A DNA stretch of 64,000 nucleotides. Source: an uncultured Candidatus Saccharibacteria bacterium (lineage in GTDB: Bacteria; Patescibacteriota; WWE3; UBA101185; UBA10185). The DNA is taken from NCBI GenBank assembly GCA_964490125.1, contig CAZBAJ010000003.1, positions 33,941 through 97,940 on the forward strand. The letters are read 5' to 3'. This document shows, in pieces, positions 1 to 64,000 of the stretch. How positions within the stretch are numbered: position 1 is the first letter of the stretch; each line of letters starts with the position of its first letter. The translations under genes and the position numbers were made by a program. The notes beneath the pieces are model-generated. The model was not told the DNA's origin. It saw only the letters and a list, made by a program, of their open reading frames with translations, and did no database searches.

Positions 1-346
1 TCTCAATGATTTTTGTATAGCCCAGCGATTTTAGCAGAAAATAAATTTTGGAAAATAAACCTTTATTGGGCAACTCTAGCACAAGTTTAAAACATCGTTT
101 AACATCCTGTGGACGGGTAAAAAGGTACGCCAGTCCGCCCAAAAAGTCGCCAAACTTAAGTCGTCTATAAACTGCATGACTTAAAACCGTGCTTGATGTG
201 CTTCCTGTGGCTTTACTAAGGGACAAAACCGTAATATCCAGGTTTCCCCAGTCAACAAGTTTAGAAATTTCCCGCTCAATAAAAGTTTCGCTAATTCGAG
301 GAAATTCCGGTACAAAGTATAAAACCCGTTTTTTCCCGTCTTTCAT
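1..346 (-). CDS. Putative glycosyltransferase, N-terminal fragment; gene runs off the left edge of the window
   Basis: Minus-strand ATG at 346-344 opens a frame that runs to position 1 (MKDGKKRVLYFVPEFPRISETFIEREISKLVDWG...). The product call is weak pattern recognition only. The + strand ORF 189-380 that overlaps it was judged spurious. Confidence 0.3.
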   Translation of the reverse strand, partial: MKDGKKRVLYFVPEFPRISETFIEREISKLVDWGNLDITVLSLSKATGSTSSTVLSHAVYRRLKFGDFLGGLAYLFTRPQDVKRCFKLVLELPNKGLFSKIYFLLKSLGYTKIIE

Positions 347-389
347 GTCGTCATTATGCAATTTTTTAGGAATGATGTAAAATGCACTT

Positions 390-599
390 ATGGACGATAT
401 GTTGTTAAGGAGAATAGATATAAATCCAAATATTTTAATGGGTAGACCAGTGATTTCCGGTACCCGCATTCCAGTCTCTGTGGTATTGGATCTGCTTTCC
501 AACGACTTAGAACCCAATGAAATCATCGCTACCTATCCGGATTTGACTTTAAGAGACATTAAGGCTGCTGTATTTTTTGGTTCCAAATTAGCGTTTTAA
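390..599 (+). CDS. DUF433 domain protein (antitoxin-like small protein)
   Basis: 69 aa; the 'GRPVISGTRIPVSVVLDLL...EIIATYPDLTLRDIKAAVFF' pattern is characteristic of the DUF433 family. Confidence 0.6.
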   Translation: MDDMLLRRIDINPNILMGRPVISGTRIPVSVVLDLLSNDLEPNEIIATYPDLTLRDIKAAVFFGSKLAF

Positions 600-651
600 T
601 GATTGCATTCAAAATTTTGTGCGAAGGTTGGTGTTAAGGTAGAATCTGTTT

Positions 652-864
652 ATGAGCCATTATCTATGGGACTACGATGAAGAGGAGCTTAAAAAATCGC
701 ATTCAGGGCGACTGAAAATACTGGAGCGTAAAATAAACTACGGTCCTCCCAAGGGTGAAAAAATTAGCAGATCGGAAGTAAAAAAGTATTGGGATGAGCT
801 TGCGCCAAATTTATTTGAACCCCAAAAGGAGCTATTTAAATCTTTACTATGGTCAAAGAACTGA
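652..864 (+). CDS. Small protein upstream of, and overlapping, an AbiEii-like nucleotidyltransferase; putative cognate partner
   Basis: 70 aa ORF whose end overlaps the start of the next gene by 16 nt. It has a paralog with the same position and a shared WDY...KxW motif at 26507-26776. Confidence 0.35.
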   Translation: MSHYLWDYDEEELKKSHSGRLKILERKINYGPPKGEKISRSEVKKYWDELAPNLFEPQKELFKSLLWSKN

Positions 865-1502
865 CACTGCAGATGGAAGATTTTCTTAAGGAGTTTTCCC
901 AGCACTCCAAACTAGCAAATAAGTTTTACTTTACTGGCGGTACGGCATTAGCTTATTACTACCTTCATCACAGAGTGTCTGTTGATCTGGATTTTTTTAG
1001 TACTGACAAGATTGAGCCACAGGAAACCTTAAATTTTGTAACCGCGTGGTCCCAAAACCGTGGCGCTATTTTAAATACAAGAGAGGTCGGTGATGTTCAG
1101 ATTTACGAAATGCGGTTTCCAAACGATTACACCCTTAAAGTAGATTTTGCCCACTATCCTTACAAGCAAATTGAGCCGACAAACTTGTTTGACGGGATAA
1201 TGGTGGATAGTAAAAAAGACATTGCAGTAAACAAGGTGGTGGCAGTAAGTCAGCGGACTGATGTAAAGGACTTTGTGGATCTGTACTATCTGCTAAAGGA
1301 ATATTCCATTTACAATTTGCACGAGCTTTCCAACATCAAATTTAGGCGTGACTACGATTTAATGCTACTGGCGTCTGACTTAACAAAGATTAAGCACTTT
1401 GATTATTTACCCAAAATGCTGACGGATTTAACACTGGATGAATTGAAGATTTTTTATCTCGATTTGTGGAACAATGTCGGAGGTCACGCTACTGATTTTT
1501 AG
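849..1502 (+). CDS. Nucleotidyltransferase of the AbiEii/AbiGii toxin family (DUF1814-like)
   Basis: Motif 'FYFTGGTALAYYYLHHRVSVDLDFF' is typical of AbiEii-type nucleotidyltransferases. Paralog at 26721-27377. Confidence 0.65.
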   Translation: MVKELTLQMEDFLKEFSQHSKLANKFYFTGGTALAYYYLHHRVSVDLDFFSTDKIEPQETLNFVTAWSQNRGAILNTREVGDVQIYEMRFPNDYTLKVDFAHYPYKQIEPTNLFDGIMVDSKKDIAVNKVVAVSQRTDVKDFVDLYYLLKEYSIYNLHELSNIKFRRDYDLMLLASDLTKIKHFDYLPKMLTDLTLDELKIFYLDLWNNVGGHATDF

Positions 1503-1510
1503 CCCATTCG

Positions 1511-2122
1511 TTATAAGAAGGTTTCGAACACCATGCTTTTAGTTTTTAGCAATAAGTCCTTTGTAAAATCCTCGCACATCCGTTTATTGTCGACAAAATA
1601 AAGCTTTAGTAGCTTTAGGAAAAAGCTGTGGGTAACGCAAAGAATTTTTTGTTGCTGATATTCCGTAAGTTCCTCTTCAAGTCCGCGTAACTGATTCAAA
1701 CCATCGTCTAGGGTTTTGGGTGCAGTACCGTCTAAAAAATGCTTTACTCTGGCTTCTTTTAGGTCCAATTTATTTTCTGAAAGCGCAGTTAAAAACCCAC
1801 CCTCGCTTATCATGGACGCGGGATTCCAAAACATCTCTGCTAGACTTTTGTTGACTTTAATTGGTGCATCAATATTAAAAACACTTTTTAAAACAGTCGC
1901 TGTTTCTTCGGTTCGCTTAAGTGGACTTGTTAGGATAAGTTCTGTGTTGGCAAAAGCATCTTTGGCGTATATTTTTCGAGCTTCATCTGCAAGATCTGCG
2001 TTTATTGATGGATCAACTTTTCCGAGTGAAAGTTCGACGAAAGCCTGGTAGGAGATATTTCTACCGTCCAAATAAGGACTTTCTAACTTGTGGTAGTGTC
2101 TTATAAATTTTATTATTTTCAC
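1511..2122 (-). CDS. Histidine phosphatase superfamily protein (phosphoglycerate mutase-like)
   Basis: N-terminal 'IRHYH' matches the RHG-type catalytic motif and there is a C-terminal 'VTHSFF' histidine motif. Confidence 0.5.
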   Translation of the reverse strand: MKIIKFIRHYHKLESPYLDGRNISYQAFVELSLGKVDPSINADLADEARKIYAKDAFANTELILTSPLKRTEETATVLKSVFNIDAPIKVNKSLAEMFWNPASMISEGGFLTALSENKLDLKEARVKHFLDGTAPKTLDDGLNQLRGLEEELTEYQQQKILCVTHSFFLKLLKLYFVDNKRMCEDFTKDLLLKTKSMVFETFL

Positions 2123-2134
2123 TCTAACTGATTA

Positions 2135-2410
2135 TTACTTTTTCCACCTCTTTAAGGACGGAATATCCTTGGTTAGGTATTTTGCGACAAAGCCTGGGAA
2201 GTGCATTTCCCTAAGTCGCCCCACGCACAGTTCCTGCATTTGTTTTACATCTATGTTCGGGTTGGTAAAATCACCGTTTTGAAAACAAAAACTGCAATAT
2301 TCTGTATTCTTTGAGTCGTCTTTATTAGTTCCATTTCCTTTTGGATCTTTCAGCATCGGCATCCCGCAACTTTGGCAATATGGACCTTTTGGTTTGAGCA
2401 TGATTTCCAC
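2135..2410 (-). CDS. Zinc-ribbon domain small protein
   Basis: 91 aa with 'CQSCGMP...DP.G.GTN.D.S...YCSFCFQNG.FTNP' and a C-terminal 'IPSLKRW', a widespread Cys4 zinc-ribbon family pattern. Confidence 0.45.
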   Translation of the reverse strand: MEIMLKPKGPYCQSCGMPMLKDPKGNGTNKDDSKNTEYCSFCFQNGDFTNPNIDVKQMQELCVGRLREMHFPGFVAKYLTKDIPSLKRWKK

Positions 2411-2432
2411 CTCCTTTGGAACTTTTTTCTAA

Positions 2433-3797
2433 CTATTTCCCATTCCGTAAAATAGCCGAGGAGACAATATCCCCGTCCTCTGTATAGCCGTTGGTGCGTT
2501 TGCCTACCGCAAAATAGGTAAAGCCGGTGGATTCCACAGCTTTTTGGTCAAGCAGGTTTCTAGCGTCAAACAACAATTTGCCACGCATTAGTTCTTTGGT
2601 TTTAGTCAAGTCCAGCTTTTTAAATTGCTCCCACTCGGTAAAAATACACAAGGCGTCCGCTTCTTTTATTGCGTCATACTCATCTTTGGCGTAGTAAATT
2701 GCGTCAACACCTAAAACTTTTTTAGTATTTTCCATGGCGGCAGGATCGTACACTCGTAACTTAGCTCCATGACCACGCAACATCCTAATCATTTTAATTG
2801 CGCCGGATTCCCTAATGTCGTCCGTATCATTCTTAAATGCCAAACCCAGCACGGCAAAAGTATAGTCGCTTAAATTGTCGCCCATAGCCTTGGTAATTTT
2901 CTTCATAAAGTTATTTTTTTGGAGTTCATTGACTTCCATAACGGAGCGTAAAAGCTTAAAGTCGTACGCCTGATCCGTGGAAGTTTTGTACAAAGCGGCT
3001 ACATCTTTGGGAAAACAGCTTCCGCCATAACCTACCCCGGTAGCATTTAAGAACGCGCGACCAATGCGTTTATCCAAACCTACGCCGTCCGCCACGATTT
3101 GGACATTAGCGCCAGCCCGTTCGCACAGCTGACCAATTTCGTTAATAAAGGAAATCTTGGTTGCTAAAAGCGCGTTTGAGGCATATTTAATCATTTCCGC
3201 GCTCCTTAAGTCGCACTCAACCATTGGTGCGTTAAAGTCTTTATACAGCTCCCGCATTATTTTTAACGCTCGCTCGCTTTTTGTTCCTACAACAGTCCGG
3301 TTGGTGTTTTTCATATCCTCAATAGCCACGCCTTCCCGTAAAAACTCTGGGTTAGAAACCACATCAAACTCCCCGCCTTTTGGCATATTTTCTTGGACGA
3401 CATGCTCAACGCGTTCGTTAGTTCCTACAGGTACGGTGCTTTTAGTCACAATAATTTTGTAACCATTAAGATTAAGCCCAATTTCTTTTGCTACATCCAT
3501 AACTGCAGTAAGATCCGCCGCGCCCACATCGTTCATAGGTGTACCCACGCAAATAAAAATTACATCCGACTCTTTAACGCCGTCCGCCGTAGAAGTAGTA
3601 AATTTTAGTCGACCTTGTTTGACGTTTTTAAGAACGATTTCATCCAGACCAGGTTCGTAAATCGGCATAACGCCCTGCAAGATCTTACTGATTTTTTCCT
3701 GATCTTTGTCCACACCAACAACCGTATGGCCTTTGTCGGCAAAAATAGCCGCGCCAACTAACCCAACATAACCTGTACCAATTACACAAATCTTCAT
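2433..3797 (-). CDS. ugd: UDP-glucose 6-dehydrogenase (nucleotide-sugar dehydrogenase)
   Basis: N-terminal Rossmann fold 'MKICVIGTGYVGLV' and catalytic-Cys motif 'GYGGSCFPKD'. Length 454 aa. Confidence 0.85.
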   Translation of the reverse strand: MKICVIGTGYVGLVGAAIFADKGHTVVGVDKDQEKISKILQGVMPIYEPGLDEIVLKNVKQGRLKFTTSTADGVKESDVIFICVGTPMNDVGAADLTAVMDVAKEIGLNLNGYKIIVTKSTVPVGTNERVEHVVQENMPKGGEFDVVSNPEFLREGVAIEDMKNTNRTVVGTKSERALKIMRELYKDFNAPMVECDLRSAEMIKYASNALLATKISFINEIGQLCERAGANVQIVADGVGLDKRIGRAFLNATGVGYGGSCFPKDVAALYKTSTDQAYDFKLLRSVMEVNELQKNNFMKKITKAMGDNLSDYTFAVLGLAFKNDTDDIRESGAIKMIRMLRGHGAKLRVYDPAAMENTKKVLGVDAIYYAKDEYDAIKEADALCIFTEWEQFKKLDLTKTKELMRGKLLFDARNLLDQKAVESTGFTYFAVGKRTNGYTEDGDIVSSAILRNGK

Positions 3798-3801
3798 AGT
3801 C

Positions 3802-4602
3802 TTATTTTAAGTCGGCTTCGCCTTTTGAGTTCGCTTTGGTAGCGACAGGCTTGCCGTAGGCTCCCTTTAAGCCTAAAATTTTAATTCGCAAAACATCACG
3901 CGCCATTTTATAGGAATCCACTAGCGGATTAAGTCTTGTAGTCTTTGCAAAAACCCACTTAACCGGTACTTCTTTTATTTTGTAACCCAGCGTTTTTGCA
4001 ATAAATAAGACCTCCACATCAAATGCGCCCAAAAACGCGCTTGTAAGTTTTTTAGTATTTTCGCCGTAAACTATAAGATTGGAAAAAATGGTTTTGGCAA
4101 CCTGACTTTTATATAATTTAAAGCCACATTGTGAGTCCTGTATACCCTTTAACGCCAGAGTTTGGACGACGATATTAAACACTCTACCCATGACATGCCT
4201 GTAAATAGGCTCGCCTTCCCGCTTTGCACCTAAGCCCTCACGGGAGGCAATTACAATATCGTAGTCGTTGTCAATAATCCAGTTGGCTAGGCGTTTAAGC
4301 TCGTCCATGGGCGTAGAAAGGTCACAATCTATAGTGTAAATATACTTGCCGTTGGACGCTAAAACGCCGGTTCTCACCGTGGGACCTTTGCCTTTATGGT
4401 CGTTTCTAATCAATTTTATTTCCGGATGATCTTTAATGTACGACTCCACGGAGTCGGCAGTTTTGTCTTTAGAACCATCATCCACCACAATAATTTCAAA
4501 AGCAGGGGCAAAGGTATTCATAAAAGACAAAACCTGGGTTAAGGTTTTTGTGGCACGCGATTCCTCGTTATACACAGGAATTACAATGGAATAGTCAATC
4601 AT
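3802..4602 (-). CDS. GT2 glycosyltransferase (polyprenol-phosphate glucosyl/mannosyl-transferase-like)
   Basis: 'IVIPVYNEE', 'VVDDGSKD' and a DxD motif 'IDCDL', typical of DPG/DPM-synthase-like GT2 enzymes. Confidence 0.75.
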   Translation of the reverse strand: MIDYSIVIPVYNEESRATKTLTQVLSFMNTFAPAFEIIVVDDGSKDKTADSVESYIKDHPEIKLIRNDHKGKGPTVRTGVLASNGKYIYTIDCDLSTPMDELKRLANWIIDNDYDIVIASREGLGAKREGEPIYRHVMGRVFNIVVQTLALKGIQDSQCGFKLYKSQVAKTIFSNLIVYGENTKKLTSAFLGAFDVEVLFIAKTLGYKIKEVPVKWVFAKTTRLNPLVDSYKMARDVLRIKILGLKGAYGKPVATKANSKGEADLK

Positions 4603-4613
4603 AATAGTTTATT

Positions 4614-5744
4614 TTACTCCTTTTTCTCACTTTGTCGCCAAATCAATTTACTGTAAACCAAGTAGTTCCATACAAGTCCCAACAAAATACCAATTCCAAA
4701 TCCGGTGTTTGCCACAACAAAAGTATTGCCCAACGCTTTTACAAACAAGTCCACTAGCTGGCTTCTAAATAAAATAGGTATTAGGGACGACGCGCCGTAA
4801 ACGGCGAATGTACCAATCAATTTGCCTATTCCAGTGATTTTTCGTTCTCCAAACGACCAAATATTATTTAGGGTAAAAGTAACTAACATGGCAAGAAAGC
4901 CGGAAACCACCGCGGAAAGCGACGAGTCAAACAAGGTAATTCTAAATATATTAAAAAGTCCCGTATCTACAGCCAGTCCGCACAAGCCCACCGCGCAAAA
5001 CCTAAAAAAGTTCTTATTCTCATTAATTCTAATAGAAAGCACCACTTTTAGGGAGTCCAGCGCGTTATTTTGTTCCATTTTAGAGTCGCCCAGGTCCCGC
5101 AAACCAAATGCAATGGGTACTTCCGCAATTTTTGCTCCCAGTTTGTACATTTTGTAGAGCAAATCTATTTTGTAGGCAAAGCCTTTGGAGCGCACGGACG
5201 ACAAATCAAGTCGGTCTAAATAGTTTCTAACGCGAGATGCTTTGTAACCGGAGGTAAAATCCGAGACCGTGTAAATACCCAAAACAACTTTGGAAAATAA
5301 GTTTCCGCCAACACTCCAAAATTTGCGATTTAAACCCCAGTCCTTAGGAATGGATCCGCCTTTAATAAAGCGGGAGCCTATAACATAGTCGTAACCTTCT
5401 TCCAGCTTTTTAATAAAGTTAGGAATTTCTTTAGGATCGTGCTGAAAATCCGCATCCATTTCCATAATTACATCTGCCCGCATATTTTGCATGGCGTGGT
5501 TAAAGGCGTAAATATACGCTCCACCCAACCCGGATTTTTCCTTTTCCATTAGCAAATGTACTCGTTCATTTTCTGTGGACATTTCCTGCACAAGCCCACC
5601 AGTTCCATCGGGTGAATTTCCGTCAACCACTAGAATATGGCAGTCATGCTGTGGAATTTTGTCGCACGACTCAAGTACCGCCGGAATTATCTTTACGATG
5701 TTTTGGGCTTCGTTATAAGTAGGTATAACAATAACAATTTTCAT
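4614..5744 (-). CDS. Polyprenol-phosphate mannose synthase-like GT2 fused to a C-terminal GtrA-like membrane domain
   Basis: 'VIVIPTYNEAQNI', 'VVDGNSPDGT' and 'MDADFQHDP' (DPM1-like), followed by four hydrophobic helices in a GtrA-like C-terminus. Confidence 0.75.
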   Translation of the reverse strand: MKIVIVIPTYNEAQNIVKIIPAVLESCDKIPQHDCHILVVDGNSPDGTGGLVQEMSTENERVHLLMEKEKSGLGGAYIYAFNHAMQNMRADVIMEMDADFQHDPKEIPNFIKKLEEGYDYVIGSRFIKGGSIPKDWGLNRKFWSVGGNLFSKVVLGIYTVSDFTSGYKASRVRNYLDRLDLSSVRSKGFAYKIDLLYKMYKLGAKIAEVPIAFGLRDLGDSKMEQNNALDSLKVVLSIRINENKNFFRFCAVGLCGLAVDTGLFNIFRITLFDSSLSAVVSGFLAMLVTFTLNNIWSFGERKITGIGKLIGTFAVYGASSLIPILFRSQLVDLFVKALGNTFVVANTGFGIGILLGLVWNYLVYSKLIWRQSEKKE

Positions 5745-5751
5745 AGTCGGA

Positions 5752-6009
5752 CTACCTTAAAGAAATGTTAACAAAGAGCAAGGCAAAAACAAAAAGTGAA
5801 AGCGTAATATATTCAAACGCAATATGCCAGCTCATCCTTTGTTCCATAAGTCCGTGTATTATACCCCAAGCGTTATAAAACACACAGCCAGCTACCGCGC
5901 ACCACATTTGGTACACGGGGTTGTTTCTAAAAAATAAAAAGAAAAATAAACACGACAAAAGTCCAAATACCAATATTAAATAGTGTGTAATATGCGCCTG
6001 ACTAGACAT
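5752..6009 (-). CDS. Small hydrophobic membrane protein
   Basis: 85 aa with two to three predicted transmembrane segments, co-directional and adjacent to the GT2 genes. Confidence 0.3.
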   Translation of the reverse strand: MSSQAHITHYLILVFGLLSCLFFFLFFRNNPVYQMWCAVAGCVFYNAWGIIHGLMEQRMSWHIAFEYITLSLFVFALLFVNISLR

Positions 6010-6975
6010 TTAGATAAGCCTCCCTGGTTCCAGAGAAAAATAAATTACCGCTACGGCAAAAATCAAAAACGCCATGTGCGCAAAGGTATGACCGGTAAGT
6101 TTTAAAATTGCGTGTTTTTTTGAATACCAAATATCCAGCGTAAATAGCGCAAACATAAAGCAGGAGAAACTAAGCGCTACAATTTTGGTTGCTAAATAAA
6201 CATCTATTTTTGGTGTTGGGGTATAAATTGGTTGACTTTGTAGACCTGTTTGACCGGGCTGACTAGGTTCGTTTGGCGATTGCTCTAAATGTTGACTAGT
6301 TGGTTCCATTGCGGATGGTACTGCTTCCGTTGGATTAATGTTCCCCTGTTCCAAAGGTCGGACAGCGTAATTATTTTCCGTACCCTTTACTGCCACCTGT
6401 GCGGGCGCATACCTGGGTTTACCAAACATCTGCACTACCAAAGTGGTTTCATAACCGTCCAAAACGCCATTTACTACCGCATAACCTACATCCGTATATT
6501 TTCCATTAATTAAATTTTCCCTATGGGACGGGGACTTATACCAGGCTTCCACTACATCTTTAGAATTGCTAAAATTTTTTGCCAAATTTTCTCCCGCGTA
6601 TAAGTAGTCGTAATCGACACCCACAATAAAACTCCACGGGTCTGTGCCGTCCGGGGCAACATGCGCCCAGTAATTATTTTTAAACATATGTTCCGCTTTT
6701 TTCTGGGCGGCTTTAGTAAGTTTAGGGTCTACCGTCAAACTGCCAACCCCGGCAACCTCCCGTCGGTCATTGGTGTATTTTAATAAGTCGCTCACATAAA
6801 TATTACTTGCGTAACCTAAAACTCCTGGTAAAACCCCATGCACACCTCTAAAAAAAGAAAAAATTGTTAAAATACCCAACGAATAGACAAAAACCGCGCG
6901 GTTACGCAGTAAAGTTGCACGGCGTTTATGCTGGGGGTGTGGCAAAATATGCTTTTTTAGGTGTTTAACAGGCAT
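6010..6975 (-). CDS. CAP/SCP/PR1-like domain protein with C-terminal membrane anchor
   Basis: 'NNYWAHVAPDG...GENLA...AWYKSPSHRENL' is CAP-domain-like. There is a low-complexity Pro/Gln linker and a C-terminal transmembrane segment. Confidence 0.55.
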   Translation of the reverse strand: MPVKHLKKHILPHPQHKRRATLLRNRAVFVYSLGILTIFSFFRGVHGVLPGVLGYASNIYVSDLLKYTNDRREVAGVGSLTVDPKLTKAAQKKAEHMFKNNYWAHVAPDGTDPWSFIVGVDYDYLYAGENLAKNFSNSKDVVEAWYKSPSHRENLINGKYTDVGYAVVNGVLDGYETTLVVQMFGKPRYAPAQVAVKGTENNYAVRPLEQGNINPTEAVPSAMEPTSQHLEQSPNEPSQPGQTGLQSQPIYTPTPKIDVYLATKIVALSFSCFMFALFTLDIWYSKKHAILKLTGHTFAHMAFLIFAVAVIYFSLEPGRLI

Positions 6976-7094
6976 TAGTTTTTATTATACACTCGCTTGC
7001 ACCAATTTTGACACCCCTTGACGAGTATGCTAATCTTAACCTTGCAAAACCCCCGAGTCGGCGGGTTTTTTCTGTCACAGGAGGCAATAAGACT

Positions 7095-7577
7095 ATGAGT
7101 CATACAGTTATTGACGACACAAAAAAGATTATTCTAACCCCGCAAGGTTTAGAAGAATTAAAAAAAGAACTTAAAGAGCTTACGGAAGTTAAGCGCGTAG
7201 AAGTGGTGCAAAAAATATCAGTTGCGCGTGATATGGGCGACTTTTCGGAAAACTCGGCCCTTGCTTCTGCACGGGAAGAACAGTCCTTTATAGAAGGTCG
7301 CATTGCGGAGCTTGAGGACATTATTAAAAACGCGGTGGTTTCCACCGGTACAAGAACTAAAGGGATAGTTGAGGTTGGGTGCAAAATTAAAGTTCATGTT
7401 GACGGGGAAGAAGAGGAATTTCATATGGTTGGCGCGCCGGAGGCAGATCCTAAAGTCAAAAAAATATCCTACGAATCCCCACTTGGCAAGGCGTTAATGG
7501 GTAAAAAAGTGGGCGACAAAGTAGAACTGGACGCTCCCGACGGTAAAATCGTTTACACAATCCTTTCTGTAAGCTAA
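7095..7577 (+). CDS. greA: Transcription elongation factor GreA
   Basis: Coiled-coil N-terminus plus 'DMGDFSENSALASAREEQ...EGRIAELE' and a C-terminal FKBP-like domain. RBS 'CAGGAGG' at 7076-7082 supports the ATG at 7095; the longer ORF from 7008 is rejected. Confidence 0.8.
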   Translation: MSHTVIDDTKKIILTPQGLEELKKELKELTEVKRVEVVQKISVARDMGDFSENSALASAREEQSFIEGRIAELEDIIKNAVVSTGTRTKGIVEVGCKIKVHVDGEEEEFHMVGAPEADPKVKKISYESPLGKALMGKKVGDKVELDAPDGKIVYTILSVS

Positions 7578-7586
7578 AATCAGCGC

Positions 7587-9083
7587 ATGTCAACGCTAAA
7601 AGATTTGCGAAATTCTCGGTTGGAAAAGTTGGAAAAGTTAAAGAGTTTGGGTGTAGATTGTTACCCTGCAAAATCGTACAGAAATACAGAAGTTGGCAAA
7701 ATAATTGGCGACTTTCAGAGTTACGAGGGTAAGGAGGTTATAGTGGCAGGACGGGTGGTTTCTTTACGAAGTCACGGTTCTATTGTTTTTGTTGATTTAA
7801 AAGACGCTAGCGGAAAAATCCAAATACTGGTTAAAAGGGAGAATATTAGTCAGCCGGACTATTCAAAGTCGATGCTTGCTTTTGACGACTTGAGTTTGGT
7901 AGACGAGGGCGATTTTATTGAAATCTGCGGTCAGGTAATAAAGAGCCAAAGGGGAGAAGTTTCTGTTGAGGCAAAGCAGGTTAGAATACTAACCAAAGCA
8001 ATTCGTCCAATGCCTGGGTCTTGGGATGGACTTAAGGATAAGGAAACCAGACTTCGTCGTCGCTATTTAGACACAAACCTAAATCCGGAAGTTTATCAGC
8101 GATATTTGCGTCGCGCAAAATTTTGGGAAGCTCACAGGGAGTTCTTTAAGAAGCATGGATTTTATGAAATTAATATCCCCGTTCTAGAATTAGTGCCTGG
8201 TGGAGCGGATGCCAACCCTTTTATTACGCATATGGACTCTATCGATCAGGATTTTTATTTACGCATTTCCCAAGAACTTTATTTAAAGCGACTTATTGGA
8301 GGTGGGTACGAAAAGGTTTACGAGATAGGTCCGCGGTTTAGAAACGAGGGTATGTCCGATGAGCACTTGCCGGAACACATCGCTATGGAGTTCTACTGGG
8401 CGTACGCGGATTATAACGATGGGATGGAGTTTATTCGGGAGCTTTTTAGATATGTTGCCCAACAAGTTTACGGGACTTTAAAATTTAAGATGCGGGGTTT
8501 TGAGGTCGACTTGGGCGCGGATTGGGAAAAGATCGATTATGTACAGATAATGAAAGATAAGACTGGGTTGGATGTTCTAAATCCGGACGATGGGAAGATT
8601 CAGGAAGTTTTAAAGTCGTACAAGATAAGGTTACCTAAGTACACAACATCCCGAGCGACCGATCATATCTGGAAAGAATTGCGTAAAGAAATTGCTGGAC
8701 CGGCTTTTATTGTGGGGGAGCCAAAAGCTTTATCGCCCCTGGCTAAGAGCGACCCGGTAAATCCATTAATTACGCAAAGATTCCACCCAATACTGGCTGG
8801 AAGCGAGCTGGGGAACGCTTTTTCCGAGCTTAACGATCCGCAGGATCAACTAGCAAGGTTCCGTGAACAGCAGTCATTACGTGAATCAGGCGACGCGGAG
8901 GCTCAATTTTTGGATATTGACTTTGTAGAGATGCTTGAGTATGGCATGCCCCCAACTTTTGGCTACGGTCACTCCGAGCGCGTCTTTTGGTTCTTTGAGG
9001 ATGTGTCTGCTAAAGAAGGTGTGCCATTTCCACAGTTAAAATATGAATTAGACGAGTCCACTAAAGAGATTTACGGGTTGTAA
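7587..9083 (+). CDS. lysS: Lysine--tRNA ligase (class II)
   Basis: OB-fold N-terminus and class II motif 2 'FYLRISQELYLKRLIGGGYEKVYEIGPRFRNEG'. 498 aa. Confidence 0.9.
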   Translation: MSTLKDLRNSRLEKLEKLKSLGVDCYPAKSYRNTEVGKIIGDFQSYEGKEVIVAGRVVSLRSHGSIVFVDLKDASGKIQILVKRENISQPDYSKSMLAFDDLSLVDEGDFIEICGQVIKSQRGEVSVEAKQVRILTKAIRPMPGSWDGLKDKETRLRRRYLDTNLNPEVYQRYLRRAKFWEAHREFFKKHGFYEINIPVLELVPGGADANPFITHMDSIDQDFYLRISQELYLKRLIGGGYEKVYEIGPRFRNEGMSDEHLPEHIAMEFYWAYADYNDGMEFIRELFRYVAQQVYGTLKFKMRGFEVDLGADWEKIDYVQIMKDKTGLDVLNPDDGKIQEVLKSYKIRLPKYTTSRATDHIWKELRKEIAGPAFIVGEPKALSPLAKSDPVNPLITQRFHPILAGSELGNAFSELNDPQDQLARFREQQSLRESGDAEAQFLDIDFVEMLEYGMPPTFGYGHSERVFWFFEDVSAKEGVPFPQLKYELDESTKEIYGL

Positions 9084-9102
9084 CAATTAAGAAAGGAAAA
9101 AT

Positions 9103-9705
9103 ATGTTTACCAAACAAAACGCGTTGGATTTATTGCACGAGCACATGCAAAATCAAAATTTAAGAAGGCATTGTTACGCGGTCGGTAAGGTTTTGTCGGC
9201 TCTGTACGACTATTACAAGCAAAAAGGCGTGCCAGCTAATTTTGTCGACATGGGAACCTTGTCTAAGGAAGAATGGGAGATCGTGGGTATTTTACACGAC
9301 GCAGATTGGGAGATTACGGCAAAAGACGAGTCAAACCATACAAAACTGTTGCTTGACTGGGTAAAGGATAAAGATTTGCCGGAAGAAATGGTAAATGTAT
9401 TTAAGTCGCACAATAACAAGATAACGGGTTTGCGCGAGCCCCAAACATTATTAGAATGGACTTTAGAGTGTTTGGATGAACTTACCGGATTTATTGTTGC
9501 CGTGGCGTTAATGATGCCCGGCAAAACCCTGGCGGAAGTTTCCGTAGAAAGTGTTATTAAAAAGTTTGCCAAAAAAGACTTTGCCAAGGCGGTAAACAGG
9601 GAGCAAATTACCCAATGTGAGCAAAAGTTGGGGATTTCCGTACCGGAGTTTGTAGAGCTGACGCTTAAAGCCATGCAAACCGAGCACGAGCTTTTAGGGC
9701 TTTAG
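9103..9705 (+). CDS. HD/HDIG-domain phosphohydrolase
   Basis: 'RRHCYAV' and 'ILHDADWE' are HD-motif-like. 200 aa. Confidence 0.5.
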   Translation: MFTKQNALDLLHEHMQNQNLRRHCYAVGKVLSALYDYYKQKGVPANFVDMGTLSKEEWEIVGILHDADWEITAKDESNHTKLLLDWVKDKDLPEEMVNVFKSHNNKITGLREPQTLLEWTLECLDELTGFIVAVALMMPGKTLAEVSVESVIKKFAKKDFAKAVNREQITQCEQKLGISVPEFVELTLKAMQTEHELLGL

Positions 9706-10103
9706 GGATATTTATTCCGGAGTTTTTTAATGTCGTAGTCAAAGGAAAATACTTGCGAACTCTCTTTTTTTGCGGAAAGAAAGAGAAGTATGTCACAGAG
9801 ATCTACATTCTCGTTAGCGTAAATATTTAGGGCTTCCCATATAAAGGGTTTTGACGGAAATTCCATGTCTGTTAGTAGAATAAAATCACCCAGCATTTTT
9901 ACAAGTTGCTTTTTCTCGATTTGGTAATTGATTGTTTTTGACCCAAGGACAAAGATGCATTCAGTAATTACGCAGTCTGTAGTATAGAGTTGCGAGGTTT
10001 TTTTACTCTCCTCTAAAAACTTTTTAGCATTTTTGCTAAGTACGGGGTGATCATTAGTTAGCGCTCGGATAATTATATTTGTGTCCACAAAGACCTTTTT
10101 CAT
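9702..10103 (-). CDS. PIN-domain toxin (VapC-like)
   Basis: 'VFVDTNIIIRAL' at the N-terminus and an acidic 'SFDYD' near the C-terminus, typical of PIN. It overlaps the upstream antitoxin ORF. Confidence 0.65.
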   Translation of the reverse strand: MKKVFVDTNIIIRALTNDHPVLSKNAKKFLEESKKTSQLYTTDCVITECIFVLGSKTINYQIEKKQLVKMLGDFILLTDMEFPSKPFIWEALNIYANENVDLCDILLFLSAKKESSQVFSFDYDIKKLRNKYP

Positions 10104-10341
10104 AGCGTTCTATCGCCCTTCTGGACAGAACTTTTTTGGCTTTTGATTTTGAGATAAAGCTTTTAGCTTTTGGGAGCGAATCAAAAAATTCTCCGAGAGT
10201 CTTGTACCTTTGTGGTGAAAGGATAATTCTATCGCCCTCTTTTGTTAAAACCATCTTATCCCCCTCCTCTAGTGAGAGGTCGACTCTAACTTGGGATGGG
10301 ATAACAACCTGACCTTTGGAACTCATCGTAATGTACTGCAT
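10054..10341 (-). CDS. AbrB/SpoVT/MazE-family antitoxin (VapB-like)
   Basis: 'MSSKGQVVIPSQVR' is a swapped-hairpin (SpoVT/AbrB) motif. The start may be the internal Met at 10326. It lies immediately upstream of the PIN gene. Confidence 0.55.
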   Translation of the reverse strand: MQYITMSSKGQVVIPSQVRVDLSLEEGDKMVLTKEGDRIILSPQRYKTLGEFFDSLPKAKSFISKSKAKKVLSRRAIERYEKGLCGHKYNYPSAN

Positions 10342-10507
10342 TCTTACATATTACTAACTGACTTACTTAAAGTCAAGCGGTAAGGTGTGTTTAGCGATTA
10401 GAACTTTCCACCATTATAAGAATAATTGATTTGATAACTCCTTCTTATTCTGCTAGCATATCGACAGTAATGTTAGGCTGTGAGTCGCAACGCGGTTCAC
10501 AAAGAAA

Positions 10508-10535
10508 AGAAGTCCAAACGGGCTTCTTTTTATTT
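10508..10535. terminator. Intrinsic (bidirectional) terminator hairpin
   Basis: Stem agaagtcc / gggcttct with loop aaac, followed by TTTTATTTG on + and a T-rich run on -. It sits 45 nt downstream of the stop of the minus-strand gene 10580-11071. Confidence 0.4.
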
Positions 10536-10579
10536 GTCTCAATCGACAATTACCACAACTCGTGAATGTATTATCCTTG

Positions 10580-11071
10580 CTAATCTAGAGAATCTATTTG
10601 CTTACTGTAAGGATTTTTTAAGTTACCTTTGGTTGCAGTTTCAAGCAAATCTACACCTAGAAACCCAGTATGTTCGGTAAGGACATTTCCCGTTCTTAGG
10701 AACAGTTGATATTCTGTACTTTCTTCAAGCAGTTTAGGATTTTGGGTAAATTCTTTTTTGTATGGTGGGAATTTCTTTTCCACACCTGTTCTTGGATCAC
10801 CCTTTGAATCAGGTGCAACAGAAACTGTCTCCACTCTTACTTCTAAATCCTCAAAAATTGCCCTAGCGGATTCTATATAGGCTTCCAAGGTTAAATTAAA
10901 CTTTTCTTCAGTAGCCTTTCTGTCGACTTCCTGATAAGCTGATCCTAGTAATCTTTCCGCGCTTTCACGGGCGTAACTCTCTCTCTCGTCGCCAGTAATC
11001 GTCGGTTCGATTGTTCCATCAAAGGGTGCAATTGCTTTCATAACTTGGTTTATTGTAACAAACTTTGTCAA
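10580..11071 (-). CDS. Hypothetical protein
   Basis: 163 aa ORF with no recognised motif. It is followed by a terminator and diverges from serS. Confidence 0.4.
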   Translation of the reverse strand: MTKFVTINQVMKAIAPFDGTIEPTITGDERESYARESAERLLGSAYQEVDRKATEEKFNLTLEAYIESARAIFEDLEVRVETVSVAPDSKGDPRTGVEKKFPPYKKEFTQNPKLLEESTEYQLFLRTGNVLTEHTGFLGVDLLETATKGNLKNPYSKQIDSLD

Positions 11072-11121
11072 TATTGCAACCCCTTATTGCTTTCATAAAG
11101 CTAAAGTTGTTAAATAGGGAT

Positions 11122-12465
11122 ATGTTGGATGCCAAATACATACGGGAAAACGCCCAAAAAGTCAAAAAGAACATCCTGGACCGCGGTCTTTCGGGTCCGC
11201 AATTTGAGGTGGACGACTTTTTACGCATTGATGAAAAGAAAAGGTCCACGCTTATGGAGCTAGAGGCTTTGCGGGGCTTGCGGAACAATCTTTCTGGCAA
11301 TTCAGGTAAGCCGTCCCCAGAAGTCGTCCAAAAAGCTAAAGAAGCTAAAGAGCAAATTAAAGTGCTGGAGGACGACTTAAAAGAGCTGGACAAAAAATGG
11401 CAATGGTACATGGATTGGTTTCCAAATACGCTGGACGACTTGGTGCCGGTTGGGGCGGGTGAGGGCGACAATGTGGAATTAAAAGCGTGGTCGCCAGATA
11501 AAGGTTATTTTTCCAAAGAAGATTTGGGTAAAAAAGACTTTTCTAAAAAACTAATGCCCACACTTAATTTTGCGGGTAAGGATCATTTGGATCTTGGGCA
11601 GTCGCTTGACATTATTGACAACAAGCAAAGCGCCATAGTTTCCGGCAGTCGCTTTGTGTATTTAAAAAAGGAAGCGGTTTTATTGCAATACGCCTTGTTT
11701 GAACATCTTAAACAAAAACTCCTCCAAGAAGGTTTTATTCCAATGGTGGTGCCGTTAATTGTTAAGCGCCAAGCTTTGTACGGCAGTTCCCATTTTCCGG
11801 GCGACGAGAGTCAAATATATAAATTAGACCAAGGAGGAATAGAAGAAAACGAGGAAAAGTTTTTAGTAGGGTCTTCGGAGCCGTCGCTTTTTGCTTATTA
11901 CATGGACAAGATGGTGCAGGAAAAAGAATTGCCCCAAAAAATGTTTGCCATTACCACTTGTTTTAGGACGGAGGTTGGTTCTTGGGGTAAAGATGTGCGG
12001 GGTATAAAGCGGGTTCATCAGTTTGACAAGTTGGAGATGGATTTAATTTGTCGCCCCGACCAGTCGGAAGAATTGCATGAGTACTTATTGTCAATAAACG
12101 AGTGGTTTTTGCAATCTTTGGAGCTTCCTTACCATGTAATTTTAATGTGTTCTGGTGATTCGGGCTATTTTGCCACTTCTAAAAAGTACGACTTTGAGGG
12201 ATGGCTTCCGCACACGGGTGAGTTTATCGAGTTGGGTAGTGATACTAATGCTAAGGATTATCAAGCCCGCAGGTACAATACTCGGTATCGGACGCGTGAG
12301 AATAAAGTGGAGTTCGTGTATAATGTTAACGATACGGGTTGCGCGGCGGGCAGAACAATTGTCGCCATTTTGGAAAACTATCAACAGGCAGACGGTAGCG
12401 TAGTTGTACCTAAGGTTTTACGACAACATATGGGTGGGTTAGAGGTTATTAAGGCAATAAAGTAA
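11122..12465 (+). CDS. serS: Serine--tRNA ligase
   Basis: N-terminus 'MLDAKYIRENAQ', a coiled-coil arm, and class II motifs 'TCFRTEVGSWGKDVRGIKRVHQFDKLEM'. Start moved to the Met at 11122. Confidence 0.85.
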   Translation: MLDAKYIRENAQKVKKNILDRGLSGPQFEVDDFLRIDEKKRSTLMELEALRGLRNNLSGNSGKPSPEVVQKAKEAKEQIKVLEDDLKELDKKWQWYMDWFPNTLDDLVPVGAGEGDNVELKAWSPDKGYFSKEDLGKKDFSKKLMPTLNFAGKDHLDLGQSLDIIDNKQSAIVSGSRFVYLKKEAVLLQYALFEHLKQKLLQEGFIPMVVPLIVKRQALYGSSHFPGDESQIYKLDQGGIEENEEKFLVGSSEPSLFAYYMDKMVQEKELPQKMFAITTCFRTEVGSWGKDVRGIKRVHQFDKLEMDLICRPDQSEELHEYLLSINEWFLQSLELPYHVILMCSGDSGYFATSKKYDFEGWLPHTGEFIELGSDTNAKDYQARRYNTRYRTRENKVEFVYNVNDTGCAAGRTIVAILENYQQADGSVVVPKVLRQHMGGLEVIKAIK

Positions 12466-12592
12466 ATCAAACCACACTTTGGGATCGTTCCGATTGGTTA
12501 AAAAAGGGATCTCCTAATAAGTCGTTTAAAATGAGTTAACTCAAGTCCACGCATCTTGAATCTAAAGTCCTAAAATAGTATAGTGGTGGCAA

Positions 12593-13282
12593 ATGACTGT
12601 CTTTGACGGCATTAAACTGCCAAAAACTATATACGAGGTTGACTCGCAATTCAATGGAAAAATCAGTGTCATAGAAGTTGGTTCCACCCGCAAATTAAGC
12701 GTAGAAGGCGTGGTGCAATCAGTCAATTGGGATTCTCCTAATGCAGGTAGACAGGTTTGGGGGCGACTTGTGGAAAACCTGTACGAACAAATGCCGGAGC
12801 TTAAAACTGCTTTAGTTTTGGGCTTGGGTGGAGGTTCTATGCAACATTTAATGTCGCAAAAATTTCCCGGTATTCATATAACCAGCGTAGAAATTGACAA
12901 AGTTATGGTTGAGGTAGCGCAAAAATATTTTGGACTTGATGACATTCCAAACCACCGTGTTATAGTGGGCGACGCTTTAAAAGTTATTGCCGTGCCAGAG
13001 GAGTATGGTATTGCTAACAACAGCATGCAGGCGGTAATTGTAGATATTTTCTGCGGTCAAAAATACCCAGACCTTGGTTCCAGTGGTAACTTTTTTGCTT
13101 GCGTTAAAAATTTAGTGGTGCCTGGTGGGTTGGTGGTTTTTAACCGCATTTATTTAGAACATCACCAGGAGCAAGTTAATCAATTTATAGACTCACTAGA
13201 GACCTTTTTTAGCGACATAAAATCAGTAGTTATTGCAGGTCGTACTAACTCCGATAATGTTATTATCTTTTGTAGGGCGTAG
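12593..13282 (+). CDS. Spermidine synthase-like (aminopropyltransferase-fold) protein
   Basis: 'ALVLGLGGGSMQHL...ITSVEID' glycine-rich MTase/PAPT fold and 'VIVGDA'. Confidence 0.5.
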   Translation: MTVFDGIKLPKTIYEVDSQFNGKISVIEVGSTRKLSVEGVVQSVNWDSPNAGRQVWGRLVENLYEQMPELKTALVLGLGGGSMQHLMSQKFPGIHITSVEIDKVMVEVAQKYFGLDDIPNHRVIVGDALKVIAVPEEYGIANNSMQAVIVDIFCGQKYPDLGSSGNFFACVKNLVVPGGLVVFNRIYLEHHQEQVNQFIDSLETFFSDIKSVVIAGRTNSDNVIIFCRA

Positions 13283-13404
13283 TCACTCCCGCCCGTTTGA
13301 CACTATGGGTCTTTTAGCGTAAAATAAGGCGTTGTAACAAGTTTCCCCTGTCCAAAAGTCAATAAGTAGCAGTTAATGACGCTAAGGTATTTTTACGGAG
13401 GTAT

Positions 13405-14055
13405 ATGCAAATAGACCTACAAACAAACGAACAGTTAACAAGCGTATTAAGAAGCGCAGAAAACATTGCGGTTATTCCAGCCAAGGGCGCGGGCATGGAC
13501 GCCTTTTGTGCCGGTCTTGCTATGCAGTTAATGTTAAAAAGCCTAGACAAGTCGGCTAAACTTTTTTACCCCGGCGAAGTACCAGAAAGTTGCAAGGAGT
13601 TAATAAATGAGTCGGACATTGTAACGGCTTTTTCCCAAAGACAGCTTACGGTTTCTATTGATTATTCCGGTGAGCACGACGCAAAAGCTTGGTACGAGCC
13701 GGCGGGGGAAATTCTTAAAGTCAAACTGGCTCCCGTAAGTAAGGATTTTGACCCTAATTTAAAGGTTCGCTCGCGGTTGGACACGGGTTTTGAATACGAT
13801 ACCGCAATAATTATTGGTGCCAACGAGCTTGAGGATTTAGGCTTTGTCTACAATGAAATTCGTGTTGACCTTGCCAAGTCCACAATTATTAACCTGTCAA
13901 ATTCCAGTAAAAACAACCGGTTTGGAAGCATAAATGTAATAGATCCCATGTGCGTCTCGTTGAGTCAGTTGGTTATAAAAAAAGCCCCACTTTGGGAGTT
14001 AAACATAACTACTCAAGCCGCCCAAGCTTTGCTTCTGGGCATTACGCAGAAATAA
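13405..14055 (+). CDS. DHH-family phosphoesterase-like protein (NrnA-like N-domain, degenerate motif I)
   Basis: 'IAVIPAKGAGMDAFCAGLAMQLMLKSLDK' resembles NrnA 'HxNPDGDAIGSxLAL', but the Asp/His positions are replaced, so it may be catalytically inactive. Confidence 0.35.
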   Translation: MQIDLQTNEQLTSVLRSAENIAVIPAKGAGMDAFCAGLAMQLMLKSLDKSAKLFYPGEVPESCKELINESDIVTAFSQRQLTVSIDYSGEHDAKAWYEPAGEILKVKLAPVSKDFDPNLKVRSRLDTGFEYDTAIIIGANELEDLGFVYNEIRVDLAKSTIINLSNSSKNNRFGSINVIDPMCVSLSQLVIKKAPLWELNITTQAAQALLLGITQK

Positions 14056-14074
14056 TTTGTGCTAAAATAGCCGT

Positions 14075-15052
14075 ATGAAAATTCTTGTGACAGGTTGTGC
14101 GGGGTTTATTGGGTCGGATTTAACCGAATATTTTCTAAACAGAGGGCACGAGGTAATCGGTCTCGACAATTTTAATAATTACTATGATCCCAAGATAAAG
14201 GAATTTAACATTTTAGAATTTAAGGATAATCCTAAGTTTAAGTTGTTCCGGACAGACATTACTGATAGAAAAGAACTTTGGAAGGTTTTTGACGAGAATG
14301 AAATTGACGGAATCGCCCATTTTGCCGCCTATGCTGGTGTTACGCAATCTAACGCTGATCCTAATACTTGGGTTTTTAATAATATTGACGGAACCAGTAA
14401 CCTAGCCGAATTTGCAGTCAAGAAAAAAGTCAAAAGTTTTGTTCTCTCCTCCACATCATCTGTTTATGGATCTAACCCGACTCCGTATAGAGAAGATATG
14501 TCTACGGACGGACCTTTGGGAATTTATCCCGCCAGTAAAAAAGCGGACGAGGTGCTTTTGTATGCTTACTCTTCCTGTTTTAATTTAAATGTATCAATAC
14601 TTAGGTTTTTTAATCCCATTGGACCAAGGCTCCGTCCGGATATGGCGATTCCTAAATTAGTACGCGCCGCAGAATACGGCTACACCTTTACGCTCTATCA
14701 AGGGACAGAGTCCTCAAGAGATTACACCTACATTGAAAATATGGCGCAGGCGGTAGAAACTTGTCTTACAAAACCCTTTAAATACGAAATTCTCAATATA
14801 GGAAATGCCAGACCCGTTACTCTAAAGGAGTTATTGGAGTCCGTACAAAGGGTGTCGGGCAAGACAATTAAAACAATTAGAGATGACCGACCAGGTCAAA
14901 TGCAGGTAACCTGTGCGGATACAACTAAAGCCCAAAAACTTATTGGTTATAATCCGTCCGTAACTTTAGATCAGATGGTTGAAAAATATTACGAATGGTT
15001 TTTAAAACAACCGGAGTGGTATAAAAAAGGAGAGGAATCATGGATGGTTTAA
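14075..15052 (+). CDS. NAD-dependent nucleotide-sugar epimerase/dehydratase
   Basis: 'VTGCAGFIGS' Rossmann motif and 'YPASK' (YxxxK) catalytic motif. Confidence 0.8.
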   Translation: MKILVTGCAGFIGSDLTEYFLNRGHEVIGLDNFNNYYDPKIKEFNILEFKDNPKFKLFRTDITDRKELWKVFDENEIDGIAHFAAYAGVTQSNADPNTWVFNNIDGTSNLAEFAVKKKVKSFVLSSTSSVYGSNPTPYREDMSTDGPLGIYPASKKADEVLLYAYSSCFNLNVSILRFFNPIGPRLRPDMAIPKLVRAAEYGYTFTLYQGTESSRDYTYIENMAQAVETCLTKPFKYEILNIGNARPVTLKELLESVQRVSGKTIKTIRDDRPGQMQVTCADTTKAQKLIGYNPSVTLDQMVEKYYEWFLKQPEWYKKGEESWMV

Positions 15053-16101
15053 AGATAAAAACGCCAAAACTTTACTCTACAAAACCGGCAAATGGCTTGG
15101 TTTCTATTGTCATTCCGGCGTATAAGGAGTCTGGCAATATTGCTACTTACCAGGAAAAACTGTTTCCATATTTGGACAAATTGCCGTACAAATATGAGTT
15201 AGTTATTGTGGACGATGGATCTAATGATAAGTCAGCAAACGATGAAACTTGGGATAAATTAGTGGCGCTTCATCAAAGTCAACCAGAAAAAGTAACTATT
15301 GTAAGACATGCTAGAAACTATGGTATGACCAGCGCCATGCAAACAGGCGTGGAGGCTTCCAGGGGCGACTATGTACTTTTTTACTCCGCGGATCTAGAGA
15401 TTCATCCCAAAGAAATTGCTAGGGTTATAGAAAAGTTGGACGAAGGGTACGACTTTGTAAACACTTTGCGCCAAAAGCGCTGGAGTGAAAGCGGTTTTAA
15501 TAAACTCGTCCGACAGGTGCCTTCTAAAATGGCCAACAGGCTGGCAAACAAAATTTTAGGCTCCACCATTACCGACAACGGCTCCGGTCTTAAAGGCTAC
15601 AAGCGCTTTATTTTAGAAAACTTTAAATTTTACGGGGAAATTCAGCGCCTTATGGGCTCTTACACCGCCTTTTTTACCAAGCGGTACATAGAAATTCCCG
15701 TAGAGTACTACGAGCGAACCTTTGGAGAAAGCGCTTACGGAGGCATTAGGGGTCTGTTTAAGCGCACCTTTGCGGTGTTTTTGGACTTGGCAGAGCTAAA
15801 ATTTATGACCACATTTTCCACCAAGCCGTTTACGCTAAAGCCCGGTCGCGCGTTTGGGTTTAGTGGCATGATTGTTTCCTTTTTGGGTTTGGTGACTACT
15901 TTATACATGCTGGGGCTTAAGCTTTTTACTGACGCAAGCATAGGTTCCCGTCCGTTATTTATTGTTGGACTTATTTTTATTGTTTTAGGCGTTCAGCTTG
16001 TGGTTATGGGCATGCTTGGTGAATTATTACTGCGGGTTTATTACGAAAGTGGCTCCACTAAGAACTTTGTGGTGGCGGAAAAGCATATGGCTAGGGGTTA
16101 A
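15040..16101 (+). CDS. GT2 glycosyltransferase with C-terminal transmembrane domain
   Basis: 'SIVIPAYKESGNI' and 'IVDDGSNDKS'. Two C-terminal transmembrane helices. Confidence 0.7.
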   Translation: MDGLKIKTPKLYSTKPANGLVSIVIPAYKESGNIATYQEKLFPYLDKLPYKYELVIVDDGSNDKSANDETWDKLVALHQSQPEKVTIVRHARNYGMTSAMQTGVEASRGDYVLFYSADLEIHPKEIARVIEKLDEGYDFVNTLRQKRWSESGFNKLVRQVPSKMANRLANKILGSTITDNGSGLKGYKRFILENFKFYGEIQRLMGSYTAFFTKRYIEIPVEYYERTFGESAYGGIRGLFKRTFAVFLDLAELKFMTTFSTKPFTLKPGRAFGFSGMIVSFLGLVTTLYMLGLKLFTDASIGSRPLFIVGLIFIVLGVQLVVMGMLGELLLRVYYESGSTKNFVVAEKHMARG

Positions 16102-16124
16102 GGAGTTTGGACTTTATAGTTCGT

Positions 16125-16310
16125 CTAACTTTTTGTTACTGCATTTCTTCCTTTTTTAGTCGTAAAGGGATTATCTATTCTTTCTAACTTACCCATATAA
16201 TCGGCTATGCTGTGAGTGTCCCAAAACAAGGCCTCCTTTTCAACATCATTAAATTTTGGTATTTCCTTGGCTTTATTTATAGTCATAGTGATAAATAACC
16301 TCAGCACCAT
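16125..16310 (-). pseudogene. BrnA/CopG-like antitoxin, N-terminal fragment (truncated paralog of the gene at 37361-37660)
   Basis: 'IPKFNDVEKEALFWDTHSIADY' matches the 'PKF...EE.EFWE.H...DY' N-terminal motif of BrnA-type antitoxins. It lacks the C-terminal ribbon-helix-helix part present in the 99 aa paralog. Confidence 0.35.
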
Positions 16311-16650
16311 TCTACCCTATTGCATCGGAAAATTTTGACAATGGATAAACTAATAACATAGGTTCGACAAATCTTTAGGTTTTTGCTACAATTCCAACTA
16401 TTCTGTTTACTTTCCAACTCATTTGTTTGGAGTAAGTAGTAGCCCTTTTACAACTAATTTTGGACGACTTTTGGACGGACTAATTCAGCTCCCACGATCT
16501 TACTGATTATAAATACTTTGTGCGACTGGGTATGTGCATCGACAGATTATTTAACCTTGGAGGTTGTGTTAGTTCGTCCAGACGGACAGCGAAGCCCAAA
16601 GCGTCTGCCGAGGGCTATTTTCTTTCACCCCGCAAAGCGGGAAGGAGAAC

Positions 16651-17532
16651 ATGATGTCACCCGTTCCTGTAGCAATCGCAGCCTTGTTTTTGGTCAGCGC
16701 CTTGCTGGCTCCATTGGCGATGCCTTCCGTCGTCACCGCCTCGGTCACCCAGACCGAATCTTCCCCACTTCCGTGGGGTTCCGCCACGCCAACCCTGCTG
16801 ATCTCGCCCCTAACGGGCGAAACCCACGCGGTGTGGGTTGAGCGAGAGGGTTATACCAAAATCCGCCACTCGGTCGAGGCGACCGCCAGCGACTGGACTT
16901 ACGAAACCTACCCCGTCGCCTACGGCGACGCGCCGGATGTCGAATTCACCCAGGACGGTGTACTTCATATAGTGTTCGAAAACCAGTTCATGGGGAACTG
17001 GGAAATCTACTATGTGAAGTTGACCCCAGGGGCGGAGCGTTGGTCGCTTCCGATCAACGGTGCTTATACCCTGGGTGAGTCCCGAAACCCGAGGATGACG
17101 ACCGTCCCCGATGGTGTAGTTCGTATAGTCTGGCAGGACAACACGCCGGGCTATTGGACAATTTACCGGGGGGAACAGTGCGGTGCAGAACTGCAGTTTT
17201 TCTGCAACCGCCCCATTCCCTCAGGTAGAGGATTTGGACCAGATATTTTAGGCGACTGGATTGTCTGGCAAGACACCCCAAGTTGGGAAGGGGGAAATTT
17301 AATCCTCCTCCAGCACCAAGGAGAGTCCGTCTCGTGGATCGTCAACGAGACGGTCCAGTCTTTTGATGGACCCCGCATCCTGCCAGGTGGCGGGGTCCGG
17401 ATTCGCTGGTCGGACGCTGATGGCGCGGATTGGTTCTGCGACGCCTGGTCAGATCCCGAGGGGCGAATCCTTTTGGGGTATGTGTTGCCTTGGAAAGATT
17501 TCAGGATTTTTCTGCCCTCCGTAATTAAGTAG
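16651..17532 (+). CDS. Secreted PD40/TolB-like beta-propeller repeat protein, encoded in a GC-rich island
   Basis: N-terminal signal peptide. Repeated blades 'HAVWVEREGYTKI', 'HIVFENQFMGNWEIYYVKL', 'VRIVWQDNTPGYWTIY', 'WIVWQDTPSWEGG'. RBS GGAAGGAG lies 7 nt upstream. Local GC is about 58-60% against about 40% background. Confidence 0.5.
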   Translation: MMSPVPVAIAALFLVSALLAPLAMPSVVTASVTQTESSPLPWGSATPTLLISPLTGETHAVWVEREGYTKIRHSVEATASDWTYETYPVAYGDAPDVEFTQDGVLHIVFENQFMGNWEIYYVKLTPGAERWSLPINGAYTLGESRNPRMTTVPDGVVRIVWQDNTPGYWTIYRGEQCGAELQFFCNRPIPSGRGFGPDILGDWIVWQDTPSWEGGNLILLQHQGESVSWIVNETVQSFDGPRILPGGGVRIRWSDADGADWFCDAWSDPEGRILLGYVLPWKDFRIFLPSVIK

Positions 17533-17678
17533 GGTTAGTCCGGAGGGTTTAATGGGAGGGGTGAGTTGCCACACAAAGTCGTGTGTCGATTTGCCTCTCC
17601 TGAAGTCAGTACCGATAATTTTTGAAAATGTTTTACTCGCCGTTACTTAGTCGTAAAAATTAGTTAAACTTAGTTAAA

Positions 17679-18830
17679 CTAATGTCCAATTGTGGAATTA
17701 TCGCCTAAAAATTGTCGCTCAACCAAACTACCGTCTGCAACCGTCCCACCACGACCTAAAAAGGACCCAATAATTTTGCAATTTTTACCAATCTGCCACG
17801 CGTCCAAAATATTACTTTCAACAACCTCCGTCCCCCCGCCAACAAAAGAAAGATCCCCAATTGAGCAGTTGCGCAAATAAACCCCGTCCTCCACCACACT
17901 ATCTTTTCCTATAAATACGCTTCCTTCAACTTTAATTTTACCGTCCCTAATTTTGTCAATAGTTTGCAAAGCCTGTTTTAGCGCAAAGCTACTTCTACCG
18001 CGCACCCAAACCTTGCAGTTTTCATTTCTATACTGCGTGCAAACCCGCGCCAAAAAGTTTTCCATACATGGCGTGGGGGAGCGTAAAAGGGAAAGTACGC
18101 TTGCTAAATGTTCCTGCGGATTGCCAAAGTCGTACCAGGGATGGTCAAAAATATAACCGCCTACTAACCCTTTAGCCGTAAGCTGGGGAATAACATGTTT
18201 GCCAAAGTCGGCGTGCAAAAAATTAAAAACGCTGGGTTTTATAAAGTAAATTCCGGTATTTACCAAAGCGCCGTTTTTATACGCGTCACCAGGTTTTTCT
18301 AAAAAGTTGGTAATTTGGTGCGACATGGGGTTATACTCCGCTACACCTAGCTGGCTTCCGTCTTGGACATGAGTTAGGGCTACAACAAAGTCGTACGACG
18401 ATTTTAAGGCAACCTCGCTAAAATTTTTGATGTCTTCCCCCCAAAAAAGGTTGTCGGACTGACAGATGATGACGGGTTGGTCAATGGAAAACTCTTGAAT
18501 ATTGTAGCGCGCGCTATCCGCGTTTCCTGTATCGCTATAATTTGGATTTTGGTACTCAAAATGCGCCTGTGGTGTTATGCCAAGCTTGCCGCTCCAGCCG
18601 GAACCGCCCTGAAAGTAGTTTTGCAGGTTTATATAGTGGTTTGCACCTTTTACGCCAAAAATGAATTTTCTTAGTTTTGCGCCGTGGGTTAGGGCGTACA
18701 GGATAAGCTCCAAAATGGGAAAGTTGTTTATTACGGGTACTAAAGGTTTAGACCTGTTTTCTGTGTACGGTTTTAAGCGTTTACCCTCCCCGCCGGTTGG
18801 TATTATGATGTAAAGGTCTTGCGGTAACAT
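17679..18830 (-). CDS. Sugar-1-phosphate nucleotidylyltransferase (NTP-transferase N-domain plus C-terminal left-handed beta-helix)
   Basis: 'IIIPTGGEGKRLKPYTENRSKPLVPV' (G-x-G-x-R...K signature), with hexapeptide repeats in the C-terminal third. Confidence 0.75.
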   Translation of the reverse strand: MLPQDLYIIIPTGGEGKRLKPYTENRSKPLVPVINNFPILELILYALTHGAKLRKFIFGVKGANHYINLQNYFQGGSGWSGKLGITPQAHFEYQNPNYSDTGNADSARYNIQEFSIDQPVIICQSDNLFWGEDIKNFSEVALKSSYDFVVALTHVQDGSQLGVAEYNPMSHQITNFLEKPGDAYKNGALVNTGIYFIKPSVFNFLHADFGKHVIPQLTAKGLVGGYIFDHPWYDFGNPQEHLASVLSLLRSPTPCMENFLARVCTQYRNENCKVWVRGRSSFALKQALQTIDKIRDGKIKVEGSVFIGKDSVVEDGVYLRNCSIGDLSFVGGGTEVVESNILDAWQIGKNCKIIGSFLGRGGTVADGSLVERQFLGDNSTIGH

Positions 18831-18881
18831 AATGCGGTAGTATAACCTTTATTGTTGGTTTGTGTCAAAAACGCCAAGGGC

Positions 18882-18971
18882 TGGCGGAGGGTGTGGGATT
18901 CGAACCCACGAGCGGCTTTGACACCGCTACGGTTTAGCAAACCGTTGCCGTAACCACTTGGCTAACCCTCC
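18882..18971 (-). tRNA. tRNA-Ser (anticodon GCU)
   Basis: Reverse complement GGAGGGTTAGCCAAGTGGTTACGGCAACGGTTTGCTAAACCGT... with anticodon loop TTGCTAA, a long variable arm, T-loop GGTTCGAATCC and encoded CCA. Confidence 0.85.
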
Positions 18972-20823
18972 TTGTAGTAGTGGTATTATACCTTACTTTT
19001 TAAGCTGGTTGCTTTGGTATACTTACGGCGTGGGTAAAAGATCCAGGACAAAAAAGGAACGACGGGAGGGGGAGATCAGCACGATTGATTCAGAAAAACT
19101 TAGGACTAGATTGCATACACCTAAAAATGCATCGTCGTCGGGATTTAACTTGGTTAGGGACTCAAAAGAAGGAAATCTGTCTGAAAAACATCGGTTACAT
19201 TATCCCGGTAAGGATGTTGTGACTACACCTTTGGATTCATTGAACTCCCTCAAAGAGGTTCTTAACTTCTTTAAGCTAAACATTCCGATTTTTCTTTTAA
19301 TTGCTGTACTGGCGATTATAGGTTATGCCAACGGGCTTAACGGGCAATTTCTTTCTGCTGACGATATCCCGGGCATCGTCCAAAATCCGGCACTGCGCAA
19401 TTTTTGGCAAGTCGCCAAGTCGCTCAACCTAACCTCCACTTACGCCTCCGTGATTGTAAATCTTTTTGGCACCAATCCCGTAATTTTTCACGCAGTCAGC
19501 TTGGTACTCCACATAGTCAACACCTGTCTAGTAATGCTCCTGGCGTTTCAACTCTTTGGCAAACGCGTCGCCCTTTTTGCGTCGCTCATTTTTTGCCTAC
19601 TTCCCAGCGGGAGCGAAGCGATTTTTTGGATTGCCGGTATGGGTTATGTTTTTCAGGCGCTTTTCTCTCTAATCTGCGTCAATTTATTTTTTCTTTTTAG
19701 GACGACGGGTGACAGGCGATTTTTTATTGCGTCGACGGTAGTTTATTTAGCCTCACTTGTATTTTTGCAAACGCCTTGGATGTTTACGGTACCATTTATA
19801 ATAATTTCCTTGGATATATTTTGTTTTGGTTTGACTTTGGAACATTTCAAGGGCGTTAAACAGTTCATCCAAAGAACCGCCAAACTTGCCGTCGCCCGAC
19901 TGCCACACTACTCCATTTTTCTCGCCTCCACAGTCGGTTATTGGCTAATTTTTATGAGCGGACGCTTTACCGCCCGTGTTACCGCTCTAGTTACCGATTA
20001 CTATGTGGACCCCGCCAAGTCTACCGCCCTGCTTTATAGACTCCCATATACTATCTACAAAGCCACGGAGTTATATTTGGTACCCTTGCGCTTAAGTTTT
20101 TTCCACGAGGAAGCCCTGACCAAGCCGGTTTACGCTTTAATGGTTGGTGTAACCGTCGTCGTTTTTGCTTTGCTAGCCTATTTGTTATTAAAAAAACCAG
20201 TTTATGGCGGACTTCTTTTAGCGATTTTTGCCAGCGTTGCGCCTACTTTTAGCCCCGTGCAGGTGGCGTGGTTTATTGCCGAGCGGTATTTATATTTAGG
20301 CGGGGCGTTTTTTGCCATACTACTTTCGCTTATAATAATTAGTGTCGACAGGTTGGTTAACAGGAAATTTGGCGTTAAAAACTTAGCCGGAGTCTTTTTG
20401 TCGCTCTTACTTATTTTTTACTCTGCCCGACTCATTACCAGGGCAAATGTTTTTAAGTCCAGCAAAACTTTGTGGACGGCTACGCAAAAAACCGCACCAA
20501 TTAGCTATCGCGTTTATAACAATTTAGGGGATGTTTATACCAATGAGCAAAATTGGGAGCTAGCCATTGCAAATTTTAAAAAATCCATTGAGTTGGCACC
20601 GGACTACGCGGACGCTATTCATAATTTAGGATACACATACATGCTTATGGGCGACTACGAGAACGCCAAAAAATACTTATTGGAATCGTACCAAAAAAAT
20701 GGGCGACTTTGGCAAGCATTAGAAAAATTAGGCAGGATTGAGCAGCTACAGGGGAATAGCAAGCAGGCGGAAGAATACTTTAGCAAGATGCAAGAAATTA
20801 ATCAGGGGATCCGTGTTCAATAG
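18958..20823 (+). CDS. TPR-repeat polytopic membrane protein, TMTC/PMT-like (DUF1736-type)
   Basis: About nine transmembrane helices followed by C-terminal TPR repeats ('YNNLGDVY', 'AIANFKKSIELAPDYADAIHNLGY'). The listed ORF start overlaps tRNA-Ser, so the true start is probably downstream (about 19000-19270, possibly non-ATG). Confidence 0.55.
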   Translation: MANPPCSSGIIPYFLSWLLWYTYGVGKRSRTKKERREGEISTIDSEKLRTRLHTPKNASSSGFNLVRDSKEGNLSEKHRLHYPGKDVVTTPLDSLNSLKEVLNFFKLNIPIFLLIAVLAIIGYANGLNGQFLSADDIPGIVQNPALRNFWQVAKSLNLTSTYASVIVNLFGTNPVIFHAVSLVLHIVNTCLVMLLAFQLFGKRVALFASLIFCLLPSGSEAIFWIAGMGYVFQALFSLICVNLFFLFRTTGDRRFFIASTVVYLASLVFLQTPWMFTVPFIIISLDIFCFGLTLEHFKGVKQFIQRTAKLAVARLPHYSIFLASTVGYWLIFMSGRFTARVTALVTDYYVDPAKSTALLYRLPYTIYKATELYLVPLRLSFFHEEALTKPVYALMVGVTVVVFALLAYLLLKKPVYGGLLLAIFASVAPTFSPVQVAWFIAERYLYLGGAFFAILLSLIIISVDRLVNRKFGVKNLAGVFLSLLLIFYSARLITRANVFKSSKTLWTATQKTAPISYRVYNNLGDVYTNEQNWELAIANFKKSIELAPDYADAIHNLGYTYMLMGDYENAKKYLLESYQKNGRLWQALEKLGRIEQLQGNSKQAEEYFSKMQEINQGIRVQ

Positions 20824-20943
20824 ATCTTAAACTACCCCGTCACGCGTTTGCGTTTTTGGACGCGCCTTCTTATGTCTTTACTTTTTTGTGAGTCTCGCTT
20901 TTTCTTTTTAAGTGCCATGTTTCTCCAGTCGCACAGACAAAAT

Positions 20944-21303
20944 TTAACTAACCAATTTAACAGAAAACTTCATGTGCTTAACATTCCCGTCGGCATCGGT
21001 TATCTCTAGTGTACCGTTATCCCGGTAATAGTCAACCAGCTCCTGCGCCAAAATCTCGCGGTTTTCCTTAACCTCCTGCATTTTCTCCTTGATTTCTTCT
21101 TGGTAGCCCTTAACCACGGCGGTACTCATTATTTTTTCTTTTTTTTCTTTGCGAGACTTTTTGGTTTCCTCGTCCTCCTCCACCATTTTGCTGTAGTTGG
21201 GATCGTCCATAAGCGCATCTTCTAAGTCCGCCTTAAGTTTGTTAAGCTCCTGCGTGAGGTCGTCCAGAATTTTTAGTCTTTTTTGAATAACTTCTTGGTT
21301 CAC
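20944..21303 (-). CDS. Hypothetical coiled-coil, Lys/Glu-rich protein
   Basis: 119 aa ORF with no recognised motif. Charged low-complexity centre. Confidence 0.35.
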   Translation of the reverse strand: MNQEVIQKRLKILDDLTQELNKLKADLEDALMDDPNYSKMVEEDEETKKSRKEKKEKIMSTAVVKGYQEEIKEKMQEVKENREILAQELVDYYRDNGTLEITDADGNVKHMKFSVKLVS

Positions 21304-21467
21304 AAAAGCTAGGGTACATTATTTGGACGACATTAGCAAGGCTTTGGGTGGAATTCATAGTATAATGTTGACGACATGTGGTCGATTTAGTCCTGAAGGA
21401 AGCGAACGGACCGAATCAACGAGGAATTACTGTGAAGCGTAATTCCGAGTGATTCGGGAGTGAGCAA

Positions 21468-21543
21468 CGGGGTGTGGCGCAGTTGGTAGCGCGCCAGTAT
21501 GGGGTACTGGAGGCCCGCGGTTCGAGCCCGCGCACCCCGACCA
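21468..21543 (+). tRNA. tRNA-Pro (anticodon GGG)
   Basis: CGGGGTGTGGCGCAGTTGGTAGCGCGCCAGTATGGGGTACTGG...GGTTCGAGCCCGCGCACCCCGACCA. Cloverleaf folds with anticodon loop ATGGGGT, G37 and encoded CCA. Confidence 0.85.
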
Positions 21544-21568
21544 TATTAGTCTGGCAGGGTAACAATCA

Positions 21569-22321
21569 ATGAGAGAAATATTTAAGCTGATACCAAAAAC
21601 TGTGCAATTTGAGGGTAAAACTATCCTTGACGCAGGTTCAGGTGACCAAAGTTTGGAGTTTTTAACTAGTCGAAATATCGGAACGATCTATTCAGTTTCT
21701 ATTGATGCAAAGGAAGTTGAGAAAAACAAATCAAAATACGGCTCTCACAAAAACATTGTGTTTGTTCAGAGCGACTTAACCAAAGAGTCGTTAGATAATA
21801 AGTTCGATTTAATTTTTTGCGACTATTTTTTTGCTGGAGTCGAAGGATTTTCTCCTTTTAAAAGTTTAGAGACACTCAAGAATTTAAAAGCCTCGCTAAA
21901 AGCAGACGGTGTTGTGGTAATTGTTGGGCTGGAACCTCTGGTTGATCCCAAAACTCCCGAGCAAACGGCGATAGAAGAGCTTATTAGGAGGCGCGGCGCT
22001 TTAAAAATGTGGTTGGGCGAGCCTGTATACAGAGAATTACCCCGATTATATTTAGAAAGTCTACTCAATTCTTTGGACTTTAAAATCGAGACCGTTACCA
22101 CAAGAGATAGTTACTACGACAGCGTCTTTTTCACGAAATATCTGGGTAGTATAGAAAGCCATGCAAACAACATCGATAACTTGGAGATAAAAAAGGGCTT
22201 ATTGGTGTTTGTCGACGAATATAGAAAGAAGATTAAGGATTTTATTTTTCCGTGTGTATTCGGTGAGGAATATGTCTTGATTGGGCGCCCAAATAAGAAT
22301 AGCAACCACGATCAAAATTAG
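21569..22321 (+). CDS. Class I SAM-dependent methyltransferase
   Basis: Motif I 'ILDAGSGDQ' and an acidic motif II 'DLIFCD'. Confidence 0.5.
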   Translation: MREIFKLIPKTVQFEGKTILDAGSGDQSLEFLTSRNIGTIYSVSIDAKEVEKNKSKYGSHKNIVFVQSDLTKESLDNKFDLIFCDYFFAGVEGFSPFKSLETLKNLKASLKADGVVVIVGLEPLVDPKTPEQTAIEELIRRRGALKMWLGEPVYRELPRLYLESLLNSLDFKIETVTTRDSYYDSVFFTKYLGSIESHANNIDNLEIKKGLLVFVDEYRKKIKDFIFPCVFGEEYVLIGRPNKNSNHDQN

Positions 22322-22357
22322 TGTAGCCATTTATGTTTTTTGCTAGAATAAGAAAAA

Positions 22358-23200
22358 ATGAATAAAAAAAACCTTTGGTTAATTATTAACGCGGTTTGCT
22401 TGATTGTATTTTTATACAATTTTATAGGTATTTACGCTTGTGAAAGCCTGCCCATTTATAATTCTAACCATATACCAGACCCTATATTTTTCGGAGTTTA
22501 TGGAGGGTTTGGGTGCAATTTGGGCTATTCCCTGGCAACTGGTTTTTTCACGCTTGTTTGGGTGAGTGTGACTTTGTTGGGGTTAATTTTTTCATGGCTA
22601 AAGAAGTGTCTACGAAGAAATTTAAAGACTTCTTTAGTATTTATTTTAATTTGGGGTATTTTATCCTCCTTTTCGTTTTTCCATGAGCGAGGAAGGATAA
22701 GTAACATTGCTAGGGAACAGGCGGACAAGCTTGCACAAGAAAAAATACAGGAAGAAATTAAGAAAGCCAAAGAAGCTAACACCCCTGGTAATTATAATGT
22801 TACAGACTGCTACGATATTTTAGATAAGCAGTTTTCTGCAAACCCCGTTATAAGAATAAATTGTTTTGTGAGTGTAAAAATGCCGGGTACTTATATTGTA
22901 AAGGGTACTTTGCAACCTGTCGACGCCATTGCTGATGGTTCTGACAATGCTCTTATGGAATCCGATTCTATCGCTTGGGGTTTGCAAGATACTACTGTGA
23001 TAATGGTCCATTTTAATTACAGACATTTGGCCAAGAACAAAGCTATACCCGATGGTCCTTATACTTATAACATTACTTTTTATCCGGGAGAAGGCCTTAC
23101 AGACAAACTTTTTCCGTATACATATACAGGTGTTACAGAAAATAGCTATCTCGGTTCTATGTTTAACGATTTTTCTTACAAACCCGTCAATCAATTATAA
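22358..23200 (+). CDS. Hypothetical membrane protein
   Basis: Three to four N-terminal transmembrane helices, then a soluble domain. Its stop overlaps the start of the next gene. Confidence 0.4.
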   Translation: MNKKNLWLIINAVCLIVFLYNFIGIYACESLPIYNSNHIPDPIFFGVYGGFGCNLGYSLATGFFTLVWVSVTLLGLIFSWLKKCLRRNLKTSLVFILIWGILSSFSFFHERGRISNIAREQADKLAQEKIQEEIKKAKEANTPGNYNVTDCYDILDKQFSANPVIRINCFVSVKMPGTYIVKGTLQPVDAIADGSDNALMESDSIAWGLQDTTVIMVHFNYRHLAKNKAIPDGPYTYNITFYPGEGLTDKLFPYTYTGVTENSYLGSMFNDFSYKPVNQL

Positions 23201-23925
23201 TGGAACCTAAATTTACCTTAGAAAAAATAAAATTTGCCACAGATCCGGATACATTTAGTCGTGCAGTAGAAATTTACGAGAACAACCAGATTAGTGATTT
23301 TAAGGAACTTATTGCTTGCTACTCCGCCACCGTTAAGGGAAAACATGCCTATAAAACCACTATTGAGAACAGGGATTTTAGGCTTGGTATGTGTGATTGC
23401 TATTTAGGTCAGCACAATTACTATTGTAAGCATTTGTTGGCGTTGGCTATTTATGTAGTTTTAAGAGGCAAGCCTTTGGAGGCTGATTATAAAGAAGTTA
23501 TTGACACTCCTAAATCCAGCAATCGGTTGGGAGAGTTAAGCCCTGCGGAGCTTGTAGAGGCGCGCAAGGCAATTACTTCCGCCATGGCGTATTTAAGGTC
23601 GTACACAGGACCTTCCAGTAGATGGTTTTCCTACCAAGCTTCACTTTCAGAAGGCTGTCATCGCTTGTCGGCCATAGTTTCTAAATTTCCCGTAAGTAGG
23701 CAGACGAGTGATGTATTAGTTAAATTGTTATTGCGACTTGGTAACAAACTAGCAACCAGTGTGGACGACTCCGACGGCACAGTTGGTGGCTTTGCAGACG
23801 CCTTGGTGGTTATGTTACAGGAATACGCCAAGTTAGATCCCGCTTGTAAAGAGTCGTTTAAGGTTTTTAAGACCAAGGAAACCGGTTTTGGTCTTGAGGA
23901 TCCTTTGGTGAAGATGCTCTACTAA
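23200..23925 (+). CDS. SWIM zinc-finger domain protein
   Basis: 'CDCYLGQHNYYCKHLLALAIY' fits the CxC...CxH SWIM signature. Confidence 0.5.
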   Translation: MEPKFTLEKIKFATDPDTFSRAVEIYENNQISDFKELIACYSATVKGKHAYKTTIENRDFRLGMCDCYLGQHNYYCKHLLALAIYVVLRGKPLEADYKEVIDTPKSSNRLGELSPAELVEARKAITSAMAYLRSYTGPSSRWFSYQASLSEGCHRLSAIVSKFPVSRQTSDVLVKLLLRLGNKLATSVDDSDGTVGGFADALVVMLQEYAKLDPACKESFKVFKTKETGFGLEDPLVKMLY

Positions 23926-23984
23926 GGATTTTGTCAACCTCCATGTATTGGCAGGTCTTTTGATGCCTTTGATATAATAATCCT

Positions 23985-24482
23985 GTGTTAAAGGAACCTA
24001 ACAATATTGCCTACATCGATGCGGCTAATCTTCACAACGGTAATCGCGATCTTGAATGGAGATTAGATTATAGGCGTTTTCGTGTTTGGCTACGAGAAAA
24101 ATACTCCGTAAAAATGGCATATTTGTTTATTGGTCTAATTCCAAAGTTTACAGACCTTTACAAATCTTTACAGGAATATGGATATACGCTTGTTTTTAAA
24201 GAGGTTATATACGACAAAGAAGGAAAGGCAAAAGGTAATTGCGATGCAGATTTAGTATTACAGTCAGTTCGTGATGCCTACGAGGATAATTGTGAGAAAG
24301 TAGTACTCGTTACAAGCGATGGGGACTACGCCAGTTTAGTGAAGTTTCTGATAGAGAAGGAAAAATTCAAGACTATTATTTCACCAAATATCGAAAGTAA
24401 ATGTTCAGTATTATTAAAAAGGACAGGGGCAAGTATCGTTTATTTAAATGACAAAAGATATCTTTTAGAGTTGCGTAAATAA
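23985..24482 (+). CDS. NYN-domain (LabA-like) protein
   Basis: 'AYIDAANL' at the N-terminus and 'VVLVTSDGDYASLV' match conserved acidic motifs of NYN/LabA. Confidence 0.6.
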   Translation: MLKEPNNIAYIDAANLHNGNRDLEWRLDYRRFRVWLREKYSVKMAYLFIGLIPKFTDLYKSLQEYGYTLVFKEVIYDKEGKAKGNCDADLVLQSVRDAYEDNCEKVVLVTSDGDYASLVKFLIEKEKFKTIISPNIESKCSVLLKRTGASIVYLNDKRYLLELRK

Positions 24483-24565
24483 AAAAAAGACCCCCAATGG
24501 AGACGGGACACCACAAGGGTTCTTTTTGTAATGATCTGTGAGTAGTATAGCTATGTTACATAAAA

Positions 24566-25363
24566 ATGTCAAAAATAATATTTAAGCCCATCACAGTTAT
24601 AGCTGTAGCCCCGATAATTTTGGCTAGCGGGTATTTGCTTTTTGCGTATGGGCAATTTTATAACACTATTGGGGAAAAAAACTTGCAAAGTCCGTATAAC
24701 CAAAAGCAATTTGTGCTCGAGAATCCTCAAAAAGAAGGTGCGGTAAAATATGTGGCTTTGGGCGACAGTTTGACAGCTGGAGTCGGTAGTGACGATGTCG
24801 AGTCGACCTTTGTTTATCAGGTTGCCAAAAAGTTTTCCGATCAGTATGGCAAAGTTGAAGTGGTTAATTTAGGAGTGCCTGGAGCAACGAGTCAGGATTT
24901 AATCGTGGACCAGCTACCCCAAGTCGTGCAAGATTTAGATAATGTTACAGACGACGGTAGTCTTACGAATGAAACGCAACATATAACGCTGTTAATTGGA
25001 ATAAATGATATTCATAACAAAGTGAGTGTGCAGGATTATAAAGATCGCCTTAGTCTTATTGTTGACGAATTGCTTGCCAAAACTAACGCTCACATAGCCT
25101 TAATTAACTTGCCGTATCTTGGCGCGCCAGATGTCGTATCTTTTCCACTTAACAAGGTTTTGGACAGGAGAACGCGGGAATTTAATAATGTTGTTGAGGA
25201 GGTTGGTCAGATAAAAGGGCAAAGCGGAAGGTTAAAAGTAGTAGATTTATATATCCAAACGCGTCAGCCTCCTTATGACGACGCAAAATATTACGCCTCC
25301 GATCACTTTCATCCTTCCGGTGAGGGTTATTTGCTGTGGGGAAAAATTATCAATGCAGATTAA
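24566..25363 (+). CDS. SGNH/GDSL hydrolase
   Basis: Block I 'VALGDSLTAG' and block V 'DHFHPS'. N-terminal transmembrane or signal segment. Confidence 0.75.
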   Translation: MSKIIFKPITVIAVAPIILASGYLLFAYGQFYNTIGEKNLQSPYNQKQFVLENPQKEGAVKYVALGDSLTAGVGSDDVESTFVYQVAKKFSDQYGKVEVVNLGVPGATSQDLIVDQLPQVVQDLDNVTDDGSLTNETQHITLLIGINDIHNKVSVQDYKDRLSLIVDELLAKTNAHIALINLPYLGAPDVVSFPLNKVLDRRTREFNNVVEEVGQIKGQSGRLKVVDLYIQTRQPPYDDAKYYASDHFHPSGEGYLLWGKIINAD

Positions 25364-26483
25364 CATAGTCGACCCGGTTTTACAGACCCAGATTTTTACC
25401 GCGCTACTTGTTTTAGCAATTATTCTAACCGTCAGAAAAAAGCCGTCCAAAAATTCCTTTGACGCTCAGCTAACCAACGAGCTTAAAGGTGTAGCAATCC
25501 TTATGGTAATGTTTTCTCACATCGGTTACTTTTTGGCTACCGATAATAGGTTTTTGTTTCCACTTTCCGTGGCTGCCGGCAAAGGGGTGGACATTTTTTT
25601 GTTTCTTTCTGGCTTTGGACTTACTATTTCTGCCCTCCAGTCGTCGCTAAACATAAAGAATTTTTACTTTAAGCGACTTAAAAAGATTTTTGTCCCTATG
25701 TGGCTGGTTTTAGCGGTATTTTTGCTTATGGACGCAGTAGTTTTGCGCAGATTTTACCCTACTACAAGTGTCGCCCAAAATATTTTAGGCTTTTTCCCAA
25801 GCGCGGATCTTTATAACAATGTAAACTCGCCCCTGTGGTATTTTACGCTCATTCTCTTTTATTATTTGCTTTTTCCATTATGTTTGTTGGACTTTTTTGT
25901 CAGACGCGTGCCGGTTGTTTCCGCATTGATAATGCTGGGACTTGGTTATTTTGCCACGAACCTGAATTTACCCGTTGCCCCCGATGTTCTTAAGCTTTAT
26001 AAACTGCATTACATGGCTTTTCCGCTTGGGATGTTTTTTGCCACGGTGTTGCGTTACTTTAGAAACCACCCGTTAGTCCTTACGCCACTTCCTCGTGTTG
26101 ACGCCTTATTTGCTAAACTATTTGTAATAATAATTTTGACTGGGGTATTTTGCTACCTTGCCATCCATTCCGGCGTAGGCGGGTCTCTAGTCAAAGAGCA
26201 GTTAATCAGCTTGCTTTCCTTGGGATGTCTGGTTGCGGTATTTTTACTTAAGGGCTTTTACTCTCGCTTTTTGACTTTGATAGGCGCTTATTCTTACGAA
26301 TTATATTTAATCCACTGGCCGTTAATGAGTCGGTACGACTTTTTATACACCAGGTTTCCCGCCTGGCTTGCTACCGCCCTTTATATGGTCATTCTCCTGA
26401 CTTTAGGAGTCGCCCTAAATAAGCTTGCCAGTCGATTTGTTGGTATAATACCCATATGGAAAGTCCATCGGTCACGCAAGTAA
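25353..26483 (+). CDS. Acyltransferase family 3 (OatA-like) membrane protein
   Basis: 'LKGVAILMVMFSHIGYF' is the family 3 His motif, with ten or more transmembrane helices. Start set at ATG 25353 (MQINIV), which overlaps the GDSL gene by 11 nt. Confidence 0.7.
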   Translation: MQINIVDPVLQTQIFTALLVLAIILTVRKKPSKNSFDAQLTNELKGVAILMVMFSHIGYFLATDNRFLFPLSVAAGKGVDIFLFLSGFGLTISALQSSLNIKNFYFKRLKKIFVPMWLVLAVFLLMDAVVLRRFYPTTSVAQNILGFFPSADLYNNVNSPLWYFTLILFYYLLFPLCLLDFFVRRVPVVSALIMLGLGYFATNLNLPVAPDVLKLYKLHYMAFPLGMFFATVLRYFRNHPLVLTPLPRVDALFAKLFVIIILTGVFCYLAIHSGVGGSLVKEQLISLLSLGCLVAVFLLKGFYSRFLTLIGAYSYELYLIHWPLMSRYDFLYTRFPAWLATALYMVILLTLGVALNKLASRFVGIIPIWKVHRSRK

Positions 26484-26506
26484 AACAAAAATACCTAGAT
26501 CCTGCT

Positions 26507-26776
26507 ATGTTTGGGAATTTGGTCTGGGATTATACAATTTCCCCGCAGGAGTTTTTTGACATTTTGGAGAATAAGCGCGTTTTGGGTAATTTTAATCAAG
26601 ATTGGGCAATAGGCAGAGTCTTGGCGCACACTAATTACTATGACGCCATGAATTTGGTGGGTTTGACGACTTTACGGAAACATTGGTCAAATGTAAAAAG
26701 TAGAATTTTTAACAAGGAGCTTGCACATGGTTACGAATACTTACTACAAAGACAAACTTTATCCGCTACAAGATAA
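26507..26776 (+). CDS. Small protein paralogous to 652-864; putative partner of the downstream AbiEii-like nucleotidyltransferase
   Basis: Shares 'VWDY...EFF' and 'RKHWSNV' with the 'LWDYDEEEL' and 'KKYWDEL' of the 652-864 protein. It overlaps the downstream gene in the same way. Start taken as ATG 26507. Confidence 0.35.
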   Translation: MFGNLVWDYTISPQEFFDILENKRVLGNFNQDWAIGRVLAHTNYYDAMNLVGLTTLRKHWSNVKSRIFNKELAHGYEYLLQRQTLSATR

Positions 26777-27377
26777 GGTTTTACAAATTATAGGTACTTT
26801 AGATACGCCGTTTTATTTAACAGGCGGGACGGCATTATCGCGGTGTTATTTTAATCACAGGTATTCGGACGACTTGGATTTTTTTGTCAATAAAGATGCT
26901 AATTACCAAACCCATGTCGCTAAAATAGTAGACGGACTTGCAGATCTGGGCATTACCGAACTTAGAAAATTCGATACCTTTACATCTTTTATGGTGGATG
27001 GTTTGTTAAAAGTCGATTTAGTAAACGATATTCCTTCCCATATAGGTGATTTTAATGCTTTTGGTATTTTTTCAAAGGTCGACAATTTGCAGAACATCTT
27101 GTCTAACAAGATTAGTGCTTTGGTAAGCAGGGATGAGCCTAAAGATGTTGTGGACATTTGGACTATCGCTAGGTCTCAAAAAGTCGACTGGAAGCAGATA
27201 TTTGTGGATGTTTCATCTAAGGCAGTAGGGATTTTTCCTCCCGGGATTGCGGAAAGATTAGAAACATTCCCTCTGGAGTTGTTGGATAAAATCGTTTGGG
27301 TAGATGAAAAAGTGCCTGATAAAGAGATATTTAAAGTCGGGTTACAAAATATAATTGACACAATGTTGGAACCGTAA
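26721..27377 (+). CDS. Nucleotidyltransferase of the AbiEii/AbiGii toxin family (paralog of 849-1502)
   Basis: 'FYLTGGTALSRCYFNHRYSDDLDFF' motif. 218 aa against 217 aa for the paralog. Confidence 0.65.
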   Translation: MHMVTNTYYKDKLYPLQDKVLQIIGTLDTPFYLTGGTALSRCYFNHRYSDDLDFFVNKDANYQTHVAKIVDGLADLGITELRKFDTFTSFMVDGLLKVDLVNDIPSHIGDFNAFGIFSKVDNLQNILSNKISALVSRDEPKDVVDIWTIARSQKVDWKQIFVDVSSKAVGIFPPGIAERLETFPLELLDKIVWVDEKVPDKEIFKVGLQNIIDTMLEP

Positions 27378-27380
27378 AAT

Positions 27381-27890
27381 ATGGAATTTCACCCAGTCGT
27401 TCAAAAAATTAAAGACTTGCTGGAAAGTCGTCAAATTAAGTACGAATATTTTGAACACGATCCTGTTAGAACCAGCGAGGAGGCCTCAAAAATCCGTCCA
27501 GGGTTTACCTTAAAACAGGGGGCAAAGGCGCTTATTGTTAAGTTGTATTTGCGCAGGGGTGTTTCTGCTAACGGCGCTCAATCGGAGAGGTTTGTTATGT
27601 TGGTGGTGCCGGGTGACGCCAGGTTTGACGGAAAAAAAGTCAAAAAGCTATTTGACGCCAAGGATTTGCGCTTTGCCACGGAAGAAGAAGTGAGTCAGGT
27701 TACTGGGGGAGTGTTGGTAGGCGGAGTGCCTCCGTTTGGGAGTTTATTTGGTTTGCAGACTTACATGGATCCGCAAGTTGCCCAAAACGAAAAAATTATT
27801 TTTAACGCAGGCGACAGGCGGGTAAGCATCGCTCTGGCGGTTGCGGACTATATTCTCGCGGAGAATCCTCAACAAGTCGACTTAATTTAA
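27381..27890 (+). CDS. YbaK/ProX-type aminoacyl-tRNA deacylase
   Basis: About 170 aa with 'KALIVK...VVPGD.R' and 'TGG.LVGGVPPFG' patterns typical of YbaK/EbsC editing domains. Confidence 0.6.
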   Translation: MEFHPVVQKIKDLLESRQIKYEYFEHDPVRTSEEASKIRPGFTLKQGAKALIVKLYLRRGVSANGAQSERFVMLVVPGDARFDGKKVKKLFDAKDLRFATEEEVSQVTGGVLVGGVPPFGSLFGLQTYMDPQVAQNEKIIFNAGDRRVSIALAVADYILAENPQQVDLI

Positions 27891-30802
27891 GCGTGTTGGG
27901 TTTGGGGTTTGACCAGTTTTGCCAAGTCAAAAACCACCGTTATCAAAAAGGAAAGACCTAAAACCAAGAGCCAGCTTTTGTATCCAACGGGCACAGTCTC
28001 AAAAAAGATGTTTAGTGGTGTGTAGACAATAATTATGGTGGCCACTAGCGAGGCAGAAGTCGCCCAAACCAAAGGCCTATTTACTAATGGTGAGCGACTC
28101 AATGTGGGTTTTCTAAACGACCTAAAAGTAAAAGCGGTTATAATTTCTAGACAGATTAGAGCAATAAGGGTAGTAGTTGCGGAGACTCCTGCGTCGTGCC
28201 CCCAAAAATTAAAGCTAAAATACTGGGCGACTAATGTCCCTAAACCCATAAGCGCGCCAGCAAATATCAAGGTAGAAACTGTAAAGCGGTTAATAATGCC
28301 ACTTTTAGCGCGGGGTTTGGCAAGCATAATATCGGGCGAGGTGGGGTTAAAACCAAGCATTATGGCGGGAAGGGAATCGGTGACCAGGTTCATAAACAGA
28401 ATTTGCAGTGCGGTAATTATGGGAATTTGCCAGCCAAACGATGGGGCAAGTAAAACGCCAAAAAACAAAACTAAAAGTTCGGCAAAGTTACACGCTAATT
28501 GGTACGACACAAATTTTTGGATATTATTAAAGACTCCGCGACCCTCCCTAACTGCGGAGATAATGGTAGCAAAATTATCGTCCTTTAAGGTTATGTCAGC
28601 GGTAGCGCGGGAGACATCCGTACCGTTTTTGCCCATGGCAATGCCCACATGCGCCTCTTTTAGCGCGGGTGCGTCATTAACGCCGTCTCCGGTCATGGCA
28701 ACAATATGACCCAGTTCTTTTAACGCTTTAACAATGCGGATTTTGTGTTCCGGACGCACCCGCGCAAAAACCACCGTCGATTCTACAATAAGTCGCAAAC
28801 CTTCGTCCGTTAAGTCGTCAATATCCGCGCCTTCCAAAGCCTTACCCTCAAGCCCAATTTTTCTACCAACCGAAATTGCCGTCTCAATATTGTCGCCCGT
28901 AATCATTTTTACTGTAATACCAGCCGTTTTTGCCGTTTGCACTGCCTGTTTAACTTCTTCCCGCGGAGGATCCTCCAGAGCCAGTAGTCCCAAAAATACC
29001 AAGTCAGACTCTAATTCTGCCAGCTCTTTTTTTACCAAATCCTGCGAGTTTAGCTCGTCAGCTGGTTTGTGTGTAAGTCGACCAAAAAGTCGTGCTAACA
29101 AAGAGTTGTGCGGATGATTTTCTACCGGATGCGGTCCCACTTTTTTATACGCCAGCGCCAAGGTTCGGTAAGCTTGACCGGACGCCTCATTTACCAAAGT
29201 TTTTATACTTTCTTTGGTTGACTCTGTGAGGGCAACTTCCTGTCCATCTTTTGCTATAAACGCGCTTTTTTCCAGTAGGACTTCCGGCGCGCCCTTGGAA
29301 AATACTATTACGCCGTCCGCACGACTTTCCTGGTCTTTTACCGCCACCGACATCATTTTTCTTTCGGAACTAAAGGGAAGTTCTTCCAGTCGAGCGGTGT
29401 CGATGTCCTCCTTGTATAGTCCCGCTTTGCCGGCTAAAACCAGGAGTGCGCCTTCGGTGGGGGAGCCGGTAACTTTAATGTCGGAGTTTTGTTCGGTGGC
29501 TTGTATTTTGGCGTCGTTACAAATGACGGCGCAGGTAAGTAGGCGTTTTAATTCGGGCGACATTGTAAGGTCGGCGACATACCTTCCCTCGCTAGGTCCT
29601 CGTCCGCCAAGGCGGACTGCGGAAGCGCTCGGGTAAGGTATGTCTGCCGACCCGCCATTGCCAAGGAAGGAGGCGTCAAGCCTTCTCACTTGGTCCTCCC
29701 CCGCTGTGGCGGGGTGCGGTGATCGTTCGAAGGACTTCTCGCCTCCTTTTTCATCGATATTCCCTCGTCGTACTATGTCCCCGTCTAAACTAAAACCCGC
29801 TCCACCTACATCATAAATATCGTTCCCACAATAAATTTGCTTAACAGTCATTTGACCCGTGGTAATAGTCCCTGTTTTGTCGCTACAAATTACCGTCACC
29901 TCACCCAGAGTTTCTATAACGCCCATCCTATTAACAATGGCGTTTTGTTTTGCCATTCGGCCCGCTCCTACCGCTAAAGTAGTAGTTAGTACCACGGGCA
30001 AGCCCTCCGGAAAGGAAGAAACAGAAAGCGCTACCACCAAAATTAAAATGCCTGTCATGTTTTCCCAATCCAAAGACGGATTCCGCACAAACATCAGAGC
30101 TCCAGTCGCTAAAGCCATCGTTAAACCAACTGCCACTGTATACTTCCCAATGGCGTTTACCTTTTTTTGCAAAGTTAACTCTTTTTCCGCACCGGAAATT
30201 AGGGATGCAATTTTGCCAAATTTGGTTGACATGCCGGTCTGCACAACGCGCGCTACACAGTGTCCACCCACAATAAATGAGCCCATATAAATCTCATCGT
30301 TTACAAACTTTTCTACCTCTTTAGCCTCTCCCGTTAAAACAGACTCGTTTACTAACAGCGATTTCTGGTCCAAAATCTCACAGTCAGCCGGCACTTTTTC
30401 TCCAGTTCGCAAAATTACAACGTCATCTGGTACTAAATATGTACTTTCCACCTTCTGTTCTTTGTCGTCCCTAATGACCGTGGAAAACTGGGTCAACATA
30501 TTTTTTAGCGCCTCCGTAGCCTTTTCTGCCTTGTATTCCTGAATAAAACCAAAGACCACTACTACAATTACTACTGCTATAAGTGCGTAGGTAGTTTCTA
30601 TTTTTCCCACAGCAAAAGAAATTATGGACGACACTGCAAGCAGATAAATTATAAAATTGCCTCTAATTTGTCGGAGTAAAATTTTAAGGGGACTTGCTTT
30701 GTTTGACTCTTTTATCTGGTTTAAACCGTATTTTTCTAGGCGACTTTGCGCTTCGCGCTGATTAAGTCCAACAAAACTTTGGGGCATGGATTTATTATAC
30801 AC
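27887..30802 (-). CDS. P-type cation-transporting ATPase (type II, Ca2+-ATPase-like)
   Basis: 'ICSDKTGTITTG' phosphorylation motif, 'MTGDGVNDAPALK' hinge motif and 'TGES'-like actuator region. 971 aa. It contains an in-frame GC-rich low-complexity insertion in the N domain (see repeats at 29573-29730). Confidence 0.9.
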   Translation of the reverse strand: MYNKSMPQSFVGLNQREAQSRLEKYGLNQIKESNKASPLKILLRQIRGNFIIYLLAVSSIISFAVGKIETTYALIAVVIVVVVFGFIQEYKAEKATEALKNMLTQFSTVIRDDKEQKVESTYLVPDDVVILRTGEKVPADCEILDQKSLLVNESVLTGEAKEVEKFVNDEIYMGSFIVGGHCVARVVQTGMSTKFGKIASLISGAEKELTLQKKVNAIGKYTVAVGLTMALATGALMFVRNPSLDWENMTGILILVVALSVSSFPEGLPVVLTTTLAVGAGRMAKQNAIVNRMGVIETLGEVTVICSDKTGTITTGQMTVKQIYCGNDIYDVGGAGFSLDGDIVRRGNIDEKGGEKSFERSPHPATAGEDQVRRLDASFLGNGGSADIPYPSASAVRLGGRGPSEGRYVADLTMSPELKRLLTCAVICNDAKIQATEQNSDIKVTGSPTEGALLVLAGKAGLYKEDIDTARLEELPFSSERKMMSVAVKDQESRADGVIVFSKGAPEVLLEKSAFIAKDGQEVALTESTKESIKTLVNEASGQAYRTLALAYKKVGPHPVENHPHNSLLARLFGRLTHKPADELNSQDLVKKELAELESDLVFLGLLALEDPPREEVKQAVQTAKTAGITVKMITGDNIETAISVGRKIGLEGKALEGADIDDLTDEGLRLIVESTVVFARVRPEHKIRIVKALKELGHIVAMTGDGVNDAPALKEAHVGIAMGKNGTDVSRATADITLKDDNFATIISAVREGRGVFNNIQKFVSYQLACNFAELLVLFFGVLLAPSFGWQIPIITALQILFMNLVTDSLPAIMLGFNPTSPDIMLAKPRAKSGIINRFTVSTLIFAGALMGLGTLVAQYFSFNFWGHDAGVSATTTLIALICLEIITAFTFRSFRKPTLSRSPLVNRPLVWATSASLVATIIIVYTPLNIFFETVPVGYKSWLLVLGLSFLITVVFDLAKLVKPQTQHA
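29573..29730. repeat. Two adjacent GC-rich palindromic mini-elements inside the P-type ATPase coding sequence (in frame)
   Basis: Element 1 spans about 29573-29648. Its outer inverted repeat is cgacataccttccc / gggtaaggtatgtc and its core hairpin is gtccgccAAggcggac. Element 2 spans about 29690-29730 with core hairpin cccccgcTGTGgcgggg. The two cores match the two elements near mnmA (gtccgccATGggcggac and cccccgccAGTggcggggg). GC is well above background. Confidence 0.5.
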
Positions 30803-31194
30803 AACCTGTACCGAAAACCGCCCTTAAGTAGTATTTTGTTTATAATGTACCTATGGTTAATAACAAATCTCTAATTTTGTCGCGCGCATCAGAAGCAGAA
30901 TGGTTGGAAGCAAGTAAAGCCGTACTCGGCATGTGGAAAAATAGACGGGATATGCGAGATTCGGTTGCTTGGGTGAGAAAAATTAGAAAAAACACAAGTT
31001 CTAAATCTGTGTCCTAGTATAAACGGCAATGCCGTGCTTCTGCCACAAACTTAAATTCCTTTAGATTCCCACAGGCTTGCTAACGGAGTGCCTAGGTTTT
31101 TTTGCATAACATTCAAAAGCTCAAGGGCGCGTCTTCTACCCTCTCTCCTCACAGGCACAGGTTACATAAGGTTTTTGCCAATTAATACTGTATC

Positions 31195-31884
31195 TCACGA
31201 ACGAGCCACTAAGCTCTTAAAGTCGTCGATGATTTCTTCTGCACGCCTAGTTTGAGCGCGCCACTCGCCTCCCGCTTCCATAAAGGTACTTACCTCATTG
31301 GCTACTTTTTTGCAACCATCTAACATGTCTTCAGCTAATTTGGGATTTGCAGACACTTCTTCCCTTGCCTTCTTTACGAACAAAGAAGCTACGGCTAGAG
31401 TATCGGAACGGATGCCGTCCGTGCTTGCCTGTCGTTCCGTCATCTGATTATTTTCAACTAAGCTCTCAATCCCAAGTTTATAAGCACGCATTTTAATGTA
31501 GGCCTCCCGTGCTAGTATTGGATCGTCCACAGTTCCCAGATATATTGCTGCAGTTAAGCGGTTTTGCCCATCGTACTGGAAACCAAGATCATCTGGATCA
31601 AAACTCTCAGTAGACTCTTTGTAATTGATTTCGTCCATGACCATGCCTCTGTAATCCAAAAGATCCGCTGATAATACCGTACTTGCTTCGCGTAAGATGC
31701 TTTGTAGCCTGTTGTTACAGGCGACAAGATCTTTCTCTGGGTTGAGTTCAACGGCTTGTCCCAGTGTATACCTACCGTTTGCAAGGACTAGCGCTCTAAA
31801 AGAGGCATCTTCCATGGCTTCTTTATGTTCTACTGTCCGCGCCTCATCAAATACATTAGTTGGATAGCTGTCATTTTTTTTCAT
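31195..31884 (-). CDS. ParB/Srx-superfamily (DUF262-like) protein
   Basis: 'FQYDGQNRLTAAIYLG' closely matches the DGQQRLT hallmark of DUF262/ParB-like nuclease domains. No DUF1524/HNH part is present. 229 aa. Confidence 0.4.
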   Translation of the reverse strand: MKKNDSYPTNVFDEARTVEHKEAMEDASFRALVLANGRYTLGQAVELNPEKDLVACNNRLQSILREASTVLSADLLDYRGMVMDEINYKESTESFDPDDLGFQYDGQNRLTAAIYLGTVDDPILAREAYIKMRAYKLGIESLVENNQMTERQASTDGIRSDTLAVASLFVKKAREEVSANPKLAEDMLDGCKKVANEVSTFMEAGGEWRAQTRRAEEIIDDFKSLVARS

Positions 31885-31917
31885 ACTGTAGTATCCTTTC
31901 CGACTTTCTAAGTCAAA

Positions 31918-32466
31918 CTATAATAAAAAGAACGACAAAATTAACACACCCAAAAGTATAGCAGAGTACATCACCAGACCTTTTTTGTCCGGCTTATTTT
32001 TAAAAGCCCAAAACCAGTCGTCCGAATTTTTATACTCCAAATGCTGCTCCGCAAGTCGATACATTGAGTTCACAAAGGCGGAAATTACCAAAGCTTTAGC
32101 AAAATTGCTGGCTGTGGAAGAAACCACCAAAACACTTGCTCCACCCAAAACCAGTTGAAAAATGGCGCTATTTAAAGTCTTTTCTTTTAAGTCGTTCTTA
32201 TGATAATAAATGTAGCTAGCTAGTCCTTTAATATCCTTGTGATGAAAGTAGCCCTGCACGCTTTTACCAAACTCACTTGCGGGTTCCAAAAAGTAGGCGT
32301 GAATAATGTAATCCAAGTCCAAAAAGAACGACCCTATAAGCGCGCCCAGTAAGACAAAGGTAATTTGGACGGGATTTTTTTGGACGGTAAGAGCCAGAAT
32401 TGCCACGGAAACAAAAACTGCCAAAAGGAGCGGGAATTTGTACAGGTCTAAAAGTTTTTTGAGCAT
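31918..32466 (-). CDS. Hypothetical membrane protein (4-5 transmembrane helices)
   Basis: 182 aa hydrophobic ORF directly upstream of, and co-directional with, the ParB-like gene. Confidence 0.4.
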   Translation of the reverse strand: MLKKLLDLYKFPLLLAVFVSVAILALTVQKNPVQITFVLLGALIGSFFLDLDYIIHAYFLEPASEFGKSVQGYFHHKDIKGLASYIYYHKNDLKEKTLNSAIFQLVLGGASVLVVSSTASNFAKALVISAFVNSMYRLAEQHLEYKNSDDWFWAFKNKPDKKGLVMYSAILLGVLILSFFLL

Positions 32467-32492
32467 TAATTGATATATTAGGGCAAACTGAT

Positions 32493-33230
32493 TTGTTTGT
32501 CATCTTTTCCCGAGTAACTTATACTCTAATTATGTTTTTTCAAAGATTGAGGCATGGTGGCACTGATTTAAGTGGTTTGGTCCAAGTAGGTACAGTTAGA
32601 GAACTACAAACTCAAGAGCTTACTGATAAGGAGCGAGGAATGTTAGGTTGTTTTGACCTTGCCGTCCGACAGGAATTTTTTGAGCGGATTCACGAGTCTC
32701 CATTAGGAATTAGATTGGCTAAAGAGGTTGGCTTACGAATGAAGGTTTACGATAAAGACCCTAACAAGCCTGTAGCTCTTTCAAAAATCGCTCACAGTGC
32801 GACTGTAGATACAGTAGATATTTTACCAATGGAATCATCCCACTCCGATCTTAGAAGTCTGACAGATCCCTATATAATGGATAAAAATGGGGTTTTGTGT
32901 GTTGAAGCGTCAATGCTTGCGGAAGTGGCAGAGCATCTTGCTTATGGTTGGTCGGGTGATAGACCGGATTATACAGGCTATACTCAGGAAGTGTTTCTTA
33001 AGACAATGGGAATAGATGGTAAGGCAGGCTACCACATGGTGTTAAAATCGGTCTTCTCGGTTGAAGATGGTCGTCAAGTTTCAAGATTTTCAGATCCAAT
33101 TAATGGTCTAGAGGATAGCTGGGAAGCGTTGGTAGATGGAGAGGCTTATCTCGATTTTGAGGCTAGACCTACAGACATAGTAGGTTTTTCGGAACCCATC
33201 AAATTTTTATGGTACCCCCCTCGGTCGTAA
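32493..33230 (+). CDS. Hypothetical protein
   Basis: 245 aa ORF with no recognised motif. The start could be an internal Met. Confidence 0.35.
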   Translation: MFVIFSRVTYTLIMFFQRLRHGGTDLSGLVQVGTVRELQTQELTDKERGMLGCFDLAVRQEFFERIHESPLGIRLAKEVGLRMKVYDKDPNKPVALSKIAHSATVDTVDILPMESSHSDLRSLTDPYIMDKNGVLCVEASMLAEVAEHLAYGWSGDRPDYTGYTQEVFLKTMGIDGKAGYHMVLKSVFSVEDGRQVSRFSDPINGLEDSWEALVDGEAYLDFEARPTDIVGFSEPIKFLWYPPRS

Positions 33231-33507
33231 GCGGAGTTTGACTTTTCTGTCGTGCGGTTCGTAATTCCTTTAACTTCCACATAAACAGCTTGCCCAGCCC
33301 CAATTTTTTGTCGGTATCCAAAACAAACGCTAGGGAAGCGTCCAAAAGCTTCCGATCCTCCTCTTTGGCAAGTTTTATGTACAGGGTGCGATGTTTAGCG
33401 TCGTACAGTTTTTCTGCCAGCATATTGCCGTACGCCTGATATTCGTGCTTGTTTCTAAAGTCGGCAATAACGCCTTTATCTTTTAAAATGTCGGAAATTG
33501 ACTGCAT
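33199..33507 (-). CDS. Small hypothetical protein (102 aa), translationally coupled to the DUF4870 gene
   Basis: Its ATG overlaps the DUF4870 stop as TAATG. It is the C-terminal portion of the listed ORF 33199-33999; the N-terminal part of that ORF is rejected as an alternate-frame overlap. Confidence 0.35.
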   Translation of the reverse strand: MQSISDILKDKGVIADFRNKHEYQAYGNMLAEKLYDAKHRTLYIKLAKEEDRKLLDASLAFVLDTDKKLGLGKLFMWKLKELRTARQKSQTPLTTEGGTIKI

Positions 33508-33914
33508 TATTTGTAGACTTGGTCGTGGGCTATTTTTCCCACAAAAGGTAATTGATATTCCTCTTTGTTGTAAGCCTTCCACATTAGAAAAAACCACAGG
33601 GCAACCCCTGCAACAGTAATTATGGGCGACAAAATAAGTCCAATTAAAATTATGTAAAGACTTGCAGCAATGGTGGATGCTCCGTACCAAACAAGTCCAA
33701 AAATTATGGATTGAAAAGCGTGAAACCGCACAAATTTGTTTTCCTTTTCCGTGAGAAGCACCACTATGCCCATAATTAAGGGTATTGCGTAAGCCAGCGC
33801 TCCTAGTACATTTGGTTCCAGTTGGGGTTTGGTTGACGATACTGTCGACGCAGTTTCCGATTTGTGGGTACTTGTTTGATCGGCCTTTGGCTCTGCGGGT
33901 TGGTTTTCTTCCAT
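33507..33914 (-). CDS. DUF4870-family membrane protein
   Basis: 'TEKENKFVRFHAFQSIIFGLVW' and 'WKAYNKEEYQLPFVGKIA' are hallmark DUF4870 motifs. Preferred over the overlapping alternate-frame ORF. Confidence 0.6.
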   Translation of the reverse strand: MEENQPAEPKADQTSTHKSETASTVSSTKPQLEPNVLGALAYAIPLIMGIVVLLTEKENKFVRFHAFQSIIFGLVWYGASTIAASLYIILIGLILSPIITVAGVALWFFLMWKAYNKEEYQLPFVGKIAHDQVYK

Positions 33915-34018
33915 AGGATGAGTATAACATATTTGGGGATACAGAATCGTTATGGGTATGTTGATTCTCCAGACCGATTTTGCTATAAAGATGATACAAA
34001 TTATCCTGCCCTACTATT

Positions 34019-34330
34019 ATGCCAAGTTTAATCGTAAGACCGAGGGTATCGGATTTTTTGAATAAGCTAGAAAATAGCGCTTACGCTAAATCCTTGCGTC
34101 TATTAACATTGTTGAATAAATATCGTTACGAACTTAGAGAACCCTATACCAAAAAGATCACAGGAAATATCTACGAGCTAAGAATAAAGGGAAAACAAGA
34201 AGTTAGGCTTTTCTACGGTTACAGAAATAACGATATTATTATTGTTAGCGGATTTGTCAAAAAGACTCAAAAAATTCCGTCGACTGAGATAGACAAGGCA
34301 GAAAGAGAGTTTGCAGGCCTTGACATATAA
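34019..34330 (+). CDS. RelE/ParE-superfamily toxin, Gp49/HigB-like (DUF891)
   Basis: 'ITGNIYELRIKGKQEVRLFYGYRNNDIIIVSGFVKKTQKIPSTEIDKA' matches the Gp49-like toxin pattern. It is followed by an XRE antitoxin gene. Confidence 0.65.
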   Translation: MPSLIVRPRVSDFLNKLENSAYAKSLRLLTLLNKYRYELREPYTKKITGNIYELRIKGKQEVRLFYGYRNNDIIIVSGFVKKTQKIPSTEIDKAEREFAGLDI

Positions 34331-34354
34331 CATATATGTAATACAATTCCTGTT

Positions 34355-34648
34355 ATGGACGGTATGACACTAAATCAATTAATGGAAGAGGCCTTTAAAG
34401 ATCCTGAAGTTAAGGCTGAATATGACAGGCTTGAGCCCGAGTTTGCCATAATAGAGGCTACAATTATGAAGAGGCTAGAAAAGAAAATGACTCAAAAGGC
34501 GCTCGCTCAAAAATTACATACCAAACAAAGCGCCATTTCCAGGTTTGAGTCGGGTTTGTACAATCCTTCGATCAAGTTTTTAAGTAAGGTTGCTAAGGCG
34601 CTTGATTACAAGGTAGATGTTACTTTTAGTCCCTTAAATCCGGTTTAA
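34355..34648 (+). CDS. XRE-family HTH antitoxin (HigA-like)
   Basis: 'MTQKALAQKLHTKQSAISRFESG' is an HTH_XRE motif. 97 aa, immediately downstream of the toxin. Confidence 0.65.
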   Translation: MDGMTLNQLMEEAFKDPEVKAEYDRLEPEFAIIEATIMKRLEKKMTQKALAQKLHTKQSAISRFESGLYNPSIKFLSKVAKALDYKVDVTFSPLNPV

Positions 34649-34651
34649 AAT

Positions 34652-35383
34652 ATGTCGGACTTTGCCATCCAAAATTTGCACAAAGAACTAATCAGTGAAT
34701 TTGTTAGGTACGACAGCAAGAAGACGGGGCATTTTAACCTGTCGACCTACTTAGGTACTCAAAACAAGCTGTACCACCTAAATAGCGCTCAGGAAAAGCA
34801 AATCGCTAAGGATTTTTTAAGTCGTTATGCAGAAATTACACAGGAGCAATTTTTGGACTTGCTTAACGCGCTTTACGCGGGCGAGTCTTTTAACGAGAGG
34901 ACTTTTGGCACCAAGTTGTTAGCCTACAGAAAGCCGTTTAAGGGGCTTTTTACGCCACAGCGGGTTTATGGTTGGCTTGGCGGACTTTCCGGCTGGTGTG
35001 AGGTTGATTCACTTTGTCAAAGTACTTTTGCCGCTCAAGATTTGTTGGGCGACTGGGGGGATTGGTGCAAAATGCTGACTAAAATGTCGTGCGACAAGAA
35101 TATTTCCCGTAGGCGGGCAAGCTTAGTGCTGCTGTGTAAATCCGTTAGGGGCAGTTCCGATCAACGACTGGGGGATGTGGCTTTTGCAAATTTAGACCGA
35201 CTTAAGGGGGAAAAAGACATCTTAGTTTCTAAAGCCGCTTCTTGGTTGTTGCGGGACTTAATCAAACACCACCGTCTCCGCGTTATAGATTTTATAGCTA
35301 CATATCGGGATGTTTTGCCTAAATTCGTCGTAAGAGAAGTGGAAAACAAACTTAAATTCGGCAAAAAGTCCATAAAGAGGTAA
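34652..35383 (+). CDS. DNA alkylation repair enzyme-like (AlkC/AlkD HEAT-like repeat family)
   Basis: About 240 aa helical-repeat protein. Pattern 'GWLGGLSGWCEVDSLCQ...W...RRASLVLL' is consistent with the DNA_alkylation family. The call is from pattern memory only. Confidence 0.45.
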   Translation: MSDFAIQNLHKELISEFVRYDSKKTGHFNLSTYLGTQNKLYHLNSAQEKQIAKDFLSRYAEITQEQFLDLLNALYAGESFNERTFGTKLLAYRKPFKGLFTPQRVYGWLGGLSGWCEVDSLCQSTFAAQDLLGDWGDWCKMLTKMSCDKNISRRRASLVLLCKSVRGSSDQRLGDVAFANLDRLKGEKDILVSKAASWLLRDLIKHHRLRVIDFIATYRDVLPKFVVREVENKLKFGKKSIKR

Positions 35384-35384
35384 C
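35290..35384 (+). repeat. Direct repeat copy A (3' end of the alkD-like gene)
   Basis: gattttatagc...tcgtaagagaagtggaaaacaaacttaaattcggcaaaaagtccataaagagg. It recurs at 36562-36662 with the distal 52 bp about 88% identical. Confidence 0.6.
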
Positions 35385-35429
35385 TAATAATGAGTGGTTG
35401 GCAATAGATTTATGTGGTAAAATCGCGTC

Positions 35430-35654
35430 GTGATGGACATTAAAGCCAATTTTTATCGCACATACGCAAATTTACCAATGGGGGTTAGAAGCGAGATTAT
35501 TGCAGTAGTGGACGGTAATCCTTTAACATGGAATTCTCTAAGAATAGAAGTCGATAACGATACTCCCATAGCTAAAAAAGCACTGGAAAACATGGTTCAA
35601 ATGGAAATTTTACGAGAGGAGAAAAAGACCGATGTTACAGAAAATGCCAAATAA
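35430..35654 (+). CDS. Hypothetical small protein (cassette gene 1)
   Basis: 74 aa. Preceded by TGgTAAAAT (an extended -10) at 35415-35423. First of three overlapping, coupled ORFs. Confidence 0.35.
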   Translation: MMDIKANFYRTYANLPMGVRSEIIAVVDGNPLTWNSLRIEVDNDTPIAKKALENMVQMEILREEKKTDVTENAK

Positions 35655-35880
35655 TCCAACTAGTCAGAATATAAAGTGTTTAGTAACAGAGCGTATAAAA
35701 ACAATGTCGGGGAATATACACATTCATGTGGGCTCTAACCAAACCTCCCTATCTAAGGAAGAGCTTATTAAAAACATTTCAAATAACACCGAGGTTGGTC
35801 AAAAGCTTATAAAACAGCAGATGGCGTATATTCAAGCTACTGCCTCTGGAGAAATTTACAAACTGCTACAAAATGAATAA
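35644..35880 (+). CDS. Hypothetical small protein (cassette gene 2)
   Basis: Overlaps gene 1 (ATGCCAAATAA) and gene 3 (ATGAATAA), indicating translational coupling. An alternative start is at 35632. Confidence 0.35.
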   Translation: MPNNPTSQNIKCLVTERIKTMSGNIHIHVGSNQTSLSKEELIKNISNNTEVGQKLIKQQMAYIQATASGEIYKLLQNE

Positions 35881-36523
35881 GTCTTTGCTGGTCACGCGCC
35901 CTCGGCACGATGAAACAACCATGTACCTGTATTATTGGGCATCTTTAGTATTGGAGTTTGCAAAGACAAGAACCTTTTCCGTTTACGACTTGGAGGGAGA
36001 AAAGGCGAAGCCAGAATTGTTTAAAAGCTACATCGTTAGAAACAATCCTAGTTTGGTGTTTTTTAACGGCCACGGTAATCCAAAACAGATAGCAGGTCAT
36101 AATAACGAGGTTTTAATTGAAGTTAATAAGAATGAGGATCTTCTTAAAGGGCGCGTTGTCTATGCACTAAGTTGTAGTACCGCTACAGTTTTGGGTAAAA
36201 GCTGCGTAGACTCCGGTGCTAAGGCATACATTGGCTACACAGATGAATATGTTTTTGCGACTAGTGCTGACTGTATCTCCAGACCCCTACAAGATAATTT
36301 AGCAAAAATGTTTCTTGAACCCTCCAATCTTGTAATGACCACATTAATTAAGGGAAATAGCGTTTACGAGGCTTACAGTCGATCGAAAGAAGCGCTATTT
36401 AAGAATTTAAAATTCTCTCTTTCTAGTTTGGCGTCACAGGAGCAAAAGGAAGTTTCGGTATATTTGTGGACGGACATCAATATTTTTAAAGTTTTTGGCG
36501 ACTTAGATTCGGCTATTCTTTAG
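35873..36523 (+). CDS. Hypothetical protein with possible His/Cys dyad (FFNGHG ... YALSCS), possibly a caspase-fold peptidase (cassette gene 3)
   Basis: 216 aa. A hydrophobic strand followed by 'GHG', then a hydrophobic strand followed by 'SC' 34 residues later, loosely resembles the caspase/clostripain-fold His-Cys arrangement. Weak inference only. Confidence 0.4.
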   Translation: MNKSLLVTRPRHDETTMYLYYWASLVLEFAKTRTFSVYDLEGEKAKPELFKSYIVRNNPSLVFFNGHGNPKQIAGHNNEVLIEVNKNEDLLKGRVVYALSCSTATVLGKSCVDSGAKAYIGYTDEYVFATSADCISRPLQDNLAKMFLEPSNLVMTTLIKGNSVYEAYSRSKEALFKNLKFSLSSLASQEQKEVSVYLWTDINIFKVFGDLDSAIL

Positions 36524-36561
36524 GTTTGCGTTGCGATTTATGTACGGTGAAGATTTGCGGT

Positions 36562-36662
36562 TACCAGATGCGGATTTTATAGCCAAAAACCCAGATAATT
36601 ACCAAAGCCTATCGTAAGAGAGGTGGGGAACAAACTTAAATTGGGTAAAAGTCCATAAAGGA
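36562..36662 (+). repeat. Direct repeat copy B (non-coding degenerate duplicate of the alkD-like 3' end)
   Basis: gattttatagcc...atcgtaagagaggtggggaacaaacttaaattgggtaaaagtccataaaggat. An in-frame stop means it is a relic copy. Confidence 0.6.
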
Positions 36663-36677
36663 TGCTAAAATAGTCAA

Positions 36678-37322
36678 GTGACAATACCACAAGAGGTTCT
36701 GGATAAAATTATTTTCCTTTACCAAGGCTATTCTCGTGAACATAGGGCTAGTACCCAGCCATTTCATCTGGAGAAAGTCCAAAAAGCTATAAAAGATTAT
36801 GTTTATAAGTACGACGACTTGCTTGTACGCGAACCGTTAATTGAGCATACGGGTAGCCTCCCCATCGTCGCAACAACAATCTATCCCTATATAATTAATA
36901 AAAATGTGGACTTGGGTAGAGCCTTGATTATGCTTGCCGTGCACGATATTGGCGAGCTTATAGTGGGCGATGAAATTACCTTTACAAAAAAAGGTGAAAA
37001 CGCAAAGGGTGAGAAAGAACAGGCATTGAAACTGTTGCCGGAATATTACCATGTGGCTTACTTAGAAATGGAGGAAAGGGGCAGTGACACGGCAAGATTT
37101 GCCAAGGCAGTGGACAAAATGACTCCGGATATTGTCGACTTGATGACATCTGCCGAAGTTACCGTGGAGAGGTACAAAATGTTTGTTAAAAAGAAACCGC
37201 GGGAGATCGTTCCAACTATTAAGGAATTTAAACACCCGTACATGTTGTGGGACGACTTTATGAGAGACTTGCATTTAGAGATTTTGACGAGGATTGACGA
37301 TAAGCTTAGCCCTTTCTACTGA
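36678..37322 (+). CDS. HD-domain phosphohydrolase, YfbR-like 5'-deoxynucleotidase family
   Basis: 'LAVHDIGELIVGD' is the H-D...E...GD signature of YfbR-type HD proteins. Confidence 0.6.
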   Translation: MTIPQEVLDKIIFLYQGYSREHRASTQPFHLEKVQKAIKDYVYKYDDLLVREPLIEHTGSLPIVATTIYPYIINKNVDLGRALIMLAVHDIGELIVGDEITFTKKGENAKGEKEQALKLLPEYYHVAYLEMEERGSDTARFAKAVDKMTPDIVDLMTSAEVTVERYKMFVKKKPREIVPTIKEFKHPYMLWDDFMRDLHLEILTRIDDKLSPFY

Positions 37323-37360
37323 TGTTAAAATACCCCAAGCGTTAAAATCTTAGAAGAAAA

Positions 37361-37660
37361 TCACCCGCGCATCTTAGTTGAAGTAAAAATGTAAACCTCG
37401 TTTTTTAGGGCTTGTTCTAAAAGTAGCCTTACAACATCCTCCGTAGATAGGGACTTACTTTCAGCAATACTTTTAATATTTTTAGCAAGCGCTTGTGGAA
37501 TGCTCACTAACATATTATTAGGACTAAATTTTAGATTGGGAAAACTAACCCCGTGCAAAGGCTTTGCCGTATCGAAGTAGTCAACCGCTTCGTGTTTTTC
37601 CCAGAACTCAAATTCCTCGTCTTCGTTATTAAATTTTGGATACACTTTTACTCTTTTCAT
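37361..37660 (-). CDS. BrnA/CopG-like antitoxin (N-terminal 'PKF..EE.EFWE.H...DY' motif plus C-terminal RHH)
   Basis: 'YPKFNNEDEEFEFWEKHEAVDYFD' and C-terminal 'ALAKNIKSIAESKSLSTEDVVRLLLEQAL'. No cognate BrnT-like toxin was seen next to it. Confidence 0.55.
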   Translation of the reverse strand: MKRVKVYPKFNNEDEEFEFWEKHEAVDYFDTAKPLHGVSFPNLKFSPNNMLVSIPQALAKNIKSIAESKSLSTEDVVRLLLEQALKNEVYIFTSTKMRG

Positions 37661-37677
37661 AACGCCAGTTATTACAC

Positions 37678-39474
37678 TTACTCTGACGACTTTCTTTGAG
37701 ATTTGTGCAGGGCGAGGATTTCTTTGGGCGAAGTGGTGTCGGTGGGGGATTTGTCGTCACGGAATTTAATTAGGCGGGGAAAGCGCAGGGCGTAACCACT
37801 GGTATGGGTTTGGGAAACAGATATTTCGTCTCCACCTAGTTCCACTACAATTTGCGGTTGAGTCCAAACATCCGGAATTAAGACCTTGGGTACCTTAACA
37901 TTTTTGGGCGACTCTTTTACTTTTATTTTGTCGCACCGATTTTTTAATTCTACCCACTCTTCATCCCGTAATCCCGTGCCTACTTTGGTTAATGTGGTAA
38001 AAATTTGTTCTTTACTGTCCCAAAGCCCGCAAATAAAGCCTCCAATGCCAAAATTTGCCCTGGTACCTCGTCCAAAATAATAACCCAAAACCACGCAATC
38101 AATCGTGTCCTCCAGAATATCCGTATTGGAGCGTTTCAGCTTAATCCAGCTAAATTCTCTGGCGCCGGCGCGGTAGGGCGACTTTGGGTTTTTTATCATA
38201 ATGCCTTCTAGGTTTTTTTCTTTGGACGACTCGAAAAACTGCCACAACTGCGTCGGATCCCTAGTTTCTATATGCTTGGCAACTTCCAGCACCCCGTCGC
38301 CCTCAATGGATTTTTCCAGCAGTTTATGCCGTTCTACCAAGGAAAGCGTAGTGAGTGATTTGCCGTCCAAATACAAAATGTCAAAAACTATATATTTAAG
38401 CGGAATTTGCTTGGCGTAGTCGCCCACATTGTGCTTGCGTTTGCGTTGCATCATGTCCTGAAAGGGAATATAACGGTTGGTTTTTGGGTCGTAGCCAATG
38501 GCCTCTCCGTCCAAGATAATGTTTTTTGCGGAAATTTGCTTTAGCGCCGACTCTACAATATCCGGAAATTGATATGTGTTTTCTTCTAGGTTTCTTGTAA
38601 AGGTTTTTGCCAGTACAGAGCTTTTGTTGAAAGCAAACAAGCTGTTTTGATCCAGCTTCTTGTCCAAACCCGTCTTTGTTCTATCTAAATGTAGCTGAAC
38701 CCGCGTTCCGTCTAGTTTATATTCCGCCCACGCCGTACCTTCCATTTTTTCCAAAATCTCCTCCGGGTCGCTTAGGCGTTGGGCTTTTTGAGAAAGCACG
38801 GGAACTCCGGTTTCTATGTCAATGTCGTCTAGACCTTGTAGACCTTTTTCCTTAAGAACCCTTGATATAAAGCCTATATTTGGGTGAATGTTGTAAGTTT
38901 CTTCAATTTTGCGACTTGCGGACTTGTCGCCAGAAAGGATGTTTGACAGCGCGTCTATGACAGTCTGTTCCGTAAAGCCCAGCCTAGTGGTTCCGAGTAC
39001 AATTCTTATGGTATATTTTGCCGACAGGGGGGAGAGCGCTTTTAGTAGCTCCGAAAGCGCTAGGATTTTTCTGTCCTGCGAGCCCGCTCCTTCGTCAAGA
39101 GCAATCTCACACAGCACTTTATGAATGTCAAGGATCGACTGTTTTTCACCAGTTGTCTTTGGACTTAATTTGGCTACAACATCGCCCAAGTCGCCCGCAT
39201 ACGAGTACAGTTTTTCCACCTTTTCTCTATCTACGCCGTAACAAAGCTCAAGCGCCCGCACCACCATTTTGTCGGCCATATTAAATCTAATTTGATCGTA
39301 CGGGGGATTTAGATAGCCCAGGGAAAGAAAGACGGCTTTTTCTACCTCCTGCGGGGTCAATTTGGTGATCATTTCTGCCAAAATCGCGGTTATTTCCAAT
39401 CGTTTGCTGGTTTGGTTAAGTCGTTCTAAATAGTCAGAAAAAACAGAATAGGTCATGTGAGAACATTTTATCAC
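37678..39474 (-). CDS. lig: ATP-dependent DNA ligase
   Basis: Adenylation motif I 'EYKLDGTRVQLH' (KxDG), with nucleotidyltransferase and OB domains. 598 aa. Confidence 0.85.
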   Translation of the reverse strand: MIKCSHMTYSVFSDYLERLNQTSKRLEITAILAEMITKLTPQEVEKAVFLSLGYLNPPYDQIRFNMADKMVVRALELCYGVDREKVEKLYSYAGDLGDVVAKLSPKTTGEKQSILDIHKVLCEIALDEGAGSQDRKILALSELLKALSPLSAKYTIRIVLGTTRLGFTEQTVIDALSNILSGDKSASRKIEETYNIHPNIGFISRVLKEKGLQGLDDIDIETGVPVLSQKAQRLSDPEEILEKMEGTAWAEYKLDGTRVQLHLDRTKTGLDKKLDQNSLFAFNKSSVLAKTFTRNLEENTYQFPDIVESALKQISAKNIILDGEAIGYDPKTNRYIPFQDMMQRKRKHNVGDYAKQIPLKYIVFDILYLDGKSLTTLSLVERHKLLEKSIEGDGVLEVAKHIETRDPTQLWQFFESSKEKNLEGIMIKNPKSPYRAGAREFSWIKLKRSNTDILEDTIDCVVLGYYFGRGTRANFGIGGFICGLWDSKEQIFTTLTKVGTGLRDEEWVELKNRCDKIKVKESPKNVKVPKVLIPDVWTQPQIVVELGGDEISVSQTHTSGYALRFPRLIKFRDDKSPTDTTSPKEILALHKSQRKSSE

Positions 39475-39488
39475 CGATTGACAGATTT

Positions 39489-40490
39489 TTAGCCCTTGAG
39501 TTTGTATTTGGACGACTTGGTACTGCCCACTTTCACTATCACGCCTTTGTCTATCAGTAGTTTTAAGTCACGCAAAACGGAATCTTCCGAAATTGATGGG
39601 AACAGCGAGGCAAAATCCTTGTTGATCATAGTGCCGTAATTGGATAGGAACTGAACAATGCGTTCCTGCCTTTCCGTAAGATCCGTAAGACCTTGAGCCA
39701 CGGCGGTTTTAGTGCGTCGTTCGCCCAGCATAACTTTTTCTTTAATGTCCATGGCGTCGTAGGACAAGGCTTCCGAAAAATACTCCAGCCAGTAAGTGTA
39801 ATCTCCTTCGTCCTTAAAAATTGAGTAAGTGGCTTTTTGGTACCATTGCTTATCTGCTACAAAGCGCTCCTCATATTTTAAAAAGCCGTTTACGCTATAA
39901 CCGCGCCAACGCAAAGCCATTCTGGTAAATAAATTACTCACAACGGGGTTTAAGCTTTCAAAAGCGCCGATAATTTCTAGTCGGGCACGCAAAACGCCGG
40001 CAAAAACTACCGGGTGAGTTTCCAGCGCGTCCACGCTTTGACACCAGTCCATAAGTTCCACAAGTCCGGCTAAAATTTCTTCCGGATCAATATATTTGTC
40101 AATTTTTTGCGAACGATAGGGTAGTTTTCCAAAATCGTCCATACCCACAAGCATTTGGTAAACTCGTTTTAAACCCGTGTTTGAGTAATCTTCCGGTTCA
40201 AGAGTAGTATGGTTGACCGTTTTAACGATATTGCCAAGGTCCGCTGGTACGGTTTGCAATAGTCCGTCCTGTGCCATTTTAATTTGATTGTCAGAAAAAG
40301 TTTTTCCCAGTTCTGCACAAATAGCTTTAATTAAGCAAAACTGAGCCTCTTTTTGCATACTTTCTTCTAGCGCGGGCAAAATTGGGGTGTTTTCTGCCAG
40401 GGCTTTAGCATACTCCACCGTGGCAATGTTTTTTAGGATCTTATTGGTTATGGTGTACTCGGGCAGGAACATGTAAAACAATCTTTGCAT
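39489..40490 (-). CDS. Fic/DOC-family protein with C-terminal winged-helix domain (degenerate Fic motif)
   Basis: 'ETHPVVFAGVLRARLEIIGAFESLNP' sits where HPFx[DE]GNGR is expected. The C-terminal wHTH reads 'LTERQERIVQFLSNYGTMINKDFASLF...LRDLKLLIDKGVIVKVG'. Confidence 0.5.
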   Translation of the reverse strand: MQRLFYMFLPEYTITNKILKNIATVEYAKALAENTPILPALEESMQKEAQFCLIKAICAELGKTFSDNQIKMAQDGLLQTVPADLGNIVKTVNHTTLEPEDYSNTGLKRVYQMLVGMDDFGKLPYRSQKIDKYIDPEEILAGLVELMDWCQSVDALETHPVVFAGVLRARLEIIGAFESLNPVVSNLFTRMALRWRGYSVNGFLKYEERFVADKQWYQKATYSIFKDEGDYTYWLEYFSEALSYDAMDIKEKVMLGERRTKTAVAQGLTDLTERQERIVQFLSNYGTMINKDFASLFPSISEDSVLRDLKLLIDKGVIVKVGSTKSSKYKLKG

Positions 40491-40534
40491 ATTTCCCGCA
40501 GGGTGTAAATAGCTTGTAGAGTTACGCAGGTGCG

Positions 40535-41637
40535 TTAGAGAAGTATAGTGTTTTGTGGTGTTATGTCGGGGTGGGTTGAGGTAATAATAGTTTGTTGGTT
40601 TTGGACGACTTTAGTCAGCGCAGTTTTATGGTCTTCGTCCAGTTCGGAGAAAATATCGTCTAGCAGCAAAACCGGCTTTGCGGACGTTTTTAAGGCGACA
40701 ATATCCAGCTCCAGAACTTTAAGCGACAAGACGGCTGTTCTTTGTTGACCGCGGGAGCCGTAGTTGGCAATATTGTAGTCGGACAGCAAAAAGTCAAAAT
40801 CATCCCGATGCGGACCTACCAGCGTGGTTTTGGCGTAAATTTCGTGGTCGGCGTGCTTTTCCAGTCGCTCCGGGGTTAGTTGGTTGACTTTGTAATTGAC
40901 GGAAGTTTTTTGGGTTTGGTTTGAGATGCTGGAAAAAGTCTGTTCTATTCCTTGGTTTAGGCTCTGGATCATTTCCTGGCGTTTTTCTTGGATGTAAACA
41001 CCGCTAGAGAGAATTTTATCCGTCCAAAACGGCAGTTCCTCTTGTCCTCTGCCCGTCTTATTAATTTTTTCCAAAACCTTGTTTCTTTGGCGAAGGGCTT
41101 TTGTGTATAGCATGTGTTCTTTTTTGTATTTTTGGTCGATTTTATAAAGCAGGTCGTCTAAAAAGCGTCGTCTAAAAGCAGGTGAGCCGGTAAATAGTTC
41201 CAAATCGTGTGGGGTAAATAGGACCACATTAAAAATGCCGGCGGTTTCGTAAATTCTTTTGGCGGTACCGTTTAGTTTATAGGTTTTTTGACTAAAATTT
41301 GTATCCGGATTTTCCCTGACTATGGTAATTTCAACGCTGTCTTGGTCTGCACCGGTTTGGATTAGTCCTGTAACCTTGGCAAATTCTTTGGTTGTTAAAG
41401 CGCCGTCAAAAACCTCGCCAATATCTTTTGTCCGACCAAAAATAGTAGGATTGTAAATCATCTCATGATCGTAGCGGGCTTTAAAGGATTTCCCCGTTGA
41501 CAAAAGGTTTACTGCCTCCAAAATATTGGTTTTACCTGCGCCGTTTGGTCCAACAATTAAAGTTACTCCGTCGCCAAAGCGCGCTGTAAAATTCTTGTGG
41601 TTCCTAAAATTGGTTAGTTTAAGCTCTGTTATAGTCA
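40535..41637 (-). CDS. recF: DNA replication and repair protein RecF
   Basis: Walker A 'GPNGAGKTNILEA' and N-terminus 'VTITELKLTNFRNH' (RecF consensus). Start proposed at the GTG at about 41637, just after the fpg stop. The ATG at 41694 would overlap fpg by about 50 nt. Confidence 0.75.
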
Positions 41638-41645
41638 CTTTTAAC

Positions 41646-42479
41646 TTACGGGGTAAGGATTTGGCAATTTGGACAAAAATATGTACCCCGCCCATTTAAC
41701 TTTTTGAACTGTACTTTGCTTTGACAGTCGGGGCAGTGTGTTTTTCCGTAAATTCTAAAATGATTTTGATGACTGCCGGGTTTTCCAAAGACATCAACAT
41801 ACGCTTCATCCGGTAAAGTGGATCCGCGGTGAGTAATGCCTTCCAGTAAAATCTCTTTGGCAGATTTGAGTAAAGCTTGTGCTTGTTTTAGCAAAATCTC
41901 TTGGGTTTTAGCTTCTGGGTGGATTCTTGCCATCCACAAGGCGTCCGTGGCGTAAATGTTTCCCAGTCCCGCAACAATTGTTTGGTCTAGCAAAGCGTTT
42001 TTAATATTTGTTCTCTTTGACCGCAACCTAGTCAAAAAAACTTCTGTGGTAATTTCTTCCAGCACCACATCCGGTCCGTATTTTTGCTTAAGTTTGTGGA
42101 CTCCTGCGGCGTCCAGCACGCCAGTTTTGCCAAACATCCGCGCGTCGCAAAACCTTAATAACTTAATTTTATCTTCGTTAGACAAGGTTAGTTGGACTTT
42201 TTGATGCGGAGCTTTTGGCGAATTATTGTCCTGCAGTAAGAGTCGCCCGGTCATAGCCAAATGAAAAGTTAAAAAACTGCCGTTACTTAATTTTATAACA
42301 ATGTTTTTTCCGACTCTCCCAACCTTGTTGACAAGCGATCCTGTTAGCAGTTGGGCGTAAATTTTATTCTCTGGGATAGTATTGTACCCATGTTCAATTT
42401 CTACTTTGTCTATACGCCAATCAACAAGGTTTTTCTTTAAATCACTGGCTATGATGTGGACTTCAGGCAGTTCCGGCAT
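41646..42479 (-). CDS. mutM: Formamidopyrimidine-DNA glycosylase (Fpg/MutM)
   Basis: Obligate N-terminus 'MPELPEV' (catalytic Pro2) and C-terminal zinc finger 'CPDCQ...CPNCQ'. Start set at the Met-Pro at 42479. Confidence 0.8.
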   Translation of the reverse strand: MPELPEVHIIASDLKKNLVDWRIDKVEIEHGYNTIPENKIYAQLLTGSLVNKVGRVGKNIVIKLSNGSFLTFHLAMTGRLLLQDNNSPKAPHQKVQLTLSNEDKIKLLRFCDARMFGKTGVLDAAGVHKLKQKYGPDVVLEEITTEVFLTRLRSKRTNIKNALLDQTIVAGLGNIYATDALWMARIHPEAKTQEILLKQAQALLKSAKEILLEGITHRGSTLPDEAYVDVFGKPGSHQNHFRIYGKTHCPDCQSKVQFKKLNGRGTYFCPNCQILTP

Positions 42480-43731
42480 TTTGCAAGTCCTCCCATTTTT
42501 GTCTAACAAAGTCGCCAAACTCTTGTTTAAATCGTTCTGTACTAAATTTTTGGACGGAGTTAATAGCTTTTTGGCTGTCGTACAAGCCCGCGTCTATGTT
42601 TTTGTCAAACTCTATAATTTTTTGCGACAGGTGTTGGGGCAAAAGCTCGTCAAAAAACATACCTGTTACACCTTCCTGCACAATTTCCAGCGGACCTCCG
42701 GAACGATGACACAAAACCGGCTTGCCGTAAGACAGGGCTTCCACCGGCACAATGCCAAAATCCTCGTGATCGGTGGGGAAGATAAAGCCTTTGCAATTTG
42801 CCAGCAGTTCTTGTTTTTGGTCGTTTGTGACAAAGCCTAAAAGCTCGATATTCTGCGTCTTAAGTAATAAATCCTGTCCAAGTACGGCTTTAGGTTCCGC
42901 GTCGATTCTGGGCCTTGTCAAAATTTCCGTTTTTGTTTGGGCTATTTCTCTAAGGCGTTTTTCTTCTTTACCTGTACCGGCGATTTTTAGTTTTAGGTTA
43001 GTGAGTTTAAACGCCTGGATTAATAAGTCGATGTTTTTATATGCTGCTAGACGGGAGATGCACAGGTAGTAACCGTCAGTCATATTATTAGGGGCTCGCA
43101 GGCGATGTCCATAAGCAGAAACTTGCGAAGCTCGTGACTGCGATGGACTCGCCAAGAGCCCCGACATGTCAACCGGAGGATAGATCACCACCGAATCCCG
43201 TCCATAAAACTTTTGTACTCGTTTAGCCACTTCTTGTGAGTTTAGCAGTATGTAATCCGGTCTTTGACTTGCGCAGTAGTCCCAGATGAGTAGAAAATGA
43301 TCGATAATTTTTAAAACCGGTTTAAAGTACCACTTTTCTCTTTTTTGACCTTCTGTGGCATAGCCATATAAAAACCTCGGTGGGGTATGAATATACGCAA
43401 CATGCAACTGTTGCGGATTTGTAATCACGCCCTTTGCCCAAATGACGCCCTCGCTTATTACAACATCGTAGTTTCTCAAATCAAAGCTCTCAAAGATAAA
43501 AGGCATCAGAAAACTTAGCCAAGTAGGCAAAGTTCTGCTAATTATCTTGTGCTCAAGTATTTTTTGACTAATATTTTTTGGTCGATAAATTCCTGTATAG
43601 ATGTCCGCTTGGGGGAAAATATCCAAAATCGCCTCTAAAGTCCGTTCCGCCCCGCCATATTGGGTTAGTTGGTCGCGAACAATGGCAATTTTTAAGTCGA
43701 CAAAATTTTTCACCCAAATATTATTGCACAT
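42463..43731 (-). CDS. GT4 (group 1) glycosyltransferase
   Basis: N-terminal 'IAIVRDQLTQYGGAERT' and a C-terminal GT-B domain with E...E motifs ('HEDFGIVPVEALSYGKP'). Confidence 0.75.
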   Translation of the reverse strand: MCNNIWVKNFVDLKIAIVRDQLTQYGGAERTLEAILDIFPQADIYTGIYRPKNISQKILEHKIISRTLPTWLSFLMPFIFESFDLRNYDVVISEGVIWAKGVITNPQQLHVAYIHTPPRFLYGYATEGQKREKWYFKPVLKIIDHFLLIWDYCASQRPDYILLNSQEVAKRVQKFYGRDSVVIYPPVDMSGLLASPSQSRASQVSAYGHRLRAPNNMTDGYYLCISRLAAYKNIDLLIQAFKLTNLKLKIAGTGKEEKRLREIAQTKTEILTRPRIDAEPKAVLGQDLLLKTQNIELLGFVTNDQKQELLANCKGFIFPTDHEDFGIVPVEALSYGKPVLCHRSGGPLEIVQEGVTGMFFDELLPQHLSQKIIEFDKNIDAGLYDSQKAINSVQKFSTERFKQEFGDFVRQKWEDLQNAGTA

Positions 43732-43758
43732 TCGCGTTTTTTATGTTTTTATTAACGC

Positions 43759-44232
43759 ATGTCCAAAGGATTTGCCCATCCTTATTTAATTGTTGCCGTA
43801 CTGGTAATTATTGGTGCCGGTGTAGCAGTTTTTGCCGGTTCTCCTAGACTAGCAGGACTTGTTTTGGGTACCAAGTCGTACGACACAAAAAACTATCAAA
43901 ACAAGGTGGACGGACTTAAAGTCACCGTAATTTCTCCAAACGCTTCTTGGGATTTAATGCAGTATGTGTGTAAGACGCGCGACGAGTGTGAGAAATCTCC
44001 CACCAGTGGAAAGTGGTGGGCAACGGTAAGTGGCGCCCCCACAACCGAGGATGGTCATGAGGTATTTATAGAAAAATCATCAGGTTGGGCGGATTATGGG
44101 TTTCTGAAGGTGGTCGTGCGACAGGCGAACCCAGTCAGTCAGTATCTTGACCCTGTTGGTTATTCTGGTAAGTCTTTGGTTGTGAGTATATTAGATCTGG
44201 ACAGCGCTGATAGGGATATTATTTTTAAATAG
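43759..44232 (+). CDS. Hypothetical membrane-anchored (N-terminal transmembrane) extracytoplasmic protein
   Basis: 157 aa. N-terminal hydrophobic helix 'YLIVAVLVIIGAGVAVFAG'. Two Cys residues. Confidence 0.4.
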   Translation: MSKGFAHPYLIVAVLVIIGAGVAVFAGSPRLAGLVLGTKSYDTKNYQNKVDGLKVTVISPNASWDLMQYVCKTRDECEKSPTSGKWWATVSGAPTTEDGHEVFIEKSSGWADYGFLKVVVRQANPVSQYLDPVGYSGKSLVVSILDLDSADRDIIFK

Positions 44233-44258
44233 GTTTCACTTTGTGCTATAAATAAATT

Positions 44259-45845
44259 ATGCCCAACATTGTTGAATCTCCCTTTGTAGGTGGCAAAGTT
44301 TTTGATCCCAAGCAGGAATTACACTCTCTGACCGCAGGTCAAGAACATTATTCCTATGAAGCTGTTGAGGATTTCAAACATAAATACGAATTCCAAACCC
44401 AGGGTCTAGCACAACTTGAGGAGGAAATCGTTGATGCTTTGGAAAAGAACCTAAGGACAACCAAAGAAACATTGATGGTAATGTTGGCAGAGAGATCGCA
44501 CGATCTTGGATTAACAGGGGAACAAAGTTTACTGGCATCTTCCTTAATTGGCGAATTTATGAACAGGCACGCTGCTGTAATGGATGTTTATGACAGGCAT
44601 AACGGAGATCCAAAGGCAATTTATCAGGAAGTATTTGGCAGAGAAGCCGTAGGTGATGTCGAGACGATTCTCGGTCCCTCCGTACTGTATTTTAGATGTC
44701 ATAGCGAGGATGACTACGCTTTGATATATAGTCAAAAGTTCTTAGCAACGGGGCAACCTCTGACAGAGGAGGATAAAAGGATTGCAAACAATTCTGGTGG
44801 TGCAAGTATACAAACCGCCCTTAGTCCATCTTTACAGGGAGCGTTAATTGCGGAAAACGCACACGGTAGACCCTACGATGGTGTAGCAAGGGAGATTTAC
44901 GAACATGAAAAAAGGCACGCACTCAACAAATTCTTTTTAGAGCGGGGAACGGCGATTAATAGATTTTACGAGATGAAGAATGCCAAAACACCGGAAGAGC
45001 GGGATTTTGCAATGAAGCAATATCTACGATTTATCAGAAGTGGGCAAGAAAGCCGTGCTGCCGATGAACTACTCGCTTATTCTAGTACTGGTAATGAGTC
45101 GCAGTATATTTTGGATACGCTAACTCGTAAAAAGGCTGACGGAGGGCTTTATGACTATTTTGCGGATTATGTAGGTAGCGACTCAACTGGCGGGGGGGGG
45201 CAGATGGAGGAATTTCTTATCAGTATACTGGGTTCGGAAAATAGGCAAAAAATACGAGATGCCATACAGCAGGTATTTGTGGATGAGTATAGGCGAGAAC
45301 TTACAAGAGGTATAGATTCGATCAAACGGCTTACTAGCAGGGGCTACTCACCCCAAGAAGCAACCTCGATTTTAGGGAGGACACCCCTTACAGAATGGAC
45401 GAAAATTAGCAGTCGTTTAGCTGCGGAAAGGTACTTACCGCGAGAGAAATTTTGGCTACCCGGCAACAAAGGTATTAAAGTAGTTGTTGCCGACAGCGAT
45501 GGTCAATTTTATGGTGATGTTGAATTAGCAAGGTACAACCCGTATACCGGTTTACCGGAATATGGGACCATGCGGGACGATCCTGCAGGTAACATTGATT
45601 CCATGCCTGTTGACGATCTTAAAGCTATTAATTATCCATTCAAAACACCTGATTTGTGGTATGAGGTTTGGATGCGTTCTGGAGGGGACCCTGCGGTGAA
45701 AGAAAGCCTAAATCTCGATTTTACCTCTACCCAAGAGATTTCTGCTGATGTTGCATGGGGAAAATTTAGAAGATACTGCAAACCCGATAGTAGGGCTCTT
45801 CGTGTTTTTAATACATATCGGAGGTTACTTCGTGAGGCGTATTAA
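44259..45845 (+). CDS. Large hypothetical protein (528 aa) with a single HExxH (HEKRH)
   Basis: No transmembrane segment. 'EIYEHEKRHALNKFFLERG' contains a potential zincin motif. There is an internal G9 homopolymer at 45192-45200. Confidence 0.45.
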   Translation: MPNIVESPFVGGKVFDPKQELHSLTAGQEHYSYEAVEDFKHKYEFQTQGLAQLEEEIVDALEKNLRTTKETLMVMLAERSHDLGLTGEQSLLASSLIGEFMNRHAAVMDVYDRHNGDPKAIYQEVFGREAVGDVETILGPSVLYFRCHSEDDYALIYSQKFLATGQPLTEEDKRIANNSGGASIQTALSPSLQGALIAENAHGRPYDGVAREIYEHEKRHALNKFFLERGTAINRFYEMKNAKTPEERDFAMKQYLRFIRSGQESRAADELLAYSSTGNESQYILDTLTRKKADGGLYDYFADYVGSDSTGGGGQMEEFLISILGSENRQKIRDAIQQVFVDEYRRELTRGIDSIKRLTSRGYSPQEATSILGRTPLTEWTKISSRLAAERYLPREKFWLPGNKGIKVVVADSDGQFYGDVELARYNPYTGLPEYGTMRDDPAGNIDSMPVDDLKAINYPFKTPDLWYEVWMRSGGDPAVKESLNLDFTSTQEISADVAWGKFRRYCKPDSRALRVFNTYRRLLREAY

Positions 45846-45917
45846 AATCGTTTATTAAAAAAGTGAGGATACGAATTAATTTTGGTGAAATACGAGTTTT
45901 GTTGCTAAACTAATCTT

Positions 45918-46445
45918 ATGCAAATCCTCGCCCGAAATTCGGTTTTATGGGAATACCTTTCGCCTGAGCAACAAGGCTTGGTGCAAGACGGCGAGCTTTT
46001 AATGGAGCAGGCGCACAAAATGCCTCACGGTGTCTCCGATTATTCTTATCTTGTTTTCCCTTTTTCCAAAGCCTATGAGGGCTTTTTAAAAAAGCTGTTT
46101 TTGGACATGAAGCTGATGCGTCCGGAGGATTATTACGGCGAGGACATTAGAATCGGCAAAATTTTGAATCCGCATTTTACCAAAGAGCACGACTCTGTTT
46201 ATAACCGCGTTTGCAAGGGCGCCTTAGAAAACGGAGAAAATATTGTAGCAGCACGACTTTGGAACACCTGGAAAAAAGGGCGTAATCTGGTTTTTCATTA
46301 CTTTCCTCACAATTTTAGGCGACTTTCTTACGACGAGGCAAAAGGGATTATTGAGGAAATTGTTGGTTCTATGAGTTTTGCCATGGAAAAGTGCGATCTT
46401 CCTGTTTATAAGTCAGAAAAGGTAGATTCTTTAGTTCTGTCTTGA
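45918..46445 (+). CDS. HEPN-domain protein (R-N-x3-H motif)
   Basis: 'WKKGRNLVFHYFPH' contains the canonical R[NDH]xxxH HEPN motif near the C-terminus of a helical, roughly 175 aa protein. Confidence 0.5.
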   Translation: MQILARNSVLWEYLSPEQQGLVQDGELLMEQAHKMPHGVSDYSYLVFPFSKAYEGFLKKLFLDMKLMRPEDYYGEDIRIGKILNPHFTKEHDSVYNRVCKGALENGENIVAARLWNTWKKGRNLVFHYFPHNFRRLSYDEAKGIIEEIVGSMSFAMEKCDLPVYKSEKVDSLVLS

Positions 46446-46448
46446 GAC

Positions 46449-46519
46449 TTGCCTGCGATTTGAGGAGTCGGGCGTCCGCCATGGGCGGACAGGGACCCGC
46501 GACGAAAAACGCAGGCAGG
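46449..46519. repeat. GC-rich palindromic mini-element, intergenic copy (HEPN gene / mnmA spacer)
   Basis: ttgcctgcg-atttgaggagtcgggcgtccgccatgggcggacagggacccgcgacga-aaaa-cgcaggcagg. It has outer inverted repeats and an inner perfect hairpin gtccgcc/ggcggac. The core is shared with the copy at 46965-47039. Confidence 0.6.
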
Positions 46520-46556
46520 TCGAGAATAATTCTTGTCGATGAGCTACAATCTCCCC

Positions 46557-47777
46557 ATGTCGTCAAACAAAATAAAAGTAGCGGTGGGGCTTAGCGGAGG
46601 CGTGGATTCGGCAGTTTCCGCCTACCTACTTAAATCTCAAGGTTACGATGTTACCGGCGTTCACATGCAATGCTGGGATTATTCCGACGAAACCTGCAAA
46701 GGCAACGAAGACCGCAGTGACGCGGTGGCAATTTGTGGTCAGCTGGATATTAAGTTTAAGTTTTTGAATTTTGAAAAAGAGTACAAAAGCAAGGTGATTG
46801 ACTATTTTTATGCGGAGTATAAGGCTGGGCGCACACCTAATCCGGATGTTTTGTGTAACAAGGAAATTAAGTTTGGACTTTTTTTGGACTGGGTGATGCG
46901 GGAAGGTTTTGACTTTGTGGCGACGGGGCATTATGCAAGAATAGAAAGCGCATTTGAGGAGGATGGCACGGCAATTCGAGGAGTCGGGCATCCCCCGCCA
47001 GTGGCGGGGGATCGGGACCCGCGACGAGAATGTCGTGCCATCCGACAAACACCGCAGTCGTACAGATTGCTCAAAGGCGTCGACGACAGCAAGGATCAGT
47101 CGTACTTTTTATACCGCCTGACCCAAAGTCAACTGGCAAAAACACTTTTCCCCATTGGCGCAATGAAAAAAAGCGAGGTTAGGAAAATTGCCAAAGAGCA
47201 AAAATTAGTGGTGGCGGAGAAAGCGGAAAGCATGGGGATTTGTTTTGTGGGCGAGGTGGACATCAACAAGTTTTTAAAAAAGCAGATTGAGCCAAAAGCG
47301 GGCGAAGTTATTTTAAAATCCACTGGGGAGACAATTGGTCGACATGAAGGAGTTTGGTTTTACACCATCGGTCAGCGCCACGGGTTTGAGGTGACCAAAT
47401 ATGTAGGTTTGCCGTTGTATGTGGTGGGTAAAAATATTGACCAGAACCAGTTAATTGTTGGCTATTACAACGACTGCTTGCGCGATGGGTTTGATGTCGA
47501 CGATGTTTTTTTTATATCGGAAGGCACGGCGCCAGCTTTTCAAATTCACGGTGTGGAGAACAAGCTCGGATTAGGTTTGGATAGCGAGGTAATTTCTTCC
47601 TTTGACTGCGATGTTCGTATAAGGCACTTGGGTCAACTATACAAGGCTAGGGTTACAAAATCGACAGCGAGTTCATTGCAGATACGACTTGAAGAATCCG
47701 CCTTTGGCGTTGCTCCAGGCCAATCCGCCGTTTTCTACCAGGGTGATGTGGTTTTAGGTGGCGGTGTAATAGTTTAG
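46557..47777 (+). CDS. mnmA: tRNA-specific 2-thiouridylase MnmA
   Basis: PP-loop 'VGLSGGVDSAV' and 'KDQSYFLY', with the C-terminal domain ending 'PGQSAVFYQGDVVLGGGVI'. Start chosen at 46557 (MSSNKIKVAVGL); the longer ORF starts at 46533. It contains a 25-codon in-frame element (46965-47039). Confidence 0.85.
   Translation: MSSNKIKVAVGLSGGVDSAVSAYLLKSQGYDVTGVHMQCWDYSDETCKGNEDRSDAVAICGQLDIKFKFLNFEKEYKSKVIDYFYAEYKAGRTPNPDVLCNKEIKFGLFLDWVMREGFDFVATGHYARIESAFEEDGTAIRGVGHPPPVAGDRDPRRECRAIRQTPQSYRLLKGVDDSKDQSYFLYRLTQSQLAKTLFPIGAMKKSEVRKIAKEQKLVVAEKAESMGICFVGEVDINKFLKKQIEPKAGEVILKSTGETIGRHEGVWFYTIGQRHGFEVTKYVGLPLYVVGKNIDQNQLIVGYYNDCLRDGFDVDDVFFISEGTAPAFQIHGVENKLGLGLDSEVISSFDCDVRIRHLGQLYKARVTKSTASSLQIRLEESAFGVAPGQSAVFYQGDVVLGGGVIV
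46965..47039. repeat. GC-rich palindromic mini-element, copy inserted in frame in mnmA (25 codons)
   Basis: ggcacggca-attcgaggagtcgggcatcccccgccagtggcgggggatcgggacccgcgacga-gaatgtcgtgcc. It shares 'att[tc]gaggagtcgggc' and 'gggacccgcgacga' with the intergenic copy and encodes GTAIRGVGHPPPVAGDRDPRRECRA, which lies in a region that is about 10 aa long in E. coli MnmA. Confidence 0.6.
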
Positions 47778-47862
47778 CGCGGTTTTTTTGATCTATCCCT
47801 CAAAGGCTATTTTCTATCGTATTGCAATTGAATTGCATTTGCAATCTATATGCAATACAGGG

Positions 47863-50274
47863 TCAGAAGGTGTTTGCGATCGTAAAAACGCTACCTTCCA
47901 GTTTAATCTCGTCCTTAAAAAGCCCAAGCGTGTCTACTTTTAACAAGTGCGAGTCTTGCGTGGGTTCCCAATTTTCCGCCAAATCTACGGAGCGGTAAAG
48001 CACGGCAAAGATTCCCTCTTTTACAATTTGGGTTTGGGTTAAATACTCTTCCCAGGAATCTCCGCCGTCTAAAGAAAAAAAGGTTTTTGCTACGCCCGAC
48101 CCGCCTTCTCCGTCCGTGGCGCTCAATTCTATAAAAGGACTTTGGGTGTACCAACCGTCGGTCTGGTTTCCGCTAATACTTATAATGGTTGACGGGGGAT
48201 CTGGGTCAATTTTGTCCCCAAAAACCGCGAATTCACTTAAATGATTAGTAAAACCTGTGATTTTCTTAGTCGATTCGTCCCACACCGAAGCAATTTCTTC
48301 CCAAAATTGGTTTTCTGCGTTAAAGTACAAAATTTTCAGGCTTGACGGGATAATGGCGGACAAATTTAGTTGTGACAAATCAAAAGAAATGTCTATCAAG
48401 TTAGCAAACGATGTTACTGCATCACCCAAATTGTCATAGGCGGTAAACTTTGTGACGGTGCCTTGGATGTAGCTATTAACCACATCTGCCAGTTCCACAT
48501 TAGCTTTAGTGGATTTTTGGGCTTTTAGGGTAATATTTTTGTCCAAAGCTTCGGCCGGAATTGTTATAGAAACCTTATCTGCGGAAACCGTCCCCCCACC
48601 GTCGTCCAAATACTGGGAATTTACCTCCAAAAATTCTTTCCATAAATAATAGCTTTCCGCGCCTGTGTGGTCGCCCAGATCGTCCGTCCAGCTATAAACT
48701 TCCCACGGATCTTCCGACCGTTCGTCCTGCCAGGAATACGGATCAATCCGCCCGTCAGGGACATCGTCCGTAAAGTCGCCGTTTAAATTTTTGTCGTACC
48801 GCACCCCAAAATGCAAATGCGGTCCTGTGGTGTTACCTGTAAGTCCAACCAACCCAACCTGCTGGTTCTTGTCAATCCATTTAGGTTCTTTATCTTTAGA
48901 AGTTACAAACAAGCCCTCTTTTTGAAAATGCAAATACTGCGTTTGATAGCCGTTTTGGTGGTCTATTTTAATAGTATGACCGCCTCCGGCTGAATACGAG
49001 TACGATGCGTAACCGGAAGCCGGGGCTAAAATGGGCGTGCCGTATTTGAGTCCAAAGTCTACTCCGTCGTGGCTGGAATAGTACAGTTGGGGGGTTTTTT
49101 CTTTGTCGCCCCAAAAATTTACCGTGGTATTAGCCTCTTTTGTCGGTTCGCTTTTGTAAGGGTAGGCAAGCAGGGGGTAGGCGTGGTCAAAATACGAGGT
49201 TATAGTGTCTGTTTGGTCGCTCATGGCGTCCCGCGCCCACAATTTGTCCAAAAAAGATTGGGTTTTTGGCACATACGGCGGGACTTTATACCGGAACAAG
49301 CCTGTGCCTGGGCTGGTGGCAAAAATGTAGCCTGGTTCTGCTACAAGGTAGGCAAGTTCGCGGATATAATTTACAAGTTCGTCCGAAGGGTTTTCATCCT
49401 CCCAGGTCACGCCTTTGTCGCGCGACTTTAGAACATTGTAATAGCCGGTGTTGTTGCTGTGGGAAGACGCGTAAAACACGCCATTATAATAGGTAGTAGC
49501 GTAGCATGGATTGGGACTCCAGTTAGGTATTGGGTAAAAGGTTTCCCCATTGTCGGTTGACCTATAAAGTCCTGCTGTGGTGTCACTGCAAGCCAGCCAC
49601 ACGTTGTTGTTGACGGCAAGTCCCAGTAGATAGCCCGGTACTGCGGTAAATAGTCCCCAAGTATTACCGCAGTCGTAAGAAATGTAAGAATTATAGTAAT
49701 TAGAAACTACCACGGCGTCGTCCGCCACATTTACCCTTAAATAGTCACCACTAGAGCCAAAAATGTCTTTGTTTTGATTCCATGTCTGTCCACCGTCGTC
49801 AGAAACCCAAAGTCCGTGGCTATAAGTGCCTAAAATTATATTGTTCCCGCAGGTAGCAACGCTTGCCGTAGAGCAATCGGGACCAATGTGTACCCAGGTT
49901 GACCCCTTGTCGCTTGATTTATACAATCCCGGCGCTTCACTTACGCCCCAATAATAAACTGTGGCATATAAATTCCCATCGTCGTCAAAAGCAATATCCG
50001 TTACACCCCGGTCAAAAAGTCCGCTTTCTTGCCAGGTTTGGCCTAAGTCGCGCGAGAAAAAAACACCGTTGTAAGGAAAAGAACTCCAATTACTGTTAAA
50101 CTCGCCCGCGTAAAGTCCCCACGGGGTTATTTCCGTAGTGTAAAAAGCCTTTGGACTGGCAAGCAGTTCCCAAGCGTCATTCTCCTGATTTATGGTTAAC
50201 GCATAGGTTTTTGCTGTCAATAAAGCCATGTTTATTAAAGCAATCAAAACCAAAGTCGACCAGATTTTTTTCAT
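47863..50274 (-). CDS. Secreted BNR/Asp-box repeat protein fused to an M23 (LytM-type) peptidase domain
   Basis: Signal peptide. Multiple S-x-D-x-G-x-T-W Asp-box repeats ('SRDLGQTWQE', 'SSDKGSTWVH', 'SDDGGQTWNQ', 'SYDCGNTWGL', 'STDNGETFYP', 'SRDKGVTWED'). M23 signature 'GNTTGPHLHFGVRY'. 803 aa. Confidence 0.65.
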   Translation of the reverse strand: MKKIWSTLVLIALINMALLTAKTYALTINQENDAWELLASPKAFYTTEITPWGLYAGEFNSNWSSFPYNGVFFSRDLGQTWQESGLFDRGVTDIAFDDDGNLYATVYYWGVSEAPGLYKSSDKGSTWVHIGPDCSTASVATCGNNIILGTYSHGLWVSDDGGQTWNQNKDIFGSSGDYLRVNVADDAVVVSNYYNSYISYDCGNTWGLFTAVPGYLLGLAVNNNVWLACSDTTAGLYRSTDNGETFYPIPNWSPNPCYATTYYNGVFYASSHSNNTGYYNVLKSRDKGVTWEDENPSDELVNYIRELAYLVAEPGYIFATSPGTGLFRYKVPPYVPKTQSFLDKLWARDAMSDQTDTITSYFDHAYPLLAYPYKSEPTKEANTTVNFWGDKEKTPQLYYSSHDGVDFGLKYGTPILAPASGYASYSYSAGGGHTIKIDHQNGYQTQYLHFQKEGLFVTSKDKEPKWIDKNQQVGLVGLTGNTTGPHLHFGVRYDKNLNGDFTDDVPDGRIDPYSWQDERSEDPWEVYSWTDDLGDHTGAESYYLWKEFLEVNSQYLDDGGGTVSADKVSITIPAEALDKNITLKAQKSTKANVELADVVNSYIQGTVTKFTAYDNLGDAVTSFANLIDISFDLSQLNLSAIIPSSLKILYFNAENQFWEEIASVWDESTKKITGFTNHLSEFAVFGDKIDPDPPSTIISISGNQTDGWYTQSPFIELSATDGEGGSGVAKTFFSLDGGDSWEEYLTQTQIVKEGIFAVLYRSVDLAENWEPTQDSHLLKVDTLGLFKDEIKLEGSVFTIANTF

Positions 50275-50362
50275 GCCCCAAGGATGCCAGAAAAAAGTTT
50301 AAATACAATAGAGTTCTCTCTAATCAGAATAGAATTTTGACATTTAATTTGGGTAGTTTACA

Positions 50363-51694
50363 ATGGCAAACATGGTTTCTATGTCGGACTTACAATATAA
50401 AAACCCCAGTCTGCGGAAAGCCCAGCTTGAAGGCATTCTCTATTATTTCAAGAATTTGCCGTCACTACGGTCTTCTCAATTGGTGGCGCTTACTGGTTTG
50501 CCCAAGGAAACTTTGCGGACTTTTAAGTCGTCCATAAAAGAGTTTTTAGAGCCTGCTGACGGGGATAATTTGGTGTTAAACGACTTGGGGAGGCATTTTG
50601 TCGCCCAAAACGCTTGTCCGCCCTATAAATGGTCTTTGGTAGAGTATAGCGACAAGGAGTTGGAGGCTAAATTAGAGCTGGTAAGATCCTCCACGCGTCT
50701 CGCCAGTGAGCCAAAGAGGCAATACGACCAATTTTTTGCCTCAATTCAAAGTTCCGTCGCTAAGGCGTTGGTGGTAAAAGATAAGGGTTTGCTCACAGAC
50801 AAAGCCAAAATTGCGCTACTTGGTGACGATGATTTAGTCAGCCTTGTTTTAGCCCTTGTCAACCCTAACTTGGAAATTACTGTTTTTGAAATTGACAAAG
50901 ACATTAGCAACACAATTAGCGCTGGCATGGATTTATTGGGTATCAAAAATATCCAATTAGTTTTGTACGACGCTAGAAACGGCCTAGAAAAGCATTTTGC
51001 AGATAAATTTGATGTCGTTCTAACCGATCCGCCTTACACCAAGTCCGGTTTTGCCCTTTTTTTAAAGCGCGCAGTAGAACTTGCTGGTTATGATGCTCAC
51101 AAACAGCAGGCCAAGTACATTTTTATCCATTACGGCGCGTCTTTTAAGTCGCCAGAAAAATTTTTAAAAGTGCAGGAAGTTATAAACCGGTTTGGACTTT
51201 GGCAAGAGGATGTTTTGTACAATTTTGCCCGTTATTACGGTGCGGAATCTATTGGCAACGCTAGCTCGTTATATATTTTGCAGACGACTCCGCACGCCAA
51301 TGCCCAAGCGGTGCTGTCGCCCCAAACCATTTACACCTTTGAAGCCCAACAAGAGGAAAAGTTTCCTTATGTCGACCATTTTGTACTCAAACTTAACAAG
51401 GTACCCGTTAGTATAATAGATTCCAAAAAACAGCTCCAAAAATTGGCGGGGGAGTTTTGCAACATCCACAAACTTAATGTGGTTCAGTCGGAAATTTACA
51501 AATTTAAGCCCCACGGCTATTCGTTAACTTTTATTTTGTCCAACAGTAATTTGTTAATTCACACTTGGCCGGAATACGGGGCAATTCATGTGGACTTAAT
51601 AACCTGTGTTCCTCTTTTTAACAAGCAAATTTTGGGCGATACTTTCAGTCGCTTGTTCCAAACCCAGTCAATTGAACTTACGCAGGTTGAATAA
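50363..51694 (+). CDS. Fusion of a DUF43/BpsA-like aminopropyltransferase (branched-polyamine synthase-like) with a SpeH-type pyruvoyl S-adenosylmethionine decarboxylase
   Basis: The N-terminal domain carries 'LLGDDDLVSL' and 'VLTDPPYT' (BpsA/DUF43-like). The C-terminal roughly 120 aa carry 'LSNSNLLIHTWPEYGAIHVDLITC', which matches the SpeH/SpeD '(E)SH..iHTWPE...D.F.C' proenzyme motif. Confidence 0.5.
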   Translation: MANMVSMSDLQYKNPSLRKAQLEGILYYFKNLPSLRSSQLVALTGLPKETLRTFKSSIKEFLEPADGDNLVLNDLGRHFVAQNACPPYKWSLVEYSDKELEAKLELVRSSTRLASEPKRQYDQFFASIQSSVAKALVVKDKGLLTDKAKIALLGDDDLVSLVLALVNPNLEITVFEIDKDISNTISAGMDLLGIKNIQLVLYDARNGLEKHFADKFDVVLTDPPYTKSGFALFLKRAVELAGYDAHKQQAKYIFIHYGASFKSPEKFLKVQEVINRFGLWQEDVLYNFARYYGAESIGNASSLYILQTTPHANAQAVLSPQTIYTFEAQQEEKFPYVDHFVLKLNKVPVSIIDSKKQLQKLAGEFCNIHKLNVVQSEIYKFKPHGYSLTFILSNSNLLIHTWPEYGAIHVDLITCVPLFNKQILGDTFSRLFQTQSIELTQVE

Positions 51695-51774
51695 TTAAAT
51701 GACCTCATTTTCCTTAGTTGATCAATGTGGTAAATTGACGGCACTGAAATTGGCGCCGTTTTGAATAGTAGTCC

Positions 51775-52416
51775 TTAGACTGCGTTCCGGGTTAGACCGT
51801 GATAGAAACGGCGTATATTTTTATAGATAGACCTCTTCATCCCCTCTGTTTTCGTTGTATTGTTGATACTTCTTCCCGTTTCGTATTCGTATACGAGTCC
51901 AGAAACCATGTCTGCAACTTGAATCAACTCGTCGTTTTTGGAATTACTGTACCTTATTTCAAGTTGAGCATCGGATGATTTATCTTTAACAGCTCTTTTT
52001 ATATCCATTAAGTATTTTTTACTACCTTTACCGTCTATGACTATGTGAAATGCAAAAGAACCAGTTGGTAAAGTTTTCCTTATTTGAGCGAAAAGATAGC
52101 CTAAATACTTTCCGTAACTGGTATTAGGATCGTTAGGTTTTTTATTTACCACTAAAGCAAAAGCTTGGCATTCCACATGTTTCAGATTTCCAAAGAAAGC
52201 TTCCTTATATAAACCCCGCGTTTTCTGATACTTAAATTCATAACTTCCCGGAATTTTGAGATGTTTCTTGAGTGTTTGTATTTTTTCTACTGCCAGCATA
52301 GTGGAGATTTTGTCAGAAAAGTAAATTGCAGACATAACAAAAACTTTAGAAGCTCCTCGCCTTGTAATAGAGCCGATGTCGCCAGACTCGTCAATAAAAA
52401 GGTATTGTTTTACCAT
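51775..52416 (-). CDS. DUF3800-family protein
   Basis: N-terminal 'YLFIDESGD' and C-terminal 'LIQVADMVSG' are the hallmark motifs of DUF3800. Confidence 0.6.
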   Translation of the reverse strand: MVKQYLFIDESGDIGSITRRGASKVFVMSAIYFSDKISTMLAVEKIQTLKKHLKIPGSYEFKYQKTRGLYKEAFFGNLKHVECQAFALVVNKKPNDPNTSYGKYLGYLFAQIRKTLPTGSFAFHIVIDGKGSKKYLMDIKRAVKDKSSDAQLEIRYSNSKNDELIQVADMVSGLVYEYETGRSINNTTKTEGMKRSIYKNIRRFYHGLTRNAV

Positions 52417-52568
52417 AATTAGGAAATTGAGCAGGGGAGCAGGTTACAAAACATATTAGCAGAATTATTTCTGATTTCAACAGGCGCAACCCTTGAGGGT
52501 TAATGAGGATACCAAATAGGTTTTTCGCCGTCACAACAACTAATAATTTGAGGTCACAAATTGTGACC

Positions 52569-53201
52569 TCAAGTTGTTACTGAAGCAGAAACTATTTTTT
52601 CCAATAAGTAAAGATACTCTACATTCTTGCCCTTGGCGCCTAAAATGGGCGACTTAACGGAGTCGACAACAGAAAAGCCCGCGGCTAAAACATCCTTGGT
52701 AACCTTTTGAAGAAGTGCTTGGACGGTTGCATCCTGTTCCAGATCGGGGTTGCCCGTTTTGGGATAGTTTAAATCCAGCCTCTTCGACCACTTTACCTGT
52801 CGGCTATTTCCCCCTGCCTCAAAACTTAGTTTGACTAAAGAAATTACCCGCCCACCGTCCTTTAAATTCTTAGAAGCTGACGGCAGGATAACCGATTGTT
52901 TTGTCCACCCCGCGTCAATAGTAATAAGATCTACTTTTTCCGGAAGTTCCACATACACCGCGTTGGTTTTTTCCATGACCACCACCCGCCCGTCGTTCCG
53001 CAGTTTCCAGTCCAAAAGCCCGTAACCCGTTTCCACCGCGTAAACCTTTTTAGCCCCGTTCTGCAGCAGGCAATCCACAAATCCTCCGGTTGACGACCCG
53101 AAGTCCGCGCAAATCAAGTCGTTTACCTCCACATTGAAGGACTTTAAGGCAAACTCTAGTTTTTCCCCCGCCCGGCTGGCATACTTTTGTTTCTGCATCA
53201 C
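52569..53201 (-). CDS. tlyA: TlyA-family rRNA 2'-O-methyltransferase (FtsJ-like)
   Basis: 'YASRAGEKLEFAL' and 'CADFGSSTGGFVDCLLQNGAKKVYAVETG' resemble the TlyA/FtsJ SAM-binding region. No S4 domain (short form). Confidence 0.65.
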   Translation of the reverse strand: MMQKQKYASRAGEKLEFALKSFNVEVNDLICADFGSSTGGFVDCLLQNGAKKVYAVETGYGLLDWKLRNDGRVVVMEKTNAVYVELPEKVDLITIDAGWTKQSVILPSASKNLKDGGRVISLVKLSFEAGGNSRQVKWSKRLDLNYPKTGNPDLEQDATVQALLQKVTKDVLAAGFSVVDSVKSPILGAKGKNVEYLYLLEKIVSASVTT

Positions 53202-53223
53202 ACTATTTTAGCATTTACCGCTG

Positions 53224-53252
53224 TTGACACAGACGCTTTAGTTTGCTATGGT
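53224..53252 (+). promoter_or_regulatory. Candidate sigma70-type promoter for the 16S rRNA gene
   Basis: TTGACA at 53224-53229, a 17 nt spacer, then TATGGT at 53247-53252. It lies about 190 nt upstream of the 16S 5' end. Confidence 0.35.
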
Positions 53253-54154
53253 GTCGTTTGTCCCCTGATTCTATTGTCGTACTATTACTACACAGGCAGG
53301 GCGTCAGCTCTTTGAAAAATTGTGGAAGAAAGTATAGGTAAGAAGACCTTTCTACTTTAAAGTCGTACAACAAGGTACCAGCAAAAAACGCTGATACCGT
53401 GGTCAAAAGACAAGTTCAAAAGTTGAAAGGCAAAAAGAATGTTTCTTTGAGAATTTGATCCTAGTTCAGGACGAACGCTAGCGGCGTGCCTAAGGTATGC
53501 AAGTCGAACGGTTTAATTGTCGCAAGATAGTTGGATAGTGGCGAACGGCTGAGTAACACACAGGAATCTACCCATAAGTAGAGGATAGTCTGCCGAAAGG
53601 CAGGGTAATACTCTATGTGGTCGCAAGACTAAAGCAGCAATGCGCTTAAGGATGAGCCTATGGCCTATCAGGTAGTTGGTGGGGTAATTGCCTACCAAGC
53701 CTATGACGGGTAGCCGGTCTGAGAGGACGAACGGCCAGAGGGGGACTGAGACACGGCCCTCACTCCTACGGGAGGCAGCAATTGGGAATTTTGCACAATG
53801 GACGAAAGTCTGATGCAGCGACGCCGCGTGAAGGATGACGGCCTTCGGGTTGTAAACTTCGATAAAGCACCGGCAAACTACGTGCCAGCAGCAGCGGTCA
53901 TACGTAGGGTGCAAGCGTTGTCCGGATTTACTGGGCGTAAAGAGTTCTGTAGGCGGTTGCGTAAGTTACAAGTTAAATCTTTGGGCTCAACCCAAAAACT
54001 GCTTTTAATACTGCGCGACTAGAGACATCTAGGGGACAGCGGAACTTATGGTGGAGCAGTGAAATGCGTTGATATCATAGGGAACACCAAGGGGGTAGCC
54101 AGCTGTCTGGGGATGTACTGACGCTGAGAGACGAAAGCGTGGGGAGTAAAACGG

Positions 54155-55192
54155 ATAGTAGTCTGGTCCCTCCTTTAAGGTGACTTTTAGGAGAAAAATT
54201 CGGCTATATGCTGGGACACCCGTACCACAATTAAGGGAAATATGTGGTTGACACCAAAATGTCGTAAAAGTATCTTGAACTACTAAACATATTCGGGTAA
54301 AATTCGTATATGTTCAGTGAAAATGTTTCAAGTGCGGACAATCAGCAGGAAAGACTGGGAACAAAAGTTCCCGGAATCCTCAGAGACTGTACGCCGAATG
54401 TCTCGGGTTCTTTTGGTTTACCTTCCTTATTGGGTCTACTTTATACTGATGGCTGTCTTTCAGCCAAAGGTAAAAGTTGGCGTTTATTCTTTGCCGTCAA
54501 GTCGTACAAACTGGTATGCGTGTTTGAAGAATGCGTCTATCGGTTGTTTAATGTCGACAAGGGCAGAGTGAGGGTAGCTAGAACAAAAGATGATTTATGG
54601 AGAGCGGTTGTAGACTCTAAAGAAATTGGAAACTACTTAACAAAAAACTTTGGTTGTTTTAGAACAGCAAAGTTTAAAGACGGTTCCTTACCGGGAATCA
54701 GGTTACCATTAACCTATCTTAGGCAATGTAACGGTATTAGAGAATTTTTGTCGTCCGCATTTAGTTGCGACGGCGGAGTTTCTTTTTATCCAGTTTACAG
54801 AACCGGTAGGTTTGGTGGAACTAGGTGGTTTAACAGAAATGTTTTTTTGGCGTGTATGCACCCTATGTTACTTAATGACTACAGTTTTTTGCTAAATTCA
54901 TTGGGTATAAAGGGGTCTGTGCTAAACGACAGGATAAAGATTTCTTCTAGAGAAGATATGTCCAACTTCCAGCGTGAAGTGGATTTTATCAAAGGTGTTG
55001 AGGTTACTAATCATTCCAAACTATGGAGAGGTTTAGATAAGTCAACACTATTAACATACGCTATAAATTCATATACAAACCGAGATAATGGTATAGCCCG
55101 ATCTCTATAGCGATATAGAGAGTTAGTGATAGTGTACTAACCTTTTGTCCTAATTAAAGAGTGACAAAAGCAACAAGCAGAAATATTACAAT
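54155..55192 (+). mobile_element. Intervening sequence or intron within the 16S gene (at the 'GGATTAGATACCC' ~785-800 region), carrying a homing-endonuclease ORF
   Basis: About 1036 nt absent from the canonical 16S alignment. The boundaries are ambiguous by 1-2 nt because 'at' is shared at the junction. Class (group I, other, or unspliced IVS) was not determined. Confidence 0.6.
54310..55110 (+). CDS. LAGLIDADG homing endonuclease (double-motif)
   Basis: Motif 1 'LLGLLYTDGCLS' and motif 2 'FLSSAFSCDGGVSF', about 100 aa apart, inside the 16S intervening sequence. 266 aa. Confidence 0.7.
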   Translation: MFSENVSSADNQQERLGTKVPGILRDCTPNVSGSFGLPSLLGLLYTDGCLSAKGKSWRLFFAVKSYKLVCVFEECVYRLFNVDKGRVRVARTKDDLWRAVVDSKEIGNYLTKNFGCFRTAKFKDGSLPGIRLPLTYLRQCNGIREFLSSAFSCDGGVSFYPVYRTGRFGGTRWFNRNVFLACMHPMLLNDYSFLLNSLGIKGSVLNDRIKISSREDMSNFQREVDFIKGVEVTNHSKLWRGLDKSTLLTYAINSYTNRDNGIARSL

Positions 55193-55683
55193 GTAGATAC
55201 CCGTGTAATCCACGCCGTAAACCATGCCTGCTAGATACCCGATTTATTTTAGGTGTCGAAGCTAACGCGTTAAGCAGGCCGCCTGGGGAGTACGGTCGCA
55301 AGGCTAAAACTCAAAGGAATTGGCGGGGTCCCGCACAAGCGGTGGAGCATGCTCTTCAATTGGCTGCTAACCCAAGAACCTTACCCAGACTTGACATGCA
55401 AGAGTTCTATGCCGGTGAAAGCCGGCAAATCCGCAAGGAGGCTTGCACAGGTGTTGCATGGCTGTCGTCAGCTCGTATCGTGAGACGTACCCTTAAGTGG
55501 GCTAACGAGCGCAACCCCTACCGTTAGTTGTATCACTCTAGCGGAACTGCCCTGGTAACAGGGAGGAAGGCGGGGACGACGTCAAGTCAGGATTGCCTTT
55601 ATGTCTGGGGCTAGAAGCATGCTACAATGGCGCGTACAGCGAGAAGCAAGATCGTGAGGTTGAGCAAATCTCTTAAAACGCGT

Positions 55684-55722
<39 letters not shown>

Positions 55723-56227
55723 TTGGAATCGCTAGTAATCGGCGGTCAGCTATACGCCGGTGAATACGTTCTCGGGTCTTGCACACACCGCCCGTCACGC
55801 CAGCAAAGCTGGGGCTACCCTAAATCTCTGCATTAGTAGGGCTCACGGTAGAACCAGTGATGAGGGTGAAGTCGTAACAAGGTAGCCGTAGGGGAATCTG
55901 CGGCTGGATCACCTCCTTTCTAGGGAGAAACTTTAGCCAGTGAAAAATCGGATACTTTAATGACCAAGCGTCAAGCGAGTCCGTCTTTGAATCTGGCGCC
56001 GTCTGACCAAGAAACTCATAAGTCAAACGCGTAACCTCCATAACTCACGGAGGGTTGGGTAAGTTTTAAGGTAAGCTTCAAACCTTTAAATGAGCATTCT
56101 TTTTGCCTTTCTTCCTTTGAACAATTAAATTTAGGACGACTTTTTGGGCGACAAATTAGGAGTTTGACGATTTTATCTGTTGATATGTCGCACGATTTGT
56201 CCACTTTGTGCGATTTAACGGTGTTAA

Positions 56228-56304
<77 letters not shown>

Positions 56305-56379
56305 GTACAACCGTTCCAAGGTGTCGGTATTATATCCTAGATTATAGAAGCCCACAATCTTTTGTGATAGTGTTGTTTT

Positions 56380-58068
56380 ATGAAACGGTTGTTTGTTTTT
56401 TTGACTGAACTAGCCTTATTCACCCTGCTTTTACTACTTTCCTCTCAGTTAATGCTAACCACATTAAAATATGACGAAGAGCATAATTATATTCTGCCTT
56501 CTACAAAAGTTTGGTCTGATTTTACAGTTAATCTACCGCTTATAAGATCTTTTTCCATTGGTGGAAATTTTCACAAACTCGCGTCTGGGCAAGCTCCCGA
56601 GTATCCAGTGTTCCCGGGAGAGCCTATTAAATACCACTATTTATTTTTTCTTCTTGACGCTATGCTGGAAAAAGCTGGGTTACGCATTGACTGGGCGCTA
56701 AACATACCCAGCATAATAGGTTTTTTCCTTTTAGGTAGCATGGTTTATCTGTTTTCAAAGAGAGTTTTTAGAAGCGTTTTTGTTGCCTGGCTGTCGGTTG
56801 TACTATTTCTATTCAATGGGGCTTTTGCGTTTATTGATTTTTTTAAACAGAATCCTTTGTCGTCGCAAACTTTAACCGACATATTTACTAATAAATTATT
56901 TTGGGGTTTGGCTCCGTGGGCGCAAGGGACAATAGCTTCTTCCATGTGGAACCTAAACATCTATACTAATCAAAGACATTTAGGGCTTGCCCTTGGCTTG
57001 GTGTTGCTATTTATGTACACCGCACTGGTGCTAGAAAACCAGCCTTGGAGAAGGCAGGGTTTAGTAGCATTGTTTTGGGGATTAATTTTAGGTTTTTTTC
57101 CATATTTTCACCAACCGGCTTTATTGATAATAGCCGTTGTTATGGTGTGCTACTGGCTGACGATCCCGTCGTTAAGAAAATATCTGTTAGTAACAGGAGT
57201 TGTTAGTGGATTGTTAATACTTCCACAGCTAGTGAATATTCAGCACGGTCCTTCTGTTGTAAATTGGCGTCCAGGTTTCATTATCCACCCGCCCTTAAGC
57301 TTTATAAACATCCTATCGTTTTGGTGGCAGAATTTTGGTTTGCATATAATCCTCATGCCTTTTGGTTTTCTACTACTAGAGAAAAGGCTTAAGAAATATT
57401 TTTTTCCAATTTTCCCGGTTTTTATAATTGCTAGCTTATTTACATTTTCCCCCGATCCTGCCACAAACCATAAGTTTTTTAACTATGTACAGATAGTTGG
57501 TGGCATGTTGACTGCATATGTTGTGGCATTATTTACTAAAAACCGTATTTTCTCCAAAAACATTGTTTTTAGGGTATTTGGATTTGTTTCTTCGGCATTA
57601 CTTATTATTTTCCTGACTCTTTCGGGCGTCATCGACTATTTTGCAGTAATTAATGATAGCTGGATTCCAATGCCAGATGTTAAGGCTCATCCCGTAACTG
57701 CTTGGCTCGTTAGTAACACGGATAAGGATGCCCTAGTACTAAATAGTAGTTTTTTTGCACCTTATCCTTTGTCCGGGCGAGCGATTTTTTTAGGCTGGCC
57801 ATATTTTAGTTGGTCGGCAGGTTATGATGTTACCCAAAGGCAACGCGAGCTCAAGGGTTTTTTGGAGACCGGTTCAATCGAGCAACAGTGTGCTTTAGTA
57901 AGTAAATACGGCATAGACTACTTTGTTTTAGAGTACCCTCCTCAAGAGCCTAAAGAATTTACTCCAAATTACGCGATTTTTGAGGCGCACGACCAGCCAG
58001 TTTTTGAGTCGGTTTATAATGGCGTTAATTTTACGATATATGAGGCCGAATCCTACTGCAATAAATAA
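56380..58068 (+). CDS. Polytopic membrane protein, putative GT-C superfamily (ArnT/PMT-like, COG1807-type) glycosyltransferase
   Basis: At least 12 transmembrane helices plus a C-terminal soluble domain ending '...KYGIDYFVLEY...NFTIYEAE'. It is paralogous to the next gene through shared C-terminal motifs. Confidence 0.45.
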   Translation: MKRLFVFLTELALFTLLLLLSSQLMLTTLKYDEEHNYILPSTKVWSDFTVNLPLIRSFSIGGNFHKLASGQAPEYPVFPGEPIKYHYLFFLLDAMLEKAGLRIDWALNIPSIIGFFLLGSMVYLFSKRVFRSVFVAWLSVVLFLFNGAFAFIDFFKQNPLSSQTLTDIFTNKLFWGLAPWAQGTIASSMWNLNIYTNQRHLGLALGLVLLFMYTALVLENQPWRRQGLVALFWGLILGFFPYFHQPALLIIAVVMVCYWLTIPSLRKYLLVTGVVSGLLILPQLVNIQHGPSVVNWRPGFIIHPPLSFINILSFWWQNFGLHIILMPFGFLLLEKRLKKYFFPIFPVFIIASLFTFSPDPATNHKFFNYVQIVGGMLTAYVVALFTKNRIFSKNIVFRVFGFVSSALLIIFLTLSGVIDYFAVINDSWIPMPDVKAHPVTAWLVSNTDKDALVLNSSFFAPYPLSGRAIFLGWPYFSWSAGYDVTQRQRELKGFLETGSIEQQCALVSKYGIDYFVLEYPPQEPKEFTPNYAIFEAHDQPVFESVYNGVNFTIYEAESYCNK

Positions 58069-59512
58069 TTATCATATAGCTAGTTTGTTGGTGCTTTTGC
58101 TTTGTTTTGTATTTTGGTCTACGATGTTCCGTTACCAAGGCGGTGATGTGGTGGCGCAAACAGTTCCCGTATGGGGTGATTGGGCATTACACGCCCAAAT
58201 TGCTACCGGTTTTGCTTATAGACCACCAGCTTTATGGTTTTTACACCACCCCGTTTATTACGGCATACCCTTTTCATACCCGTTTTTAGCAGATTTTATT
58301 TCTAGTTTATTTATCAGGCTTGGTTTTAATATAGTTGACTCTTTTGTGATACCCAGCGCATTAACCACCTTCTTACTTTACCTTCTTGTAAAACGATTAT
58401 ATTTTTTAATCTTACCCAGCAGGTCTTCTATATTAGGTTTTCTTATCTTTTTATTTTTATTTGTCTTTAGTGTGGGGAATTTGACTAATAAAGTACTGAT
58501 TCCCCAGAGATCGATGTTGTTAGGGTTTGTGTTTACAATTATCGCTATAATTTTTATTCATCAGGAATTCTTGTCCGACAAAAGACACACTTTTAAAACT
58601 TTTATTTACGGACTGGTGGGAGGCTTAATTTTGCTTATTCATGCACACTCCATACTTATAATAATGTTAGTTTCGTTAATCTATGCGGTTGCAAGACATC
58701 AAATTAGTAAGCTTGCGGTCTATTATTTTGGATTGTGTGTAACTGGGATATCGTTATACCTATTCCTATATAAAGGGGTTCTGACTAACCATTTTTTTAG
58801 TTTTCTAGAACCCCCTTTTTCCGGTACGGTATTTATGGATGGACCGTGGTTGTATTTTGTTGTTTTGTCCGTACTTTCTGCTGTCGTACTAAAAACCTAC
58901 ACACACCCATTGTTAATATCTGGTTGGTTATTAATCTTTCTTACAGGCGTCATCAAATTTCAACCTTGGGACTGGGACAACACTAAGTTGCTTGTCTACG
59001 CAAGTTTATTTCTTAACATGTTTATTAGCAAATTCTTTATTTTTTCTTTCAAGAATAGTGTGATAAAGGTGTTATTAGCGCTTTTGCTAATTCCGCTACT
59101 TGTTTACTCAAGTTTTCTGGAGTGGCATAAAAATTTACCGCCCGTTTCTAACGGTTTTGTTTTGTGGACTTTAGATGATATAAAACTAGCAGAAAATTTT
59201 AGAGATAATACGCCACCAGATGTTTTGGTTTTAACTAAAGGAGTTCACAATGATCCTATAGCGAATCTATCTGGTAGGCAGATCTTTATGGGTTACGACG
59301 GCTGGTTATGGTCGTACGGCATTGATTACATGGACAGAAAGCAAGAGATAGACAAGTTTTTTAGTTGCGACAAGGACTCCAAATTATTAGAAAAATGGTC
59401 AATTGATTACATTGTTTTTAAGGGAAGGGTTTGTGATGTTCCGCAAGCAAGGTTAATTATGAACAATGCCGATTACTGGATTTACAAAGTAGAACGGAGT
59501 GAAGATGTTTAA
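58040..59512 (+). CDS. Polytopic membrane protein, paralog of 56380-58068 (putative GT-C glycosyltransferase)
   Basis: C-terminus '...KWSIDYIVFKG...DYWIYKVE' parallels that of the upstream gene. The start is uncertain: the listed ORF from 57980 overlaps the previous gene, and the Met at 58040 precedes the first transmembrane helix. Confidence 0.45.
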   Translation: MRPNPTAINNYHIASLLVLLLCFVFWSTMFRYQGGDVVAQTVPVWGDWALHAQIATGFAYRPPALWFLHHPVYYGIPFSYPFLADFISSLFIRLGFNIVDSFVIPSALTTFLLYLLVKRLYFLILPSRSSILGFLIFLFLFVFSVGNLTNKVLIPQRSMLLGFVFTIIAIIFIHQEFLSDKRHTFKTFIYGLVGGLILLIHAHSILIIMLVSLIYAVARHQISKLAVYYFGLCVTGISLYLFLYKGVLTNHFFSFLEPPFSGTVFMDGPWLYFVVLSVLSAVVLKTYTHPLLISGWLLIFLTGVIKFQPWDWDNTKLLVYASLFLNMFISKFFIFSFKNSVIKVLLALLLIPLLVYSSFLEWHKNLPPVSNGFVLWTLDDIKLAENFRDNTPPDVLVLTKGVHNDPIANLSGRQIFMGYDGWLWSYGIDYMDRKQEIDKFFSCDKDSKLLEKWSIDYIVFKGRVCDVPQARLIMNNADYWIYKVERSEDV

Positions 59513-61004
59513 ACTGTCACCTATAAAATTGGCTTTAGCGCTAATTATTACCTTTCTAGCTTTCGCTTTCCGTGTTCACAGACTTGCCATACCCACAGCA
59601 TGGGTCTTTGACGAAATTTACCATGCCTACACGGCAGAATTTTACGCTCTTAACGATCCCCGCGGTTACGAGTGGTGGCACCCCATTCCACAAGGGCTGG
59701 CACTGGAGTGGCTCCACCCGCCGGTAGAAAAACTCCTAATGGCTGCAAGTATCCGCATATTTTCCAAACCAACCGAATATTTTTCTCAAACCAACCCGCC
59801 ACTGGATGCCAAAACTACCTTTGCTTGGCGCTTTCCCACCGCCGTCTGCACCTCGCTCACCGTGCTAGTCGTCATACTTATGGGTACGCGCATGTTTAAC
59901 TTTCCCGTAGGCTTTTTAGCAGGACTCTTTTACGCCATAGATCCGCTCTCCTTTGTCCACGGTCGGCTTGCCACCAGCGACGGTATTTTTACCTTTTTTT
60001 CCACCCTCGCTTTTTACCGTCTGTACATTTTTTTAGCCGAATACCCACGCAAATATCTCCAAAACCTTCTGCTTCTTGGTCTTACCCTTGGTCTGGCTTT
60101 TAGCACCAAATTTACCGGTACCTTTAATATTATTTGGTCGACTCTATCTATCGTGGGACTTTTTGTTTGGCGACATGTGACAAGCCAAATTCCCGTCGTT
60201 CGCCCGAATAAGTCAAAAAAACCAGTCAGCCCGTCCAACATACTTAGTAGCGACTACACTTTAGATAAACTTTTTCTCACGCTACTTACGCTTGGTTTAA
60301 CAGTTCTAAACGTCTACCTTTTCTCTTACTTACAATGGTGGTTGCAGGGACACACTTGGCAACAATTTTACGAGCTACACAACCAAATTATCCGCTATCA
60401 CATTGGGCTTAAAGCCACGCACCCTTTTAGCTCGCATCCGCTTTCCTGGCCAATTATGCAAAAGCCCGTTTGGATTTATATGGGCAAAGATGAATTAGGA
60501 AATACGTTAAATATCTGGTCGACGGGGAATAAGGTAACTTGGTACGGCGGGCTGGTTGCTGTTTTGTATTTTGTAGGACTTTTGGGGGTGCGACTTGGAA
60601 AGTCGGTTCGATGTGAGTGGCAGGAGCGGTTAACTAATCCCTCCCGACAAGCAAAGCATCGTCAGAAGGAAAATCATATTCAACTGTGTAAACCCAGTGC
60701 GTTTCTAACCTCCACGCTCAATGGTTTTCTTACAACCCAAAACTTAAGACTCGTCTTCTTGCTAATCGCCTATTTTGGGATGTTTCTGCCGTGGGCGCTA
60801 TCCCCCAGAATCATGTTTATTTACCACTATCTGCCCGCCTTGCCGTTTTTGTTTTTACTGTTAGCTAAGTTTCTTCTCACCGTTACTTATAAGTTTAGCG
60901 GTTTTATTAGCAAATTTATCAAAATCCCTGTCTGCTTTACTCGGGGTTTCTATGATTTTCTTGTAATACCTGTCGTACTCTTTTTCTGCCAGTTCTTTTG
61001 CTAA
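59499..61004 (+). CDS. PMT-family (GT39) protein O-mannosyltransferase-like membrane glycosyltransferase
   Basis: 'DEIYHAYTAEFY' and 'EWLHPPVEKLL' are the DE/HPP signature of loop 1 in the PMT/GT39 family. The 3' end overlaps the convergent RhuM gene by about 140 nt and lacks the C-terminal domain of its neighbours, so it may be truncated or read through. Confidence 0.6.
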   Translation: MKMFKLSPIKLALALIITFLAFAFRVHRLAIPTAWVFDEIYHAYTAEFYALNDPRGYEWWHPIPQGLALEWLHPPVEKLLMAASIRIFSKPTEYFSQTNPPLDAKTTFAWRFPTAVCTSLTVLVVILMGTRMFNFPVGFLAGLFYAIDPLSFVHGRLATSDGIFTFFSTLAFYRLYIFLAEYPRKYLQNLLLLGLTLGLAFSTKFTGTFNIIWSTLSIVGLFVWRHVTSQIPVVRPNKSKKPVSPSNILSSDYTLDKLFLTLLTLGLTVLNVYLFSYLQWWLQGHTWQQFYELHNQIIRYHIGLKATHPFSSHPLSWPIMQKPVWIYMGKDELGNTLNIWSTGNKVTWYGGLVAVLYFVGLLGVRLGKSVRCEWQERLTNPSRQAKHRQKENHIQLCKPSAFLTSTLNGFLTTQNLRLVFLLIAYFGMFLPWALSPRIMFIYHYLPALPFLFLLLAKFLLTVTYKFSGFISKFIKIPVCFTRGFYDFLVIPVVLFFCQFFC

Positions 61005-61898
61005 TTCGTGGGATATTTTCCCGGCATTTTCCAAAATTTCGCGGTCATTAAGTTTAAGAAATCCGTTTAGTTTAGCGATCCAGTCCTTCATGTACATCGG
61101 TATTCTCCGCATTGCCTGACCTTGGGCAAAAATTAGGTACTGCTCCACAAGGTTATTAAGGGCAGAAAGTTCCTCTTCGTTTAGATAGTTTTTAGCTATT
61201 ACCACATCATCTTTCCGCAATATAGCCCCGCGCCAACTGGTTAAACCCATGTTTGGTTTTTTACTATCCGCCCGCTCACTAATAATTTCCGCAGCAGTTT
61301 TACCTGTTATTGCCCAATGCACCTTGTTTTGGACTGTTTGGAAAAACAGGATGCTCATCTCATTTGTGGGGTCGTAATCAACGCTCGTTGCATAAATGTC
61401 GGTAATTTTTCTATAAAACCTTTTTTCCGAGGTTCTAATGTCCTGAATGCGCTTAGCCAGTTCTTCAAAGTAGTCAAAAGGGAGGTCGGGATTTTTTAGT
61501 CTTTCGTCGTTAAGCAAAAAGCCTTTAACGATATATTCGCGCAACTGTGCCGTTGCCCACTGTCTAAAAGCGGTTGCAATGGCGCTTTTTACACGATAGC
61601 CAACGGAAATTATAAGATCCAAATTATAGTACTCGATTCCTCTGGAAACTTCACGGCTACCTTCATTTTGAACTGTTAGGAATTTCCTAATAGTTGAAAT
61701 TTCGTCCAACTCTCTTTCTTTGTAGATATTTTTAATGTGCTCGTTGATTGTTGGGATAGTAACTTGGAACAATTCCGCTAAAGACTTTTGAGTAAGCCAT
61801 ACAGTTTCGTTTTCAAACCTTACCTCAATTTTTGTTTGACCGTCTTGGGTTTTGTAGATAACTATTTGTGACTGTTGGGGGATGATACTACTATGCAT
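60861..61898 (-). CDS. RhuM-family protein (virulence-associated / Fic-DOC related DNA-binding family)
   Basis: N-terminal 'IVIYKTQDGQTKIEVRFENETVWLTQKSLAELFQV' is the characteristic RhuM N-terminus. Start taken at the internal Met (61898); the longer ORF reaches 61952. Confidence 0.65.
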   Translation of the reverse strand: MHSSIIPQQSQIVIYKTQDGQTKIEVRFENETVWLTQKSLAELFQVTIPTINEHIKNIYKERELDEISTIRKFLTVQNEGSREVSRGIEYYNLDLIISVGYRVKSAIATAFRQWATAQLREYIVKGFLLNDERLKNPDLPFDYFEELAKRIQDIRTSEKRFYRKITDIYATSVDYDPTNEMSILFFQTVQNKVHWAITGKTAAEIISERADSKKPNMGLTSWRGAILRKDDVVIAKNYLNEEELSALNNLVEQYLIFAQGQAMRRIPMYMKDWIAKLNGFLKLNDREILENAGKISHELAKELAEKEYDRYYKKIIETPSKADRDFDKFANKTAKLISNGEKKLS

Positions 61899-62090
61899 AT
61901 ACGAATTATACCACCAGATTTGCCCAAAACTCTTGTATACCCGCCTACACAAGAAACCTAGGTTTGTAATCTATTACGCTATACAAGAAACAGCAGGCTA
62001 AAAATAGCCTTGGTGGACTTGACAAAAATCCTGACGAACCCTAAAATTCATATGAGAAATGCAGTATTTATTGCATTTTGGATACCACTT

Positions 62091-63395
62091 ATGCAACGAT
62101 TACTTACAAAAAGCTTAATAGCTTGGAAAAACAACCCTTTAAGAAAGCCCTTAATCCTTAAGGGTGTTAGGCAATGCGGTAAAACCTACCTTCTTTTGGA
62201 ATTTGGCAAAGCCAACTACCAAGATGTAACCTATTTTAATTTTGAGAACAACACCCCTTTACAACAACTTTTTGAAAAAGACCTTGATGTTAAAAGACTA
62301 ATCACAGAGTTGGGCGTGTTACAAAATAAACCTATTCTTCCTACAACTACGCTTATTATTTTTGACGAGATTCAGTTTTGCGGTAAGGCTTTAACCTCGC
62401 TTAAGTATTTTTGCGAGCTTGCTCCAGAATACCATATTGTATGTGCGAGGTCGCTTTTGGGTTTGGCTCTTTCGGGACCATCGTCCTTTCCAGTAGGCAA
62501 AGTTGAGTTTTTAACTATGTACCCCATGAATTTTGCGGAGTTTATTTTGGCTAGTGGGGAGCAAATGTTGTATGACCACATGCAAGCTTTGTCCTACACT
62601 GCTACACTTTCCAATTCTTTTGCGTCAAAGTTAGAAGGACTTTTGCGGATATATCTAATAACCGGCGGTATGCCGGAGGTTGTGGCTTGCTGGATCAAAA
62701 CTGGCGACATAACTAAAGTGGAGGAGATTCAGCAAAGAATTATTGACGGTTACGAGCTGGATTTTGCCAAACACGCCCAAACCTCCGAGTTTCCTAAACT
62801 TACCTTAATTTGGCGCTCCATTCCTAACCAACTGGCGCGGGAAAGCGGTAAATTTATCTTTAGTCATGCTAAAAAAGGCTTGCGAGCTAAGGATCTGGAA
62901 GATGCTTTGGAATGGTTAATTAATGCAGGTTTGGTTTATAAAGTGGCAAAAATTGAAAAACCCGGGATACCCCTTTCTGCCTATGCAGATCAGTCGTACT
63001 TTAAACTATATTTAAGTGATGTGGGCTTGCTTGGCAGAATGTCAAAACTGCCAGCATCGGCATGGTTGCAAGAAAGTCCAACATTTAAAGAATTTAAGGG
63101 TGCAGTTACAGAAAATTTTGTGTTGACTGAACTTGTCCACCTCCAAAATACCACTCCTTATTATTGGAAATCAGGAAATACTGCAGAGGTTGATTTTATA
63201 ATTCAGCTGGGCGACAAAATTATTCCCATAGAAGTTAAGTCAGAAAGAAATACCCAAGCTAAAAGCCTTACTTTGTATCAAAATAAATACAACCCAGAGG
63301 TAGCTATAAAAACCTCCATGCATCCCGCCAGCGGCAATGGAGTTAAAAACATCCCTCTTTATAATTTATGGAATTTGCCAAAAATTACAGACTAG
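62091..63395 (+). CDS. AAA-family ATPase with DUF4143 (ATP-binding protein)
   Basis: Walker A 'GVRQCGKTYLL' and Walker B 'LIIFDEIQ'. C-terminal DUF4143-like region. Start at ATG 62091 (MQRLLTKSLIAWKN). Confidence 0.65.
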   Translation: MQRLLTKSLIAWKNNPLRKPLILKGVRQCGKTYLLLEFGKANYQDVTYFNFENNTPLQQLFEKDLDVKRLITELGVLQNKPILPTTTLIIFDEIQFCGKALTSLKYFCELAPEYHIVCARSLLGLALSGPSSFPVGKVEFLTMYPMNFAEFILASGEQMLYDHMQALSYTATLSNSFASKLEGLLRIYLITGGMPEVVACWIKTGDITKVEEIQQRIIDGYELDFAKHAQTSEFPKLTLIWRSIPNQLARESGKFIFSHAKKGLRAKDLEDALEWLINAGLVYKVAKIEKPGIPLSAYADQSYFKLYLSDVGLLGRMSKLPASAWLQESPTFKEFKGAVTENFVLTELVHLQNTTPYYWKSGNTAEVDFIIQLGDKIIPIEVKSERNTQAKSLTLYQNKYNPEVAIKTSMHPASGNGVKNIPLYNLWNLPKITD

Positions 63396-63574
63396 TATAA
63401 AAAGTCAATAGGATTTGAGGGAAGACATCACCTTCCCGCTCTCCCGTTATTTATTATTAGCAAAGTTTACCTACGGGTGAGTGATCCCAATTAAACATCC
63501 CGTAACAACAGCCTTAAAAGCCCTCTCCAAGAAGTTTCCTTGACAGAAGGAAACTTTTGCTGTAATCTTTCCTT

Positions 63575-64000
63575 ATGGGAAGGAAAGACTTACTAAAAAC
63601 CATAATAACTGACAACCAAGCCAGAGAACTGCCTATACTGTGGTCCAGAGAGCAAAAAATACCCATAGCCACCAATAAAATAATAACCATAGCAGGAGTT
63701 AGAAGAAGCGGTAAAACCTACCACGCTTTTAACATTATGAAACAGCTCACAGATCAAGGCGTCCCATCCACTAAAATGCTGTATTTAAATTTTGAGGACG
63801 AGCGCCTAAAACTAGAAAAAGGCGAACTCGATCTCATCCTCCAAGCTTTTAGAGAGCTTTACCCCAACCAAAACCTACAGGAATGTTATTTCTTTTTTGA
63901 CGAACTTCAGGAAGTTAACGGTTGGGAAAAATTTATTAACCGCATGTATTCCACCATCACCAAGAACATTTTTATTACGGGTTCAAACGCCAAACTACTT
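63575..64000 (+). CDS. AAA-family ATPase (DUF4143-type), paralog of the previous gene; 3' end truncated by the window edge
   Basis: ATG at 63575. 'TIAGVRRSGKTYH' Walker A and 'FFFDELQEV' Walker B. Same architecture as 62091-63395. Confidence 0.5.
   Translation, partial: MGRKDLLKTIITDNQARELPILWSREQKIPIATNKIITIAGVRRSGKTYHAFNIMKQLTDQGVPSTKMLYLNFEDERLKLEKGELDLILQAFRELYPNQNLQECYFFFDELQEVNGWEKFINRMYSTITKNIFITGSNAKLL

Follow-up and report, generated by a model that had tools for sequence, protein, structure and literature searches.

A BpsA-type domain fused to a SpeH-type AdoMet decarboxylase domain in a conserved protein of candidate division WWE3

The BpsA-type enzymes available for comparison (N4-bis(aminopropyl)spermidine synthase, EC 2.5.1.128) are those of Thermococcus kodakarensis (Tk-BpsA; 5xnc, 5xnf and 5xnh) and Thermus thermophilus (6j27), together with a Pyrococcus homologue (2qm3). 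According to a 2026 review, bpsA orthologues occur only in thermophiles (PMC12979288). In BpsA, the GDDD motif (Tk Asp159/Asp160) positions the aminopropyl amine of decarboxylated AdoMet, and the C-terminal acidic cluster of Tk-BpsA (Glu339 and Asp342-Glu345) is proposed to carry the aminopropyl group (PMC12979288). The AdoMet decarboxylases (AdoMetDC) of the SpeH/SpeD type are represented by the proteins of Thermotoga maritima (TM0655; 1tlu/1vr7) and Aquifex (2iii). A class 1b AdoMetDC and an aminopropyltransferase occur in one polypeptide in Candidatus Pelagibacter, and these fusions have been shown to possess both activities, as they complement E. coli strains lacking speD or speE (ΔspeD, ΔspeE; PMC11107197).

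A polypeptide of related composition is encoded in the window examined here, a 64,000-nucleotide stretch of contig CAZBAJ010000003.1 (assembly GCA_964490125.1). The decarboxylase of the Pelagibacter fusions is N-terminal and joined to a SpeE-type transferase (PF01564, direct SN2), whereas in the window protein it is C-terminal and follows a BpsA-type transferase (PF01861); a Pfam search of this protein gave no PF01564 match. The two kinds of fusion are of independent origin. No description of a fusion with the BpsA-type domain first and the SpeH-type domain last was found in the literature searched, in agreement with the remark in the original prediction that no characterisation of it was known. 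Both kinds of enzyme and the idea of an AdoMetDC-aminopropyltransferase fusion are already known.

The fusion gene is a single open reading frame of 443 codons plus stop on the forward strand at 50363..51694, exactly as originally predicted. Translation from an alternative start at 50372 would give 440 aa. Given that a database protein 100% identical to the fusion (P0001) is 440 aa long and that a -10 box covers the first ATG, Met4 (50372) may be the real translation start. The -10 box belongs to a near-consensus promoter-like site (TTGACA-16 nt-TACAAT, 50337..50364, forward strand) with 11 of 12 consensus matches, a call that is a consensus match only, the count of such sites being equal to the shuffle expectation. 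The overlap of this box with the first ATG suggests a candidate transcription start near 50371 and, possibly, a leaderless mRNA.

The same two-domain architecture was found in at least 119 clusters at 90% identity (44-100% identical) and in 51 species genomes from a genome-collection scan, including the closed genome CP006914.1, and hence the fusion is present in other candidate-phyla-radiation genomes, as had been proposed for checking. Nearly all carriers belong to candidate division WWE3. Mean pairwise identity is 53% and 54% for the transferase and decarboxylase halves, respectively, and 50% for the junction. The location is also shared: in 45 of 50 loci the gene lies upstream of the 16S rRNA gene and has a divergent M23 peptidase gene as its neighbour, which indicates long vertical inheritance under selection. 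The protein consists of a BpsA-like N-terminal domain and a SpeH-like C-terminal domain held together by a conserved junction, and is widely and vertically conserved. Misassembly, misannotation or a pseudogene, with two neighbouring genes misread as one, can be dismissed for practical purposes: nothing was found in its favour, at least 119 independent clusters share the uninterrupted architecture, and the junction itself is conserved. The AlphaFold2 model (pLDDT 91.6, pTM 0.78) is likewise confident across the junction. The fusion is a real conserved gene, with no frameshift or misassembly behind it.

Residues 1-327 match the complete BpsA architecture, comprising the N-domain, the Rossmann domain, the terminal strand and the C-terminal Tyr/acidic tail. 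The Pfam profile PF01861 (BpsA_C, the DUF43 of the prediction) matched aa 115-304 with an E-value of 3.2e-29 and a score of 102.3 bits, well above the cut-off of 27; the match takes in positions 14-196 of the 243 in the profile. Profile-profile alignment by hhalign placed aa 3-324 against residues 1-343 of canonical BpsA (probability 99.94%, E 2.9e-37), and 5xnc from T. kodakarensis was recovered at 1.2e-20 in a PDB sequence search and, as 5xnc_B, at 9e-21 over 339 columns in a Foldseek search with the AlphaFold2 model. The N-terminal helical, winged-helix-like domain (aa 1-95; 50363..50647, forward strand) was delimited from the hhalign match of aa 3-76 to BpsA aa 1-74, the secondary structure of the model and conservation, and includes a TGLPKETL segment conserved among the fusion homologues. 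It is followed by the Rossmann-fold domain (aa 100-310; 50660..51292, forward strand), assigned from Pfam BpsA_C, PDB 5xnc/2qm3 and Foldseek. The motifs named in the prediction were both located, GDDD(L) at aa 154-158 (50822-50836) and DPPYT at aa 222-226 (51026-51040). The GDDD motif proper (Gly154-Asp157; 50822..50833, forward strand) corresponds to Gly157-Asp160 of Tk-BpsA and is kept in 119/119 fusion homologues. Also invariant among the 119 are R119, D122, Q123, D178, motif IV (Asp222-Pro-Pro-Tyr-Thr226; 51026..51040, forward strand), Y291 and Y324. In Tk-BpsA numbering, the residues kept are D126/Q127, GDDD, D181, D206/R208, D225-P-P, T229, Y290 and Y343.

As amino-group methyltransferases classically carry DPPY as their motif IV, the N-terminal half was also considered as a SAM-dependent (D/N)PPY N-methyltransferase acting on an amino group of a nucleic acid or protein, in which case the polyamine reading would be wrong. 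Weak Pfam and NCBIfam matches to RsmD (Cons_hypoth95, whose 24 bits just equal the cut-off of 24), to N6-adenine methylase and to PrmC, a structural neighbour in METTL5 (TM 0.73-0.77), the winged-helix-like N-domain and the position of the gene next to rRNA and tRNA-modification genes are in keeping with such an enzyme. However, the BpsA match is far stronger (102 against 24 bits) and the hhalign probability of 99.94% extends over the whole protein. The invariant GDDD loop takes the place of the glycine-rich motif I, with two carboxylates at the spot for the SAM carboxylate, and is the BpsA motif for decarboxylated AdoMet; moreover, recurrent fusion of the subfamily to AdoMetDC would be hard to explain for a methyltransferase. 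A methyltransferase identity is therefore regarded as very improbable, and the assignment of the N-terminus to the BpsA family made in the original prediction stands on profile, profile-profile alignment and fold.

The more specific designation, branched-polyamine synthase-like, holds for the BpsA_C superfamily, the full architecture and the GDDD motif, but the protein neither groups with the characterised BpsA enzymes nor shares their acceptor pocket. The fusion is only ~22-24% identical to BpsA, reads DPPYT where BpsA reads DPPET, and has the decarboxylase in addition. DPPET occurs in 109/120 canonical proteins, as against DPPY[T/S] in 125/148 of the nearest relatives of the fusion, and 16 canonical BpsA proteins formed a clean clade free of any DPPY-type protein in a neighbour-joining tree of 97 sequences, which has no support values and is indicative only. 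At the acceptor site, the acceptor-activating Asp225 and Tyr290 of Tk-BpsA are retained as Asp222 and Tyr291, and Glu228 is replaced by the invariant Tyr225. Glu259 lies opposite a gap in the fusion alignment, a deletion of ~14 residues takes out the equivalents of Pro311, Trp315 and Tyr316, and Arg322 is lost too. Since the N-terminal half falls outside the characterised clade and its pocket is altered, branched-polyamine synthase activity is not established, and because half of the residues that line the acceptor pocket in characterised BpsA differ here, the acceptor is not necessarily spermidine N4.

The C-terminal half (aa 336-443; 51368..51691, forward strand) is a class 1b (SpeH-type) pyruvoyl AdoMet decarboxylase domain, as judged by Pfam AdoMet_dc, 1tlu/2iii and Foldseek. 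PF02675 matched aa 339-442 (E 8.7e-19, 68.3 bits against a cut-off of 25), the Aquifex and Thermotoga AdoMetDCs were found at about 1e-8 in a PDB sequence search, and the modelled domain superimposed on the T. maritima proenzyme (1vr7/1tlu) with a TM score of 0.81 and an rmsd of 1.9 Å over 107 columns. The identity to the T. maritima enzyme is ~24%, and the domain differs from it in not being free-standing and in a predicted alpha chain of only 49 residues. The C-terminal string quoted in the prediction, LSNSNLLIHTWPEYGAIHVDLITC, is present at aa 392-415 and spans the predicted self-cleavage site Asn394/Ser395 (51542..51547, forward strand), where Ser395 corresponds to T. maritima Ser63. Equivalents of T. 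maritima Gly53, Ser55, Ser63, His68, Trp70, Pro71, Glu72, Asp79 and Cys83 are all conserved. Gly385 (Gly53) and Ser395 are found in 119/119 homologues, and Ser55 is retained as Ser/Thr387. The His400-Thr-Trp-Pro-Glu404 segment (51560..51574, forward strand), equivalent to His68...Glu72, is conserved to 118/119 for His, 119/119 for Trp402, 115/119 for Pro403 and 119/119 for Glu404. Cys415 (51605..51607, forward strand), matching the catalytic and processing residue Cys83, is again present in 119/119. A SpeH-type C-terminus is therefore confirmed by profile and fold, with the pyruvoyl Ser and the Cys invariant and the His nearly so.

The E/S processing dipeptide, whose conservation the prediction proposed to check, is not conserved. 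The cleavage tripeptide is Asn-Ser-Asn in the fusion versus Glu-Ser-His in canonical proteins; among the homologues the residue before Ser395 is N, T, S or Q, and that after it is Asn, not His, in 118/119. Other classes of AdoMetDC use different residues at the -1 position. The T. maritima residues Glu62 and His64 are thus both replaced by Asn, and an invariant His409 has been gained. In addition, Lys343 (51389..51391, forward strand; Lys in 117/119, Arg in 2/119) occupies the Glu11 position, at which both canonical SpeH and the canonical-type fusions have an acidic residue. With two acidic residues and His64 lost and His409 gained, the active site is remodelled, and its substrate or its competence could differ.

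A pyruvoyl decarboxylase with a switched substrate, supplying the acceptor amine or some other product, could result from such changes. Neofunctionalisation of class 1b AdoMetDCs is widespread and extends to the candidate phyla radiation, and arginine and ornithine decarboxylases have arisen repeatedly (PMC10407285). The charge-changing replacements Glu11 to Lys and Glu62 to Asn, the loss of His64 and the new invariant His409 would fit this, as would the failure of the domain to reach the trusted cut-off of the TIGR03330 equivalog (75.65 bits), the full-length protein scoring 54.7 bits and the isolated domain 58.9. As criteria for AdoMetDC, the Ser63, His68, Cys83 and Gly positions and the proline were taken from PMC10407285, in which the WPE proline is conserved in all bona fide AdoMetDCs and lost in derived arginine decarboxylases. 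The proline is kept here in the H-T-W-P-E segment, so identity as SpeDA (arginine decarboxylase) was rejected, although the multiple origins of SpeDA make this a weak criterion. Identity as SpeDC (ornithine decarboxylase) was rejected on the diagnostic Gln, Thr(-1), Phe (G-H-F) and Tyr around the pyruvoyl site, all of which are absent: SpeDC domains read Q-L-I-E-T-S...G-H-F-A-N...Y-I-D-I-F-S-C (PMC10407285, Fig. S5), whereas the fusion reads I-L-S-N-S-N-L-L-I-H-T-W-P-E...H-V-D-L-I-T-C. A substrate switch would furthermore leave the transferase without a donor, as no second SpeH homologue was found in the window, and sister fusions exist in which the AdoMetDC half is fully canonical. A switched substrate is thus considered unlikely.

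A second possibility is that the SpeH-like half is non-catalytic and acts on the transferase as a dimerisation module or as a regulatory module binding AdoMet or decarboxylated AdoMet, as the second, degenerate half does in eukaryotic AdoMetDC and in the SpeD-SpeDC fusion of Victivallis. Fusions with degenerate SpeD domains are on record (PMC10407285), and the acid at the Glu11 position, which is kept in the AdoMetDC and ornithine decarboxylase domains shown in Fig. S5 of that paper, is Lys here. However, in those degenerate domains the serine and further catalytic residues are gone, whereas the fusion homologues retain these, along with Gly385 and Ser/Thr387, and the half is as well conserved as the transferase half. 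A purely structural or regulatory role is accordingly judged improbable.

The two halves are connected by a conserved junction (I-Y-T-F-E-A-Q-Q-E-E-K, aa 323-333; 51329..51361, forward strand), identified from the alignments and hhalign, with the consensus IYT[FY]E..[KQ]EEKFP[YF]VDH among homologues. Tyr324 aligns with the invariant Tyr343 in the C-terminal tail of canonical BpsA. It is followed by Glu327 (Glu in 104/119, acidic in 111/119), Glu331 (Glu in 100/119) and Glu332 (Glu in 105/119), which sit where BpsA has its acidic aminopropyl-carrier cluster. Judging from their place in the alignment, these residues may be equivalent to that cluster.

We consider it reasonably likely that the fusion is a proenzyme with two activities, producing decarboxylated AdoMet and moving the aminopropyl group from it onto an amine; the acceptor is probably a polyamine. 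For such an enzyme we infer self-processing, both activities, coupling or hand-off between the halves, and oligomerisation. The C-terminal 108 residues would cut themselves at Asn394/Ser395 to give a 394-residue beta chain and a 49-residue alpha chain that stays bound to it, with Ser395 becoming the pyruvoyl cofactor. AdoMet would then form a Schiff base with the pyruvoyl group and lose CO2, Cys415 would reprotonate the product, and decarboxylated AdoMet would be released. The transferase half is predicted to bind the latter via the GDDD loop and Asp178/Asp203 and to hand on its aminopropyl group, with release of methylthioadenosine, to an acceptor amine bound by Asp222-Pro-Pro-Tyr225 and Tyr291. 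Transfer could be direct, or the group could first be esterified to the junction glutamates, a route like that proposed for T. kodakarensis BpsA. The fusion would couple supply and use of decarboxylated AdoMet one-to-one, the organism having no other evident consumer.

No polyamine biosynthetic or transport genes were found within ±10 kb of the fusion gene, either in the window or at any of the 51 related loci, and therefore the source of the acceptor is not visible. The neighbouring genes encode an M23 peptidase, an RnlA-like protein, MnmA, a glycosyltransferase, Fpg, a RecF-like protein, a DUF3800 protein, FtsJ and the 16S rRNA; the insertion in the 16S gene gave no Rfam match to a group I intron at E ≤ 0.01. 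By tblastn, no second SpeH or BpsA homologue was detected in the window. A free-standing BpsA-like gene beside a free-standing speH was likewise not seen, the WWE3 stand-alone homologue P0408 adjoining RNase H and GroEL genes with no speH.

The prediction had further combined the fusion with a spermidine-synthase-like gene at 12593-13282 into a compact polyamine pathway, a proposal that found no support. The protein just passes the Pfam Spermine_synth cut-off (27.1 against 22.9 bits) and falls below the NCBIfam aminopropyltransferase cut-offs (58.8 bits against 304 for NF003380), and its best PDB match is the methyltransferase domain of METTL13 (2.2e-9). The aspartate of the GGGDG motif, which in SpeE binds the aminopropyl amine, is missing: the family has GLGGG[T/S/A] in 107/120 members and GMGGGT in 3, with the pattern unmatched in 10, and Asp or Glu occurs at that position in none. 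By motif and equivalog cut-off this gene does not qualify as a spermidine synthase (SpeE), and its role as a pathway partner is doubtful. The family co-occurs with the fusion on the same contigs, both being simply lineage-wide genes.

In WWE3, which have very small genomes with few biosynthetic pathways, the BpsA-like enzyme is a conserved and vertically inherited gene; that so small a genome has kept a self-sufficient aminopropylating enzyme implies a product of some importance to the cell. The re-wired decarboxylase site could mean an altered mechanism or substrate and, as a natural variant beside the pyruvoyl site, would inform which residues are needed for self-processing and AdoMet decarboxylation.

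Uncharacterised BpsA_C-AdoMet_dc fusions were also found outside WWE3, in Vagococcus fluvialis (WP_167806534, 445 aa), Enterococcus sp. LJL128 (516 aa), Lokiarchaeota (NHJ22539) and Heimdallarchaeota (NHJ00789), where they are annotated 'adenosylmethionine decarboxylase'. They share with the window protein (~25-33% identity) the domain order, a transferase with DPPY[T/S] and GDDD, and an IYT-acidic tail before the decarboxylase, but have longer linkers and canonical decarboxylase halves with E-S-H, an acidic Glu11 position and Pfam scores of 93-112 bits. In the nearest 50%-identity representatives of the DPPY-type BpsA-like subfamily, the SpeH motif was present in 34/148, the fusions just named among them, and this lends independent support to the use of decarboxylated AdoMet by the subfamily. 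In Heimdallarchaeota the fusion gene lies between genes for inositol-1-phosphate synthase, UbiA and CDP-alcohol-type lipid enzymes.

As the remodelled pocket with its aromatic DPPY and this lipid-gene setting both point away from spermidine N4, a tentative and rather speculative proposal is that there is a large mesophilic DPPY subfamily in the candidate phyla radiation, Firmicutes and Asgard archaea which makes decarboxylated AdoMet in cis and aminopropylates another acceptor. If so, that acceptor could be a scavenged polyamine, which would be lengthened or branched, or an amine other than a polyamine, for instance in a lipid head group or on a macromolecule. BpsA-type aminopropyl transfer would then not be limited to thermophiles; the hosts of the window fusion are mesophile-type candidate-phyla-radiation bacteria, unlike those that the 2026 review gives for bpsA. 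The chemistry is directly testable, since Vagococcus and Enterococcus are cultivable.

The homologue P0267, with SQSH and Glu at the Glu11 position, is intermediate and bridges the WWE3 and canonical flavours of the decarboxylase. In the neighbour-joining tree, which carries no support values, the Vagococcus/Enterococcus/Asgard-type fusions are basal and the WWE3 form is derived. The linker of the Enterococcus fusion contains a CxxC...CxxC insert.

The fusion gene lies at 50363-51694 (+) of the window as a single ORF of 443 codons, and its product carries GDDDL at residues 154-158, DPPYT at residues 222-226 and LSNSNLLIHTWPEYGAIHVDLITC at residues 392-415. Pfam assigned residues 115-304 to BpsA_C (PF01861, formerly DUF43; 102.3 bits, E 3.2e-29) and residues 339-442 to AdoMet_dc (PF02675; 68.3 bits, E 8.7e-19), and no remaining methyltransferase family scored above its own cut-off. 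A PDB sequence search with the fusion protein recovered T. kodakarensis BpsA (5xnc, 1.2e-20) and a Pyrococcus homologue (2qm3), together with the Aquifex and Thermotoga AdoMet decarboxylases at ~1e-8. The ORF, its motifs and the joining of a BpsA/DUF43 half to an AdoMet decarboxylase (AdoMetDC) half were therefore as originally predicted.

When 5.8 billion proteins were searched, at least 119 full-length clusters were found, 44-100% identical and ~435-445 residues long, all with both Pfam domains. With one genome scanned per species, the gene was present in 51 species, including the closed genome CP006914.1, nearly all of them assigned to candidate division WWE3 or Patescibacteria by their labels; the same fusion is thus present in other CPR genomes. 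The mean pairwise identity is 53% for the transferase half, 54% for the decarboxylase half and 50% for the junction. The junction follows the conserved pattern IYT[FY]E..[KQ]EEKFP[YF]VDH, in which Tyr324, Phe334 and Pro335 never vary, and is more than a loose linker. An AlphaFold2 model built from 108 homologues was confident throughout (mean pLDDT 91.6, pTM 0.78). The ORF is a real gene; that the fusion is an artefact is hardly conceivable with this distribution.

In profile-profile comparison, residues 3-324 aligned to residues 1-343 of BpsA (probability 99.94%, E 2.9e-37), so that every element of the BpsA architecture is represented (helical N-terminal domain, Rossmann domain, last strand and tail tyrosine); Foldseek agreed, with 5xnc_B at 9e-21 across 339 columns. 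Twenty members of a canonical BpsA set (thermophilic archaea and bacteria, ~350 residues, PF01861 only) were aligned. Asp122 and Gln123 correspond to Asp126 and Gln127 of T. kodakarensis BpsA, Gly154-Asp157 to the GDDD motif, and Tyr291 and Tyr324 to Tyr290 and Tyr343, while Asp178, Asp203, Arg205, Asp222-Pro-Pro and Thr226 are kept. In contrast, canonical Glu228 is replaced by a Tyr that is invariant in the fusion family, Glu259 aligns to a gap, a ~14-residue deletion takes out Pro311, Trp315 and Tyr316, and Arg322 is lost. In BpsA, Asp159 and Asp160 of GDDD position the aminopropyl amine of decarboxylated AdoMet (dcAdoMet), and Asp225, Glu259, Tyr290 and Tyr316 activate the acceptor amine (PMC12979288). 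As judged by this list, conservation extends to the donor site but to only about half of the acceptor site. The acidic tail at the C-terminus of canonical BpsA acts as aminopropyl carrier in a ping-pong mechanism (PMC12979288). In the fusion, the decarboxylase domain starts ~10 residues past the tyrosine aligned with the BpsA tail Tyr, and this stretch includes Glu327, Glu331 and Glu332, each a Glu in 84-88% of members, which may share the role of the acidic carrier tail.

The model of the C-terminal half superimposed on the T. maritima AdoMetDC proenzyme with TM 0.81 and an rmsd of 1.9 Å over 107 columns (Foldseek). In the alignment, Gly385, Ser/Thr387, Ser395 (the pyruvoyl precursor), His400, Trp402-Pro403-Glu404, Asp411 and Cys415 correspond to T. 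maritima Gly53, Ser55, Ser63, His68, Trp70-Pro71-Glu72, Asp79 and Cys83, respectively. Ser395, Trp402, Glu404 and Cys415 are invariant (n=119), His400 is found in 118/119 and Pro403 in 115/119. Given that self-processing and catalysis depend on Ser63, His68 and Cys83 (Li et al., PMC10407285), the Pfam match, the fold and the conserved Ser395, His400 and Cys415 together uphold the assignment of a SpeH-type C-terminus. The E/S processing dipeptide itself is not conserved: Ser395 stands, but canonical Glu62 is replaced by Asn (Asn, Thr, Ser or Gln in the family). Further differences from canonical SpeH are His64 to Asn in 118/119, Glu11 to Lys in 117/119 (Arg in the rest), and a new, invariant His409.

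These substitutions, and domain scores of 54.7-58.9 bits that fall below the NCBIfam equivalog cut-off of 75.65, could indicate a decarboxylase half with a changed substrate. However, the residues diagnostic of the derived ornithine decarboxylases (Gln, Thr, Phe and Tyr; Q-L-I-E-T-S...G-H-F...Y in Fig. S5 of PMC10407285) are all absent from the window protein, and the WPE proline, which occurs in every bona fide AdoMetDC and is not conserved in the derived arginine decarboxylases (PMC10407285), is retained. A changed substrate is thus considered unlikely. An inactive half serving as a structural or regulatory domain, to which the Lys at the Glu11 position might point, is less likely again alongside an invariant Ser395 and Cys415.

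An exhaustive HMMER search across 1.84 billion representatives yielded 1985 matches at E <= 0.001, of which 67 reached E <= 1e-30. Motif IV is DPPY[T/S] in 125 of the 148 nearest representatives and DPPET in 109 of 120 canonical BpsA, and in a neighbour-joining tree without support values the canonical BpsA formed a clean clade with no DPPY proteins inside. By these sequence criteria, the N-terminal half belongs to a subfamily distinct from canonical BpsA. The SpeH motif was found in 34 of the 148. For representatives with this motif, Pfam confirmed both BpsA_C and AdoMet_dc in sequences 461-520 residues long; the carriers are Vagococcus fluvialis, Enterococcus sp., Lokiarchaeota and Heimdallarchaeota, where the proteins are annotated "adenosylmethionine decarboxylase". 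The decarboxylase half of these proteins is canonical: it has Glu-Ser-His, its Glu11 position is acidic, and it scores 93-112 bits in Pfam. In the same tree, again without support values, these canonical-type fusions were basal and the WWE3 fusions a derived group, and a homologous protein, P0267, is intermediate between the canonical and WWE3 decarboxylase states, having SQSH and a Glu at the Glu11 position. The strongest indirect argument that this subfamily uses dcAdoMet is its repeated or ancestral pairing with a bona fide-looking AdoMetDC. With DPPY in motif IV on one side, and this pairing and the conserved donor site on the other, a DPPY-type methyltransferase as the N-terminal half is judged very improbable.

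A stand-alone 313-aa DPPY-type BpsA-like protein (P0270/P0408; L057 6001-6942) occurs in WWE3-type genomes, stops directly past its IYT-x-E tail and carries GDGD in place of GDDD; no speH was found near its gene at locus L057, where the neighbours encode RNase H and GroEL. The Vagococcus and Enterococcus carriers are cultivable Firmicutes. A GNAT acetyltransferase gene lies 24 nt downstream of the fusion gene in V. fluvialis (L052/L053 8001-9796) and 780 nt upstream in Enterococcus sp. (L055 5748-8551), which is compatible with polyamine acetylation though not specific to it. In the Enterococcus protein, a CxxC...CxxC zinc-ribbon-like insert separates the two domains. The Heimdallarchaeota fusion (L054, RDOB01000002.1), of the canonical type, lies between genes for inositol-1-phosphate synthase, a UbiA prenyltransferase and a CDP-alcohol/archaeol synthase-like CTP_transf_1 protein, all in one direction within 4950-9067, and this setting hints at a connection to a lipid head group.

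The window protein is probably a self-cleaving bifunctional proenzyme that would make dcAdoMet and aminopropylate an amine. Self-cleavage at Asn394|Ser395 would yield two chains, one of 394 residues and a pyruvoyl chain of 49. The processed protein would decarboxylate AdoMet, and the dcAdoMet would be used in its own BpsA-like site, where an amine would be aminopropylated and methylthioadenosine released. The fusion would couple dcAdoMet supply to its sole evident consumer, perhaps with channelling between the two halves.

The original prediction also included a compact polyamine pathway with the gene at 12593-13282 (+), which encodes a spermidine-synthase-fold protein of 229 aa from a family conserved in the same WWE3 genomes as the fusion. 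This protein passed Pfam Spermine_synth narrowly (27.1 vs 22.9 bits), scored far under the aminopropyltransferase cut-offs of NCBIfam (58.8 vs 304 bits), and had the METTL13 methyltransferase domain as its best solved relative (2.2e-9). In spermidine synthases, the aspartate of GGGDG is the residue to which the aminopropyl amine binds; in putrescine N-methyltransferase, replacement of this residue goes along with a switch to AdoMet. The motif I pattern was found in 110 of 120 homologues, always as GGG[T/S/A] and never as GGGD. Hence, the proposed pathway is unsupported. The protein more likely catalyses AdoMet-dependent methyl transfer than aminopropyl transfer.

No description of a BpsA/AdoMetDC fusion was found in the searchable literature, which leaves out most subscription journals and so offers no proof; the view that the fusion is uncharacterised agrees with this. 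The sole publication found to name both BpsA and AdoMetDC, a 2026 review (PMC12979288), does not contain the words "fusion" or "fused" and describes bpsA orthologues as confined to thermophiles. Functional AdoMetDC-aminopropyltransferase fusions are known from Pelagibacter (PMC11107197), but their domain order is opposite to that of the window protein and the transferase is SpeE-type. Both enzyme kinds are already known, and the new part would be the pairing of BpsA-like with SpeH-type domains seen in the sequence.

No polyamine genes were detected within 10 kb of the fusion gene in any locus examined, and the 64-kb window holds no second SpeH or BpsA homologue. The divergent neighbour, 88 nt away, encodes an M23-peptidase/BNR protein of 803 residues, and the corresponding gap has a median of 82 nt in 45/50 loci. 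A 16S rRNA gene lies downstream, and many related contigs end ~0.6-1.9 kb past the fusion gene, presumably at the rRNA operon. The order RecF-like, Fpg, GT4 glycosyltransferase, small unknown protein, RnlA-like protein, MnmA, M23 peptidase (divergent), fusion and 16S rRNA gene is strongly conserved in WWE3 (L001-L051; window 40535-53201).

A near-consensus promoter (TTGACA-16-TACAAT, within 50337-50374) overlaps the first ATG of the fusion gene. A transcript that started ~7 nt past it would begin at or beside the Met4 ATG (50372), which points to a leaderless mRNA with a product of 440 aa, in agreement with the database entry. An Rfam DUF3800-IX RNA motif (51752-51819, +; 38.8 bits, gathering score 36.8) begins 58 nt past the fusion stop and, in an unexpected orientation, is antisense to the 3' end of a minus-strand DUF3800 gene (51775-52416). 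The 16S rRNA gene (53443-55919, +) spans 2477 nt against a 1533-nt model and thus has a ~940-nt insertion, which holds a LAGLIDADG-type ORF (54310-55110, 266 aa; 29.3 bits vs cut-off 22.5) and matched no group I intron family at E <= 0.01. The RnlA-like gene (45918-46445, +), which adjoins mnmA in 38 loci, encodes a conserved 175-aa protein with weak RnlA-toxin/HEPN RNase LS matches below the Pfam cut-offs. Toward the window end, a RhuM-family gene (60861-61952, -) gave a strong match of 369 bits.
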